Assembly: GCA_973895155.1 (NCBI GenBank) | Contig: OZ316893.1 | Span: 14,600,645 to 14,664,644, forward strand | Length of the DNA stretch: 64,000 bases | Direction of reading: 5' to 3' | Source: Marsupella aquatica | Taxonomy: Eukaryota > Plantae > Marchantiophyta | Shown here: in pieces, positions 1-64,000 of the stretch | Layout of the letters: each line of letters starts with the position of its first letter | Position numbering within the stretch: position 1 is the stretch's first letter | Program-made: the position numbers and the translations under genes | Notes under the pieces: model-generated | Database searches by the model: none | What the model was told of the DNA's origin: nothing | What the model saw: the letters and a program-made list of their open reading frames with translations, nothing else

Positions 1-3000
1 CGTGGTCTGGTGGAGTAGTATTCCACTCGGGAGATGCTCAAACTGTAGGCCAAGGCAAAAAGTAGTTTGCCCCATGTCTCGCATTTCGAAAACACGTTTG
101 AGTATGTGTATCGTTTCTAGCATAATCTTAGCGGTTCCGAACAGATTAAGATCGTCAACATATATAGCGACGATTATGAGTTCACTGCCCTCGCGTTTGA
201 TAAACACGCAGGGAGCTATCTCGCTGTTCTTGAAACCCATAGCTAGCATTTCATCCTTGAATTTGTAGTACCAGGTCCGGCCACTTTGCTTGAGGCCATA
301 CAGAGAACGTAAAACTTGTACAGCAAATTTTGTCTTAGCAGGAAGTGCGCCCATGGCGGGGTGTGCAGATTGCTGAATGAATGCAATTGCTTTTGAAGTC
401 TTCTGTAGTATGGCATGATCAGTATGCCTGAATGAGTAGTCGTTGTTCTGGCTGACGTTTTCTGTGTTATTCTCCCCCTGACTATGATAATGTACTCTAG
501 ATATCAATTCTGGTGGGGCTTCCATGTGTATCATTTTATCTAACGTGCCGTAGAGATAAGCTGTGACTATATCCATTTGATGCATGGATAATTGATGGTG
601 GAGTGCGAACGCAGTTAAATACCGGTACGTAATGACGTCCATGACTGGAGAATAGGTGAGGTCATAGTCTTTGCCGGGAATTTGTGTAAATCCCCTGGCC
701 ACTAATCGGGCCTTGTATCTCACGATTATCCCTTTGGAATCTCGTTTCTTTACGAACACCCACTTATATCCCGTAAGGTGTGTCTGTGGAGGGGCCCGAG
801 TGATTGGTCCGAAGACTTGTCGGGAGATCAGTGAGTCTAGCTCAGATTTGATGGCTCTCTCCCAATGTTCCCAATCTTCTTGTTTCTGGGCTTCTGCAAT
901 CGTTCTGGGATCGGGTAAGTCCGCTATGATGTCTTTTGAGATTTGGAAAGCGAATCTATCGTCCATCTTTAAAGTAGATCGATCCCAGATGTGTCCAGTT
1001 TTATTATAATGTATGGAGATTTCCTCTCCTTGTTCTAATGATGGTGGCTGGAGTATGGCATTATTGACTGCAGGAATGGTGGGTTTTCTTTGGCGCGGGC
1101 GTTTGTCAGTGGAACCGAGTGGCCTGCCTCGTTTCTGCCTTGGGACTACCTCGGCTGATGGCTGTCCATCGGTCTCAATTCTCGAAGGGGTATTGGCGGC
1201 TGGTACGTGCGATCGGGTGACCTGGGCTACATCCGCGAAGGAATCCGGGAGGTCTCCAAGTACCTTGGTAAGGTGGAGGATCCTTTGTACCTTGCGATCC
1301 GCTAGTGGGGTCCGAGGGTCATTCCAAAATTTGGAGTCAATCTGCCATTTTAATTGTTGGTTGTTCGTATTCTCGAGGTTTTGTGTGGTTCCCAGTTTAG
1401 GGAATACCGACTCATAGAAATGGCAATCTGCCATTCGTGCCTTATAAAGATCTGTCGTGGTCGGGTCGAGATATCGTATGATGGACGGTGAGTCCAAACC
1501 AACATAAACGCCTTTCTGGCGTTGTGGACCAAGTTTGGTTCGTTTGGGACCCATGATCGGAACGAGGACTTCGCAACCAAAGGTGCGAAAGTGTGATAAG
1601 TTGGGATTGGATCCGAAGGCTAAACTATGAGGAGATGCATCGTTAAATGCGGAGGGGCGATAATGTAGTAGAGTTGCTGTGTGAAGGACTGCGTGTCCCC
1701 AGGCTGTTTGTGGAAGGTTGGTCTGCATGAGGAGTGGCCTCGCTACGGTTTGTATACGCTTAATCAATGATTCGGCCATCCCGTTTTGAAAGTGAACGTA
1801 GGGGACTGGGTACTCTAAGTCAATTCCAGCAGTCATGCAAAAATCTTCGAATGTTTTTGACGTAAATTCACCAGCGTTATCTACTCGAAGAGTTCTAATG
1901 GGATGCTCCGGGAACTGTGTCTTAAGTTTAAGTATATGGGCAAGGAGTCTGGAGAATACTAAATTTCGGGTGGAAAGGAGTGAAATTTGAGACCATTTCG
2001 AGGAGGCATCTACTATGGCCAGAAAGAATCGGAAGGGGCCACTGGGGGGGTCCACCGGTCCACATACGTCTGCATGAATTCTTTCTAGGAACTTGGGTAT
2101 CCTTTTGTCAGTCTTCGTTGGGGATGGGCGAAGGACTAGCTTCCCTTGCGAGCAAGGTAAGCATGGTTCTTTCAATGAGGCTGGGTGCACTGAGGTGGGG
2201 ATGCCTCGAGAATCTTTGAGGATCCTCTGGAACATTCGTAGGCCTGGGTGGCCGAGACGTCGATGCCATAGTTCTGTGGTGCTAATCAGTTGGGATATTA
2301 CGTGGTAATTGTCTATTTTTGTTATATAAAAGCCTAATGGGAACGCCTTTAATGTTTCTTTGATCGTAGTTCCCGATGCAGTGGTCTCTAGTATATTCAA
2401 CACCTCTTGGCCACTAATAGTGTTTGTCTGGATGTGGAATCCGTTCTCTCGGATATCCTTGAAACTTAGTAAGTTTCTTGTGGCTCGGGGGGCATAGATT
2501 GCAGAGCGTATGTGTATGGTTGTTTTTTGTGGTAAGATTACCATCGCAGGGCCATTTCCCTCTTCTAATTGATGGTTGCCTAGGATAGTCGTGACACTTC
2601 TATCGGATGGATCAATGTATTTGAAATGTTTGCGCTCCCTGAGGATGGAGTGGGAAGTCCCACTGTCGACTATGCAACAAGTAGGATCATCTAATGGATT
2701 ATGTGCATCTGAAATAGGAGCTAAGTGTATTTCTGGTCTTATCTCAGTGGAATCAAGAAATGCCCCATGTGATTCTCGTGCGCCTTCGCCGATACTGGCT
2801 TTATAGAGCGCGACCAGATGTGCAGGTGCTCTACATTGTTTCTGGACATGACCTTTCGTTCCACATCTGTAACAGGTCATGGCTTCTTCTGGTTTCTGTG
2901 GGTGGCTGCGAGGATTTGATCTGACTTGCTGTGGCTGTTTCCAGGTATTGCTATTGTAGGTGTTTCGTGAACGGCCGCGGCCCCTGCCTGATGCGCGAAA

Positions 3001-3729
3001 TTGGCCTCGACCGTCACTCCTAAAATCGCCCCATCGGCCTCTAGAGGTATTTCTACCCCGTCCGTTGCCACGCCCTCTGTAGGAACTTCCGGGGTCAGTG
3101 CGTGGATTATTAAAATGGGTCTCCGTGTGGGGTTGGGGTGGTAAGGTACCCGGAGGCCTCTGCTTGGTGTTTTCCAGCAAAAGTATCTGGTGCTTTTCGG
3201 CAAGCAGCATATGGGCTATGAGCTCCGAGTATTTGGTAAAGTTCATGTTTCGGTATTGTGTTGAAATGACCATGTTCGTAGAATGGAATGTAGAAAGAGT
3301 TTTTTCGATCTGTTCCTGATCATTCACCGGTTTTTGACAGACTGCAAGTTGGGAGGTAATGCGGAACAGCTCACTATTGTAAGCTGCGATGGTTTTGTGA
3401 TCTTGCACCCTCAGATTGATCCAATCGTGTAGGGCCGCCGGGAGGAAGATTGTTCGGGTATGGTCAAATCTAGAAAGGAGTGCTTCCCACAATCGGCGTG
3501 GGTTGAGCTCGTTTAGATATTGAAGCTTTAGTGGTTCAGTCAAATGTCGCCTGATTAAGATCAGCGCTTGAGCTCGCTCCTGTAAAGTAGATCCTGTGTC
3601 GGAGGTGATCGTGTCTGCAATGTCTTTGGATGTCAAGTGTGCCTCTATGTCCAATTGCCAAGAAAGATAGTTGGCGCCATCAATACTTAATGGCTGGAAA
3701 TATAACTTTTCCATGGCTGCCGGAGGCAT
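1..3729 (-). CDS. Copia gag-pol polyprotein, open to the window edge
   Basis: ATG at 3729 (MPPAAMEKLYFQPLSIDGANYLSWQLDIEAHL). Zinc knuckle CYRCGTKGHVQKQC (~2875), protease CIVDSGTSH (~2670) and RT SLYGLKQSGRTWY (~300) are all in the same frame, with integrase motifs in between. It is absent from the ORF track, consistent with no stop before position 1. Confidence 0.88.
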   Translation of the reverse strand, partial: MPPAAMEKLYFQPLSIDGANYLSWQLDIEAHLTSKDIADTITSDTGSTLQERAQALILIRRHLTEPLKLQYLNELNPRRLWEALLSRFDHTRTIFLPAALHDWINLRVQDHKTIAAYNSELFRITSQLAVCQKPVNDQEQIEKTLSTFHSTNMVISTQYRNMNFTKYSELIAHMLLAEKHQILLLENTKQRPPGTLPPQPHTETHFNNPRTDPGSSYRGRGNGRGRNTSRGRWGDFRSDGRGQFRASGRGRGRSRNTYNSNTWKQPQQVRSNPRSHPQKPEEAMTCYRCGTKGHVQKQCRAPAHLVALYKASIGEGARESHGAFLDSTEIRPEIHLAPISDAHNPLDDPTCCIVDSGTSHSILRERKHFKYIDPSDRSVTTILGNHQLEEGNGPAMVILPQKTTIHIRSAIYAPRATRNLLSFKDIRENGFHIQTNTISGQEVLNILETTASGTTIKETLKAFPLGFYITKIDNYHVISQLISTTELWHRRLGHPGLRMFQRILKDSRGIPTSVHPASLKEPCLPCSQGKLVLRPSPTKTDKRIPKFLERIHADVCGPVDPPSGPFRFFLAIVDASSKWSQISLLSTRNLVFSRLLAHILKLKTQFPEHPIRTLRVDNAGEFTSKTFEDFCMTAGIDLEYPVPYVHFQNGMAESLIKRIQTVARPLLMQTNLPQTAWGHAVLHTATLLHYRPSAFNDASPHSLAFGSNPNLSHFRTFGCEVLVPIMGPKRTKLGPQRQKGVYVGLDSPSIIRYLDPTTTDLYKARMADCHFYESVFPKLGTTQNLENTNNQQLKWQIDSKFWNDPRTPLADRKVQRILHLTKVLGDLPDSFADVAQVTRSHVPAANTPSRIETDGQPSAEVVPRQKRGRPLGSTDKRPRQRKPTIPAVNNAILQPPSLEQGEEISIHYNKTGHIWDRSTLKMDDRFAFQISKDIIADLPDPRTIAEAQKQEDWEHWERAIKSELDSLISRQVFGPITRAPPQTHLTGYKWVFVKKRDSKGIIVRYKARLVARGFTQIPGKDYDLTYSPVMDVITYRYLTAFALHHQLSMHQMDIVTAYLYGTLDKMIHMEAPPELISRVHYHSQGENNTENVSQNNDYSFRHTDHAILQKTSKAIAFIQQSAHPAMGALPAKTKFAVQVLRSLYGLKQSGRTWYYKFKDEMLAMGFKNSEIAPCVFIKREGSELIIVAIYVDDLNLFGTAKIMLETIHILKRVFEMRDMGQTTFCLGLQFEHLPSGILLHQTT

Positions 3730-4322
3730 GATTACTATGATTATATGTAGTATGCGTTTCAGTGGCGGAAATACAATTTGTCTAGATTGATGAATTCACA
3801 AATTGATGACATGAATAAATGGAATGTGAAGAGCTTTCGTAATTGGAGGTGTTAGCTGGAGTGGTCGATTGTAATTTGCGTTGGTTGCTGCACTCCAGCC
3901 TCTCGCTTTGTCTGATTGTCCGATCGCGTTGTGCACGGCTGCTTGCACGCTCGCCTTGCCTCTGTTCGTAGTCTTGAAAACTTCACGCGGCGAGTGTATT
4001 GCGTGCGCGTTGGACGTTCATGAGACGCAACGCTTCGTGCAAAACCTTCACGCGGTGACTAAAGATCGGACAAGTGTGAGCGTGGTTCGTAGAAGGGCGG
4101 AGGAAAAAAAATTTAAAGGAAAAAAAACAGAGCACTACTCGTGCTGATAACGTGTTGGACCATGACAAGATGGAAAAAGATCTCGTGTATACTCCCAAGG
4201 AGAAGAATAAGTACATGCGGCTTGAAGGCCGTTGCCCTGAGGCAGTTATCCTAACTGAGTTAGGTAGAACTCTAGTTAGGCAAGTAGAACTATGGTAAGT
4301 AGGTTTAACCTGGGTTACAACA
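1..4322 (-). mobile_element. Ty1/Copia LTR retrotransposon, Bianca-like lineage (5' part; 3' end outside window)
   Basis: Short 5' LTR at 4153-4322 (TGTTG...CAACA, 170 bp), followed on the - strand by the Bianca-type PBS CGTTATCAGCACG (4140-4152), then gag-pol. Confidence 0.88.
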
Positions 4323-4962
4323 CATACATAATAATCATACTCTTTCTTATGCACATATCTCTTTCTATGTACATATGTTCTGGTGGGGGTTTAGAACCCA
4401 TTTTTTAATGCAAATAAAAATCATGAAAAAACTTGTATGATTATCATTTGACATACATCATAGTACCTATGCCTAGGCCACAACTCTAGCTTATAGTTGG
4501 CATTTTATAAGTAAGATTTAAGGTCATGTGTTGAGTTATGATTGGCCCACATTGTCTGTCAGGGTTTCCATATTGTTTGTTTGCACAGACAATTTGTACT
4601 GAGACATTAAAACATACACGTGGAGGGGAATCACAGGCAAGGACCATAATCAATGACCGCATGACCTTAAAGTGCTGTTAAAGTAAGACATTTATCAAAA
4701 CTGGAATTTAGTACTATAGATTGTAGGTCTTTTGTGGCATAATGTGCTGTTAGAGGGGTAAGACATTTATCAAAACTGGGATTTACTAGGTTGTCACATC
4801 AGCCACCCTGTACATCCCTCTCCCCTTTGTGTGATAGAAATTGTTGACACATTAAAAGTGAGGAAAGACTTCAAAGATTCTCCCCAAGTTGAGAATCAAC
4901 ATCTCTTGTATCTCAGAACAAAGTCACAATAGTCTCATTTATATATTGAGTTGTGGCTATCA

Positions 4963-5306
4963 TGTTAGATATTACTCTAGTCTTGTGACTCATGAGCTAA
5001 CTACAATTAGGCTAACTCGGGTTACGACTTAGCTATTGTTAGCGGTAGTGCTGTTGTGTATATAGCCAGGGCTGATGCCAGACCCTGGTGGAACTTAGGC
5101 TCATTGTTACGGAGCTAGTTGAGAGATAGGGAGAGTTTGTGCTGTGGATGCTTGGTATGGCCGGTCGGCCTAGAGTGCAGTAAAGCTCTTGTGTGTTCCT
5201 GTGGACGTAGCCTCATGTGGAGGTGAACCACGTATCTCTCTGTGTCGACTATTGTGCGTTGGATGGTTCATGGGCTTGCCGTTGCGAATGTCGTCTATGC
5301 TCAACA
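4963..5306 (+). mobile_element. Solo LTR of the Copia family found at 40236
   Basis: TG...CA ends with a perfect 5-bp TSD TATCA (4958-4962 and 5307-5311). About 95% identical by eye to the LTR at 40236-40581. Confidence 0.93.
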
Positions 5307-5479
5307 TATCAACACTCTGGATCACTAAAGGTTTGGAGGTCCATCAAGCACATACTTTGTGAGCTTTGGCTTTGTTTTGTGTGAGAATCCAGAGCAATGG
5401 CATGATTGACTGCTGTTTTGGTTTTAAATTCCATGGTAGAGGGTGGCTGATGTAGTGCTTTGCTTTATCAGATAGGCTT

Positions 5480-5595
5480 TTTCTTCTTTTTTAAAGGGAA
5501 AAAAAATTAAAGGGGAAATCTGTGAAACCCCACAGAAAGGGAAGAGTCAACCACAATAGTTGAACCCAAGACCTATTATTCTTTACTCAAGTGAT
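5480..5595 (-). repeat. Dispersed repeat, second copy of the non-LTR 3' end at 14560-14739
   Basis: AAGGGGAAATCTGTGAA(C)ACCCCACAGAAAGGGAAGAGTCAA...CTCAAGTGAT is shared with 14584-14714, and both have a T-rich head. Confidence 0.7.
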
Positions 5596-6814
5596 GTGTT
5601 TTGTCCTCCCGCTCCCTCTCGGATAGGGGTGGGACTTTTGCCTTTTGCACCTTTTTTGCTGTTGTTACTGGGTTGTTTGCCCTGCTGCCCTAACTTGTTG
5701 GTGTGCTCCTTTATTTGGATGGCCTTTCTGGTCCCCCCCCTCTGTTGAGTTTATGCGGATTTGAGAAAAAAACCATGGTACATTGGTTGTTGCTCCCGTG
5801 ACTCCACTCGGGATTGTCACAATGCATGCATCAATGGAGTGATTGAGATTAATAAATTATGTTGTACATGTCACACTACTTCAGTTAACAAATGACATAT
5901 TTGTAACCTAGCATAGACCTGAGCATAGACAATTGTACAAACAAAAACTGTTAAATATTGTGCACTGCCCTGTTCACAAGGGAAGTGCTTGATTTAATAG
6001 CCTTGATTTTTATCTTGGCAATCACACAAGTGTCTCAAACTATGGGCCCGAGAATGGTAAGCTGTCGATTAGGGGTCTCAACATCGAAAGGTTAGACTGC
6101 ACATCTTGCAAGCTCATTTAGGATGACTTAAACCAGGAAGCCAAACGACGACCCATTGCTTAGCCTTATAGATCTCACAATTGATTAGTTGCTAGTCAGG
6201 GGCTTGCTAGTCTGATGCTACCCTTCCTGTGGATCTTGTGATTGATTTGCTCTTTATGGTCAGACGAGGGTACTCCCCTCATCTATGTTTTGGAGGACCT
6301 GTCACCCCCAGACCAATTTTGGCACCTACAAGATGCATACAAGTTGGCCCCAACCTAGGGCCTTAATCAGGTCCATCAGACTTGCCTTTGGACGCACTGG
6401 TTGACATCAAAATGTTGATAGCAACAGTATGAAATGGTAGTCAAACCAAAGTTTGCCCATCGGAGTTTATGTGATCGATGTTAAATTTGGTAATCTATCC
6501 TGGTTTATTTTCATATAATTTGTCTAAGATAACCTTGGATGTCATGGGGGATTCTTCCTAGTATATATGTATAACCTACAAGACATATGCACAAGTGCAT
6601 AAATGATATCCCATGTACTTATGGCAGCTTACTAGTAAGTTGCAATAAAACCTCCTTTTAAGGCCTAGGTTTAGAGTGAAGCCTCTAGACCCTAACACTA
6701 CCTGCATCACTTAACTTTGGGGGTGCAAAGAATTATGGGAACAAATTATATATGAGTGTCAATTATAATGAATCTATTAATTTCTTGCAAGAAGTTTTTG
6801 TATTCACCTATATT

Positions 6815-7960
6815 TACATATAGGATAATAGTGGTTTGGTCTGCCTGGAGTGACTAGCCTGTAACACTCTGACCAAAAAGTAAGGAGAACCAGGCCGGGC
6901 GCAGGCAACTGGGAAGCTGTTCTGAGCTTTCTTGGAGGGTTCAGGCTAGAATCTCTGCCCAGACCTCTATCATAGTAAGTCATTATTGTAAGAGAAAGGT
7001 TACTTCCAAGCAAGAGATTATGGGAATATCGAGTACCTTCGAAAATGTTTACGCGCTGATACTCTGCATTGCGTAGAGAAATTACATATATGGTAATGGT
7101 AGTTTGGTTTGGAGTTACTAGCCTGTAACCCTCTGACCAAAAATTGAGGAAAACCTGACCTGGGGCAGGCAAAGGGGAACTCAAGCTTTAATGAGCTTTC
7201 TTGGAGTAGGGTTCACTAGAATCTCTACCAAACCTCCATCAGAGTAAGTCATTATTGTTCGAAAAAAGGTTCCTTCCAAGCAAGAGATTATGGAAATAGT
7301 GGATACCTTAGAACATGGTTACACACTAATAACCTGCATTCCATACAAAAATTACAATCTTTGCCCAGACCTCCATCACATTAAATCCTTATTGTTCAAA
7401 AAAAGGTTCCTTCCAAGCAAGAGATTATGGAATTAACAAGTAACTTCAAAAAAGGTTACACATTGGTAACTTGCATTCCATACACCAATTACGATCTCTG
7501 CCCAGACCTCCATTAGATTAAGTCATTATTGTTTGATGGGTAACTTCTGTTCAAGACATTATGGAAAGAGTGGGTACCTTCAAAAATGGTCACACACTGG
7601 TAAGTTGCATTCCATACAGAAAATTATAATCTCTGCCCAGACCTCCATACTAAGTCATTATTGTTCGATAGGTTACTTCCGGGCGAGAGATTATGGCTGT
7701 ACCTTCAAAAATGGTTACACATGGGTAACTTGCATTCCATACATAAATTACAATCTATGCACTGACCTCCATTAGAGTAAGTCATTATTGTTCTATAGGT
7801 TACTTCTGGGCAAGAGATTATGGGTTCTATAGGTTACTTCTGGGCAGGAGATTATGGAATGAGCCGGGTTACTTCAAGGCAAGAGATTATGAAAATAGCG
7901 GGTACCTTCAAAAATGGTTACACACACCGGTAACCTGCATTCCAAACATTAATTAAGCTT
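6815..7960. repeat. Degenerate tandem array (~125-135 bp core; first two units ~270 bp)
   Basis: Recurring GTAAGTCATTATTGTT...CCAAGCAAGAGATTATGG...ACCTTCAAAAATGGTTACAC...GTAACTTGCATTCCATAC...AATCTCTGCCCAGACCTCCAT, about six times. Confidence 0.85.
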
Positions 7961-7976
7961 GCAAGAAGTGGTCGTC

Positions 7977-8224
7977 AAAGCTAGTAGTAGTGTATAAGGT
8001 TTGGGGTGTCACACACTGGTAACCTCCATTCCAAAGAGAAATTAGTTAAAGCTAGCAGCAGTGTATAAGGTTTGGGGTGTCACACACCAGTAACCTCCAT
8101 TCCAAAGAGAAATTAATTAAAGCTAGTAGCAGTGTACAAGGTTTGGGGTGTCACACACCCGTAACCTCCATTCCAAAGAGAAATTATTTAAAGCTAGTAG
8201 CAGTGTACAAGGTTTGGGGTGTCA
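7977..8224. repeat. 71-bp minisatellite, ~3.5 copies; resumes at 8467-8550 after an insertion
   Basis: Unit AAAGCTAGTAGCAGTGTATAAGGTTTGGGGTGTCACACACCGGTAACCTCCATTCCAAAGAGAAATTAATT starts at 7977, 8048, 8119 and 8190. Confidence 0.92.
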
Positions 8225-8466
8225 GCTGGTTAATTCTGACCCACTCTTGGCCCAAAGTCTGCTAGTATCGCCTTGGGGCCTTGTTTGGTGTGCTGCCCCG
8301 TTGCCGCGAGTTGGTGGCTTTGCGAGGGCTCCTAGGTGGTGATGGTGTTGCTCCTGCTCTCAGCGCTTGTTTTTTCTCCCCTTGGTTTTTGCCTGGGGGG
8401 CCCTTTGAAATACATTTTGCTCACGTACCGCCCCTTAAAAAAATATTATAAAATAAATAATTAAAA
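8225..8466 (+). mobile_element. 5'-truncated non-LTR retroelement (LINE/SINE 3' end)
   Basis: A-rich tail after CCCCTT and an 11-bp TSD TTGGGGTGTCA (8214-8224 and 8467-8477). Confidence 0.72.
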
Positions 8467-10669
8467 TTGGGGTGTCACACACCGGTACCCTCCATTCTGA
8501 AGATTAATTAAGTTCACGAGAACAGTAAGTCAAAGCTAGTAGTAGTGTATTATTATTATTATATTATATGTGGGGTGTCTGCCCGGGAGCCTGCACTTAG
8601 ACAGGGCAGAAGAGACTCTACTACTATTGGTGTTCGAGAGTGTCTCATTCCTCCAGTCCACTCCAGACCACACGAGGTGACGTTTTTTTGAGGTACGAGA
8701 TCGCCCACTCTTTGTGCGCAGCCGAGCAGATCAGAGCAGCGCAGAGCAGAGCAGAGCAGAGCAGACTGGAGATTGAGATTCGATCGGGATCGAGATCGAG
8801 ATCGAGTTTTGAGCGCCCGAGGAACGGGAGTGTAGGAGTGGACATCGCCGAGCTCCTTCGTGTCTGTCGCCGTCCGTGCGTGTATCCATTATTATTGAGG
8901 TACGATTTCTAGGAGATGCGTAAATGTCGATGGAGAGTGTCGTTGATTGGGCAATGGGAGTTGAGAAGCGTCACAGCTTTTGATTCTGCCGATCGTTGAC
9001 CGGTTCGGGCCCCGATTTCGTGTGTGCGGTTCAGTCATGTGGATGATTTGCTGATTGTCGTGTTGCACCGATTTGCTTGCTCGGCGTCGTTTTTCGCTGT
9101 TAGGTACCCTAGATGTTGTGTAGGTCGAGTGGATCGGTTTTTGTTAGCGCGATGTGCATCGGATCGGAGACGGACTGGAAGGTCGACGATCGCCTGATGG
9201 CTGTGACGACTTTGGTTGGACCTGTGCTGCTGCCTCCGTTACTGATTGCGGACAGGCAGGCGGCTGCGTAAAGTTCGTTCGTTGAGTGTTGTAGCGACGA
9301 GATCGGGGAAGGGATGTGTTGTTTCCATTTAATGGGAGACCACTGATCGTGTAGCTTAGGTAGTGGTACCGTTCCGTCTCGGTGTGTGGAGAATGTAGAT
9401 TATAGAAGGACTGGCTGTTGGACTTAGTGTTTCTAGGGTCTGGCATGTTTTCTGTCGAATGAGGTGTACTTCACCTCGAGTGGTGAAGATCTGATTGGAA
9501 TGCATACGAATTCCTCTTGGCGTAGTAATTCTAGAGGTTATTTCCGTGTCTCGGATGTGGAAGTCCAAGTCCAAGTCGATGTCCTGTTCGTTTTCCTCTG
9601 GTACCCTGCAATGGCCTATAGATCGCACATTGCTTCACTTGTTGAGTAATTTGCGAAGCATGGATGTTTTCGCTCTGTCGTCGAGGAATGGACAGCCGAG
9701 GTTGTATCAGATTTCTAGCCGCCGCCTGCTGCTCAATTCTAGGCAGATATTGGCGGCCTATGTGCCCCTCGTACTGAGTAACGGAGAGCTGGTGTGAAAC
9801 TAGCAGGAAGTGATGAGGTGTGAGGTTGATTGTAATTCAGCAGTTGCGCCCGATTTTTGCGAATTTGCCACGGTATAGATCTGTGTGAGGTTTCCATATA
9901 CTGTGGACTGTCGGAGATCCTGTATCGCCTTTCGCACACCGTTTGTGTTTTCGATCTGCCGTTTCTCTTGTATCCAAAATTGTCACTACAGAGGGTGGCG
10001 TCCCGCTAGGAAGGCCCTGAGGCAGTGTTATATATCTGGTTCTGGAACGATAGAAATCGGTTGCAATGATCCGTAGTGCAGTCCTATATACGTATTGAAA
10101 ATGGGCCAGCTGGGTCGCTTACTTGTAGGTGGACACATCGCATCAGTTGACTGAAAACTTGTCATTCTCGCTGCCATAGTTGGACCCCGGGAATTTAGTG
10201 GACTTTTTCTTTGATGACTACTGTGTATTTCTCTAGACGATGTCTCCGAAGGTTGTGGTCTTCATTGTTTTTGCTTCAGTCGCGTTGGTCAGTTTATTCT
10301 GTGCCCGATTTCTGATATGTTTTGGGAGCGTAGGAGCTTCCTTCCGAAGACAGACATTCAGTTTAATTCGATCTATGTATGTTCTTCTGCCGGACGGTGG
10401 CTACATGGCCCTTGATTTTAGGCTACATTGACTGATTGCTTCCGTCCTATCCTGAATCCTGAAACTGAGTTGGCCTAATTTTGCGCGCAGGTGCTCGATG
10501 TGAGCTAGAAGAGCTTTACCTGCAGCGATCTAGCTACCTTGTCGCTATGGGTCGAAGTTCATCTGCTAAAGCTTCCGTGCGAGTATGAAGTGCTCGTCTT
10601 CTAGCTTGAGAAAAGTAGTCGAGTGCTCTCCAAACTTCGACTGATTGGAAGGATAGATCGGGTTCCGCG

Positions 10670-11431
10670 ATGGCTTCGAATGGCGTCTCGGGTGATTTGG
10701 CGAATATAGTAAAGAAAGGACATCTATCGGGTGTGAGAGATGAGGATGAAGTTATGGGTTCTCCCAAAAGTGCAGTATTCAATCTGCAGAATATCGCTGC
10801 TCCCAAAACCAGCCTTCCAAAGGTTCTGCAGCCGTTCGTCAAGATGATCGAAGAGAATAAGGTGAAATTGCCTCTGATTGGAGAAGTTAGGTTGGATGTG
10901 CTGTGGGCACATGCCAAGAAGGTTTGGGCCTATACAGTAGGAATCTCTTTAACGCTTCTGATCCTGACAGCGTTCGGACTATTCGATGCAGTCATCCCCA
11001 CGGAAATTGTTTCCAAGGAAGGACTGATCGAAATCTTCAACCAAATTGTCACCCTCGGCTTCACCATGATGTGTATCTACCTGCACCCAGAGAGGTGCGC
11101 TCATGCCCACATGCTGTACAGGTGGAATGCTATGGACATCCAAAAGCTGAGGGAAGCGTACAGCAAGAATGGCACTAAGAAGCCCTTTGAGTGGTTCCAT
11201 TTCCTTGTCATCGTTACCATGTTGCAGCTTAATTGCATCGGCCAGTATGTGTTAATGCTTCTGAACATTGTGTACACCGCGGCGGACAGGCCACCGACCT
11301 ATGTTTTGTCATGGCTGGCCGTCGCTTTGGGGGGTGCCATCTTTGCAGGTCTGTACAAGGGTTTCTCACCCTTGGGCAGAGATTACGGGCTGGCTCCGTC
11401 GGAGGCGGAAAAGGACCTAGAGGCCATATGA
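10670..11431 (+). CDS. DUF2985-type multi-pass membrane protein (N-terminal domain of plant DUF2985-PLAC8 proteins), 253 aa
   Basis: Motifs EIFNQIVTLGFTMMCIYLHPER, LYRWNAMDIQKLREAYSKNGTKKPFEW, LQLNCIGQY and AGLYKGFSPLGRDY match that family. Single coding exon; probable 5'UTR intron from ~8900 (GAG|GTACGA) to 10490 (GCGCAG|). Confidence 0.82.
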   Translation: MASNGVSGDLANIVKKGHLSGVRDEDEVMGSPKSAVFNLQNIAAPKTSLPKVLQPFVKMIEENKVKLPLIGEVRLDVLWAHAKKVWAYTVGISLTLLILTAFGLFDAVIPTEIVSKEGLIEIFNQIVTLGFTMMCIYLHPERCAHAHMLYRWNAMDIQKLREAYSKNGTKKPFEWFHFLVIVTMLQLNCIGQYVLMLLNIVYTAADRPPTYVLSWLAVALGGAIFAGLYKGFSPLGRDYGLAPSEAEKDLEAI

Positions 11432-14400
11432 TTCAGAACCTCAGTCACGAAGGAGGAAGAAGCTGTTGAAGTTGCTCTTACTGCACAATTGTGTTGATAG
11501 AATCGACTGTTCAGTGCTATTTGCTTCTCACAATCGCAATGGATCCGTCAATAATGACGGTTCTCGAGTGCAACAAGCAGTGTTGCCAAATTGTCCTCAG
11601 TTAAAGCATGGCCCGTCCCAGGGTTTTGATGATGCTGATGTAGAATAATATCCGTGGTCATTTACTTAAATATAGAAGAGATGATGGCGCTTTTCGCTAC
11701 AGTCTACGATCCAGATGTAACTCTCGTCGTGCTATGGTTTGTGGCTCACTTCTACTTCACTTCTACTTTCAAGTAATTCTTCAGATCTCTGATTTCAGTA
11801 CACGGCTTCCGATTATCCACTGATCGGGGAACCTATGGAGGTCCTTAATGATTTTCTTAATTATCCAGCACATATGGAGAATAAATCAGAACCTTTATGA
11901 GGCTTGTCAAGCTTGCATCAATCTCAAATCAAATCATGTACTTACTGACTCAAAAACGATCGAGGTGTGATGCTGAGACTGGCAAATGGAACTTACTGCC
12001 GATGCACGAGATCTCGGACCAAAAAGCCGCCTAGATACAGCATGGGCAGAATGAAAAGGGCACTAGAAAGTTGAAGATTCTAGGGGTTTTGAAGACTGGA
12101 AGCCTCTGGTGGAAGTGATTTCAAAGATGAGGGTTGCAAAACTCGTGTTGGAGAATGATGCGAGGATAGAAGTTCTACCTTCGAAAAAGCAGGGAATAGG
12201 AGCCGAGAAAGCGCATTGGTCGGGAGTTTTCTGGCCGTCTACAGCTAAAGGTTATCGCCTAATGAGATTTTCGTGGGATGTTTGCACCCACGCCATCCTA
12301 GAACACGCATCAGTCGTGTTGATGAGTACTCTGTACTGTCCTCAACCCACATTTTCTCTTGCATTGTTGCTGACTACTCTGTAGTCTCATCAACCCACAT
12401 TTCCTCTTGCACTCTTTGCGTGCAATTCAAGCGAACCTGTCTAAATGGACGACTGTTGTACCCACAGAGGCACGAGGTCAAAAAACGTTGGTAAGAGACG
12501 CCTCCACTTTGGTTCACAAACTAGAAAAGAATTGAAGACAGGGTTCGCCACCACTGTCTCCTACTTTTGCCATGAGGAGTGGTCACACGCCGTGACCACA
12601 TTTCGCTATTGAGTCTAGTGGGATATACACAACCCGGCAAAAAGCTATGGTCTGTTTGTGGCCAAAAGCCATCATCCGGAACTATGGAACTTAATTGCAC
12701 TAATGAAACTATTCTGGTTGTCTCTCATCAACCCTTGTAGGCTCTAAGTCAATGACAAAAAACATACACGGCTGGTTTGGCAGTCTTGGACTGAAGGGGC
12801 TCCATTGCACCTAGCCCAGAGCCCAGAGCCCAGAACCCTACCGAACATGAAGGTAACTTCTGGCTGTCCTGGACTTCCCCCAGACTCAGACCTCCTTTAA
12901 GGTAGTCTGCATGTAATACATGTGTAACACAAAGAACAAAAGGGGTCAAACTTAGGAGACAAGATCCCACAGCCAGGAGACCCTGGCTATCCTGGACTTC
13001 TTAGCATTTTCCCCAAACCTAGTCCCGTCTTTTAAAGTACTGTGCATGTAACATACACACATTGCAAAAGAACAAAAAGGGTCAAACATGAGCGACAAGA
13101 TCCCATAGGCAGGAGACCCCAAGGAAAGAGAAATCCCTAAATAGATATCTGACATCCCTTGCTACTTTTTCAAACAGTAATGATATAAAGCTTTCACAAA
13201 CCAGAAATAAAGAGACATCGGCTCAGACAGGATCTTAATCCAAACCGTCCTGGATGACAACTCAGATGAGACCCCACAACACGACATAGTGTACCACAAG
13301 TGCAGTCCCATGCTTGGGAAATGTTCCTCACCTTTTTTTCCCTTGAAATAATTAAAAACCATTCACACTCCCAAGCATGACCCATATGCTTCCCTTGAAA
13401 ATTAGTTAGAAACTGGGATTTACTACATTGCCATCTTTTTGTTGCATACATTGCCATGATTTTTTTTCTATTTATCAAATTGCCATTGCTTTCATTCATG
13501 TGTCAAGAAAAGTAACCCAAGTTATCTCCTCAGCTTCCAATAGCTGTCTGTGTTCCCCTTGTCAAGATCTGGTGGTGTTGGATTCCCTCACCCTTGGGGT
13601 CAGTTGGCCAGAATGCCCCCAGCTGTGCCCCTTCTCAGCCTTGCCCTGCAGCCCCGCTTCAGCGCCCCCCCCCCCCTTATTATTATCCAACAAAAAGATG
13701 ACAATGTAGTAAAACCCAGTAATCAGAAGGCTGACACGCCCATAAAGGAGTGAATAGATCATTAATTTCCCAGAAAGGACGAGACTAAATGACAACCAAA
13801 AAGGAAACAAGAATAATGTCAAAAAGGAAGGGCGATTCCACTAAAGGAATTCTGTAACACACTTGCTTCTCTCCTAGCTTCATTGCAGGTCCAGGCCCAG
13901 CTCAAGTCCTGGCCTCTTATCCTTATTTGGATGTAACTTAGACCTTAGGTTAGTAACTGCGCTTCAAGTGCAATTCTTCTGTAAACCCTATTGGGCTGAT
14001 ACACTGTTTATATAAGGAGAGCAAACCCAAGAGAAAACAAAGGAAAAACCCCAGGAAGACCAAAGACCTAAATTAAAGGAAGGAAAGTCTACAACAGACT
14101 GGCAGAAACCTATCCTGGGGAAGGATCCCTGAAATCCCAGGCATCCAAACTCCTGAAGTACCCCTCCATGGACGGCCTAAGAGGCAAGAACAGAATAGAA
14201 GAGGAAACTCTCTGGAAGTCAAAGATTGTGTCCCACGGAAACTGGGAAAGGATGAGGGAGGAGCCGGCTGCCTGCATGGTCCCCTTCCCTGGCGCAATGC
14301 CCTGCCCAGAACCCCAGCCATACCCCTCCCTTCTGCACTGCAAGCCACGCACCTCAAGCTCCACCTGCCTCTAACTATTTAAGTTGCACAAACATGCACA

Positions 14401-14559
14401 CTTGCTCCTCTCCCAGCTTCATCACCTAATTACAAATCGGCAGGTTCTAGGTTCAAACATTTACATCTTATGCCCCTTTACTTTTTAACTTAGTCCACCC
14501 CATACTAAGTGGAGTGCACTCGCTCAACCCTAGTTGCACACACCCAACTTTGAACTTGG

Positions 14560-14739
14560 TTTTTTTTTATTTTAAATTTTTTTAAGGGGAAATCTGTGAA
14601 CACCCACAGAAAGGGAAGAGTCAATCATAATAGTTGAATCAACCCAAAACCTATCAGTCTCTACTCAAGAATAGTTGAATCAACCCAAGACCTATCAGTC
14701 TCTACTCAAGTGATACCACAAAGTCATGCCTCTCTGGGC
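14560..14739 (-). mobile_element. Short non-LTR retroelement insertion (SINE or LINE 3' end)
   Basis: Poly(T) head on the + strand, 13-bp TSD ACTTTGAACTTGG (14547-14559 and 14740-14752), and an internal ~42-bp tandem duplication. Confidence 0.78.
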
Positions 14740-15534
14740 ACTTTGAACTTGGGTTTAAACAACACCCCCTCCCATAATTTCTGACAACTGTACTCTACTT
14801 TCTGGCTAATGCTCCAGTATTACTACAGTAGGTGGTGGCAAATGGCACATATTTTTTAAAGTTTTAGCCTGAGCAGGATTTGCCTGACTGTTTTAAGGTA
14901 AGTGATTAGCAAATTTTTGCCCACAAAAAAATGGCTGACACTCACGCCCTAGTTGCTTATGGAAATTATTGAGCAAGCAGCCTAGCCTATGTCTGTTGCA
15001 TAATTGTTTATTGGGTTTTTGTAGTCATCTTGTAGTTGTGAAAGTGTTTTCAATGCCACTGCATTGCACACTAAATGCCAAGGTGAGACAAAACAGTGCA
15101 GATGAGGCACATATAAGACCAAAAATGTTTTAAAATCAAGGAAGTTATTGAAGCACCTTATTTATCATTGATGGGAAGGGTGCAAAAGAAATCATTGAAG
15201 CATGGAATATGGTCTAGGCAAGGAAATCATGGAGGAAAGGAAGTGTTGTTGAGTATGTTGTTGATGCCAGGGTTGATACAAAAAGTGTTATCAAAATAAA
15301 ACTTTATAATCAATGGCGCATGTTGGATCAAGTCATGGCACCATGCAATGTAACCATTTGTGAAGAGGACGAGTGAAGGAGGGATTCAAAGGTGGGAGTG
15401 AATTAAGGGAGGGGACAGAGAGGGAGGAGGCATTTTTTTTTCATTTCTTTACCCCACTCCCCTCACTGGAGTGGCACAATAATGTGGGCATGTGCAGGGC
15501 CACGTCAGCCTAGGATGGGCACAGGTGCAGGCTA

Positions 15535-15780
15535 AAAGTGGGCGGTGTTTGGAGAATCCAAGAGGTCACAGAAAAGAGCTCATAAGGTAGGCTAGTAGTG
15601 GGTGGTATTTGGAGATTAATCCTACTCTCACAGAAAAGAGCTCATAATAATTATGATGGACGACAAAGATTGGTTCCCGCTCAGCTCTTAAGGTAGGCTA
15701 ATAGTGGGAGCAATTTGGAGAATCCTATGGTCACAGAAAAGAGCTCATAAGGTGGACGACAGGGATTGGTTCCCCCTCAT
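15535..15780. repeat. Imperfect local tandem repeat
   Basis: GTGGG...TTTGGAGA(T)ATCC...TCACAGAAAAGAGCTCATAA occurs three times. Confidence 0.65.
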
Positions 15781-16136
15781 TTTGGATTTTGTATACAGAC
15801 TCCAAGGAAGCCTTTGCAAAGGATCACATTTTGTAGTGGTTGATCCAAGGAAGCCTTTGCAAAAAATCACATAATGTAGTGGTTGATATATGTCGACATA
15901 TCGACTGTATCCATGCTGTCGTTTTAAGTCTGGGACGAATGCATCACCCCAGTGGAGCGATTGTGGGAAATTCCTCATTCTCCTAATCTACCGAGGGATT
16001 CGAAGGAGCTATCGAAATAGTTTTCTACAGAATTAGCAAGCCAATAATTTCATTTCATACATTCATGAGTTCGAGGGCTGTGTGTTCTTTACTAAATTTT
16101 AGTTTCCAGCAAGCGAAAACACAACTTTCAATCTGG

Positions 16137-18191
16137 TCACCAGTAATCACCACAAGAACATCCTCCATCCTTGAAATGGTGAAAGCGAGTTGTATCCCTG
16201 GCAATAATCTCCCGTCCTGTCACCTTAGAAATAACCTTGGTTGCAGTATGGCAATCTGAACACACCCGAAGGTTCTTCGTTACACGAATTGGTTTGTCCC
16301 GAGGTATGCGCATGAGTCCATATGCAATAGCCAACTTCTCACTATGAGAGCAAAGGGCCAGTTCTTTGTCCTCCTCATCGATGTTCTGCAACACAGTCCG
16401 TGTATCAGGAATGTAGCCCTCAGCCTTCAGTTGTTCAGTCAATTTGCTGATGTAAGCATAAATCTCCTTCGCTTCTGGGTGAGATGTATCCCCAGCAACA
16501 AATTCATGGACCGTGCTATCAACTTCAATCGAGCTACGCCCTGGCTCCTGCTTCCGAACACCTCTCGTTTGCATCATGGTGCGCACCAATGACGCCTTCT
16601 CCCACTTCCCAGCTGCAGCATAGATGTTGGAGAGGAGCACATATGCAGAGGAATTATGGGGTTCCAATTTGAACAGCTCTTCAGCGGCAAGTTCACCCAG
16701 CTCCACATTACCGTAATTTCTGCAGGCCCCGAGCAAGGCCTTCCAGGTTACTTCATTTGGTGCAACTGGCATGTTACTGATGAAGAGCTTTGCTTCCTCC
16801 AAGTGTCCAGCCCGCCCTAGAAGGTCCACTATGCAGGTGTAATGGACAATGTCAGGTTCGATACCATGGTCTCGAGTCATGGCTGAAAAGAGTCTCCGGC
16901 CGTCATCCAACAGGCCTGCGTGACAACAGGCTGACAGCACTGCCACGAATGTGTACCTGTTGGGCTTCACCAGGTCGGAAGTCATTTTCCTGAAAAGTTC
17001 CAGGGCTTCATGACCACACCCATGTTGTGCAAGTCCTCCGATCATTGCATTCCATGTGACTACGTTGCGTTTCTTGAGTCTGTCAAAGAGCAATCGGGCA
17101 TCATCTATACTGCCAGTCTTTGCATACATGTGAACTAGTGCATTGCCCACACACAAATCCGACTCCAGTCCCGCTCTGCGAGCATGGCCATTAACCTCCT
17201 TCACCCACTCCAAAGCCCCTGCACTTGCAGATGCAGATGCATTCAAGATGCTCATATAAGTGATTGCGTTTGGCTCAAAGCCGTCCCGTCTCATTTCGAG
17301 GAACAGTCGATATGCTTCCATACCATCACCACTTTCTGCATATGCTCCAATCATTGTGTTCCATGAGATTAAATCTCTTTCATTCATTCTGTCAAACAGG
17401 AATCGGGCATCATCCACCTTGCCACTTGCGGCATACGCACCAATCATCAGACTCCAAGTGATGGAATTTCGATTGGTCAATTTGTCGAAAACTCGCCTTG
17501 CCTCCGTCATACACCCACACTTTACATACATCTGAAGGAGGGCAGTCCCTACACGCACATCTGATTCAAAACCGGCATGTCGAATACACTCATGAATTTC
17601 TTTTCCCCGTTTTAAAGCTAATGGGCTAGCGCATGCCTTCAGGATGCACAGATATGTAACCTCATTAGGCTGCGCACCTTCTTGGCGCATTAATTTGAAA
17701 AGTTTTAGTGCGGATTCAGGATGATCACTAGCATATGCTGAAATCATCATGGTCCAGGTAATAACACCCTTCTTCTCAACTCTATCAAAAACTCGACGTG
17801 CATCCGAAAGTCCCCCGCATCTGATATACACATTCAGGAGGTTGTTCGCCACATATGGATTCTTCTCCATTCCACTCTGGACGATGCAGTCGTGAACCTG
17901 CTTGGCCGCTAAAAGGTTTCTCTGTTTCAAGCAAATTTGTAGAGCTTTAACATATGGGTACGGGTCGGTAGTAATGCCTTGTAGACGATTCTTCAAAACA
18001 GCAATTGCTTCACTCGTGGTACAAACACCAGGCATGTGCCTACTGCGATTCCCCTGTGAGTCGTCTTGAGACCAATCTCTGGTGCCATAAATAGAACGAG
18101 ATTGGAATCTGCCTTGAATAATAAATTTGAGCCCTGCCTTCACCCCTGTTGGAGTTGACGAGCCATCCACCCAAAGTGCTTTCCTTGTCAT
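16137..18191 (-). CDS. PLS-class pentatricopeptide repeat protein with E1/E2/DYW cytidine deaminase domain (organellar C-to-U editing factor)
   Basis: P-L-S triplets, PG box (PGRSSIEV), HSEKLA, CSDCH and a terminal CSCGDYW. The first in-frame ATG is at 18191; the ORF stays open to 18287, so the true start may be on an upstream exon. Confidence 0.95.
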   Translation of the reverse strand: MTRKALWVDGSSTPTGVKAGLKFIIQGRFQSRSIYGTRDWSQDDSQGNRSRHMPGVCTTSEAIAVLKNRLQGITTDPYPYVKALQICLKQRNLLAAKQVHDCIVQSGMEKNPYVANNLLNVYIRCGGLSDARRVFDRVEKKGVITWTMMISAYASDHPESALKLFKLMRQEGAQPNEVTYLCILKACASPLALKRGKEIHECIRHAGFESDVRVGTALLQMYVKCGCMTEARRVFDKLTNRNSITWSLMIGAYAASGKVDDARFLFDRMNERDLISWNTMIGAYAESGDGMEAYRLFLEMRRDGFEPNAITYMSILNASASASAGALEWVKEVNGHARRAGLESDLCVGNALVHMYAKTGSIDDARLLFDRLKKRNVVTWNAMIGGLAQHGCGHEALELFRKMTSDLVKPNRYTFVAVLSACCHAGLLDDGRRLFSAMTRDHGIEPDIVHYTCIVDLLGRAGHLEEAKLFISNMPVAPNEVTWKALLGACRNYGNVELGELAAEELFKLEPHNSSAYVLLSNIYAAAGKWEKASLVRTMMQTRGVRKQEPGRSSIEVDSTVHEFVAGDTSHPEAKEIYAYISKLTEQLKAEGYIPDTRTVLQNIDEEDKELALCSHSEKLAIAYGLMRIPRDKPIRVTKNLRVCSDCHTATKVISKVTGREIIARDTTRFHHFKDGGCSCGDYW

Positions 18192-19239
18192 CTTATCATT
18201 AGACTCAGGTGCTCTGCGCTTCCTCTGTCGGCACCACAACCCACGATCAGATCTGGAAAACCTGACTGGTATAGCAATAAGATGCAAAAGATTCCACGGG
18301 GTGCACTGATTTTGTAATTGTGCTTTGTTTCTTAGTGAAGACCGAAGATCAAATCAGGTTCAGTAAACCTGCAGGGCTGTTAGTCTAAACAATGACACAA
18401 GGAGAAACCTATCAAGTCACAGCTACTCACTTACTTGAACGATCACGTCTGTTGTACTGATCATTTTGGCTCTGGATTTCAAATGTGCAACAACAGCGTT
18501 AACTGCTCGATTGATGACACGCCTTAAATCCATGGCATTCATTCCGACTGCTATCGATTTCTAGCCTTCTGAGAAAATGGTCTTCGTGATTCCAACAGTA
18601 GTTCTGCACGTTGTTCCTGAACACATCCCATCGGAAAATCAGTTGCAAAGACCTGTTTAAATAGAATCTTAATATCCCCCTCAAACAGCGGAAGCACGAA
18701 GACGTAAACCTCAGAAACAGACAACCCCTTGGAGCTGATCGCGTCTTCCACCCGCCAACACACTAAAGAACCCTAAACCTTAACCCAAGAGCACCGAAGT
18801 TGGGGAGACGAATATATCGACAGCCAAGAAGAGCAGCAATCGAAGAAAACGCACCATGATGCAGACACAGAAGCTGTTGCCGGCCTCTGCATTGTCGCTG
18901 CCAGCGGACTAACTGCTTGGACAATGAATTAAACACGAAGCACTGCTCCAAAACGAGGAGCAAATGTAACTTTGACAATTATAAGACCTCACCATCCAAA
19001 CTCTGGGATGCTCCCATCTTGTTCTCATGCTCTTTGAAAACTCAACTTGAAGGCCACTCGGCAAGACCCTCCGCAACTCCCGCAAATTCTGAACAGCTGC
19101 ATTCACTTTTAAAGATTGAAGCTCTTTCAATTACAATTCTCCCGTGCTGCTCCCCGACAGCCGAACTGGGGCCGATCAACGTTTCGCAGTCTCGTTTTTA
19201 CTCACAAAAACGAGACGTATGTTTTACACATTAGGACAT

Positions 19240-19592
19240 TCACCATGCTAGGTCACCCGTTCAGCCTGCGACCTTCAACAGCCTACAATCGACTGCTGCC
19301 TGGGAGATGAGGGGAGAGTTAGCTAAAGCACATGTAGAAACTAAGGGCACTTGCCCTATAGATTTACAGACGGAGCTGACTCTCGACTTGCGGTAGAGAT
19401 GAATGTCGATTGTAGAGTGTTGAAGCTCGCACTAAGGTCGCAGGCAGAACGGGTGACCTAGCATGGTGAGAACGAGAGCTAAGATAGTCACGTTGTGGCT
19501 TGTGTTTCAGTCTCAGACATTGTGGATTGGACAGTGTTAGAAGCTCGCACTAAGGTCGCAGGCCAAACTTGTGACCTAGCATGGTGAGAACC
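19240..19592. repeat. Inverted repeat with a duplicated right arm
   Basis: TCACCATGCTAGGTCACCCGTTCAGCCTGCGACCTT (~19240-19277) pairs with AAGGTCGCAGGCAGAACGGGTGACCTAGCATGGTGA (~19434-19469). The right arm recurs at ~19541-19592. Confidence 0.8.
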
Positions 19593-21140
19593 AGGAATAA
19601 GATAGTCGCATTTTGGCTGTTTTGTGTTTCAGTCTAGACATTGATCCAGTCACCGCTCTTGAGTTCATACTAACCCATAATTGAAATGGGATTTTTGGGG
19701 CATTTCTAGCAACTTTTCGCTTATTGACTGTCTAATAATAACCTTAATTGTTTGGAAGTCTTGACCTTGAATGCTAATACAAAATTTCCTGAGATTTTGT
19801 CATGAACTCTTCTCGTAATTCCTCCTTAAAGCCAAGGAAGCGAGTCACAAAGTGACCCCATCTTGTGAAATTGGTCTGCACAGACCCCATAGCATACTTC
19901 ACATCATAACGGTACTGGGCATGTTTGTGACATGCTGAAGTTGGAGACCCAAGGGGCAGATCACTCATCCTACTGGATAATATATTCCACATCCCAAAAT
20001 GAATCCCTCCCCCCCCCCCCCAAGGATGTTGTAAGCTTCGTCCTAGCTACTTGCTTAATCCTGTGTACCACACACTTGATGTCCAGAGGATTTCTCTGGG
20101 GGAGGGGAGGACAATATGGCTTTTTTACAAAACAAGTTGAGCTATGCTCTACAATGATAAAAGCGGTAACCGATATACCAGGCAGGCCAAGGAAATATGG
20201 CCTCGACACAAATGGAGAAGCTTTATTTACACAAGTGCAAGACATTTGTCTGCGGATATCCAGGCAGCAAAAGATTTTAGGACTATATATCAATGATCTT
20301 TTCGGATATTCCTCAAAGTTGGAAAGTACAGTTTGAGACACCGACGATCTTGATGGACACTGTTTAAATCTTGATACTCCATGCAAGCAAAGGTCCAGTG
20401 AGTCCCAGCTCCTTTCAAGTGGAATCTTTCACTATGAGCCTGAGTCTTCGACACTCTATTACTTCTTAGAGCATCTCCACCGGGGAGGGTACTGAATCCG
20501 GAAAACTAAAGGGCCCAAATGCAGGCCTGAATCAGCCTCTCCGACCCAAATTATTGTAGGCTCAAACCAGTGCCTGCCATATGGGCTGCCAAATACCAAC
20601 AACCCGAGTTCAAACTTGCGTAGCACTCACTATATAAATCGTCCTAGTCATCTGCAAAGATGGGACGACAATACATACTCAATTTTTGCACCAATATACT
20701 GGGAATGCATATGGCCAATGCTGGATATAGCCGGCCCAAATTACATTCAATCTGAACTGTATTGCTAGACAACCTGAAGCGGAAGGTAAATTCGTGGTAC
20801 TTTACTTTTTTAAGTGTAGCTTTCAGAAAAGCTTTAACTATTTATGAATTAGTAGTGGCTCCGGCACTGTTATTTGCTAACCTTTCTGTAAGGAAGTAAA
20901 TGCTCAGATGGACCCTAACAATTGACATATAGACTCCAAGCATTTTTCAGACCCAAAATGATGAAAAATAAAATATGTCATCTGAGTATCAAATTATGTT
21001 TGATAACAGAAGTCCATTTCTTATAGTTTACTAGATGCAGATCTGGAAAACATAGATAAGAAAAATAAAATTACAAAACTTCAGGCTTGGAAATCTACAC
21101 CACTACAAGGGTTGAGTGATTTGACAACGCATGAACGGTT

Positions 21141-21843
21141 TCAAAGCCTTGCTTCAATGCCACGGTTTGGAGCGGCTTGGGCCTTTGTTTCCAACGCGAG
21201 CATTTTTAAGGAGATCTTCCGCAAATAGTCTTGCTGTAAGACAAAAGACAGTGAGGAACAGGGTTAGCTCGTTATTTTAACAAGGCATAGTCACAGCAGA
21301 GTATGAGCAACGCCAATAGCAAATCAAGGCACAATACAAACAAGATACAATTAACTCGAACTCAAAAAAACTGCTTCAAAATTATTGGAATTCTGCTCGA
21401 GTATCAGAATGTGGAGGGTGTGACCTGGTCGGTTGCAGCATGAAATATTTTCTCCTCATACCGCCCAGCAATCTTCAAAAGCTCTCCCATGTCCTCCTGT
21501 CCTCTGGGTAGCATATGTCTCTGAAGAGTTTCCATTCTGCACTCCAATCAAATCCCCTGTCAATACAAGGTTTCTAGTATCCACATGCTTAAATTGCAGC
21601 AACCAATTTAACACTTATATGTGCTTCACTTCCTTCTCCTCAAGATAGGCCGCTACAATCCCTCTCATCGAAGACTTCCACTATCCCGTGCCCTCAATCG
21701 GGAAAGTGTATCCACCAGAGAAGCAGTACCAATGTCCATACTTCAGTACAAGGGCAAGGAACTCACATGCGCTTCACAATTCTCTGCCTCGAAACCTGAG
21801 GCATATCCGACCTCCAGGTGCTACTCTTGTTGGTGGCGTCCAT
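21141..21843 (-). CDS. Stand-alone KIX domain protein, Mediator MED15-like, 93 aa, 3 exons (21843-21767, 21536-21425, 21233-21141)
   Basis: Spliced translation MDATNKSSTWRSDMPQVSRQRIVKRI-METLQRHMLPRGQEDMGELLKIAGRYEEKIFHAATDQ-QDYLRKISLKMLALETKAQAAPNRGIEARL*. Both introns are GT-AG with consistent phases. Matches the plant MED15 KIX pattern (SRQKIVNKIMETL...RFEEKIF...DYLRKISMKML). Confidence 0.88.
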
Positions 21844-22225
21844 ATTTTGCTTGCAACAAAATAATACAGAATTCCGTTTCCCCGAACAGAAAAGTAAGGC
21901 CCTGACTGACAAACTGGATTTCAGTATTTCACGTACACAGCACCACTCGGTCAACGAGGTCCACACTACACTCCGGCAGGTATGCGCCGAAGGAACTCAC
22001 GGGCTCGAGATGATTGTGTTTGTCCACGATGTTGTCCGCCTTGTTTCTACAGATCCCAACAAACTCACGTTCCAGCTTTCCCAAATTTCCCAATGAGAAG
22101 ATGCTGGGGCAAGGGGGCCGGCCGGCAAGGGTGTTATATGGTACTAGCCTTCGAACCAAAATAGAGGCCAGGACCATATTTTTCTCTTTGTTGCACCCTC
22201 GTATTTTTATGTCTTGAATACACAG

Positions 22226-22510
22226 TACCAGGAGGAAAAGAAGGTTGGACCAGAGACCCATCCAACAGAGGATAGATACCAGGAGGAAAAGAGGGTTGGA
22301 CCACAGACCCATCCAACAGAGGGTAGATGTCTGTAGGGCAGACCACAATGGGGATCACACCCAGTTTAGGAGGGAAAGAGGGTTGGACCAGAGACCCACC
22401 TCTATGAAGGGAAAGGGGGATCATACCCCCTACCAGGAGGGAAAGAGGGTTGGACCAGAGACCCACCTCTCTGAAGGGAAAGGGGGATCATAACCCCTAC
22501 CAGAAGGTAA
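22226..22510. repeat. Imperfect minisatellite (~50-66 bp units)
   Basis: TACCAGGAGG(A/G)AAAGAGGGTTGGACCAGAGACCCA recurs four to five times. Confidence 0.8.
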
Positions 22511-22629
22511 AGATACCCTTTGCGAGATATATCTTGATAGTAAGATTAGGCTCCTTTGCCATGTACTACAGGATTAAGGGCATACAGTAGTTACGAGATG
22601 TAAATCCTGTCACGAGATGTAAATCCTGT

Positions 22630-22900
22630 CAGGAGAGAGGTTACCGGTGTGTAACCATTTCTACAGGGGCTTGCTATAGTCATAATCTGGTATCCTGAAA
22701 AGTTGAGCCGGTAACCTCTTTCCGGGCAGGAGTTACGTACACTAATGCAGGGCAGGGCTGGAGTTATAGGCTATAACCTGCTCCCGGAATATTCAAAGAA
22801 GCTTCCCGGCTGCCGCCGGTCAGTTTCTTTTCATATTTGGGACGCAGGGTTACAGCCTAGTAACCCTGCGCCCAGACCTGCATTACCCTATACATATACC
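22630..22900 (-). repeat. Dispersed repeat monomer related to the 6815-7960 array
   Basis: The reverse complement contains GGTTACTAGGCTGTAACCCT...GGGAAGCT...AGATTATG...AAATGGTTACACACCGGTAACCT, collinear with the array units. Confidence 0.6.
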
Positions 22901-23278
22901 ATAGGGCCATTTGATTTCGTGCCATTATTTAGAATTCCCCAAAGAGATGTAATTTTATTTTCGTGCCATTATTTAGAATTCCCCAAAGAGATGTAATTTT
23001 ATTTAATTTTATTTAACAAGCACTCTGCTTGTGAGCCAGAGAGCTAAACAATTCAATGGGCTTGGAATGAAAGCATGAAAAAAATTAAGTTTACTTTGAA
23101 AAGGAAGACAACAAGATTTCGTGATTAGTAAACTAGTGAACGTGCAATGGACCAACCTCTTCACTTGCAAGAACCTTAGAAGCATTCAAAGAAAGTTGCA
23201 AAAGAGGTTTCGTTCAGTATCATCATAGCAGAAGAGCGTGGGATGCGCAATTGCCATTTCACTAGCTTGTACCCTCAG

Positions 23279-23445
23279 TGAGCAGCATTCAAAGAGCTTG
23301 TATGCCAGTCGACATTTCACATCCAATAAACAGAGCAGCATTCAAAGAGCTTGTATGCCAGTCGACATTCACATCCAATAAACAGAGCAGCATTCAAAGA
23401 GCTTGTATGCCAGTCGACATTTCACATCCAATAAACAGAGCAGCA
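23279..23445. repeat. 52/53-bp tandem repeat, three copies
   Basis: Unit GAGCAGCATTCAAAGAGCTTGTATGCCAGTCGACATTTCACATCCAATAAACA. Confidence 0.9.
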
Positions 23446-24299
23446 CTGGAAGATCGTTGCAGAAGAATTTCGTTCAGTATCATCACATTCTTTAAATTTT
23501 TTATCAACAGTTACAAATGATGAATTAGAGCAGAAGAGGAAGAGCGTTGTATGACAATTGGCATTTCATATTCAATACCCTGAGTAAGCACTCCGAGATT
23601 CAGTGTCATCAATTCTATTAAATTTTCGAACGACATTTACAAAGCTTGAATCAATGCAGAAGTTTTGTACGCATGAATATCGGAATGCCACTGCTCTTGT
23701 AACAGAGCAGAGGCCAATACTGTCAAATCAATCCTAGTGCTAGACAATGATGAAATTGCCTCTCGTTGTACAAAATTGCAATTCACTTGTACTTCACTTC
23801 AGTCACTTGGTCTGCGCAAAAATTGTGGTGTCTAGCAAATTTCGCAGACATCCCGCTTTATATACTTTCGGGGAAATGATTCCCACAACAACCCAACTTC
23901 CCCCTATACTCGTATGTACAATGTAAACATCGAGGGACCAGAAATCCAATCGTCTGTGTAATTCTGTCGCTTCTCAAAACTACACAAAATTTTCACAATT
24001 CAAAATCGTGGAATCTCTCGTGGTCCGACAAATGAGAGTTTCTCTCTCGTCTTTCCAAGTCTTAAGTTGTCGACGAGATTCGTTCTCTACTGTTCTTGAA
24101 GCTCTGCTAGCTTCACCCTCATACAGCTTATTTCCTGCCTTAAAGCCGTCATCGAACATCAAGTAATCGGGCCCGCCGATGCCTATGTAGCATTTTCTGC
24201 TCATGGCGAGGCTATTGTGTTCAACTTTCCTTTCTTCCGACAGGGAAGGACAGATCTGAGAGTCAACACGCGAATCCTGTTTTCAGAGATTTCATCAAA

Positions 24300-27026
24300 T
24301 TAATCTTCCATCTCATCATCTTCATCGTCAATTGCCTGAATTCTCATCTTCTTGAATTCCTTGGGATTTTCTTGAGGTCTGTCAGGCACCCGGATGAGAA
24401 TGTCCGCTTTCACACCCGTCTCACTGTTCACAAGACCCCCGTTCTTCTCCACATGATACGATAACTCCTTTCCCTTTCCACCTGCTACCGTTTTCTTGAC
24501 GTCGATAAACACCGTAGAATTCTCATCAATGTCGCCGCCAATGAGCATACGCGAGAGCTGAGTGACCACCTTCCGCTCCAACCAGCGCCGCAGAGGACGA
24601 GCACCATACAGAGGATCGTAAGACTCCTCTAGCACCAGGTCCAGAGCTGCATCCGTGACGGCCAATGCCACACCGCGGTCCGCCAACCGCACGGCCACGT
24701 CCTTCATCTGCATTCGGGCGATCTTCCGAAGTTGATCGGGCGCAAGAGGCGAGAAGACCACGATCTCGTCCAGCCTGTTGAGTAATTCGGGCCGGAAATA
24801 CATACGCACCTCATTCAAGACTTTATCCTTGGCGACGTCCATCGAGTGAGCTCCAGTCATCCCGGCCAAGAGATGCTCGGCTCCGAGATTAGACGTCATG
24901 ATTATGACGGTATTGGTAAAGTTCACCGTCCGGCCTTTACCATCGGTGAGACGACCATCGTCGAACACTTGCAGGAGAGCGTTGAATATGGAAGCGTGCG
25001 CCTTCTCAATTTCGTCGAAAAGAATGACGCAGTAGGGACGTCTCCTTACAGCTTCTGTGAGTTGGCCGCCATCGTCGTGACCGACGTAGCCCGGCGGAGC
25101 GCCGATGAGCCGGGCGACAGAGTGCTGCTCCATGTATTCCGACATGTCGATGCGCACGAGCTGTTTCTCGCTGTCGAAAAGCTGCTCGGCGAGGGCTTTG
25201 GCCAGCTCGGTTTTTCCCACACCTGTTGGGCCGAGGAAAAGGAAGGAGCCAGTAGGTTGCTGCTGCCTTCCGAGGCCTGCTCTGGATCGGAGCACGGCTT
25301 CTGCCACTGCCTGCACGGCTTCATCTTGCCCGACAACGCGCTGGTGGAGGCGGCCCGAGAGCCCAAGCAGCCGCTCCATGTCGTTTTGCCCGAGCCGTGT
25401 CACCGGAATGCCGGTCCATCGGCTCACCACTTCGGCGATTTGGTCCGGCCCGACAACCTCCGTCAGCATGTTGTTCTCTCCAATTTCGGCGTCTAATTTG
25501 GCAATGCTCTCCTCTATCTCCTGCAGTGCGCCGTAGCGCAAATCGGCTACCCTCGCGAGATCATATCTCCGCTCGGCATCTTGGATGTTGAACAGAATTT
25601 CCTCACGCTTCTGCTTCAGGCGACGGTTTTCATCGACTCTCGCTTTCTCCCTCTCGTATTTCATCTTCAGAGGTCGCAATTTGTCGTTGAGGTCGTCCAG
25701 CTCTTCTCGTACCTCTAGTAGGCGGGCTTTGCTTGACTTATCCTTCTCTTTCTCGAGAGCGTGGAGCTCCACTTCGAGCTGAATTCGGCGCCGCTCGAGA
25801 TTGTCTACCTCTTCCGGCTGGCTGTCCAGCTGCACTCGTATGTTGGCGCACGCCTCGTCGACCAGATCGATGGCCTTGTCTGGTAGATGACGTTCTGTAA
25901 TGTAGCGATTGGAAAGCTGAGCAGCAACGACGAGGGACTTATCTAGAATGCGAACTCCGTGATGTCCCTCGTACTTCTCCTTCAATCCTCGCAGAATGCT
26001 GATCGTGTCTGCAACACTAGGCTCAGAAACAAGCACTTGTTGGAAGCGACGCTCAAACGCTGCGTCTTTCTCCACATACTTCCTATACTCTTCCGTTGTG
26101 GTAGCTCCAATACACCGAAGCTGGCCACGGGCAAGCATTGGCTTGAGGAGATTCGCTGCATCCATAGACCCTTCCGTTCGCCCTGCACCGAGAACGAGGT
26201 GAATCTCATCAATGAATAGAATGACCTTCCCATCAGCATCCTCGACCTCCTTGAGCACAGCTTTGAGCCGCTCCTCAAATTCACCCCTGTACTTAGCCCC
26301 GGCGATCAATGCTCCCATGTCTAGGGCAATCAACCTTACGTCGGCTAAATTGCTGGGAACATCTCCTCTCACAATTCGCTGCGCTATGCCTTCCACGACC
26401 GCAGTCTTCCCTACTCCTGGTTCTCCGATCAGAACCGGGTTGTTCTTAGTTCGCCTGGACAAGATTCGAATAACTCTCCGAATCTCTTCATCCCTCCCGA
26501 TCACAGGATCGAGCTTAGCGGCGTCCTCCACCAAATCTCTTCCATATTTCTTCAGGGCTTGGAAATTCGTGTCTGCGGAGGGGTTCTCGACTTTCCTATC
26601 GCCACCGCGCACTTTCTCGAGCTCCCCTCTCACCATGTTGACGCTCAATCCCGCCTCCTTCAAATAATCTCCGATTTGCGGGTCCTCAAGAAGAGCCAAT
26701 ATTAACTGATCGATTGGAAGATGGGAGTCTCCTCTCTTCTTCTGTAGCGCTTGCGCTTTCCGTATGACCTTGATAAGGACCGAATTGGCGGGGAGCTCAT
26801 CGGGAGCCGGAGTCTGAGATGGGATCTTCTTCAACGCCCGGTTGAACACCCTCTCCACAGATTCTACCGCCCCAGCGAGTGTCTGCTTGAACAAACCGTC
26901 GGGGTCGTCAAGAAGCGCCGCAGCCAGATGGATGGGAGCGTACTGCGCATGTCCGTTCTTAATCGCGATCTCCTGCCCCGCAGCTAGCGCCTCATTCGTC
27001 TTGTGCGTAAACTTCTCCGGATTCAT
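24300..27026 (-). CDS. HSP101: Cytosolic heat shock protein 101 / ClpB1 disaggregase, 908 aa, no coding introns
   Basis: [15 protein letters not shown] start, two AAA+ modules (GEPGVGKT and GPTGVGKT), coiled-coil middle domain, RIDMSEYME, and an acidic C-terminus [17 protein letters not shown]. Confidence 0.98.
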
Positions 27027-27440
27027 GGTGGCAAATGCAATCCCACTTTCACCGAATTGCGAAACACTCCCTTCAAATCACGAAACCTCCTCCTGTGCGT
27101 TCGAACGTCCTACTCGACTCCTTCAGCCGTGCGAATCGTGCTACAAAAACAAATCACACCTGTTCGTAATTCCCCTTTCCTGAATCACAGCAGCCTACAC
27201 TGACCAAATTCACTCCGCTTCAAAATCTTTCTTCAAACTCTGTCTACAGAATTGACACCTCCTTTTCTTCGAGTGCAATCTTCTATTCTGCAGAGCCTCA
27301 ATCCTATCTTCGTTCGAGAGAAACTCCTCCCTATTCTTGTTATTGTTCGTCTGTCGTCGATGTCCACTAATCTGTCACCTGCAACAGCGATCAACGAAAT
27401 GCGAATCACAACATGGAAATCACAGCGTGTTGCGCAGGGC

Positions 27441-27870
27441 TTTTATAGGCGAGAGGGGGAGAGGGGGGGAGAGAGGAAGCAAAAAGGATGGGAAGGTACG
27501 AGACGAATTGGGACTCCTCCAAGAAAACACTAGAACGCTAGCTCGCTTCTCGAGCTTTCACATCTTCTCGAGGGTTGACAGAGTGTGTACATTTCTCTAG
27601 ACTCATCGCGCACTTTCTCGATACTTATTTTCCCGACGGTCCGAACGCACCGTCGGTTCTCTTCTCCCTCTCTCAATAGTTATTTTGTCGACGGTCCGAA
27701 ATCACCGTCGGTTCTCTTCTCCTTCAAATCGAGATATCCTAGAGTCCTCCAGAAATTTCCCCAAAACTCTTACGGTACGAGACGTTTTCCGACAGTTTTT
27801 CTCGTCATTCAACAACCCCTTTCTGGATTTTTCTAGAATCCTCTGGTTTCTTTGAAGATCCTCTGGAAAC
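27441..27870 (-). promoter_or_regulatory. HSP101 promoter: TATA box and heat-shock elements
   Basis: CTATAAAA on the - strand at 27441-27448. nTTCn/nGAAn arrays at ~27547-27559 (TTCTCGAGCTTTC), ~27748-27759 (TCCAGAAATTTC) and 27821-27870 (TTCTGGATTTTTCTAGAATC...). Confidence 0.75.
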
Positions 27871-30800
27871 AGACGTGTGTACCCAGGAGTTATCCGGGGT
27901 TTTCACTCTGTGTTCTTGGTTTCCGCCCAGGGCATCCGTTTTGGACATTTACCGGTACAACGTTGTGTCCGAGGGTTCTTCAGGGTGCTAGACCGGTACA
28001 ATGCATGTACCGAATGCATGCCTGTCCACTTGTTCGTTTCTCACGATGCGTACTGTGGATAATAATTGTCCTACGAGGAAAACCCATTCTCGTTGCGCAT
28101 GGGCATGCTCACATTTCGATCCACTTGTAGGTGACTCTTGTGCTAAACCCCTCTTTGGCACTGTCTCTTTGTATTTTTATTGTAGCTTATGCACCATAAC
28201 CCCTTGGCACCTTGGCAAGTCAGGATCCCTTGTCACCTTGGCGAGTCAGAACCCCTTCTCACTTTGACCAGTCAGATGTAAATTTCTGTCTTATTATTTC
28301 CTTAAATCTCTATGTTATTGTGATGTATTTGGTAGATAGTAGATATAGAAATGGCTCCAAGGCTGACCATTAGTGTGTCCTAGTTGGATTGCCCATTCTT
28401 TGAACATAAATAGTCAAGAGTACAATAAGAGTGGCACCAAAATATATTTCTTATTCACATTATTTAAGGATGATGAAATCAAGATAAAAACACCATCAAA
28501 CATGTCATCATTTTAATAATTATATATAACATACCATCCTTCTTTCTACATACCTTATGGTGGGGCGATAGCCATTTTTTGAATGTACACAGAAATCATG
28601 ATAAAAAATATACATGGTTATCATTTGACATAATTATATCATAGTCATGACTTTTCCCATCCACATGGTGGGCCATGGAATTAAGGTCTAGATTTTTCAC
28701 TCTAAAAACCTAGGCTCCAAATCTAGCTTGTAGTTAACACTTTATAAATAAGATATAAGTAAGATATATGTTTTTTTCAAGGGTGCTATATGGTGGGACA
28801 CTCTTTGGTTATCTTGTCTCATTCAATTTGATTGAAATATATTTTTTATGTTAATTTGGCCTACTCCATGCTTCAGCCATGTATTATTTATAATTTAGTC
28901 ATTTTTGGCAACCCCTTTAACTTTCTTCATTTCCTTAATTTCTGTTAGGTCCCCTATATTTTCTTAAACATTTTGAATAACATTTTGAGGGGCATAATTT
29001 TCTTACTTGCATGACAAGTTGGACCCTTCAACCAAGCAACTAGTACACTATTCATTGATGAGTGCACCTTATATTCCATTGGTTATAGTATTTACATTAT
29101 TCATAGTTTATTCATGAACAGGTGATAGGGAGCCCAAATAAAGCAGAATTTATTTTTTTAATACAAAGTTTAGTAGTTCACTCTCTTTGAATCATAAATG
29201 TTGTACCTATACAAGTACATTAACTGGTACCTAGAAATTAATGCACATGTAGTATTGTACCTTTCTCACTTAAAAAGTGGTTTTTTCATTAACTTTCTTA
29301 TAATCATTCTTTCAATACTTATTTTTCAAATTAAAATATCTCCTCATTTCAATTCTTTTAGATAAGTCAAAATAGGCCTAATAGGATGAACATGCTATAT
29401 AAGGCTTTAGAAGTAAGATATAAGTCTACAGTGTGTCGAACCCAATATGTGAGAAGGCTGTGGGGGCCAATAGGCATAATGGCCCACCTCGGAGGCACTG
29501 GTAAATGTTGGTTGTTGCAGTCTATGTTTGCCACCAGCAGGCCAGCTCTGCTATGGCTTACAAGAAATAAGGCTTCTACCATACAAACACAATATAATTG
29601 TACCACCCTTGCATACACATGCCAGCATTTATGTATATAGTAAGCTTCTTTACAGGGTATTGTGGAATATAATGCCCAGAAAAACAAGAGCTTCAAGTTT
29701 TGAGAAGCTACAATTGCTCGTAATGCTCTGATAACACGATCATAAAAGCCGAAACTAAAGCCCAGATGGACTGCTAGGTTGTCTCCATCTATCCCCATGG
29801 ACTGTGACAGTGGACAGACCATATTACACATAATCATGAGAGAGCGTAACTGCAAATGGATGGTAAATTTTGTCATTAATTGTCCACCTACATTTTTGTC
29901 ACACTAAGAACATAATGTGCACCAAATTCTGTCAGGGTAAGAACATAACACTGAAAACTGAAATTAAGAATGTAAATTATGAAATAGAGAATGAAGATGC
30001 ACATTTAACATTTTTTGTAGCTTCCGTAGCGGCAAACTTGAAGTGTTCCTTGTAACAATAGCAGTGCCGTATGAACAACATGATTTCCGATAGCTCTGTA
30101 GCAAAAAAGACGCTCTTTATGACAAGAATATTGCTCTCTGAAAAATATGAATTATCAACAATATTCCCCAAAGAAAAAATCTTGAGTACCTCGATAACAA
30201 TAAAATTAGTCAAAACACTTTTTATAGCAAGAGCAATGGTCTCTGAAAATTAGGATTCCACAACAACGCTGATGTAAATTAAAATATCCTTTAGCTTCAC
30301 AATGGAAAATCTTGGGTCCTCATTTCTTTTCTTCTGACCCATCGCATGCAAAGAAGTTAGGGGTTTCTAATTCGAATGTGTGGAAGACTTTACAATTTTG
30401 TTGAAAAAATATAGGGGCGTTTTAATCCAATTTTAAGAATTATAAGAACTTTAAGGTTTTTTAATATAAAAGTGAGAATATTCATAGAATATTCATAAAG
30501 TTAGGGGTAAAAAATATAGTAAAAATCAACTTTATTTTTGTAAGTTTTAGGGTGTTATTACTTGTAAACTCCACATGTGATATGGGCCCCCGAGGGAAAA
30601 ATGACTATATTTCCGATAACAAGCAATGCTCTATAAAAAATATTTTTGCAACAACATTTCTGGAAATTGTATAATCATTCCGTAAAGTATCGATGCCCTA
30701 GAATCTCAAGAAAGTGTGTAGAAAATTGTAATTTATATGTGGCAATTGAGCTTATTTGGGCGCCACCTGGCCTCCTTGGTGGGAATTGTCACCTTGGCTC

Positions 30801-32717
30801 ATGAGTGGTTGCTTGCTTTCCCCCCTTTGCGGGGCTTTTGAATATTACAAAATATTTTTGAGTAAATTAAGTTCATTTGGTTTTTACCATTGGACAAACT
30901 ACTTAAGGCGGTATGAATAAAATGTGAAGCACTCAATCTATTCAAAGTTTCATCTACTTTGAATAGATGAAACTTTATAAGGTCTTTACATAAGAACCAA
31001 ATTAAATATACTTTAAATGTTATCTTTTTTATTAAACTCTTAAAATTAGGTAGAGTAATTATGTGGAGGGGAAGAGTATTGGGAGAAAGCAGCGAAGCTC
31101 TCAATAAAAAAATGCTATGGCCACTGACATATTTTTAGGATAGAAGTGGTGACAGAGTTAGTGATAGAGAAAATTTATGGATAGAAGTGCAGATTTGGTT
31201 ACTTACACTGTACTCTATGGACAGAAATGTAAATAGCAATGTCCAAGCACACTTTTATGTTTTGATCCTGTCCATGGAGGTTTGATTTATCCATGAGAGC
31301 TTCGCTAACAATGTCCAAGTCCATCCGGGCTTTAAGTTCTTAAAAGCCTAAGGGATTTTTATTTCTACAAAATTTAGTAAAAGTAGTGGAGAATCTTCTT
31401 AATGAATGGATCTAATTCTTGACTGTATTTGTGTCTCAAATTCCCAGAAAAATACAAAGAGACTATTCATGAAGGGCATTACTACCTTGTGAATGCCATT
31501 GACCATAAATGCACCATTGTCAGCCATTGTGAGATATAAATTGACGATGTAGTGGAATTTGATTAGCCCAAACTCTTGTGTAGTCAACCTTAATGGATGC
31601 TAGGAAACTCCTCCCAAACATAGTTTTCAATAATTATTCACTAGTCAGGTTTATGTTGGTAAATAGTTTTTCTCGAGGGCCATGGTCTGTGACCTCTCAG
31701 AGATTACAACCCACAAAACCCCCTCAACAGGATGGTTATCCTACATGTAATTTATATATATTTATGGGAACCAATAATGCATCCACTAATCTTTAAGCCA
31801 TGTCTAGAATTTTTGTTTGTAAATTAGAGGACTCTATCCAGAGCAATGCTCAAGGAAACAAAGTGCAAGGCCTTCTATATGTACTAATTAAGACCTGCAA
31901 CAGCAGTTGTGGGAAATAATGCTTTGAAAAATGAGAGCTTCAGCTGAACTTTCGAGGGGCTACTGCCGGACCCTTAATACATTGAAAGGCCTAAGATTTG
32001 TGTTTATATACTCATTGTAGTAAATGTAGAGAGTTGAATATTCAATAGGAGTTTATCCAAATCTTGACTGTTTTTTTCTTTCGTTTAAGGAGAAATTTGT
32101 GAAACAAACAAAAAAGTGAACAATCAGTCAAAAAATTTGAACCCAATAACTTTCAGTCTCCCCTCAAGTGAGCTCCCACTTAGCCATGCCCTGGAAACAA
32201 TGTGTTTAAAAACACAGAATTCATGAAGGGCACTAAGTATGTACCGATGTGCTCTTTACTGCAGGGTGGGATATAATGCCCCAAAAAACAAGGAATTCAG
32301 TTTGAGCTGTAAGGGGCTATGATTGTCCATAATGCTCTAGAAACAGCACCTTAATACACTTAATGGCCTAGGGGATGTTTATTTTTACTAATTTTAGTAA
32401 AAGTAGAGGAGAGTTTTCCCAAAGAAATGATCCAAATCACAAAGGGTATTAACTTCAATGCTCTCAACAATCTGTCAAGTCCATTTTGTGTTTGATTTTG
32501 GCTAATTTAGAAATTATTCACCGGACTTAAAGCATGGTAGAGCTGTCCTTGTCAGGGAGTTCCCCAAATGAAAGATTATCCACAAAGGGCTTTATCTTAC
32601 AATTTTCCAATGACACATAATGTCCCTATTTTATGGGGGCTCTAGCACGACAATATTTCTGTTTGTCCTTTCTTCCATCTACGGGAGAAATGATGGGCGA
32701 CATGGGAATGGACCAGG

Positions 32718-33942
32718 TGTGGTAGTGCTTAACTCTTGTGTCTAATTAGGTTAACTATGGCATAGCTTAATATCAATTAAGGGTTGTTGAAGTTAGACTA
32801 GTGGAGAGGAGTATACCTTGTGAGTACACTTCATTGTGCTCATACTCAATTAAAAGAAGTCTTCAAAAGTTAGAGATTCTGGAAGAGAGGAGACTAACAT
32901 TCAAAGTGTAGCTTGTTAGGTTGTCAGGCTCTTATAGATATACAGGGGATAGTGATTAGTGCTTTGTCCTCTCAACCGTGGATGGTGTCCAGATAGGGTC
33001 AATCACATATCTTTGTGTTGGTGTTGATTGTATATTAGACACTAGTTCCATATAAAATTGTGCTACCCAATACTATCTCCACAAGGTGAAACCCCAATAC
33101 AACATTTAATTTCTCTCTGGTGGTGAACCTAGCCACGTACTAGGCACCCTGACCAAACCCAACACCTTGCCTAAGTACTCTTGGTGGTGAACCTAGCCAC
33201 ATACTCGGCACCCTGACCAAACCCAACACCTTGCCTAAGTACTCTTGGTGCCGAACGCTTACACGGAAATCCCGAGCAAGCAATTTGGTGCCTCTATCAC
33301 CGCCAACGACAACTCCCATACAAAGCCGCAGATGCTTCTCAACACAACTGTTGCTTAATGGCCCCTACTATATGCACAAGCAACCAACTGTATCGGTAAG
33401 TAACCCGCCTTGATCTCGGATCCCAAGACCATTGTCTTGACTCAAGCTAAACGGTCGTTAGTAAGTAGGTCAGTGGATAGAGCCGCCCAAGCCTGTGTGG
33501 CCTTGCACGGGGCCTTGCCATAAGCTGAACCTAAGGTTGACACTCACTGTTTGTCCAGAACAGCCCCTCTACCGGGTGTCACCCGAGCTTCCCGACTTTT
33601 TGTCCATCACCAGCTAACCACCTTGCTTCCAGGGCATGCCCATGGCCCAACTAGCTAGTTGGCACCAATTCAGCCCTGACTCTAGCAACCGTCTCTATGG
33701 CTACAGCCCAACCTGGAGTCTGAGGGTAAAATACAGTTGGACCTCAACACTGGTGCCTACTCTACGTTACATTTGCAACGCAAGCTCATGTGAGAAACTA
33801 AACACAATTTGATTGTCGTTACGGTAGGATCAGTAAGCAGGGGAGATAGCCCTTGCAAACCATGAGGACCGAAGGCACCCTCACACTCAATTGAGATCAG
33901 GAGAATGTAGTTCTTTGCAGCTTTCCATCACACCCCCTCTTG
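32718..33942 (-). mobile_element. Probable degenerate 3' LTR (~1.2 kb) with polypurine tract
   Basis: On the - strand, AAGAGGGGG directly precedes TGTGATGG (33932), and the segment ends CTACCACA (32718). TATA-like CTATAAGAG near 32930 and an internal 63-bp duplication at ~33117-33250. No partner LTR or TSD found. Confidence 0.45.
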
Positions 33943-33999
33943 AGGATATATTGTCATTTCCATTTGACTATTCCCCTTAGTAGCACGACCCAACTTGGG

Positions 34000-34510
34000 T
34001 TCACTCTTGGTCCAGTGGGAGACACCACTCATCTCACATGACTCCTCTCACATGTGCTTATGGAAACGTTCACTCTTGGTCCATTGGGAAACACCACTCC
34101 TCTCACATGACTCCTCTCACATGTGCTTATGGAAGTCCATTGGGAAACACCACTCCTCTCACATGACTCCCATTGGGAAACATCACTCCTCTCACATGAC
34201 TCCTCTCACATGTGCTTATGGAAACGTTCACTCTTGGTCCATTGGGAAACACCACTCCTCTCACATGACTCCTCTCACATGTGCTTATGGAAGTCCATTG
34301 GGAAACACCACTCCTCTCACATGACTCCCATTGGGAAACATCACTCCTCTCACATGACTCCTCTCACATGTGCTTATGGAAACGTTCACTCTTGGTCCAT
34401 TGGGAAACACCACTCCTCTCACATGACTCCTCTCACATGTGCTTATGGAAGTCCATTGGGAAACACCACTCCTCTCACATGACTCCTCTCACATGTGCTT
34501 ATGGAAACAT
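34000..34510. repeat. Minisatellite with a 158-bp higher-order period
   Basis: Subunits CATTGGGAAACACCACTCCTCTCACATGACTCC and TCTCACATGTGCTTATGGAA(ACGTTCACTCTTG)GTC. Identical blocks are offset by 158 bp. Confidence 0.93.
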
Positions 34511-35814
34511 GTCAACCCCGCACCAACTTTGGTCAATTGTTTTTGGCCTACTGTCTCTCCCTCACTCTCTCTCAACCCTACACTTTAAACCCTATGCTAT
34601 GACTCTTGGCTTTGTGGTAGGGATCATGCACAACCTTAGGTAGCGGCTGGAGCATAACTTTTACCAGCCAATTGTCACCATGGTACACAAGTTCTTGAAA
34701 TTTTGTTTGTTCCTTCTGTGTGATCTTCCGTTGGGTATCTTCATGCTGTGGAAACCGAACTGCACTGAGGCTTTCTTTACGCTCCTCAACTCGATGCCCT
34801 TGTGTACATAGTTAGAGAGAGGTTGGTTTTGTAGTTCCTAGGTAACGGAATTTTGAAGTAAACAGCAAAAGCAGAATCTACTACTTTCAGTTGGTAGTAT
34901 CCTAGACGGAGCTTTCGACATGAGGGTGCGTATGACACTTTATATGGAAGACAGAAGTGGGGATGTCAGAAGTTTCTTGCAGAGCAGCACGAGATTCAGG
35001 TAGATCACAATCCAAAGTTCATGCTTGCCTAGTTATCGTTGAATCCCTTCTGCCACATGTTATAGGCCAAACCCCTTACTGTCCAGGAATCAAAAACAGC
35101 TTCTAACTTTGGCCCATATCCAAACACATCTGCACAAGGAACTTGACAGCACGCTCAGAGCACCACTTTCCTGGAATTCAGGTTCCAGCTTGCAGTTAAG
35201 TTCTTGAGTTGTAGGGCATGATCATCTGCCATAGTCACAGGCTCTGATAAAACGGCACAAAGCAGGCCATCTTTCGAATTACAGGTGATATCAAGGAGAT
35301 TTGTTAACACTGCTATGACGTGAAGGGGAGACACTACAAAATGATAACGTCAAGATTTCAAAACAAGCATGATGAAGCAGTTGTATGCACACAACAAAAC
35401 AACCAACGTAGAATTGGGATCCCCAGTCGAATTCCTTACAACACTCCACCGAAACAAGTTCAAGAATAGCAGAAATCCGAAAAAGTTTGCAATTCAAACA
35501 CATCCTACAAATCACTCAGAGCATCTCTTCTAAAGACAATAAATGAGTCTCAGATAAACTCTTTATGACTCAACACAGATCATTACAAAATCCACAAGCA
35601 AACAGGTAGAAAAGCGTGCAGCCATTACAATTGCTCTAGACTTCCACGAAGGTGCGAATTTCCCAAAAGTTCCAATCTTCTCGATTACAGCAGAATCAAA
35701 CGCTGAGTTTAACAAAATGATTTACAACAACAGTACACAATGCTACATGTGAGATATCCACCCAATTTCTTCCTTCTGGTCGCAGCCAACGACATGGCCC
35801 AAAGCATGTCCACC

Positions 35815-37158
35815 CTATTTCTTCACAAGAAGAGGTCCGACATTGTCACCAGTGGCCTTGTTGTACTTAGCATGGGTTCCATCGCATAGAGGGAAAGTTC
35901 CAGAGCGCCAACATCTGTACAGCCAAGCAAACATTCAGATTCATCGTACCGATAATTGGATGGGATCTGCGCACTTCATCACTTGAGAATGCAATGTTTG
36001 GAAGTGGAATTTGTGGGCTGTGATGGGAACAGACGGCACCCGTCTAAAACAGAGGACCTGATAACTCATCACAAAATTCCAGACGGCCACCGTACCAGAA
36101 AGCAGTCTCATTTCTTACGAGGAATTTCTGACTTGAAGCTAATACGTGGAAAAGGTGAACGCTTTCTCCTCAAACCGAGCTTCATTTCATTGACAAGAGA
36201 AAGAGAGAGCAAAGAGGTGAAAATTCCAAGTTCGACCCTCAGTTATGGGACTTGTTCAATATATGAAGGGCAGATTCAGTGCCAGCTCGAGAGATCCAGG
36301 GATATTTGTACCTCTAAATTCACTGGCTAGACAAAATTAAGGTGTAAGCCTGAATTTGGTCTACAACCCAAGAACGTGTGTACACATGTCATATTTTAGT
36401 GTCAGCTGCTCAGCTCCGACTAAATGAAAGTTAACTGCAATGTTTGCTCACTTTCGAAATGACAGTAAACCGCTCAGCTCCGACAAATGAAATTAGCTAC
36501 AATGTTTTGCTCGCTGTCGAAATAACAGTGAAGACCAAGTCTTACATCAGAGTCTACTGTAAGTCAAGACATTGCATGCAAAATATCCTAGCCACTCAGC
36601 CCCAACCACAGTCGAGTCCAGACACAATGACTTCTCACTTCCCGAATCGAGGAGAAAAAACCTTCTCAAGGACATAAAATCATTGCATAATCGTTCAGCA
36701 GATGGGAGTGTAGCCGTCCCGCTGGCTCAACCAGAAAGGAGGAAGAAACACTTCCAATGACATGAGCACGTGTGCTGGAAACATAGATCAGGACGACTCA
36801 CTTCAATCTTAGACGAGATCATGCTGCCTAGTTGAGCACGAGCACGCGCATCAGCAAGAGAAAGAGCATCAGCTCGAGCTGGACGAGGACTGCACCAACA
36901 GACACTCTCTCACCTGCAGTAGGCGGTGAGGGGCTTGGAAAGCTCGCCGACGACGACGGTGTCCACCACCTTGTCGCTCTCCTTCTTGATGGCCGGGTTG
37001 AGAACAATGCTGCTCTCTGCCGTCGCCTCAGCACGAACCCGAAGAGTGGAGCGCCTCCCCAGATTCCGCTGCTGCTGCTGCTGGCCGACCGACACGCCGC
37101 TCAGCGATGCGGCTGATGCCGCCAGAGAACCAACTGCTGCTTGCACGATTCCTGCCAT
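35815..37158 (-). CDS. NEET: CDGSH iron-sulfur domain protein NEET, plastid-targeted, 114 aa, 2 exons (37158-36914, 35914-35815)
   Basis: Transit-peptide-like N-terminus, then [30 protein letters not shown]|[32 protein letters not shown]. The GT-AG phase-2 intron restores the C-X-C-X2-S-X3-P-X-CDG[S/T]H motif. Confidence 0.95.
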
Positions 37159-38541
37159 TTATCTAGTTTCCTTTCTGCCCTTCAATTCGCTCCTGTACAC
37201 CTGCCGTCCGTCCTCTTCCTCTTGCCAAATGAATTGCTCGAGATGGGCCGAATGTCCACGCGCTGGAGGAGCTTCTGCTGCCACGAGAATTTTGATAACG
37301 AGCAGGACTTGCAGAGAGAGTGTGTGGAGCGTGTGGCCGTCGCGACCGTTTTGGTTCGAGGCTTCGAGCTTTTCGGCTATGGTGGGAATTGGCGAGTCTG
37401 AATTTGATGCGCATAAATGATATTGCGAAAGAGCCCGCGAAGGTTCTGATTGGCACTATCTTAGTTGCTTCTGATTATCGTAGTACCACCCCACAGGACT
37501 TAAATTATTTTTCATTTTTGTGAATAAACAAAATATTAATGGAAATTGAAGGCAAGATGGACCCCATCTTGGACAATGTTATGATGAATATTTGAAGCTA
37601 CTATAATGGTAAATACACTTTTCAGATTTTGTCTGATTTTGTCTTAGTGATATTTTTGTGTCATTTTTGTTTCATTGTGCCTTATCAAAGGGCATCCTTT
37701 GTATCATATAGATTTTTAATTAATTTTTGTACCCCTTTAATTTTTGGTATCCTATAGAATTTTGAACTTAATTTGGCAGTCCTCTTAATTTTTAATCTTT
37801 GTTATCTCTTAGATTCCAAAGTGTGAATTCACTTGAACTAAGTTTTGAAGCAGAGAAATGGTTCTAAATAACATGAACACATTGTGTTCTTAAGTTCCCC
37901 TCATGGCTTTCTTTCCTAATTTTATGGTTTTTATTTAATTACGTCATTAATAATGCACGTTGAATTAATAAGTGCACAGATTGTAGCACATTTGTGTCAT
38001 ATAACTTGATTGTACTTTTCATTGGTCACTCACTATGTGCTTTTCTTTGCATGTGCTCTACTTATATTATTTTATCCAACACACACTTAATATGTATTCT
38101 AGGTCCACTTTCTTATTTTATCCACTTACATATTACTACAAGACAAAAAAAACAATCAAGCATGTTCTAGGATGAGCATGCTATTTGATGATTATGAGTC
38201 CTAAACTAATTTCTAGTTTTGCATTTGCGAGGCAACTAGAGAGTGAATACATGTCAATAAAACCACAAGCCCAAATAGTTCATATTAACATCATGAGAAT
38301 TAATCTAATGATATTTACCCCTCTTCATGTTATGATGAAGAACTCAACCAAAATGGCCAAAAATTCACTCTAACCTTAATGGAAGTGTGGCTTACCTACT
38401 CCTAGAGTCGCATATCCCCAAATCTAAAAACAAATTGATTTTGTGAATATGAAGTTGTTACAATTAAACTCAAATTTGGGGAAATATGGTCCATGGGGGC
38501 TATAGATTCATATTAATGACCTGTTTTCATTTTAGGAACAA

Positions 38542-39061
38542 CAGCTTTTTATTATACTACCCCCCAAACTGGTAGTTATTAGGATACTGCCCCCAAAACT
38601 AATATATTTAGTATACTGCCCCCCACACCATATCCCATCACTTTTAACCCAAGTACTTGACCACTGCTGTGTTCCGATTGGCCAAAAAGTAACCATAGTC
38701 GATGACCAACCTTACCACAGTATCATCTTCGCCCGGGCTCAAGGCGCAACCGTGTTTGATCAGTGTGTATGGGGTCGAAAGTGCCGCACTCGCATTGGGG
38801 ATTGCAGCCTGAAGTGGTTCTGACCCCATACACAGTGATCGAACACAGTTGCACCTTGGGCCCGGGCGAAGAAGATATTGCAATAAGGTTGACCTTAGGT
38901 CATCGACTATGGTTACTTTTTGGCCAATTGGAACACAGCAGTGGTCAAGTACTCGGGTTAAAAGTGATGGGATACGGTTTGGGGGGCAGTGTACTAAATA
39001 TTTTAGTTTTGGGGCAGTATCTTAATAACTACCAGTTTGGGGGTAGTTTAGTAAAAAGCTG
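38542..39061. mobile_element. Mutator-type foldback MITE, 520 bp
   Basis: ~235-bp terminal inverted arms (CAGCTTTTTA...TAAAAAGCTG) and a 10-bp TSD TTAGGAACAA (38532-38541 and 39062-39071). Confidence 0.9.
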
Positions 39062-40582
39062 TTAGGAACAATGTATACACTGAAAATTTGGTGTTTACAA
39101 TAGATTTTACAATATCTCAAAATTTAGATGAAGATTAAAGTCAATTTAACTCTCCCTTTGATCGCTCAAGCATATCACTAAATACAATATGGTTGATTCC
39201 ATGTTGTTGTCAAGATCAATCATCAAATATATGCAACACAAAGGTATCTTCACAAATTCATGATCTTCTTATTACTTGACTAAATTGGCCAATGGTAGGC
39301 TGATTAGAAAGTTAGAGAGTCTGATGATTTTCTTAAAAAAACACTCATCCTATATTTGTTTTACTTCCTCCCTGTCTGTAGTTTTTCCATTCAATTCCTC
39401 CCTCACCACATACTCTTCCGTGGTCCAAGTCCAGTAGGGGGTCTCAACCCTCAAAATTTGATGGACCTTAACTTAGTACTTAAGATTACAGACATAAAAA
39501 GTTATGGATTATCAAATTCATAGTCCATAACTTTTTGCCACAAAGGTTGGTCGTATGTCATGACCATAAGTCAGTCTTCTAGAGGCTAGTTAAAACAACT
39601 TCTACATAACGTACCCTGTAAAAAGCTATGAAGCTATGACCATTTGTTTAAAGGATGTGTTGTGGACTCATTGAGCAATGCATAGGATAATGACAGCCTA
39701 GTCTTGGGTTACTAGCCTGTATCTCTGTCACCAGATCGTGAGGGAACCCTAACCAATGGCTGTTGAGAAGCTTTTTGCGCTTTCTTGTCAAACAAGATAG
39801 CATGAATGAAGGTTATCAATGACAATCCCTATATGTATAATCATCAAATGAATGTGAGTGTGTATTCTGTCTGAGTAATCAACTGAATATGAATGTGTCG
39901 TAATGCCTCATGGGGCTAACATCTATACAAATGGACGACTATGGCCTTCACATTATTGAATGTAAACTCCTCACACACAAGGAGAAAACTGTATTGCAGG
40001 TTGTGACTACCCCTAATAATTCTAAGTCCTACTCTAGTGCCCAAGCCTGTTAATTGAAATAGTGCAATTATTCATGGCCTACACATCTGCAAAGATTGTC
40101 TTCACTGGATTCACCATAAGAGCACAAAGGTTCCCAAAATGGTCATCCCAGTGACCCAGTTAGCATTGATCCAACCCTCATCAATGAAGTTGATTTGGTT
40201 GTCGTTATTCACACCATAATTGAACTCACTTGCAGTGTTAGATATTGCTCCAGTCTTGTGACTCATGAGCTAACCACAGTTAGTCTAACTCGGGTTAGGA
40301 CTTAGCTAATGTTAGCGGTAGTGTTGTTGTGCATATAGCCAGGGCTGATGCCAGACCCTGGTGGAACTTAGGCTCATTGTTACAGAGCTAGTTGAGAGAT
40401 AGGGAGAGCTTGTGTTGTGGATGCTTGGTATATGGCCGGTCGGCCTAGAGTGCAGTAAAGCTCTTGTGTGTTCCCGTGGACGTAGCCTCATGTGGAGGTG
40501 AACCACGTATCTCTCTGTGTCAACTATTGTGCGTTGGATAGTTCATGAGCTTGCCGTTGTGAATGTCGTCTATGCTCAACAA

Positions 40583-40784
40583 CCCTGGGCCCTCACTCCG
40601 TGTAAAAGAAGTGGACCCCCTGCGATCGGGCCCTTTTCCTGTTTACCCCTTGTTATTTCCATTTTACTATTAAAAGTTCCTTTATTACCGGTAATAATTC
40701 TAATTATTAGTTCAAAATTAATAAAAACTACCCTTCGAGCGGTCGCACGTCCTCCACGTATTAGTTAAGACTGAGGGCCCAGGG
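40583..40784. mobile_element. 202-bp MITE with 13-bp TIRs and an 8-bp TSD
   Basis: CCCTGGGCCCTCA...TGAGGGCCCAGGG, with TSD CTCAACAA at 40575-40582 and 40785-40792. Confidence 0.93.
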
Positions 40785-42465
40785 CTCAACAAGTGGTATC
40801 AGAGCATACCTGGGAGGTGACGAGGTTTTTTCATGATAGGTTTTTTCCAGCGTTCATTGTCGATGGTACATTCGGAGTTTCGTCGCATGAAACTCGAATG
40901 TGTGTGGCTGAGCGGATAGGTTAGTGAGAGGGCTTTCTAACGGTGGTTAGAACTTGCTGATTGGTATCCGTGGTGTGGAGGAATTGAAGTTTGCGTCGTT
41001 CAGGGTTTATTCGTGTTCGACGGGTTTTCGGGGGAGAGACCAGAGTTCGCATTTTGCAACGGTGTGAGTTGCGCGGTGTGGGAGGGATCGCACATTATAG
41101 CCTATGTTGAAGGTTGAAGCGAGCTGGTCATTTTGGTAGCTGGATTGTTGCCGAGTTGTTACCGAGTATGTCGTGACGAGTGACGGAGGTGTTCAGGTTT
41201 TTTCACAAGCTATGGAGCTTGTTCCCATCTGAACCGGGTTTCTCTTCGTGACGTCTGACTCAATGGATTGATCATGGTGAGGCGGTCATTTTGAGCCCGG
41301 GATTGGCACTTGATGCGGAGTGAGTGTGTTGTGACGAAAAGTTTTTCCTTTGCTGAGCCGCAGACTGTGCCGGTGCAATTCGACAACTTATCCCGTCAAC
41401 GGTGTTCACTTTGCTTGTGTATTGCGGGAGCGGCAAGGTTTGTAACACGGCCATTAAATTTTTTTAAGGGTTGTTTGCTCTTAAAGGGGTTTGCACACCC
41501 CTTTGTGTGTATACTGGGGTATACACACTCGGTATACCACCCCACCTCCTCCCCGACACCCCATTTTCTCATCGGCCATGCGTACGTATTCGCCCCCCCA
41601 CGCACCCCATTTTTACGGCAGGGTCCGCAGCACCAGCCAATGCGCGCCCCACAGCCTCCCTGCCCTCGTTCATAGGGGGAGTCTGCCCTCCCTCCGGCCG
41701 CACACCCTTCGGCCGGCCCTTACCAAGCCTCGCGCCCACCATGCCTACCCTCTAGCTGGCCCTGCCTGCAAACGCCCGTGCTTGCGTTTCAGGCGTACAC
41801 GCGCGCCCCTGCTGTCGCCGGTCGCTCCCTCCCCGGCCCTGCCGTGTACTTCCCCCTCCTCAACCCTCGGTGGTGCCTGGCCCGCCTCATCGAGGCGACG
41901 CAGATGCACCTTTGTTATACAGGGTATTTTTGGGTTAAGGGGCTTAGCACCCCCCTTAAGGCCCTATTTTAAGCCTTTTTCTTTCCTCTTGCTTTTCCTC
42001 TTTCGTCGGGACCTGTCGCCCTCTGATTTAACCGCTCTGACAGGGGGAACGGCCCCCTGTGAGACTTGTCAGACTGTGCAAGAATATTCCTAAAAAATAG
42101 AGAGTTGTTTTTTGGCCGTCCGACAAAGATTTTGTCCGCCGAACGGTAATTTTTTGGCCCGTTTTTTGGGTTCTTTTTTGGCGAGGACGTTGCTACTGGA
42201 GTTAGCAACGCGGCGCACCGATCACATTGCAATTCTAATGACGGGTTGTACTGGGTATTTTGGTTATTCTCCGAGGTGGTCAAAACGGGGGAGTTTCCCA
42301 AGGTTTTACCCACCCCGACCAAAATTTGAATAACTTTTCCGTCGAATTTTGATTTTGATTTTGGCTTTCAGTATTGGACTCCTAGCTTCGTGGGCTAGGT
42401 GGCGGTGTTGAGTTTTGAGTTTTATGAGAAGTTTCAAAAAAAGACATTTTTTGTGATTGTTTCAT

Positions 42466-43390
42466 ATGAGTGACTCGGAGGATACTGGAAGAATTGGCGT
42501 CGATGGAGCTTCAGGATCGCGACGATCAGACAGAGAGTTTGAGGAGGAGCTGCTACCATTTGAGGAGGAACTTGTAACACCGGTACGATCACCGGTGCGG
42601 CGTGCAGTGGAGGAGCATGCTCATCGGCAGGAACCACATGAAGATCGAGGTCAGACACCTGCCTACTCAGAGGAGTTACAGCTAGAAAATGAGTTACCAA
42701 GTGCAGAATTTACAGGTGGAGAGATCCCGGAGCTAGCACAAACTACCATTGCACCTTCGTCTCCTGAGACTCCACCCTGTCCGCCTGCTAAGGAGACTGT
42801 CATTCTTCCAAAACTCCAGGAGTTATTTTTTGATGGAAAGGAGCACCCAGTGATGGCAGTGGGGATGAAGCAGATCCTAGAATTATTCGAATTCCACCAC
42901 GATTGGGGCGAACGATCGAGTGTCCACCCCCTAACCCTATTCCCAATCTTGCTTCTATTAACTCTTGGACCAAGACAAAATATCGTGCAGCCTTCAGACA
43001 TTTAGAACTCGAGAGTATCAGACAGCAACAACAGATTTTACTAGGGATATGTCCTGCAGATATACGTACTGTGATTCCTACGTATAAATTTCCCAAAGTT
43101 GTTCCACCTATAGATAAGGGCAGGAGACCTAAATTCTCTGAGTATGAAATCTGGTGTTGGGTGTATATCCTTCGACGAGCCCTTTGTCCTTTTCCTCCTA
43201 TATCTCCAAAACATATGTCTGGGTCTCTCACGATGGATTTGCAATTCAGTATAAGTATGAGAAGGATCTTATTAAACTGAGAGAGCAGCTAAAGAGAAAC
43301 CAACTACATTTGTCTTCCCGTACTCAAGGATCCCAAGCTATCAGAGGACTTGCTCGGTTACCTCTACTCGACCCTTGGCCTCCAATGTAA
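42466..43390 (+). pseudogene. Frameshifted ORF of unknown function inside the insertion
   Basis: Acidic, Pro-rich MSDSEDTGRIG... ORF continued by overlapping ORFs 42903-43280 and 43154-43390. No recognised domain. Confidence 0.4.
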
Positions 43391-43589
43391 TTTGACAACT
43401 CCGCATTAGTAAAGAGCAATTTTGTTATATCAGCAGAAGAACTTCAGACGAGTATGATCAAGTATATTATTCCACTTCTTGTGCGGACACAGCAAATTTT
43501 GAGTGGAGGGCTATGTAGAAAGGGGACTTTTGTTGAAATATGTCAATAAGGGCAAATTCGGAATTTTTCAAACCTTTTTGGGCAAAAGA

Positions 43590-44385
43590 TGACGCTTTCT
43601 GAAGCATCCACTCCAATAGGACGCTTAATTCAAGTGTCCGTATTCCATGCAAGGACGCTTTCTGAAGCGTCCCCAGTCCAAAGAGAAAGAAAGCCCAATA
43701 CAGCTGAGGCGTCCATATGTGACGCCAGCCAGCCAGACGCGACACCTTTCTGAAGCGTCTGTTGGTGAAGAAGTAACTATACGGACCCGGAAGAGTGAAG
43801 GTAGCGACGCTTTGAAATACAGCCGCTAAGTGAGGACGCTTTCTGAAGCGTCCGCCACCCAACCAGCTGTACTCCGACGCTCTGCAATCCACCCAACACC
43901 ACGACGCTTTCTGAAGCGTCCACATGAGGAGCGACGTTTTCTGAGGTGTCCGCTACCCCAAAGGCGATATCGACACTGCGACGCCCACGGAAGCGTCCCG
44001 CCCGAAGACCAGAAGCCGGACGCTACAACTCAAAATCCAGCCAACACTCTCTAAAGCGTCCACAAAAGTCCTTTGTAGTTTTGGACGCTTCCTGAAGCGT
44101 CCACTATGTTCCCGACACTAAGAAATATTTTCAGTTTTTGCACTTTTATAACACCGCGTCACTTTTACCGATTTATTTGAGGCACTTGGGGATCTTAGAA
44201 AAGTCTGAAACTTCGTCAGCATAGAGATTATATGTAGCATAGTACCCTAGAAAAGTTTCAACTCATTCCAACTTTTAGTTTAGAAGTTAAAATTAGATTA
44301 AGATCATTGTTTATTAGTTTTACCGAAAAACACCGACGCTTTACAAAACCTTCACTCAAACCTTGACGCTTTCTGAAGCGTCCAC
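43590..44385. repeat. Array of ~10 palindromic motifs with unique spacers
   Basis: (G)GACGCTTTCTGAAGCGTC(C) and variants near 43590, 43653, 43741, 43833, 43902, 43932, 43979, 44045, 44082 and 44365. Confidence 0.85.
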
Positions 44386-45269
44386 TGCATTTCCCACACT
44401 TTACTTTTTTATCTTTTCTAGGATTATCTTTTAGATATTTGAGGTTTGAAAGGTCATGCCTTTTCAGCTAGAAACCTTTACCTATAAAACCTCACGGTTT
44501 ACTCATTTCAAGGGGGCACAATTTTATTCAGATATCAGAATTCTGGATAGTTTCCCTCCTTCCATTGTAACAAGAGAGTCTTGTATGGAAGTAAAATATA
44601 TGTTATGTGTTGTGTGAGTGAATTCAGAAGATGCCCTCTGTGCCTAAATTACAATCACAGTCTTTTGAGATTCATGTCGAATTCACTGCTAGACTTGCTC
44701 AGATGAGATTTGCTAGCCAATTTGAGAATCAATGCTGGATTGAGAGAAGCAAAAATTCCATTTTCATAGTAGCTAGTATCATTCATGTACTCTGGTATAT
44801 TCACTAGTGATTGATTGAAATTGCGCATCGCTAGTAATCAATCCATGTTGACGGCATAATAGTGAATATCTTAGTACCTGTAATCAGAAAACTACTCTGG
44901 CTTTGGTGAGTAGAAATCTTTCAATCAGTATTGTTATGGATTTAAGGAGAGTTCAGATGAGTTTAGAGAGATTTCATTTGTATACAATAAGACCATAGTC
45001 CTTTTTTAAGGAGTGGCAATATCAAATTGATAATTATCTCACTGAATTGAAACTTATCTTTATTCATAACTCAGGAGGTTTCCCTTGCTTGTGTTGTGTT
45101 AGTTTATTTAATTCTCCTATAAGGAAAAGTTGAGCTATATAGAGTATGAGGCTCTAAACCTCTCAAAATTACTATATCATTCAATCTATTCCAATCTGTT
45201 CCTAAAGGGATCGAATTCTGAGTTTATAAAGATATTTGGTTACTTTTGTGTTCTTACGGCTTACGACAG

Positions 45270-47535
45270 GAATCCCATGTCAAGTTGTTGGACTTGGATC
45301 TGTAAGATTTCAGATGTTTGATGGTGCTATGAGAACGTTGAGAAATATGAGACATATTCCCAGCATGATGAAAATTTTTATTCACTTGGAGTTCTGCTAA
45401 TGGTGTTTTTCAGGTTTCAACTGATACTAAAGTTGTATTGAAGGGAAAGAGACATAGCAATCTATACGTTTTGGAGGGCAGTGTAGTCTGTGATGAAGCC
45501 AATGTAACCTTATCTCATGAGGAGACGGCCCGGCTGTGGCACTTCCGTTTGGGCCACATGAGTGAAAAAGGTTTGGTTATTCTTCCAAAGAAAGGATTAC
45601 TTTCTAATTTGCAATCTTGTAAGTTGGAATTTTGTAAGCACTGTGTGCTTGGGAAGTAGCACAAAAAACCCTTCGGAGTTGGAACTCACACCAGCAAGGA
45701 GGTACTTGAGTATGTACATAGTGATGTGTGGGGTCCAGCCCCTACTCCCTCACATTCTGGATGGTTATACTCAAGGTATATGTGGATATACTTTCTACAC
45801 AGTAAGTGTGATGTTTTTGCCACTTTTAAGGAGTGAAAAGCCCAAGTTGAGAATCAGACTGATAATACGATGAGATATCTACGATCAGATAACGGCGGTG
45901 AATACAGTTCTGGTGAATTTGGGTCATATTGTAAGGAGCAAGGATTTACACGCCATCTCACAACAAGTTATACTCCTCAGTAGAATGGTGTTTTTGAGAG
46001 ACTCAACCGAACACTATTGGACCGCTCGAGGAGTATGTTGAGTCAATCATGCTTATCACATGAGTTTTGGGCTGAAGCTGTCAACACTACAGCTTATTTG
46101 GTAATTTTTTCTCCATCCAGTTCTATTGGATTCAAGACGCCATTTGAAATGAGGTACGGGCGTCCAGCAGATTACTCATATCTGAGTATTTTTGGATGTG
46201 ATGCTTATGTGCTTACACCTTCCCAGCTTCAATCCAAGCTGGAGTCCAAGTCGAAGAAGTGCATTTTCCTTGGCTATCAGAAAGGTGTGAAGGGTTATAG
46301 GTTATGGGATCTAGTAACCTGTAAACTAATTGTCAGTAGAGATATGTCCTTTAATGAATCCAGATCATCAAAGGAGGGGGAGAGTTCTCAGGATTCCCAT
46401 ACTGACAAGGGGAAATCTCTCATCCCGGACCGGGTTGAGGGGGAGATTAGTCATGATATTGTTCATGACAGGAGAGATGGAGAAGCTTCGGGCTTGGAGC
46501 TGGTTCCTGTGATGGAACAAGAGGAGCAAATTATTGCTGGGGTACCTCAAATTCAACTAGCAGCAGCAGCAAATCAGCCTGAGTCATCTACTATAAGAAC
46601 TTCCAGTTGTTCTACTAGAGCTCCTACCAGGTATGGTCAATGGGCAGACTCATCTAAGCTAGATGATATTGACATTGCACCTGATGATGATGACATGGCT
46701 TTGATCTTGGAAGAAGGAGAGCCTTCTTCGTACAGTGAGGCTTGTGCTTCATAGCAGAAGCATGAGTGGGATGCAGCAATGCAGAGGGAGTTGCAATCTT
46801 TGAGTGACAACAAGACATGGAAGCTGGTGGAGCTTCCAAGAGGTCAACAAGTGGTGGACAGCAAGTGGATTTACAAGTTGAAGGACAATCCTTCAGAGGG
46901 TGGAGATAAGATCTACAAGGCAAGGCTTGTTGCCAAGGGGTTCACTCAGGAGAAAGGAGTGGACTACAATGAGGTCTTTTCACCGGTGGCTAAGTATTCT
47001 ACAATTCGGATCTTGTGTCAGCTTGTTGTGTTTTTTGGTCTGGTGATGGATCAAATGGATGTTGTTACTGCTTTTCTCTATGGCAACTTGGAAGAGTTGA
47101 TCTTCATGAGACAGCCACTAGGCTTTATGAAGAAGGGCCAAGAGAACTTAGTTTGTAGATTGCTCAAGTCCTTGTATGGATTGAAGCAGTCTCCCAGACA
47201 GTGGAACAAGCGGTTTGATGATTTCATGTTTGCTCAAGGTTTTACAAGGATGGTGTATGATCCTTGTGTGTATACGAAATCAGTCAAGAATGATATATTT
47301 GGTTTCATCATTCTGGTTATCTATGTGGATGACATGCTGATTGTGGCTAAAGATCAATCTGAGGTTGACAATCTCAAGGCGAAATTGAGTGTTGAATTCA
47401 GGATGAAGGATCTTGGTAAGGCCAAGAGGATCTTAGGGATGGAGATTTTTAGGAACTCTGATACTGGACAGTTGTGCTTGAGTCAAGGCCAGTATGCGAG
47501 GAAAGTACTTGCACGATTCAACATGGAAAACCCGG
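45270..47535 (+). pseudogene. Copia pol pseudogene (protease tail, GAG-pre-integrase, integrase, RT)
   Basis: LWHFRLGHMSEKG...CKHCVLGK*, YVHSDVWGP, FWAEAVNT, KCIFLGY, YKARLVAKGFTQ, SLYGLKQSPRQW and YVDDML, with several stops and frameshifts. Confidence 0.93.
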
Positions 47536-50192
47536 TGAGCTGTTGCAAGATAACCCGATGTACAGACGCCAATTGAGAGGGTTGTTGGCAGGAAAGAGAA
47601 GGCGGCGTAAGTTGCCAGAGGTGGATGTATTACGATTGGAATGGGAGGATAAGGGACCACCAGAACTTGATTTGCAGATTCAAGGATGTGTGGTGAGGAA
47701 AGTACCAGTGGATGGGGGGTCCAGCGTCAACCTCATGACTCAGCAAACCGCATTCAATCTTGGGTTTACTAAGTTTGAACCAACACCCAAGATCCTACGC
47801 ATGGCGGACCAATCTCGAGTTGTTCCAGCAGGAAAGTTAAGTAAGGTCGATACCCTGATTGCTGGTGTTCCATTTACTTTGGAATATGTGATAATAAGTC
47901 CAGAGGTACCTTCAAGCCTCCCAGTTTTGTTAGGCCGGCCTTGGTTGTATAAAGCTCAAGTGCAGGTGAACTGGAGGAATCAAGAGATGTCGTTTGGTAA
48001 GCCCAAGGTTGTGGTGAGTTGGGCTTCAGACATACATAAGGGTGAAACCCAAACTGATGATGGTTATACATCAGACTTTTCGGATTCTAACTTGATTCTA
48101 GAGCCTCTGGAGTTTGAATTGGAAGAAGTACGATACCTGGAGGTTTATCTGTTCGATGCCACGAGGGAAACGGAAAGAGCACCAGTGGACACCTCTTGAC
48201 AATTAAGCCTAGGGACGCAGCCGCCCAGCCTACAAGGAGAGCACTTGGTTGACGAGAGGAGCTCGAAGGATACAGCCCAACCAGCACCTGTTGAAGGAGG
48301 GCAGCCCCCAGATATCCAAGATGAAACAGAGTCCAATCTTGGTAAATTAGAGCTTACACCATCCAATCTAACTGATGGTATAGTAGACCCCAAAGCATGT
48401 CAACAGATCGAGATTGAACCCGGCAAATTTCTCAACATAGGTAAGCATATTCAGGGGGAGTTAAGGGGATTGTATGTGAACTTATTGACTCAGTATAAGG
48501 ACGTATTTGCCTGGAGCCACTCGGATCTGAAAGGCATCCACCCTCATTTGGGCGAACATCGGATTGATTTGATGGAAGGGGCAGTACCCATCAGGCAAAG
48601 GCAATATCGCTTGAACCCAAAGTATTCTGTACTTGTCAAGGAGGAATTAGACAAGTTGACAGCTGCTGGGTTCATCTACCCAGTATTGAGCAGCGAATGG
48701 GTTTCACCAATTGTGATCATTCCTAAGAAGGCAGGACCTGATGGGAAGATTAAAATCAGAGTTTGTCAAGACTTTCAGAAACTAAATGCAGCCACCAAGA
48801 AGGATCACTATCCCTTACCTTTTATTGATCTAGTGCTCGATCTTGTTGCATTACATGAACTATATAGTTTCCTGGATGGCTACTCCGGTTATAATCAGGT
48901 TTCTATTCGTAAAGAGGATCGAGAGAAAACCACCTTCACTACTGATTGGGGTACTTATGCATTTACTATGATGCCATTTGGCCTATGTAATGCACCTGAA
49001 CTTTCCAAAGGATTATGATGATCATTTTTCAGGAGTATTTGAGGCATTTCATGGAGATCTTTATCGATGATTTTTGCGTGTTTGGATCAGCCGTTGACCA
49101 TTTGATGCACCTAGAGAAGACTTTTCAGAAGTGTAGAGAGGCTCAGTTGTGTTTACATCCAGAGAAGTGCTTTATTGGTATGAAGGAGGGTATCCTACTC
49201 GGGCATGTCATTTCCCAACGTGGAATTGAGGTGGATAAGGAGAAGGTGCGGGTGATTATGGAACTTCGACCCCCTGCGGATTTAAAGAAACTTCGTGCTT
49301 TCCTGGGGCATGTCGGGTATTATCGTCGATTCATTTACAAACATGCCAATGTTGCTTTGCCTTTGACCAAACTGCTGAAACAAGATGCACCCTATGTTTG
49401 GAATGAAGAAAGACAACAAGCTTTTCAAACACTTAAAGATCGCCTTGTGACTACGCCCATTCTCTTACCACCAGATTGGAGTAGGAAGTTTCATGTTTTT
49501 ATTGACTCGTCTGCCTTCTGCATTGGAGCTAATTTGAGTCAAAAGGATGATGACAATCGGGACCATCCCATTTATTATGCCAGTAGGCAGATGAGTGCTG
49601 CTGAGAAAAACTATACAGTTACAGAAAGGGAGGCCTTAGCCATTGTTTTTGCCTGTAAAAAATTTTGTCATTATCTTCTTGGATATCAGATTATTTTTCA
49701 CACGGACCATCACTCTTTGAAATACCTGGTTAATCAAGTTGACCTGTCAGGAAGGGTAGCTAGATGGGTACTCCTGCTTCAGGAATTTGATTATGAGGTG
49801 CAAGTCCGTCCAGGGAAACACCATGAGAATGCTGACTTCTTGTCGAGACTTCCAGGTGAAGAGAATGACAACAACCTTTTCTGACGAATTTCCGGATGAG
49901 GCTCTTTGGCATATTGAAGGAGAGTCCTCGAAATACTTTGATATTGTGCAGATGTTGCTATATGGGGTATTTCCAGAAGGACTAAATGCTGAGGAGAGGG
50001 TTGTTTTTGCACACAAGGTGGGTCCTTATACTATTATAAAAGGCACCTTATTTAAGCAAGGACCGGATCAGAGGTTAAGGCGTTGCCTTGAGATGAGAGA
50101 GATTCCACCGGTAATTGCAACCTTACACTCTGGTGAGATAGGCGGCCACTATGCTGTTAACACCACTGTTAAGAAAATCCAAGATGCAGGGT
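47536..50192 (+). pseudogene. Ty3/Gypsy (non-chromovirus, Athila/Tat-related) pol fragment: protease, RT, RNase H, start of integrase
   Basis: VDGGSSVNLM, WVSPIVIIPKK, KDHYPLPFID, FLDGYSGY, FIDDF, YTVTEREAL and GGHY...KIQDAG. One in-frame stop at 48197 and two frameshifts; cut at 50192. Confidence 0.93.
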
Positions 50193-52831
50193 CCCTGGGC
50201 CCTCACTATGTGTATATTAATGAAACCCACCTGTGAACGACCCCCTCTCCAAAAACCTTCAGTACTATTTTTTGTCCTTTTAAAAAACTCTTGTTAATAT
50301 TAATAAATTATTTTTGGACCATTAATAAAGCCCTTTGGGCTATTATAATCATCACCAAAATATCATTAAATATGCCCTTCACGTATTATAAAAAAATATG
50401 TCAAAGAGATTCTGAATTGGAAAAACTGAAATATACATATATCATTTTGAGATAACATATACTTTATGTACACATTTCCTCGTACACATGCATTTCCTCA
50501 GGAAAATAAGGAGGCACATAAGAGTCAAAGATCATGCAAGTAAAGCTTATAATTGGAACACTATCATCTATGAAAATTGTAAGAATACAACATTTGACAT
50601 ACTTAGTCCTATAGTTCATGTAAATCTAAACCTACCCAAAACTTCTATCTAATCACTTTTCACTAAAATGATAATTTTCACTAAAGCACATAAATAACTC
50701 TGGTTTAAAACACTCTCTCAGATATCATGTTTGATATACTTCATCGGAAGCAACATGCTTAAACACCTTTGTCGACTTGACCTCCTCTTCCTTAGGGGGC
50801 CAAGTATGGCCATACATTTCTTAGTTGATATAATCCTCTAGAAAATATAATCTTCTAGACAATACCATAATGCTGCAACTGGTCAAAACAGCTTTGAGCC
50901 TGAACAACAATAAACCACATATTCATTAACATTTCATGGAATGACTCACGTTTGCTTAGAAACTGAACATTAGGTAACAGTCAAAACCAGATTCTAAACC
51001 TAGACACAGTTTTCTACAATAAAATAACAAATCCATTTGAAAATTTACTTACCAAATATCACATTCAATCAATTTTGCTCTTTACAAAGTTTTCCAATGC
51101 AATTTGAATACTTTTGGATGCAAAGGATTGACTTCAAGGGTGACTGTTGATATCTCACAGTCTAAATCAATCCATTGAGGATCACACACAGAGTACCTAA
51201 ATTTCTCCTTATTATTACCAATTGGAGTAAACCAATTAAAGAACACTTTGCATGCAACTTCTGGACCAGGCCTATCAAGCAAGTCCATTGGTTCTCGTGA
51301 TCTTCCACTTGTGTTTCCATATTTCCGTTGAATAGTTTGAGCTCTTCCTATCCACCAAACATATTTTGGACTGCTGGTTACTGACACAACTGGAACTGGC
51401 AAACCACTAGGCCTCCTTCGCTTCTGTCTCCCATTCTGTGTGGTCTCAGTGCTTCTCGTCACTCTTCCCTGTGCTATCTCATCCACAAAAAATACTCCAC
51501 AATCGCTGCCGACACTCATCATCATAGTTGTAGCACCCACTCGTACTTTTGGTTTATCCACCAAATTGTTGAAGTAAAAACTTTGTTTCACCCGTGTCAA
51601 ACGATCCTTGCTAAGATGAGGGTTCCCTACCATTTGACTAACTAAAGTACTCTTATACATTATTTGACCCTCAAAACTCACAGTGGGAACAACTGTGACA
51701 CCAGACTCACCATACACTAAATCTGTGTGTATATCAGACATTACAGCATAACAGCTATCTCGAGCTATGTGTACATCTGGCACCCCATCTTCAAGCACCC
51801 CATCATGGAGGGCTGAATTTGCCTCTTCAGCTCCTATAGTGGAGGATCCAGCTACTGTACATGGACCTTCTGGAATAAGTTGTATATTTGCTATTTGTCT
51901 GGGGTTAGGTCTATCCACCAATGTTGCATCCTCATCCACCTCCAAGGATTCCACATTTATATCACACCATGGTGTGTACCTTTTGCCTCAACTTCCCATG
52001 GTGAATCCCACCATATAGTGTTTCTAGCAAATGTGGAAGGGTTCATCTGGGCCTGAGTAGCAACATCTTTGGCTAACAAAAAACCTTCTTGCAAAGCCCT
52101 CACGATATCTGTATTAGTTTCAATCCCTGTATAGTCTGTTTGACTAAATTTTCTTGGAGACCCATGTGGTACTGGGTGGAGTTTCATCCAAATATTTCTG
52201 TGTTTTTTGTGACTGTGAGCAGCTCCCACTATTCCTTCACTCAGGTCCATTGTTGTCAATCGGTTCAAAGAGGTTGCACAATCAACCAACTCAGTCAGGT
52301 CATAACTTCGTTCATGACCATTCATGCCTCCCACTTTTGAAAAAAATTGTTCACAACTATCTAATCCAGTCAGATGTAGAGGCACAGGCAACTCAGGAAA
52401 GTGGTCTATGAATTGAATAATCAAAAGTGGCACAAAATGCACAGACATATGAATGTCAAGAAATGTTTGCATAGGGATGCAATTTTGCTTGAAACTTATT
52501 GGCTGTGTATTACCACCTACAGAGTGATTCCCATGGAAACACCACATTCGCCAGAGTCTGAAAAAGAACCCCACTTTGCCACACAAAACAATCCTCTGCC
52601 TCAAGCTCAAGCTTGTATTCAGGAAAATGTCAACATAATCAGCACATATTCCCAAATAAAGTTCTGAGCCAAGAGTCATCTCTTGTCTGACATCTGGTCG
52701 ATTTCGTAACATGAAGAGTGTATTGATAAGTTTTCGACTACAAAGTCGTTGGGCACTAGTCCAATTTTTCCTGTCTGACCTTAGAACATCCTCATGATTC
52801 ATTGCATGATCTTTGACATCATACAATTCAT
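50193..52831 (-). mobile_element. DNA transposon with CCCTGGGCCCTCACT terminus, P-element-superfamily-like; interrupted by the CACTA
   Basis: The first 15 bp are identical to the left end of the MITE at 40583. It begins exactly where the Gypsy integrase breaks and carries a transposase-like remnant. Confidence 0.78.
51082..52831 (-). pseudogene. C-terminal half of a P-element-like DDE transposase (frameshift near 51960; N-terminus displaced by the CACTA)
   Basis: DRKNWTSAQRLCS resembles P/THAP9 DxMNVxxAxQLFS, and LTGLDSCEQFFSKVGGMNG resembles the catalytic-E motif QDxLENFFxxIRxxGG. Confidence 0.62.
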
Positions 52832-55800
52832 CACTAGTAGAAACCGGGGTAATTTAGACCATACCTTATAGGACTAAGCCCACTAAGTCCTTCTTCCATA
52901 CTTTAAATGACTTGCACCCATTGCCAAGGTTTTGTTAAAGACTATAAAAGACTTTGAGTGTTTTCCGGTTTAGTTAAAGACTATGAAAAGTAACCTTGCT
53001 ACTTTGTGAAGGGTGAACACTCTAGGACATCATGGGTTTTGTTCTTGGAATCACTCTAAAGGTCCACACAAAGACTAGTTTAATACAAAGTCTTACAAGG
53101 GTTCATGATAAGAGTATACTTAAGAAGGACCGGGCGACATGCTACTTTTGGGTCTAAGTGCTTAAGGACATGCCTTCTATATATCACCAACCTTAACTAA
53201 CATTGCATCGTAAATATCCATGTAACGGGTACTTTTCATAACTTAGGGTACAATTGTAGGGCTTAGGGTGGTTTCTAACCGGAATCGGAACTAATGCATC
53301 ACTATAACCCTAGCTAGGTACAACTCCCACACCATGATATATTCCGCATTGCCAACTAGTGTTGTTTTGACAGGGTCATGGGCACTAATTGACACAATGA
53401 ACAGTCCACAACTTGATTGATTTGAGTGTAAATGATGGTGCCTTTTGATCCAAGATTAATTCCACAAGGGGGGGGGGAGGGTTAGGGGGGCCCACAACTA
53501 ATTAAGTGGCCATGACTTTGTCACCAAAGGGATTTATTTAAAGTTATCCTTAACCCTCTTTAGTTTTGTGTGTTGCCTAACACTCTGGCACAAACGTACT
53601 TATTATGCTCAACGGGTCACCTCAACGGAAACGAGCTTACATGACTGCTTGCACTAAGTATTGGGTTAGGGTGAGTGTGCTTTGGTCATCAGGTGATTAT
53701 TGGGTTTTTGTGAAGGGAACTATCGAGTACTTGCGCCCCTGTGTTCGGGCCCCATTGTGCGACAGAACATTGTGCTTTGCTTCTATGAGTGGAGCATACG
53801 AGTAGGGTTTAGGGTTAATATTTTGCGAGGGAAGCTGGGAGGCGATTGTAGTCAATTGTTGCCATCCACTCCTGCGAGCGCTTTTGACAGTTCTACCTGC
53901 ATGCCCCTTACAATTGTTTGGACAAAGGAGTTCAGCAAGTGGTTTGCGCTGGTTTGGGACCTTGACAGTCGTGAGGTGGTAAGGACATTGAGGCATCCCT
54001 GAGAAGCGCTTGATGGTAAGGACATTGAGGTGTTGGAGACATTGAGGCGTTGCGGACATTGCCTTAGAGGCTCTTGAGGCCAGTGACAGCTTTTGGCGCG
54101 AAGGCAAGCGGAGATTTGTCTCCTGCCTGAGAGCTGACAGCTTCGGATTGAGACAACGTGGCACCAAGATTCAGAGAAGACTGACTGGCTGGGACCGACC
54201 GGTCTTGGGAAGTTGCAGCCGTGGAGGGACCGGGAGCGCTAAGGTACATTGCAGCTACGAGCAGCAATGCACCTGCCATAGTGACATTGAACTGCCCTGA
54301 ATCACCCTGGTTAGTCCAAACTTCCATTTGCAAGTTAGTTTTGGTAGTGGCTTTGGTTTTCTAGGCGGAATGAGCTCCGATGCCATGCATTAAGAATGTG
54401 GGAAATGCTATTTTGTAGCTTGCTACCTCATAGTGCTAATTTCAACTTCAGGTTTGCGTGGTTTTGGGCGATAAGCTTGTGGCTCATTCGGACTGAGTGA
54501 CCTTCCTGCGGGCCCTGCCCTAAGTGTTCACACTTCTCGCCGTCCCAAACTGCGAAAGGCTTCTCCCCGTTCTGTATCCCTGCTTCAGTAATTGTATTGA
54601 GGTCTTTCAATCAGTCTCATAGGGGAGGTCATTGTCTTCTCTGTAAGTTGTTGCTCCTATCGCACTACCAAGCTTGTTGAAGGGAGCTACTATCGCGAGC
54701 TGCTACCATTGCGAGCTACTACCATCGCAAGTTGTTGAGGAGAGGGCCAGTTGTTTGCGAAAGGATTTCCAGATTGTGTCGGAGGTCCAGATTTCTTGCC
54801 TGTGGGTCCCCATGTTTGCAGTTTTTTCCTGGCTTCTTGCGCAGTGCTCCGACGTAGTACCCATGATGCTAGTCTGAACGGATTCATGAGCTGTGACTGA
54901 TTTGCTGTTCAAATGATGTCTTCAACTAGAGCTACAATTAGTGTCTGCGGAGCTGCCAACCAGGTGCAGGTGTGATTGAGGTCAGTTCAACTGTTGGGTT
55001 GCCCGAATGTTCCGTTGCCATCATTTGTAACCACGAGCAATGGACTTTAGAGGCGGGATTTTCTAGGGATTTCTGCTCAACCCTTTGCTGGCTTTCTACA
55101 TTGAGGTCTATTTTGGGGTTCGGGCAAAGGGCGGAGGGCAAAGATCAAGCATTGCAGTTTTGCTAACGCTGCATGGTGGAAATTGGACCAGCCAACTCCT
55201 TGTCTACGGTGTTGTGGAGCTGGGCGAGCTGCGACAAGGGACCAAGCCAGGCGACCTGTAAATCAAAGCCCATTGACCGCTGCTGAAGGTTTGATGTTCT
55301 ATATTTGAAGCTCTCGTTTGCTTTCTATTTGTCAGTCTTTCACAACTGCGCATTAGTGTTGGCCCTATCCTCCGTCCCTCTGCTGGCCTGCTACTGACAT
55401 TTGGTTAATCATAGTTGTTCACTACTGTGCATTAGTGTTGGCCCTATCCTTCGTCCCTCTGCTAGCCTGCTACATTTGGTTAATCAAAATGCAATGTCTG
55501 TCTGAGTGAGCTGATCATCTCCAATGTAGTATGGGCTTGGGATTTACATATATGTTTCCTGCTTCCAGCAGATAGGCAATTGCTTCCAAGCTCTTTGGTG
55601 CAGACGTCTCTATGGAATGCAATGCCCTATATGCCAGAGCTTTCATATATTGGCATGTTCACATTTGCTCTTGGAATATATGATCCCGAAAGCTTCATGA
55701 GCAGTTTATGTTCAGAATTCTGTTTATGTTATTGTTTCCGTCAATTGCAGCTTGGATTTTTGAATATATGTCCTGTCATTGATGATAGAGGGTGGTTGAG

Positions 55801-58146
55801 ATTGGTTTTCGTTCTTCTTGGTAGTGGGTCAGTGTGTTGGCATTTTCCTCATGTCACTCATTCTCATCGGACGAGCTGCGGATTGGTACTGAATAGTCAT
55901 TTAGCCTATTGCTGCCTCCCACCGCCATTGCCGATTGCCGCTATCATCGTGTATTGCTTGCTTGCTTGCCACTGCCTTTGTTGGTTGCCACCCTCTTCAC
56001 ACTCTCTCGCATCTATCTTCCGATATGAACGCGCAGCCAAGCCCACCAAAAGCTCTGTCCCTACAATCCCTCCCAAATCAACTTCCTTGTTTCCTGCTGC
56101 TCATGATCACCGCATTGTTCTTCCCTATTTTTGTTTACTTATTGGTCTCTCCACACTTGTTGCTTCACATGACTATTTTGCTCCTCCCTGGATCCAAACA
56201 TGCCTTGTGCCCAATGCTCCCACGGTGGAGTGGGGTGGTGAATAGACGACCTCAACACCATTGCAATCACATTTGGATGGGTTAGTTTTTTGCAGCTTAA
56301 ACCTGTCGGGATTTTGCGCTTGTGGCGACGCTATCCTTTCTGCCACTTCATGAGTTTGTTTATGCTGCAGTGGGCGGTCTTGCGCAACTCAATGAGCCAA
56401 TTTCATTTTCCCTGTGCACTTCTATTTCTCAGAGAATTCCCTGGTCATGCTCATTTGCCCCAGAGTTAGAAAACAAAGAAGAAGAAGAGCTGACTAATTG
56501 TAATTCCAATCCATATCCTGATCGGTCAAGGATTGTGAACTACATTGGCCTTGTCATTGGCCGAGGTCACCAAATTTTGCTTGGTTTCATTCCTGTGGAG
56601 CACTGTTGTGATGGATGAATAGTTGTCGTAGCATTCTGCAAACTCTCACGGTTTGCTTATGGCCATTATTTGCAATTTGCTGCTACTAATATGTCTCCGA
56701 CTGAGCAGCATACACCGGAAGTAAGCAATAGTGGAGGTTTAACTGCACATCAACACATCCAGTGAACTACCTCTCTGCTGCTCACTGGAGGGTGAGACTT
56801 TCACTCTTTCTGGATATTGTAGTTTGTAAGCAAGTTGATTAGGAGTGTTTCATGCTATGTTTACATTGTGACCCCTAGCTGGAACCAATGGAATGACACA
56901 GTGAGTGGGAACTGATAATTTAAGGTTGGTTGCTGTTGGTGAGGCAAGTACAGCTCCTGCTCACCTTGCTGATCGAAGGTGCTTATCAGAGGACGTGAAC
57001 ACACGACACTCCACAAAAGCAACACTTATGGTGAGGACCCGCAATGCTGAACATGTGCGGCTTGCACGCAAGGCAGAGATGTTGCACCTTGAGTATGTCA
57101 GACTTGGGATCCTTCCAGCCCAGTCTGCATGGTACTTTGAGTACCCAGTTGTTGCCAGGAATAACTACAGCCGCCCTGTACCTGCTTCTCCACCCTTCCC
57201 AACATTCTTGGTATTTTTGTCTCTCGTACATGACCCGCCACAAATTAGGGCCCAAGGGTGTGTGCACAGTTGCCAGTATGACTGTCCTGCCTGTAGGGCT
57301 TCTGGCCTAGAGTTGGATGACCATTCTCTTGGATGTCGGTTTTTTCACAGAGCACAATGTATCATCTAGAACCACTCGCCATCCTGCAGTGTGCCTGGCG
57401 ATGTCACTTGTCCTGCCCTCCCAGACCCCACCACCGGTCACTTTGGTGTCTACACATATTTGGATCACACGCTGTAGAAGACCACTTGTCACACCGCATG
57501 CACAGACCAGAGACCATTGACCTATAACTTAACACTTTGACTTGAACAGAGAGGATATTTACTTAAGATTTTGAATTATGAGCAATTTTGGGTCCAGGGT
57601 TTACGGTCAACAGTACATAACTTATCCTATTATGGCTGCACTAAGTACAATATCCTAATTTAAGAGGCTAGCAAGCTCACTTAAAAGTCTCCTTTCAAAG
57701 ACTGGAATTAATGGGCCATGTGATAACCTGGAAAAAGTGATTTATGCCTAACTTATTTGTCTCATTCACTATCATAGCCTATTTAGGATGTATAAATTAC
57801 AACCCTGATCACACTGCTTGATACCAATCCTGTTCAAAAAATGCCTGTTTTACATGTCACGACTATTATATGTGATTCAAATGCATTAAATCTTGTTGCA
57901 GATCTCCTTTGGTGAATCATAGCCACAAAATTGAGGTGTAGGTGGAGCTATTGTACGAGGGGATCAGTTTTTAGTGTGGGCTCAATAAACCAAAAAGTAT
58001 GTCTACTCTGCACATGTGTATGAACATTTCATTGCAGTAGCAATTGCCACTCTAGTCTATATGCTACATTGTACTTTTTGTACACTGCACTAAATTGTAT
58101 TGTCTGTGCACTCTACTAAATTGTACTATCTGTCTCAGGCGTAGGC

Positions 58147-58827
58147 ATGGCACGCCCTAAAATCCGAGCCAAGAAGCGGGGGACAGAGGTGAGCAACACA
58201 GGTGTAGTTGGGCCAGATGGTAGTAACTTCTCCGCAAGTCAGATTTTCCAGAAGGCAGCTCATTGTTGTGCCATTTGTGACGATGGTGGTGGCTTAGCCA
58301 TATGTGAGGGCCCTTGCATGAGGCATTTCCACCTCAACCCGGAGTCTGACCTTGCTGCAGAAAACAACTGTCCAGGGGTGGGCCTCCCGTCAGCACACCA
58401 GGGAGGCTGGATGTGCACTGATTGTTTGGAGAAGCAGGCTAAGTGTGCACAGTGTGGGAAGTTGGGGTCTTATGAGGGCTCTGTTGATGCTCCACCACTT
58501 GTTAGGAAATGCCCTGACAGATATTGTGTGAGGTTCTTTTGTTTTTCATGTTTGCCCGATCTTGCCACAGCTTGCCCACTTCATAAGTGCAAGGCATGTG
58601 GTCAGCACGATGAAGATTTCTGGGTGGACATAGTCCACTGTGTTAGGTGTCCCACCATGTGGCACTTTCATTGTTTGAAGGAGCGTCAAGCAGAAGGCTA
58701 TGCTTGTGACAGACACATCTATCATCACTCTGCACATGGTGTTGATCGATCGATCTTCTATTGTCATCGCCATGCCATAGATCCTACTTTGCACACTCCC
58801 ATGAGAGATCACATTTCTTGGCTTTGA
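58147..58827 (+). CDS. Stand-alone EDM2-type PHD-finger cluster protein, 226 aa
   Basis: CAICDDGG..ICEGPCMRHFH, CGKLGS, CPLHKCKAC, CVRCPTMWHFHCL and FYCHRHAIDPTLHTPMRDHI are collinear with the EDM2 PHD region. Basic N-terminus; splice acceptor TCTCAG at 58138. Confidence 0.85.
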   Translation: MARPKIRAKKRGTEVSNTGVVGPDGSNFSASQIFQKAAHCCAICDDGGGLAICEGPCMRHFHLNPESDLAAENNCPGVGLPSAHQGGWMCTDCLEKQAKCAQCGKLGSYEGSVDAPPLVRKCPDRYCVRFFCFSCLPDLATACPLHKCKACGQHDEDFWVDIVHCVRCPTMWHFHCLKERQAEGYACDRHIYHHSAHGVDRSIFYCHRHAIDPTLHTPMRDHISWL

Positions 58828-59425
58828 ACCTGAATAATGTACATGCATAGTGCACCTGATGTGGATACCTTGGAGATTGCAGACATTCCAATTTTGAGAA
58901 GAAGGACCTCTGTAGGAGAGGATGCATAGGCAACAAGTACCCTAAGTTCATTACTTGTTCCTGGGTACATGCCTTCAAAAACTCCCCTTAAGCCTTCTAG
59001 GAACTTTTTTAACTCTGCAATCATTTTGATCACGACTTACATGACACTGCTTAAATTAAATCAGGACTTCTCATTATGAGCATATAAGTTACAAGGCTAT
59101 TTAATTTGCGAGAATTCCCTTAAAGTGTACCAACATTTTCTATTCTCATTGAATGTCTGCCCATTTACAACATCTGTATGTGGCATCACAAAACAATTGC
59201 ACTTGTCACCTTCAATATTGTCAAGGCACATATTCAAACTATGAGGTGCATGCTTGCAGGTGTCTAGTACGTTTGTCCCAATATTTCTCCCGTTTGGAAT
59301 CGGAGCAGAGACTCACCAGACGACTGGATTGGACCAAGTTATAAACGCAGCATTTTAAGGGCCCTCCGATTATCAGGTGAACGCATTATCTTCCGGTCTG
59401 CAGTGATTAGGTGGCCCGTGTGTAC

Positions 59426-60274
59426 ATGGCCTCTAGGAAACGTACAAAGGTTGACCACCCGCCTCTGTTGGCTGGAATCAAAGCCATTTTGATTCCTGGC
59501 CACTATGGGTTCACCCAAGTGAGTTGGCCAATCGTACAAAAACGATTCTCAGAGTTCCATGGGACTGAAGTCAAGGACATCACTCCACAGACTACACATG
59601 TTGTTGCGGGGACATGGCTGGATGTGATGAACAACTGGTCATGGTCCTTCATTGATTCTGCCATTACCAACCAAGGTCTAAAAGTAGTTGAAGTCTCTTG
59701 GCTGACCGATTCTGTTAAACATAGGTGTGTACAGAGTACTGAGCAATATGAGTTGTGGGAGAGTGAGGAGGCCACTGCAGAGGCTTTGGCTGAAAAGGAA
59801 GCCTATGAAGCAGCGGCAGAGAAACCCAACTTTGCTTCTGTCCAATATGGACCTGTTGTCAACATAGGACACCATCCTATGCGTGCAGATGCTATATTGA
59901 ATGAGCATGGCAAGGAGAGAAATACCATTATGAAGGGGTTCAGTGTGGTATTTGCAGTAGAAGGAATTGGGGAGACTAAGTGCAGATTGTACAAGTCTAT
60001 AGTTGTTGAGCTAGGTGGGACAGTGGAGGAGAGTCTAACAGAAACCTCCACTCATGTTGTAGGTCTGTCATACATGAAAATATGCAGAAAATTCTTTAAG
60101 ACAACAGTGCGTGATTTTGTCATGAACAACAATCTTTGGGTGCTTTCCCCTGATTGGCTTCTGGAATCAGCAGCTAGAGGGAAGCGACAGAATGCTTGGG
60201 ACTTTGATATTTTTGAGGCCTGGCCCTCCAAGATTCAGCGGAGATGTATGCTTAGCAAAGGTGGGAGAGAGTGA
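59426..60274 (+). CDS. Tandem BRCT-domain protein, 282 aa
   Basis: Two repeats with G...THVV and W(L)xxS motifs (TTHVVAG...VVEVSWLTDSV and LGGTVEESLTETSTHVVG...VLSPDWLLES). N-terminal MASRKRTK is NLS-like. Confidence 0.82.
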   Translation: MASRKRTKVDHPPLLAGIKAILIPGHYGFTQVSWPIVQKRFSEFHGTEVKDITPQTTHVVAGTWLDVMNNWSWSFIDSAITNQGLKVVEVSWLTDSVKHRCVQSTEQYELWESEEATAEALAEKEAYEAAAEKPNFASVQYGPVVNIGHHPMRADAILNEHGKERNTIMKGFSVVFAVEGIGETKCRLYKSIVVELGGTVEESLTETSTHVVGLSYMKICRKFFKTTVRDFVMNNNLWVLSPDWLLESAARGKRQNAWDFDIFEAWPSKIQRRCMLSKGGRE

Positions 60275-60450
60275 GGAGTAGGAGTCCCTCATATTTTTGT
60301 ATAAATCACAATTTTGTAATAAATATGATCCTTGAACTAACTCATCTTGTCATGGTTGGTCGCAGTTGAAGTGATTGTTGTTTCCTGCTGCGTGGGGTGT
60401 GACTGTGAATCTACTTGCTGGGCTCTGTTTGGCTGAAGACTTTGGTGGGT

Positions 60451-60984
60451 ATGCTGCCTCTTCCAGACCGTCAGGCCCTATGTAGGGTCCTCCTACGGGT
60501 TGCATCGTGCATGGCTACTGCTTGGGCTTACTTGTGTGGATTGGTAACCAGACAGAGTGTAGCTCCATCCGAGATAATGCCTGCAGACCTTGGATGTGTT
60601 GTGAATGCTGTGGTGAATGAGGATGCACAGTCGGAAGAGGATATTTACTTTTCAGCAGATGAGTTAGACAAGCACGATGCTGTAGGTGGTTCCTTGTTGC
60701 CTGATTTGGCAGATGATATAGTTCTTGCACATGTCTGGCCGAGGGTTCTTGTGGTGTCTGGCGCACAAGATATCTGCAAATATAGACTAATTAGTACCCA
60801 GTGGAGGGACTTGGTAGCAACATGTGCACCATGGAGGGCACTGCTGCCACTGCTTGTAGGCACGGATCGAAGACCACCATGGCATGAGCAGGGTTTAGAC
60901 CTTGATGACTTAATGTACATGCCTGAGTACCTCAGGGCTGAGTGGCATCGACAACAGGATTGGTATCCGTATTTGATGTGGTAG
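60451..60984 (+). CDS. Small F-box-like protein (start codon uncertain: 60451 or 60511)
   Basis: SLLPDLADDIVLAHVWPRV...CKYRLISTQWRDLV fits an LPxLPDD...R.V.K.W F-box pattern. Confidence 0.6.
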   Translation: MLPLPDRQALCRVLLRVASCMATAWAYLCGLVTRQSVAPSEIMPADLGCVVNAVVNEDAQSEEDIYFSADELDKHDAVGGSLLPDLADDIVLAHVWPRVLVVSGAQDICKYRLISTQWRDLVATCAPWRALLPLLVGTDRRPPWHEQGLDLDDLMYMPEYLRAEWHRQQDWYPYLMW

Positions 60985-61310
60985 TAAGATGAGGACATCT
61001 CACACCGGTCTCGCACCTGGCACCTGTGTCTATGACTATACATGATTGGACTCTGATATGGTCATGGATGTACGTGCAGAGGCAGTACATGTGAGGACAG
61101 CGGAGGAGTTGACACCCTCAAACATTTAGGAATTTTGTCTCATTCACTTGAGAATAGGTACATGACTCAGGCACCTATATTTTTTATTTTTTTATTTTTT
61201 TGGAACGTTACGTATTTTGGCAAGTACAGTCGAGGGTGAAATCCTTAACAGGAAGTGTATTTTTCACTTGCATAATAAAATGACAGGGTGCTGAGTGCGT
61301 GTGTATAGTG

Positions 61311-64000
61311 ATGGCTCCAAGGTTGCCTCTTCACAACCCATTTAGGATTAGGCATCATGATTCTAAATTGTGGATGCGTGAACAAGCCCGGGCCGCCCAA
61401 GGTAGGAGTAGGAGGATGAGATGCCCATGCACACAGTGCCAAGGATTCAAGTCGTTGAGTTTGAACACTGTGCACCTTCACCTGCTGCGGCATGAAAGGC
61501 ACCCTCGGTGGAGGGTTTGGAATGTACCAGCAGAAGAAGACTCCTCTGATGAAGAGTGGAGAGCTGACTTTGTGGATTCTAATATAGCTAGGCGTAGAGA
61601 CTATGTAGAGCAGGACATAGACTGTGCAGAGGATGGTCCTGGGGTCCAACATGAGAACGTGGATGACCAAGATGGAGATGGAGAGGCAGTCACTGAGGAC
61701 GGTGGGATGGATGTCCCAAGAATGGTTCAAGAGATTTTTGAAGACCTTGATGCTTTTTACGACACAGTGGAATCAGAAGAGGACAATGAACCGCAGCCAC
61801 ACATTGGCGACGGACAAGCTGAACCTGACTTTGACATTGGGGAAGGTGCAGCAAAGAGGGAGTGGGTGTTTGGGGGCCCAAAACACATCAAAGAAGCTTG
61901 CATTCCTATCTACGAGGGGTCGAACTGCTCCAAGCTGGGTTTTGTCGTGTTGTTGTTGAACATCTGTGGCAATCACAATGTTCCCAATATATTTGTGACA
62001 GAGTTGTTGACCTTCCTGCTCCGAAATGTGTTACCAGATGGTAATTCAATTCCAAAAAATATGTACGAGGCTAGGAAATTGATGTCTAACCTTGGGCTGA
62101 ACTATGTGTCTATTGACGCATGCCCTGATGGGTGTGTTCTCTTTCGCAAAGAGCATGCAGATAAATTGACATGCCCTCATTGTGGTAAGCACAGGTACAA
62201 GAATGTAGGGAAATGTACACACCCTGCCAAGGTTCTTCGTCATTTTCCTCTCATTCCTAGACTACAACGTCTGTTTAGATGCCCTGCCATTTCCAAGCTG
62301 ATGACATGGACTCCTGATAACAAGAGCAGTGATGGCCTGCAGCGTCACATTGGAGATTCCAACCATTGGAAATTTGTTGATGAGAGGTGGCCACAGTTTG
62401 CTACAGAGAAGCGGAACTTTCGATTTGGTCTATCACTGGATGGAGTAAACCCATTTGGAGACAAAAACAACCGTTATTCATGTTGGCCGGTTACGCTGCT
62501 AAATTACAACCTTCCCCCATGGATGACTACAAAGAGGTTTTTTGTCATGATGGTGCTGTTAATCCCTGGACCAGCTTCTGTGACCGAGCAATTCATAGAT
62601 ATCATGTTGGCTCCAGCAGTGGAAGAGTGGAAGACTTTGTGGATAGAAGGGGTGTTAACCCATGATGTTCTGAAGGGGCTTCTTCGACCCAGCCCCTTTA
62701 GACTGCATGCAATTTGTTTGCTGGATATAGCAGATTACCCAGGCCATGGCATCATATCTGGACGAGTGACAAAGGGCTATGTGGGGTGCACACCATGTGG
62801 GAAAAATGTGACAAGTGAGTGGTCGCATGCCCTGCACAGTATGAAATTTCAGGGGCATAGAAGGTATCTGCCTGTTGATCATCCTTACAGGCACACACGG
62901 TCTCAAATTGCACACTTCAACAACAAAACAGAGCTTCGTGGCCCACCACAGAGGGTCACCAGAGAGCAAGTCCTGAGGTGGGCAGCCAGGAAGGCTGATT
63001 GGGACAAGAGAAGTGCCACTGATCGAGAACCTGAGGATCCAGTGGTGAAACATGGTGTGAAAAGACAGACCTTGATGGACTTGGAGTTGGAGTACTGGAG
63101 GGTAATGTACTTAGCCTCCAGCCCCTGTATGATTGCAATTTTAGATTGGAGCAATGGTGGATTGATGTTGGTTACAATCCTCCTATGTGGTTAATTAGTG
63201 TTTCTGTTGTTGAATTCTTTGCTTTGTGGAGTGCAGGAATTCGAGCCCAGCAAACACAATGTGGACGTCATGCACATTGAGAAAAATATTTGTGAGAGCT
63301 TGCTGAAGTTCTTGTCGGGTGAGAAAGATACAGGAGCAGTTCGAGCTGATATGCAATAGAAGGGGATTCGCCCTCACCTTTGGTTGAAGCCCCATGCAAG
63401 CAATCCCAATGTACTTCTCAAGTTCCAAGCTCCCTATGTGTGCACACAGGATGAATGGAAGACATTCTTGTATAGATTGAGCTGTCTGAAAGTGCCCTCT
63501 GGCTATGCTGGTGCCTTCAAGAAGCATATTACAAAGAATAAACGTGGCAGTATGAAAACACATGACTACCATGTGTTGATGCAGCACATTCTGCCCCTAT
63601 GCCTCAGAGGTCTCATGCAGAAACCAGTCCGTAATGTCATTCTTCGACTGTGCAATGTATTTCGCCGTATATGTGTGAAAGTGTGGGATCCCCAAGGATT
63701 GGAGCAGTTGAAGCAGGATGCTGCTTATGTCCTCTGTGACTTGGAGATATACTTCCCCCCTGCTTTCTTTGATGTTATGACTCATCTCCTAATCCATGTG
63801 GTAGAAGAGCTAGGGCAGTATGGGCCAGTCAGTACCAGATGGATGTACCCTATGGAGCGATACATGAAGTTGTTGAAAGGTCATGTGAGAACATACTACA
63901 GGCCAGAGGCTTCCATGGCATTGGGGTACATTAAGGATGAGATGTTGGGATTCCTAACAGAGTACATGGCTGGGTCTGGTGAAGCTATGACAAGAGTTTG
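61311..64000 (+). pseudogene. CACTA Tnp2/TnpD transposase (Transpos_assoc, Transposase_21, DUF4218), intron 63102-63236, premature TAG at 63357
   Basis: CPCTQC...HL, IDACPDGCVLFR, LSLDGVNPF, YNLPPW and DYPG in exon 1. After the intron: HNVDVMHIEKN, MKTHDYH, FPPAFFDVMTHL and RWMYPMERYM. Confidence 0.95.

Follow-up and report, generated by a model that had tools for sequence, protein, structure and literature searches.

The window analysed here, a stretch of 64,000 nt, ends within a CACTA transposon, of which it includes the left 11 kb, and we give about even weight to the proposal that the four small genes in its core are long-kept accessory genes aiding the work of the element in silenced chromatin. 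The proposal is made because the cargo reaches the contig depth and the CpG depletion of the transposase, has stand-alone homologues with conserved cores, and includes a PHD protein that falls in a separate clade. On sequence evidence, the cargo likely represents accessory genes instead of passive captures and likely helps the element cope with the silencing and repair machinery of the host, anti-silencing being its likeliest role.

Left end and layout of the element

The initial annotation had placed a CACTA terminus at 52832 and three open same-strand ORFs directly upstream of a Tnp2 transposase. The terminus held up: CACTAGTAGAAA is found there, directly preceded by CAT and unique in the window. 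The PHD (226 aa), BRCT (282 aa) and F-box-like (177 aa) ORFs were all found on the plus strand upstream of Tnp2. Only the F-box-like ORF adjoins the transposase (gap of 326 bp), so "directly upstream" applies to it and not to the others, and a fourth, Cys/His-rich ORF at 57028-57477 had been overlooked. The features are:

51082..52831, minus strand: interrupted element with two ORF pieces (ORF list), into which the CACTA inserted
52829..52831, no strand: CAT, candidate left copy of the 3-bp target-site duplication (sequence)
52832..52843, plus strand: left terminal inverted repeat (TIR), sole exact match within the window
53662..55934, no strand: internal segment present in a minority of copies (X1 contigs of depth 252-267, identity >99%)
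57028..57477, plus strand: ORF-X, Cys/His-rich, 149 codons, with a stop at codon 114 in the window copy
58147..58827, plus strand: stand-alone EDM2/NSD-type PHD-finger cluster, 226 aa (profile match, homologues, tree)
59426..60274, plus strand: two-BRCT protein, 282 aa, with a basic N-terminus and a variable linker of ~53 aa (Pfam BRCT E 6.9e-14)
60451..60984, plus strand: F-box-like protein, 177 aa, with the motif from about residue 83 and a conserved C-terminal tail (weak Pfam match, homologues)
61311..63101, plus strand: Tnp2/TnpD transposase exon 1 (Transpos_assoc E 1.7e-4, Transposase_21 E 1.1e-59)
63102..63236, plus strand: predicted GT-AG intron, 135 nt (sequence)
63237..64000, plus strand: transposase exon 2 with DUF4218 (E 4e-27), continuing past the window end

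A diverged copy, differing at 33 letters over 52832-53017, is represented in run X3 by a contig that starts exactly at the 52832 boundary, and the summed depth in run X1 was 2128 in the bin 52755-53205 versus 194 in the preceding bin. No right TIR was found within the window, which ends inside the transposase. Candidate subterminal repeats near the left end are limited to one 22-nt pair (52928/52967) and one 19-23-nt array (53972-54061). The terminus cuts the minus-strand ORF 51957-52853, for which a Pfam search gave no match. The interrupted element, putatively P-element-like, recurs in X1, X2, X3 and X5 with low depth. The insertion site lies within another repeat, in a TE nest. The internal segment 53662..55934 contains no long credible ORF and is possibly a later capture; this part of the element (~53.6-55.9 kb) may be of the Pack-CACTA kind. 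The PHD ORF starts 5.3 kb from the terminus. An Rfam search over 52000-64000 gave no match, and a DNA_pol_B_N match at 56905-57366 (E 0.14) was discarded as chance. Shared-leader splicing of the cargo ORFs is not claimed because the splice-acceptor scores upstream of their ATGs were unremarkable.

The Transposase_21 domain bears out the Tnp2 assignment. A premature stop in the window copy at 63357-59, where X1, X2, X3 and X5 have a Gln codon, had been missed. No other YAG site of the element is preceded by a tract as T-rich as that before the acceptor of the predicted intron. Runs X7 and X9 encode Trp where ORF-X has its stop (57367-69), and the private changes of the window copy fall on residues kept by homologues. 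The window copy is a mutated member of its family, likely non-autonomous. The CACTA terminus and a transposase with Tnp2/Transposase_21 and DUF4218 are shared with CACTA/En-Spm elements such as maize En/Spm and Arabidopsis EN/SPM, which have TnpD and TnpA. In the accessible portion of PMC13547354, CACTA accessory genes are described as separate from the transposase and arranged head to tail, as they are here, and TnpA-like domains as reported from flowering plants only. The present element differs in having four upstream ORFs that by Pfam are unrelated to TnpA, none of them matching TnpA-type families. A literature search found no publication on a CACTA with this gene set.

Relatives of the cargo proteins

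The EDM2-type call for the PHD ORF was right. The protein has the atypical 2.5-PHD cluster of EDM2/ELP type and matches EDM2-like proteins through the C-terminal TPxRDHI motif at 29-35% identity (E down to 3e-32), the closest being the liverwort proteins P0014, P0017 and P0016. It differs from EDM2 in its length of only 226 aa, in having neither the N-terminal RFD-like nor the methyltransferase-like (ELP) domain, and in a deletion of ~20 aa between the fingers; neither the ORF nor any of its homologues extends beyond the PHD motif, and it is not an EDM2 orthologue. Five full-length stand-alone homologues (38-81% identity) were identified. Down to 38% identity they are intact, with zinc ligands, start motif and stop position all preserved. 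In their alignment, 24 of the 39 Cys/His columns are invariant versus 29 of the 187 others (p 1.4e-8). The listed codon changes showed no enrichment of synonymous ones (5/14, p 0.31). In the tree, the stand-alone proteins form one clade with a support of 100/100 against the sampled EDM2/ELP proteins. As this clade is long-branched and nested inside none of the sampled EDM2 lineages, the ligand specificity of EDM2 may not carry over to it. A single-finger PDB search returned the PHD fingers of AIRE, which are readers of unmethylated H3K4, as best matches. The N-terminus carries the H3-like sequence ARPKIRAKK, and the histone-H3-like motif ARxKxxAxK opens many proteins of the clade; a predicted complex between the PHD module and the first 30 residues of the same protein, computed without an alignment, was uninformative (score 0.00). 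For EDM2 itself, PMC7529245 and PMC6208443 describe 2.5 atypical PHD repeats and binding to H3K9me2. Plant transcript-like contigs (L001, L003-L007) likewise encode EDM2-like PHD proteins of the stand-alone type, and the short PHD proteins that group within host EDM2 are separate from the clade of the element's PHD protein. A scan of metagenome contigs for the context of PHD genes gave 11 loci, all of them host-type EDM2-like or unrelated PHD genes, and scans of viral contigs gave no loci. The one weak match in a prokaryote genome scan was set aside as likely chance.

For the BRCT ORF, the tandem repeats were confirmed, each being recognised when scored apart (Pfam BRCT E 3.1e-4 and 1.5e-9). 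A stand-alone homologue is 61% identical overall, with 66% within each repeat versus 42% in the linker. The BRCA1-type phosphate pocket consists of Ser/Thr-Gly and Lys in repeat 1. These residues are missing in BRCT1, which in a weak alignment with BRCA1 has Tyr/Phe at the Ser position and Ser at the Lys position, so a BRCA1-type phosphoserine pocket is probably absent. A likeness of the repeats to the BRCT of polymerase lambda was not confirmed, the TdT BRCT matching at E 0.69 only, and is not retained. The AlphaFold2 models of the BRCT and F-box-like proteins, with mean pLDDT values of 32.5 and 40.5, respectively, were too poor for use.

The third ORF had been proposed as an SCF adaptor, of which the F-box motif is likely, below the Pfam cut-off, whereas no substrate domain was matched. 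The Pfam F-box scored E 0.083 on the window ORF and E 0.0011 and 0.0034 on homologues, all below the cut-off. Matches to FBXW11 and FBXL5 were weak (E 0.7-0.9), and the best ten named Atlas matches all belong to the F-box family or clan; an F-box identity is therefore likely but weak. The stand-alone homologues are 51-54% identical, and the columns common to the three proteins number 53/92 in the F-box half versus 22/82 in the N-half. Pfam recognised no substrate-binding domain, only a conserved tail of ~45 aa being present. A 43-bp frameshifting deletion in the F-box ORF was found in X5 (organism C) and in part of the X2 copies (organism B). ORF-X had no match in Pfam and PDB searches; 7 of its 13 listed codon changes are synonymous against an expected fraction of 0.287 (p about 0.05). 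The three named ORFs all have intact, far-diverged stand-alone relatives; we infer that the distant ones, which come from short contigs, are transposon genes.

Copy family and alternative origins of the cargo

The copy family was judged by contig depth, which is a poor measure of copy number and not a true count. In X1, possibly the sample from which the window itself came, contigs over BRCT 59609-60029 (3 differences in 421), over 61033-61918 (spacer into Tnp2) and over Tnp2 61947-63590 have depths of 1767, 1817 and 1912, respectively. The cargo thus equals the transposase level (about 1,700-1,900), ~25-fold above the flank (53-80). Runs X2 and X3 contain thousands of variant contigs of the element, X5 (organism C) contains pieces of BRCT, F-box and Tnp2 that are about 97% identical and have a depth of 41-75, and X7 contains diverged high-depth contigs covering the PHD and F-box ORFs. 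Runs X9, X10 and X11, mostly read-sized, low-depth pieces, were left out when judging the range of the element. Among the contigs listed, none bridges two ORFs. The results support one repeated family of cargo ORFs and transposase, which accompany each other in organisms A, B and C with comparable depth and identity, and the element is apparently much copied. The CpG observed/expected ratio is 0.25-0.37 across the four ORFs and 0.35 in Tnp2, versus 0.55 for 53600-56400 and, for two host genes in the window, 1.07 and 0.62; from this depletion, the cargo ORFs look like long-term TE residents. Single-copy ORFs and neutral decay, which the initial annotation had named as evidence against functional cargo, were largely not encountered: the cargo lies at transposase contig depth in public runs, and its stand-alone homologues have conserved cores.

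The same conservation and linkage would also fit selected accessory genes serving transposition itself, with the PHD protein steering the transposase to marked chromatin and the BRCT pair handling broken ends, an explanation we regard as rather unlikely. The PHD of RAG2 guides RAG1 to marked chromatin in this way, and RAG-like transposons have a PHD-bearing RAG2L partner as second gene. They resemble the present element in being DNA transposons whose second gene carries a PHD finger, but belong to another superfamily and have another PHD type, and we know of no BRCT or F-box partners in them. Insertion within another repeat in a TE nest and the AIRE-type matches would agree with a targeting role, whereas the closest relatives by the full-length motif are EDM2/ELP, tied to H3K9me2 and read-through transcription, and a contact between PHD protein and transposase has no support.

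It appears still less probable that the block evolved under selection elsewhere, be it in a different mobile element or in a hidden family of host genes, was taken up whole shortly before the CACTA amplified, and merely rides along. Homologues known from short contigs without genomic context, the exchange of segments in the 5′ part of the element, and the stand-alone proteins in transcript-like contigs are compatible with such an uptake; the joint occurrence of cargo and transposase in the three organisms, their equal CpG depletion, and the separation of the host-nested short PHD proteins from this clade argue against it. Neutral Pack-CACTA capture of host exons without protein function is very improbable and, from the protein comparisons, already largely refuted: CACTA elements do capture host DNA, Pack-CACTA being CACTA ends around host-like sequence, and the lesions of the window copy, the F-box ORF broken in one lineage and the many replacements among the listed PHD changes would suit it, whereas recent near-identical host fragments free of selection are not what is seen here, the four ORFs being intact or conserved, far diverged from host genes (29-35% identity of the PHD protein to the nearest EDM2-like proteins), conserved only within domains, retained in intact homologues, and located beside a transposase.

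Possible role in silenced chromatin

Under the preferred reading of accessory genes that counter silencing, the PHD protein would be a compacted EDM2-type module without the other domains of EDM2, which is likely to bind nucleosomes methylated at H3K9 along the element and to promote element expression, through recruitment of read-through factors or through competition with host readers. The protein's own N-terminal tail, being H3-like, may act as ligand or decoy. When the element excises, the BRCT pair likely contacts repair proteins or the DNA ends at the breaks, with no use of a phosphopeptide pocket, and the F-box-like protein, the most dispensable of the cargo, would bind Skp1 and thereby poison or redirect SCF. 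A comparable origin is described in the accessible portion of PMC13547354 for VANC of VANDAL, an accessory protein likely repurposed from the host chromatin regulator MAIN. VANDAL differs in belonging to the MULE superfamily and in its sequence-specific DNA binding, whereas a histone-reader-type fold is predicted here. In its boldest form, which we consider unlikely, the proposal is that CACTAs of one lineage of non-flowering plants use an old multi-gene anti-host kit in place of TnpA. At the centre of this kit would be an EDM2-derived heterochromatin reader with its own H3 tail mimic (A1, R2, K4, A7, K9), accompanied by a BRCT protein as repair decoy, a protein that hijacks SCF, and a new protein that binds zinc.

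VANC and TnpA, the counter-silencing proteins of plant transposons described in the publications consulted, are DNA-binding factors of flowering plants. If selection keeps the histone-reader module, the BRCT pair and the F-box-like protein, they would represent another counter-silencing route, through chromatin reading, repair and proteolysis. The family appears recently amplified, its contigs being near-identical and of high depth, and one of its copies may therefore still be active and open to direct tests. A cargo-bearing CACTA of this kind would allow tests of how plants without TnpA come to retain DNA transposons.

Anatomy of the element and its surroundings

The initial annotation had described a CACTA terminus followed by same-strand PHD, BRCT and F-box-like ORFs upstream of a Tnp2 transposase, and this arrangement was confirmed from the sequence. 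A fourth, Cys/His-rich ORF (ORF-X) had been overlooked. The left end and the transposase define a CACTA-type element, while no right TIR was found by sequence search within the 64-kb window. The relevant features are as follows.

Features of the element and host genes in the window
52832 (start): left CACTA terminus CACTAGTAGAAA, CAT directly before; single exact match in the window
57028-57477, plus strand: ORF-X
58147-58827, plus strand: PHD ORF
59426-60274, plus strand: BRCT ORF
60451-60984, plus strand: F-box-like ORF
from 61311, plus strand: Tnp2 transposase, with DUF4218 past the intron
63102-63236, plus strand: predicted Tnp2 intron
24300-27077, minus strand: HSP101/ClpB gene, 908 aa in one open frame, CpG-rich
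16137-18353, minus strand: PPR-E-DYW editing-factor gene, one open frame

The terminus cuts into a minus-strand ORF that had no match in Pfam. The interrupted repeated element there (51082-52831, minus strand), whose transposase-like ORF gave zero Pfam matches, presumably resembles a P-element. Upstream of the CACTA lie remains of Copia- and Ty3-type elements. Together with the PPR-DYW and HSP101/ClpB genes, this gene content marks the source as a land plant, presumably a bryophyte in view of the liverwort origin of the nearest named EDM2-like proteins and the moss-like appearance of the PPR gene. The window also holds a Copia-type gag-pol frame of 1,265 codons open to the window edge (1-3795, minus strand), a MITE-like long hairpin with arms 86-95% complementary (38540-39063), and two copies of a 345-bp repeat 35 kb apart (4963-5306 and 40236-40581; 94-97% identity).

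Copies of the element in public sequencing runs

Thirteen runs from 9 studies were listed; the stretch was wholly or partly present in 11, and 8 were compared with the window. X1 is possibly the window's own sample. Its single contigs had a depth of 53-80 over the left flank, rising to 252-267 at 53.6-55.9 kb, to about 1,350-1,420 at 56.5-57.0 kb and to 1,711-1,912 over the PHD-BRCT spacer, BRCT and Tnp2; long pieces exceeded 99% identity, and the terminal bin was likewise deep (2,128 summed). These are figures among the rows listed, and contig depth does not equal copy number. The depth profiles of X2 (organism B) and X3 (organism A) had the same shape. We read this as a terminus and a 56.4-64 kb core common to the family, with a variable segment in between. 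That segment (53662-55934), present in about one-seventh of copies if X1 contig depth is taken as a proxy, shows weaker CpG depletion and short tandem repeats, and is possibly a Pack-type capture. In X5 (organism C), pieces of BRCT, F-box and Tnp2 showed about 97% identity, with a depth of 41-75. X7 (organism D) carried diverged high-depth contigs over the PHD ORF (bins of 5,140 and 1,934) and, in a bin of 808, over the F-box ORF; the loose ends of these contigs translate to homologous peptide. Judging from X1 contigs and tiling, cargo and transposase are repeated together at similar depth rather than being single-copy, the state that the initial annotation had named as a refutation. Among the contigs listed none covers two ORFs, and tiling is what points to the gene order of other copies.

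The window's copy is mutated. In X1, X2, X3 and X5 alike, the transposase stop at 63357 is Gln, and PHD codon 202 and BRCT codons 70 and 178 give the same residue as the homologue; the ORF-X stop is Trp in X7 and X9. Of the 13 listed ORF-X codon changes, 7 were synonymous, where a fraction of 0.287 was expected (p about 0.05); the test is weak because it draws on the 40 best-supported of 202 codon rows. ORF-X had no match in Pfam or PDB and could represent a new zinc-binding family.

Conservation and relationships of the cargo proteins

Homologue searches, which detect open ORFs of similar length only, returned 5 PHD homologues from 115 candidates (217-245 aa, 38-81% identity, 97-100% coverage), 1 BRCT homologue from 787 (61% identity; each repeat 66%, linker 42%) and 3 F-box-like homologues from 105 (51-54% identity, with conservation in the C-terminal half). 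Invariant PHD columns comprised 24 of 39 Cys/His positions versus 29 of 187 others. The BRCT protein contains two genuine repeats according to Pfam, and in a weak alignment repeat 1 lacks what we take to be the BRCA1 phosphoserine residues; sequence comparison identified no donor. The F-box identity of the third ORF is likely but weak.

The PHD ORF aligns across the EDM2-like PHD cluster through the TPxRDHI motif (29-35% identity), and its best PDB matches were NSD2/3 PHD clusters (E 1.4e-10) and AIRE. When 1.84 billion representatives were searched with a profile, short proteins of this type took the top ranks, ahead of long EDM2 proteins. A tree of 67 rows placed 12 of 17 short PHD rows on one side of a branch (support 97), with four others nested among host EDM2 and one forming a long branch; trees of hand-picked subsets placed 11 of 11 (support 99) and 8 of 8 (support 100/100) together. 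The clade's branch is long and sits inside no sampled EDM2 lineage, and a deletion of about 20 aa relative to EDM2-like proteins is clade-wide. The closest named EDM2-like proteins are from liverworts. In the EDM2-like proteins P0014 and P0017 (both named as liverwort), P0019, P0027 and P0031, the chain stops soon after the PHD cluster and the methyltransferase-like domain is missing; their lineage is a candidate donor. Six plant transcript-like contigs (L001, L003-L007) encode EDM2-like proteins that are short and consist of the PHD part alone; stand-alone EDM2 PHD modules may also be a product of host lineages.

According to PMC7529245, PMC6208443 and PMC9292364, the PHD repeats of EDM2 are atypical and number 2.5; the protein binds H3K9me2 and, at genes linked to TEs, favours the production of full-length transcripts. 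The PHD N-terminus ARPKIRAKK (58147-58176, plus strand) equals histone H3 at A1, R2, K4, A7 and K9 (positions as in PMC6208443). At least four of six H3 positions matched at the first annotated Met in 7 of 15 clade members versus 2 of 137 other hits, in a post hoc comparison of related proteins with position 3 mostly Pro. Composition shuffles for those seven members gave p 0.0005-0.014, and among 1,619 six-frame Met 9-mers of the window the PHD start alone reaches five positions. Alternatively, this N-terminus may be a plain nuclear-localisation signal.

Origin and role of the cargo

The cargo ORFs are probably selected genes borne by the element. Every functional step is deduced from domain identity. 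A role in counter-silencing and host interference has about an even chance, and one in targeting or transposition is possible but clearly less favoured. CpG observed/expected was 0.25-0.37 in the four cargo ORFs and 0.35 in Tnp2 (HSP101 1.07; PPR gene 0.62), and the depletion of cargo and Tnp2 fits long residence in methylated DNA; that the block was selected elsewhere and picked up recently by the CACTA is unlikely. Neutral decay, which the initial annotation had named as a refutation, is largely contradicted: at 40-60% identity, decay would not be expected to leave conservation restricted to ligands and domains. The listed PHD codon changes (5 of 14 synonymous, p 0.31) and a 43-bp frameshifting deletion in the F-box ORF (the listed X5 contig and some X2 copies) count against selection; neutral capture is improbable.

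PMC13547354 and bioRxiv 10.64898/2026.08.24.746577 treat VANC and TnpA as regulators that were co-opted or arose from a transposase, and place TnpA-like proteins in flowering plants only. PHD, BRCT and F-box are absent from both main texts, the supplements of which could list such domains; the preprint, which surveyed 962 Spm protein structures, does refer to further accessory domains. The literature search, which covered sources other than Repbase and subscription journals, found, among the entries listed, no report of the PHD, BRCT and F-box combination or of this element. The conserved accessory gene set on this CACTA-type element is undescribed in the literature searched, and the cargo ORFs would most likely have been retained as accessory genes since they help the element.

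What the first reader, a model, noticed from the sequence alone, without database searches (positions are those of the whole stretch)
58147..58827. Transposon-borne minimal EDM2 PHD module: possible H3K9me2 reader or decoy
Seen: the 226-aa ORF follows the EDM2 PHD region motif by motif, including the non-PHD tail FYCHRHAIDPTLHTPMRDHI (EDM2 from memory: IYCQEHEIDEELLTPVRDHV), then stops. It has no introns and none of EDM2's C-terminal methyltransferase-like region. Known: EDM2 binds H3K9me2-marked chromatin and acts with ASI1/IBM2 and AIPP1 to allow full-length transcription through TE-containing heterochromatin. Inference: a TE-encoded copy could promote its own transcript processing in heterochromatin, or compete with host readers. 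The lack of introns suggests capture through RNA or later streamlining.
Basis: partly seen in the sequence, partly recalled or inferred. Interest (0 to 1): 0.85.

Follow-up and report, generated by a model that had tools for sequence, protein, structure and literature searches.

The report
CACTA transposon carrying EDM2-type PHD gene
A plant jumping gene of the CACTA type carries its own small, intact, evolutionarily conserved gene for a three-finger zinc module related to the host anti-silencing protein EDM2, which likely grips histone tails to help the element work in chromatin, although the mark it reads is unknown and probably differs from EDM2's.

Summary
58147-58827 is an intact, uninterrupted 226-aa ORF matching Arabidopsis EDM2 residues 225-432 (29%, E 2e-25), including the EDM2-type tail, then stopping. 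It lies inside a CACTA element: a CACTA terminus at 52832, then ORF113, this gene, a twin-BRCT gene, an F-box-like ORF and a Tnp2 transposase. Gene and transposase have matching, high contig depth in public runs, and two abundant subfamilies keep the frame. Twenty stand-alone relatives (35-81% identical) form one clade and keep 514 of 525 zinc-ligand cells, so this is an old, selected accessory gene, not a host exon. The H3K9me2 claim is unproven. EDM2's acidic tract before finger 1 and several EDM2-invariant residues are replaced, while the canonical H3 Arg2 acid and Ala1-pocket Trp positions remain. The best-scoring host relatives are bryophyte EDM2 paralogs that already lack the methyltransferase; the donor is unresolved. 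Best reading: a likely histone-tail-docking accessory protein serving the element (0.45). No RNA evidence; linkage of distant relatives to CACTA not shown. Transposon-borne readers are known, but ten literature searches found no report of this one.

The parts
52832..52843 (+). CACTA-type left terminus of the element (right terminus lies beyond the window, so no TIR pair or target-site duplication can be checked)
   Evidence: only exact match of the 12-mer in the window (with 2 mismatches the count is at chance level); cuts a minus-strand ORF; depth rises in this bin in 3 of 4 runs (X1 172 to 1677; not in X5)
53500..56000 (.). low-depth, probably subfamily-specific interior of the element, no recognisable gene
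   Evidence: X1 contigs at depth 252-267 against about 1800-1980 further right; no Pfam hit for 55622-56242
57028..57369 (+). 113-aa ORF with Cys/His-rich C-terminus, unknown function, probable further cargo gene
   Evidence: no Pfam hit; highest-depth bin in 2 of 4 runs, X2 and X3, and in X1 too
58147..58827 (+). stand-alone EDM2-type triple-PHD gene, 226 aa: basic disordered N-terminus (likely nuclear signal), fingers at about 41-93, 100-146 and 148-209, EDM2-type tail 210-225
59426..60274 (+). 282-aa twin-BRCT ORF, intact
   Evidence: Pfam BRCT E 7e-14, 2 stretches; X1 contig depth 1768; Atlas hits all BRCT-type, best 0.89
60451..60984 (+). 177-aa ORF with a weak F-box-like stretch (lead only)
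   Evidence: Pfam F-box E 0.08-0.1, under cut-off
61311..63101 (+). CACTA (En/Spm) transposase, predicted exon 1
   Evidence: Transposase_21 E 1e-59, Transpos_assoc E 2e-4; predicted intron 63102-63236
63237..64000 (+). transposase predicted exon 2, running off the window; this copy has an in-frame stop at 63357-63359 that the abundant copies in 4 of 4 runs lack
   Evidence: DUF4218 E 4e-27

Best explanation
This is an intact, conserved accessory gene inside a high-depth plant CACTA transposon; it encodes a free-standing EDM2-type three-finger zinc module that likely enters the nucleus, likely docks on the histone H3 N-terminus of nucleosomes and would thereby help the element's own machinery engage chromatin. 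Shown: location inside the element, co-amplification with the transposase, intact frame in abundant copies, zinc-ligand conservation across an old clade, EDM2-type tail, absence of any catalytic or sequence-specific DNA-binding domain. Inferred: nuclear import by the basic N-terminus; H3 docking on finger 1 (acid at C3+1, D/E in 21 of 21, and Trp88, W in 19 of 21, match the NSD2 residues that hold H3 Arg2 and Ala1); a mark preference changed from EDM2's (N-terminal acid replaced by a family-specific Gln-x-S/A-P/A-His motif); action as an adaptor for transposase or element transcription, alongside the co-carried twin BRCT.
For: CACTA terminus and Tnp2 flank the gene. In run X1 near-identical contigs have depth 1978 and 1872 on the PHD gene, 1768 on BRCT, 1817 and 1912 on the transposase, against 80-172 in the bins left of the terminus; the same step is seen in X2, X3 and, from 56 kb, X5. 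A second X1 subfamily (22 differences in 174 nt, depth 1813) also has the gene; no indel at 5% share or more inside the ORF in the 3 of 4 runs that cover it. Of 38 listed in-ORF variants 16 are silent, 22 missense, 0 nonsense, 0 change a ligand; silent share expected 0.21-0.27, p 0.003-0.03. 21 family members, median pairwise identity 43%, keep 514 of 525 ligand cells against 41% identity elsewhere; 13 of 20 relatives stop within 2 residues of the same terminal W-L/I. One clade, 100/99 and 100/100. Confident fold; best structural match NSD2 PHD tandem, Z 5.5. Precedent for TE-captured readers: 10.1101/2021.11.30.470311, PMC6673714 (passages). TnpA-like regulators appear limited to flowering plants (10.64898/2026.08.24.746577, section 6), leaving room for other accessory factors elsewhere.
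Against: No binding, localisation or expression data; no RNA run could be examined. The canonical N-terminal acid for unmodified H3K4 is absent and the H-2 Trp of a K4me3 cage (recalled) is absent too, so finger 1 may bind histones weakly or not at all, as NSD1's module does (PMC11724302 passages). Contig depth is not copy number and no contig bridges gene and transposase; linkage rests on this assembly plus equal depth. The three metagenome loci with relatives (L001-L003, 1.1-1.9 kb) are too short to show a transposase, so the wider family is not proven to be CACTA-borne. 12 or so of the 17 family-like hits in the representative search are truncated or frame-broken, and low-depth contigs show gaps in the ORF: decay is common. 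The variant test used the 40 best-supported of 107 listed sites.
Confidence: 0.45

Rival explanations
1. One reading: the protein reads H3K9me2 like EDM2 and either recruits the host ASI1-AIPP1 machinery to the element's transcripts or competes with host readers as a decoy.
For: All 25 ligand positions and the tail are kept; EDM2's PHD fingers bind H3K9me2 among other marks (PMC7472560, PMC4980392, passages of reviews); moss transposons are mostly H3K9me2-marked (PMC10952607 passage); the element's ORFs are CpG-depleted (o/e 0.27-0.35 vs 1.07 in HSP101), as expected of long-term methylation.
Against: EDM2-specific surface is remodelled: 12.6 acidic residues per 25 before finger 1 in 46 full-length EDM2-type proteins vs 3.0 in 20 family members; F221/E222, H283 (46 of 46), Q284, F304, W401 (46 of 46) replaced; a 15-20 residue helix in finger 2 deleted. 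RFD and methyltransferase regions are absent. The AAE complex acts on long intronic heterochromatin; the element has one predicted 135-nt intron.
Confidence: 0.2
2. The module no longer reads histones; it is a zinc-stabilised protein-protein or nucleic-acid-binding adaptor, for example for the element's BRCT, F-box-like or transposase products or for a host silencing factor.
For: Family-specific invariants absent from EDM2 (Q35, P76, W172, R189, H194 in 21 of 21; R120 19 of 21) point to a new conserved surface; the H3K4 acid is lost; NSD1's PHD tandem binds a zinc-finger protein rather than histone (PMC11724302 passage).
Against: The Arg2 acid and Ala1-pocket Trp positions of finger 1 are conserved in the family.
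Confidence: 0.2
3. The ORF is the last exon of a longer spliced gene inside the element, or a host gene next to which the transposase happens to sit.
For: A pyrimidine-rich stretch and TAG lie just before the ATG; relatives were predicted by ORF callers on contigs; no RNA seen.
Against: Many relatives begin with the same basic M-A/P-x-R motif at the same distance from finger 1, also in locus L003 without an AG before the ATG; no family-like hit is longer than 257 aa among 150 listed representatives or 304 aa; the 'longer' search gave only 2 tail-less proteins (weak evidence); depth matches the transposase, not the flanking DNA.
Confidence: 0.08
4. A captured EDM2 fragment riding along without function (Pack-CACTA-like passenger).
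For: CACTA elements are known to capture host fragments (PMC13317346 passages); many database relatives are broken; this copy's transposase is broken.
Against: 98% ligand conservation at 43% median identity, shared stop position, a long stem and deep internal branches; excess of silent changes and no nonsense among listed variants.
Confidence: 0.07

Closest known systems
Arabidopsis EDM2 (EDM2_ARATH, P0167) and land-plant EDM2-like proteins
   Same: Three-finger atypical PHD module with C4HC2H last finger and the tail behind it; 29% identity over 211 columns; 24 of 25 ligand positions identical.
   Different: No RFD, acidic tract, methyltransferase-like or proline-rich region; H316 replaced by Cys; finger-2 helix deleted; many EDM2-invariant surface residues replaced; encoded by a multi-copy transposon.
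Methyltransferase-less bryophyte EDM2 paralogs (Riccia P0018, Calypogeia P0015, Marchantia P0069, Ceratodon P0030, Sphagnum P0181)
   Same: End shortly after the tail, lack the methyltransferase motif, share W172 and a proline three residues before Cys1; the three best host scores for the family profile (139-144 bits vs 122 for Arabidopsis EDM2) are liverwort-type paralogs; sister group in the mixture-model tree, 85/92.
   Different: Mostly 470-770 aa with a long N-terminal region, keep the finger-2 His and helix and acidic residues before finger 1; sisterhood is not starred and no alternative placement is rejected.
NSD1/2/3 PHD I-II-III cassette (Pfam PF23011, PF22908, PF23004)
   Same: Same three-finger architecture; profile hits NSD2 at E 3e-13; best structural match is an NSD2 PHD tandem, Z 5.5, rmsd 2.6 over 75 residues.
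   Different: NSD proteins lack the tail, score lower, and carry SET and PWWP domains.
Transposon-encoded chromatin readers and anti-silencing factors (chromovirus chromodomains, CopiaMBD, PHD-TE fusions, VANC, Spm TnpA)
   Same: A host-type chromatin module kept by a mobile element, or a separate accessory gene serving the element (PMC6673714, 10.1101/2021.11.30.470311, 10.64898/2026.08.24.746577; passages).
Pack-CACTA gene capture
   Same: Host-derived coding sequence inside CACTA termini (PMC13317346 passages).
   Different: Intact, old and under purifying selection, in a transposase-coding element rather than a non-autonomous shell with fragments.

Membership tests
EDM2 / EDM2-like proteins | atypical multi-PHD module with C4HC2H last finger | tested here: met
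   one His-to-Cys swap in finger 2
EDM2 / EDM2-like proteins | tail behind the last finger, absent from NSD-type modules | tested here: met
   pattern present in the ORF and in 102 of 133 non-family representatives, absent from P0006, P0007, P0152
EDM2 / EDM2-like proteins | N6-adenine methyltransferase-like (ELP) domain | tested here: not met
   stop codon right after the tail; no match downstream
EDM2 / EDM2-like proteins | N-terminal RFD and acidic tract before finger 1 | tested here: not met
   DNMT1-RFD in 8 of 36 scanned hits, none in the family; acidic tract replaced
EDM2 / EDM2-like proteins | nesting inside the EDM2 clade | tested here: inconclusive
   outside under LG+G4, beside liverwort paralogs under the mixture model; five AU tests reject no placement, p 0.08-0.55
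EDM2 / EDM2-like proteins | H3K9me2 binding and AIPP1/ASI1 association | not testable with these tools
   needs peptide binding and co-IP; primary papers were not held
CACTA (En/Spm) transposon | Tnp2-type transposase with associated domains | tested here: met
   Transposase_21, Transpos_assoc, DUF4218
CACTA (En/Spm) transposon | terminus starting CACTA | tested here: met
   52832, with depth step and interrupted ORF
CACTA (En/Spm) transposon | matching right terminus and 3-bp target-site duplication | not testable with these tools
   beyond 64000; no genome held
CACTA (En/Spm) transposon | multi-copy, cargo co-amplified with the transposase | tested here: met
   equal contig depths in X1, same step in X2, X3, X5; relative only, not a copy count
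NSD/ASH1 histone methyltransferases | SET and PWWP domains with the PHD cassette | tested here: not met
   none in the ORF or its neighbours
VANC/TnpA-type anti-silencing factors | sequence-specific DNA-binding domain and activation of cognate copies | tested here: inconclusive
   no such domain detected and no dense subterminal motif array near the left end; activity not testable

The most novel reading that the evidence does not exclude
A lineage of non-flowering-plant CACTA elements, lacking TnpA, captured the reader module of the host's own anti-silencing factor EDM2 long ago and runs a histone-based counter-silencing and targeting kit of separate small genes: an EDM2-type reader for silenced nucleosomes, a twin BRCT for damaged chromatin at cut sites, and an F-box-like protein for removing a host silencing factor.
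Probability: 0.15. Interest if true: 0.88.

Novelty: new variant of a known kind. Interest (0 to 1): 0.6.

Why it matters
Known plant transposon anti-silencing factors (VANC, TnpA) recognise DNA motifs, and known captured readers are fused to integrases or transposases. A free-standing, long-conserved EDM2-type module inside a DNA transposon would be a third design, taken from a host pathway that lets transcription pass silenced transposons. It is also a natural, well-folding 200-residue minimal version of the EDM2 module, for which no solved structure turned up: comparing the two would map which residues give EDM2 its mark preference.

Tried and rejected
No genome held, so the right terminus, target-site duplication, copy count and host EDM2 could not be examined. 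Run search: no RNA holder listed among 12 runs; no evidence either way. Run X7 laid nothing. First fold with 6 sequences was poor, pLDDT 48; the 72-sequence fold was used. Foldseek gave only partial PHD/PZP matches (TM under 0.3); VIA best Z 5.5 is middling; no EDM2 structure listed. Complex prediction of the module with transposase exon 1: no answer, score 0.00, folded without alignments; not evidence. Context of relatives: metagenome scan 3 loci of 307 pattern matches, all under 1.9 kb, no transposase or BRCT in them; viral (1 of 111) and prokaryote (1 of 32) hits are weak partial matches judged spurious (L004 translated, L005 not examined). A KH-like look of 56301-56615 (recalled motif) was not supported by Pfam. 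Rfam: 0 matches in 52800-64000. No subterminal repeat array found. Donor lineage unresolved. Five look-ups of earlier scan findings gave nothing on this locus or family. Literature: ten searches, read as listings, showed no report of an EDM2-type PHD gene in a CACTA element; the Spm accessory-protein preprint has no occurrence of 'PHD', 'BRCT' or 'moss' in its main text (its supplements were not seen and may list such proteins); the Physcomitrium TE paper has none of 'CACTA' or 'PHD'. Lei 2014, Tsuchiya and Eulgem 2014, Duan 2017 and Lai 2019 were not held. Repbase entries could not be searched.

Full report
Observation. The + strand from 58147 to 58827 is an unbroken 226-codon ORF. It aligns with Arabidopsis EDM2 (P0167, named) over residues 41-225 against 225-432, 29% identity, E 2e-25, and nowhere else. 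Pfam sees weak NSD-type PHD fingers, the Atlas's first hit is a streptophyte NSD-type PHD cluster at 0.93, and the count of CxxC pairs, 6, exceeds all 200 shuffles. With 72 aligned sequences AlphaFold2 gives pLDDT 88 and pTM 0.82, the first 23 residues unfolded and the tail ordered. By the PHD pattern I group 24 ligands into three fingers (41-93, 100-146, 148-209) with one more conserved His at 222; the grouping is inferred. The host is a plant: the window holds a PLS-type PPR gene with E, E+ and DYW domains.

Setting. Downstream lie a twin-BRCT ORF (59426-60274), a weak F-box-like ORF (60451-60984) and a CACTA transposase (Transposase_21, Transpos_assoc, DUF4218) with one predicted intron. 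Upstream lies a 113-aa Cys/His-rich ORF. At 52832 a CACTA-type terminus cuts a minus-strand ORF. The element thus runs from 52832 past the window's end. Contigs of four public runs (3 studies, kind not recorded) laid on 49000-64000 show low depth left of the terminus and a high plateau from about 56.5 kb to the end. In X1, contigs with 0-6 differences have depth 1978 and 1872 on the PHD gene, 1768 on BRCT and 1817 and 1912 on the transposase, against 252-267 in the 53.7-55.9 kb interior and bin means of 80-172 left of the terminus. Depth is not a copy count and no contig bridges the genes, but equal depth along the assembled order is what one amplified unit would give. X1 holds a second subfamily about 87% identical over the PHD gene at depth 1540-1810, and a diverged BRCT copy at depth 1799. 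This copy's transposase has a stop at 63357-63359 that the abundant copies in 4 of 4 runs lack, so the copy is probably non-autonomous while the family is not.

Selection. In the 3 of 4 runs that cover the ORF, the three indels at 5% share or more all fall outside it; low-depth contigs do show gaps inside. Of the 40 best-supported of 107 variant rows, 38 lie in the ORF: 16 silent, 22 missense, none nonsense, none at a ligand; the silent share expected by chance is 0.21-0.27 (p 0.003-0.03). Three homologue searches and one representative search gave a family of short proteins from Logan, JGI and ENA contigs, none with an informative name. I aligned the 20 most complete with the ORF; broken members were left out. 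Median pairwise identity is 43%, yet 514 of 525 ligand cells are kept against 41% identity at other columns. Thirteen of 20 end within two residues of the same W-L/I, one lacks the tail, and most start with a short basic segment. Of the 150 listed representatives (243 in all), 17 fit this family better than EDM2 and none is longer than 257 aa; of the other 133, 102 carry the tail and 66 the methyltransferase motif. The one metagenome locus that covers nearly the whole module without a frame break is also uninterrupted, but all three loci are too short to show neighbours. So CACTA linkage is shown for this element and its close subfamilies, not for the whole family.

Origin. The family is one clade (100/99 on 59 rows; 100/100 on 33 rows) on a long stem. 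Its place is unresolved: outside the EDM2 group under LG+G4, beside liverwort-type paralogs under the mixture model (85/92), and five AU tests reject nothing. EDM2 affinity therefore rests on the tail and on profile scores. Moss and liverwort EDM2 paralogs without the methyltransferase motif, ending just behind the tail, exist (named), and three of them score highest. Whether capture went through RNA could not be tested.

Mechanism. Against 46 full-length EDM2-type proteins the family keeps 24 of 25 ligands and swaps one His for Cys, but replaces the acidic tract before finger 1 (12.6 vs 3.0 acidic residues per 25), F221/E222, H283, Q284, F304 and W401, deletes a helix, and has its own invariants Q35, P76, W172, R189 and H194. 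In NSD2's PHD V the acid just before Cys1 selects unmodified H3K4, the acid after Cys3 holds Arg2, a GxW pocket holds Ala1, and three close paralogs read different marks or none (PMC11724302, passages). By position, finger 1 here keeps the Arg2 acid (54) and the pocket Trp (88) and has His instead of the K4 acid. I infer H3 N-terminal docking with an altered preference. EDM2 binds H3K9me2 among other marks and works with AIPP1 and ASI1 on intronic heterochromatin (PMC7472560, PMC7529245, PMC4980392, passages; the primary papers were not held), so H3K9me2 reading stays possible but does not follow from the sequence. Having only a basic leader and a reader module, the protein must act through partners or by occupancy. 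I favour an adaptor that helps the element engage chromatin (0.45) over the EDM2-like reader or decoy (0.2), a non-histone adaptor (0.2), an exon of a longer gene (0.08) and a passenger (0.07).

Comparison and verdict. Capture of PHD, chromo and MBD readers by transposons is known, mostly as fusions (10.1101/2021.11.30.470311, PMC6673714; passages), as are CACTA gene capture (PMC13317346, passages) and separate anti-silencing genes such as VANC and TnpA, the latter apparently limited to flowering plants (10.64898/2026.08.24.746577, passages and section 6; supplements not seen). Ten searches of the held library showed no report of a stand-alone EDM2-type gene in a CACTA element. It is not a member of the EDM2 family as defined, since RFD and methyltransferase are missing, but a derived module of it. 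New variant of a known kind; interest 0.6.

Noticed in passing
window 59426-60274: Intact twin-BRCT gene inside the same CACTA element, at transposase depth, with a diverged copy in the second subfamily; a second chromatin/damage reader carried as cargo.
   Followed up: partly
window 57028-57369: 113-aa ORF with basic start and Cys/His-rich end, no Pfam hit, in the highest-depth bin of three runs; probably another conserved cargo gene.
   Followed up: partly
window 56301-56766: Open frame broken by one stop near 56616; abundant copies lack 6 nt there, so they may hold a further ORF of about 150 aa; only a weak DUF3499 hit.
   Followed up: partly
window 60451-60984: F-box-like ORF between BRCT and transposase (E 0.1, under cut-off).
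   Followed up: partly
window 51082-52831, minus strand: Two long ORFs cut by the CACTA terminus, no Pfam hit, strongly CpG-depleted and multi-copy by depth; probably an older unclassified transposon.
   Followed up: partly
window 45984-50236: Copia reverse-transcriptase remnant followed directly by a gypsy protease/RT/RNase H remnant: nested retroelements.
   Followed up: no
proteins P0030, P0181, P0018, P0015, P0069: Mosses and liverworts encode EDM2 paralogs without the methyltransferase motif that end just after the PHD tail; Marchantia has a 280-aa form.
   Followed up: partly
proteins P0050, P0195, P0196 (and unnamed P0037, P0058, P0060, P0105, P0147): Grasses have independent short EDM2-PHD-only proteins of 270-380 aa nested among flowering-plant EDM2s; whether they are transposon-borne was not checked.
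   Followed up: no
window 16137-18353 and 24300-27077, minus strand: Long single-frame host genes: a PPR-DYW editing factor and an HSP101/ClpB gene.
   Followed up: partly
window 38540-39063: Long near-perfect inverted repeat (MITE-like foldback).
   Followed up: no
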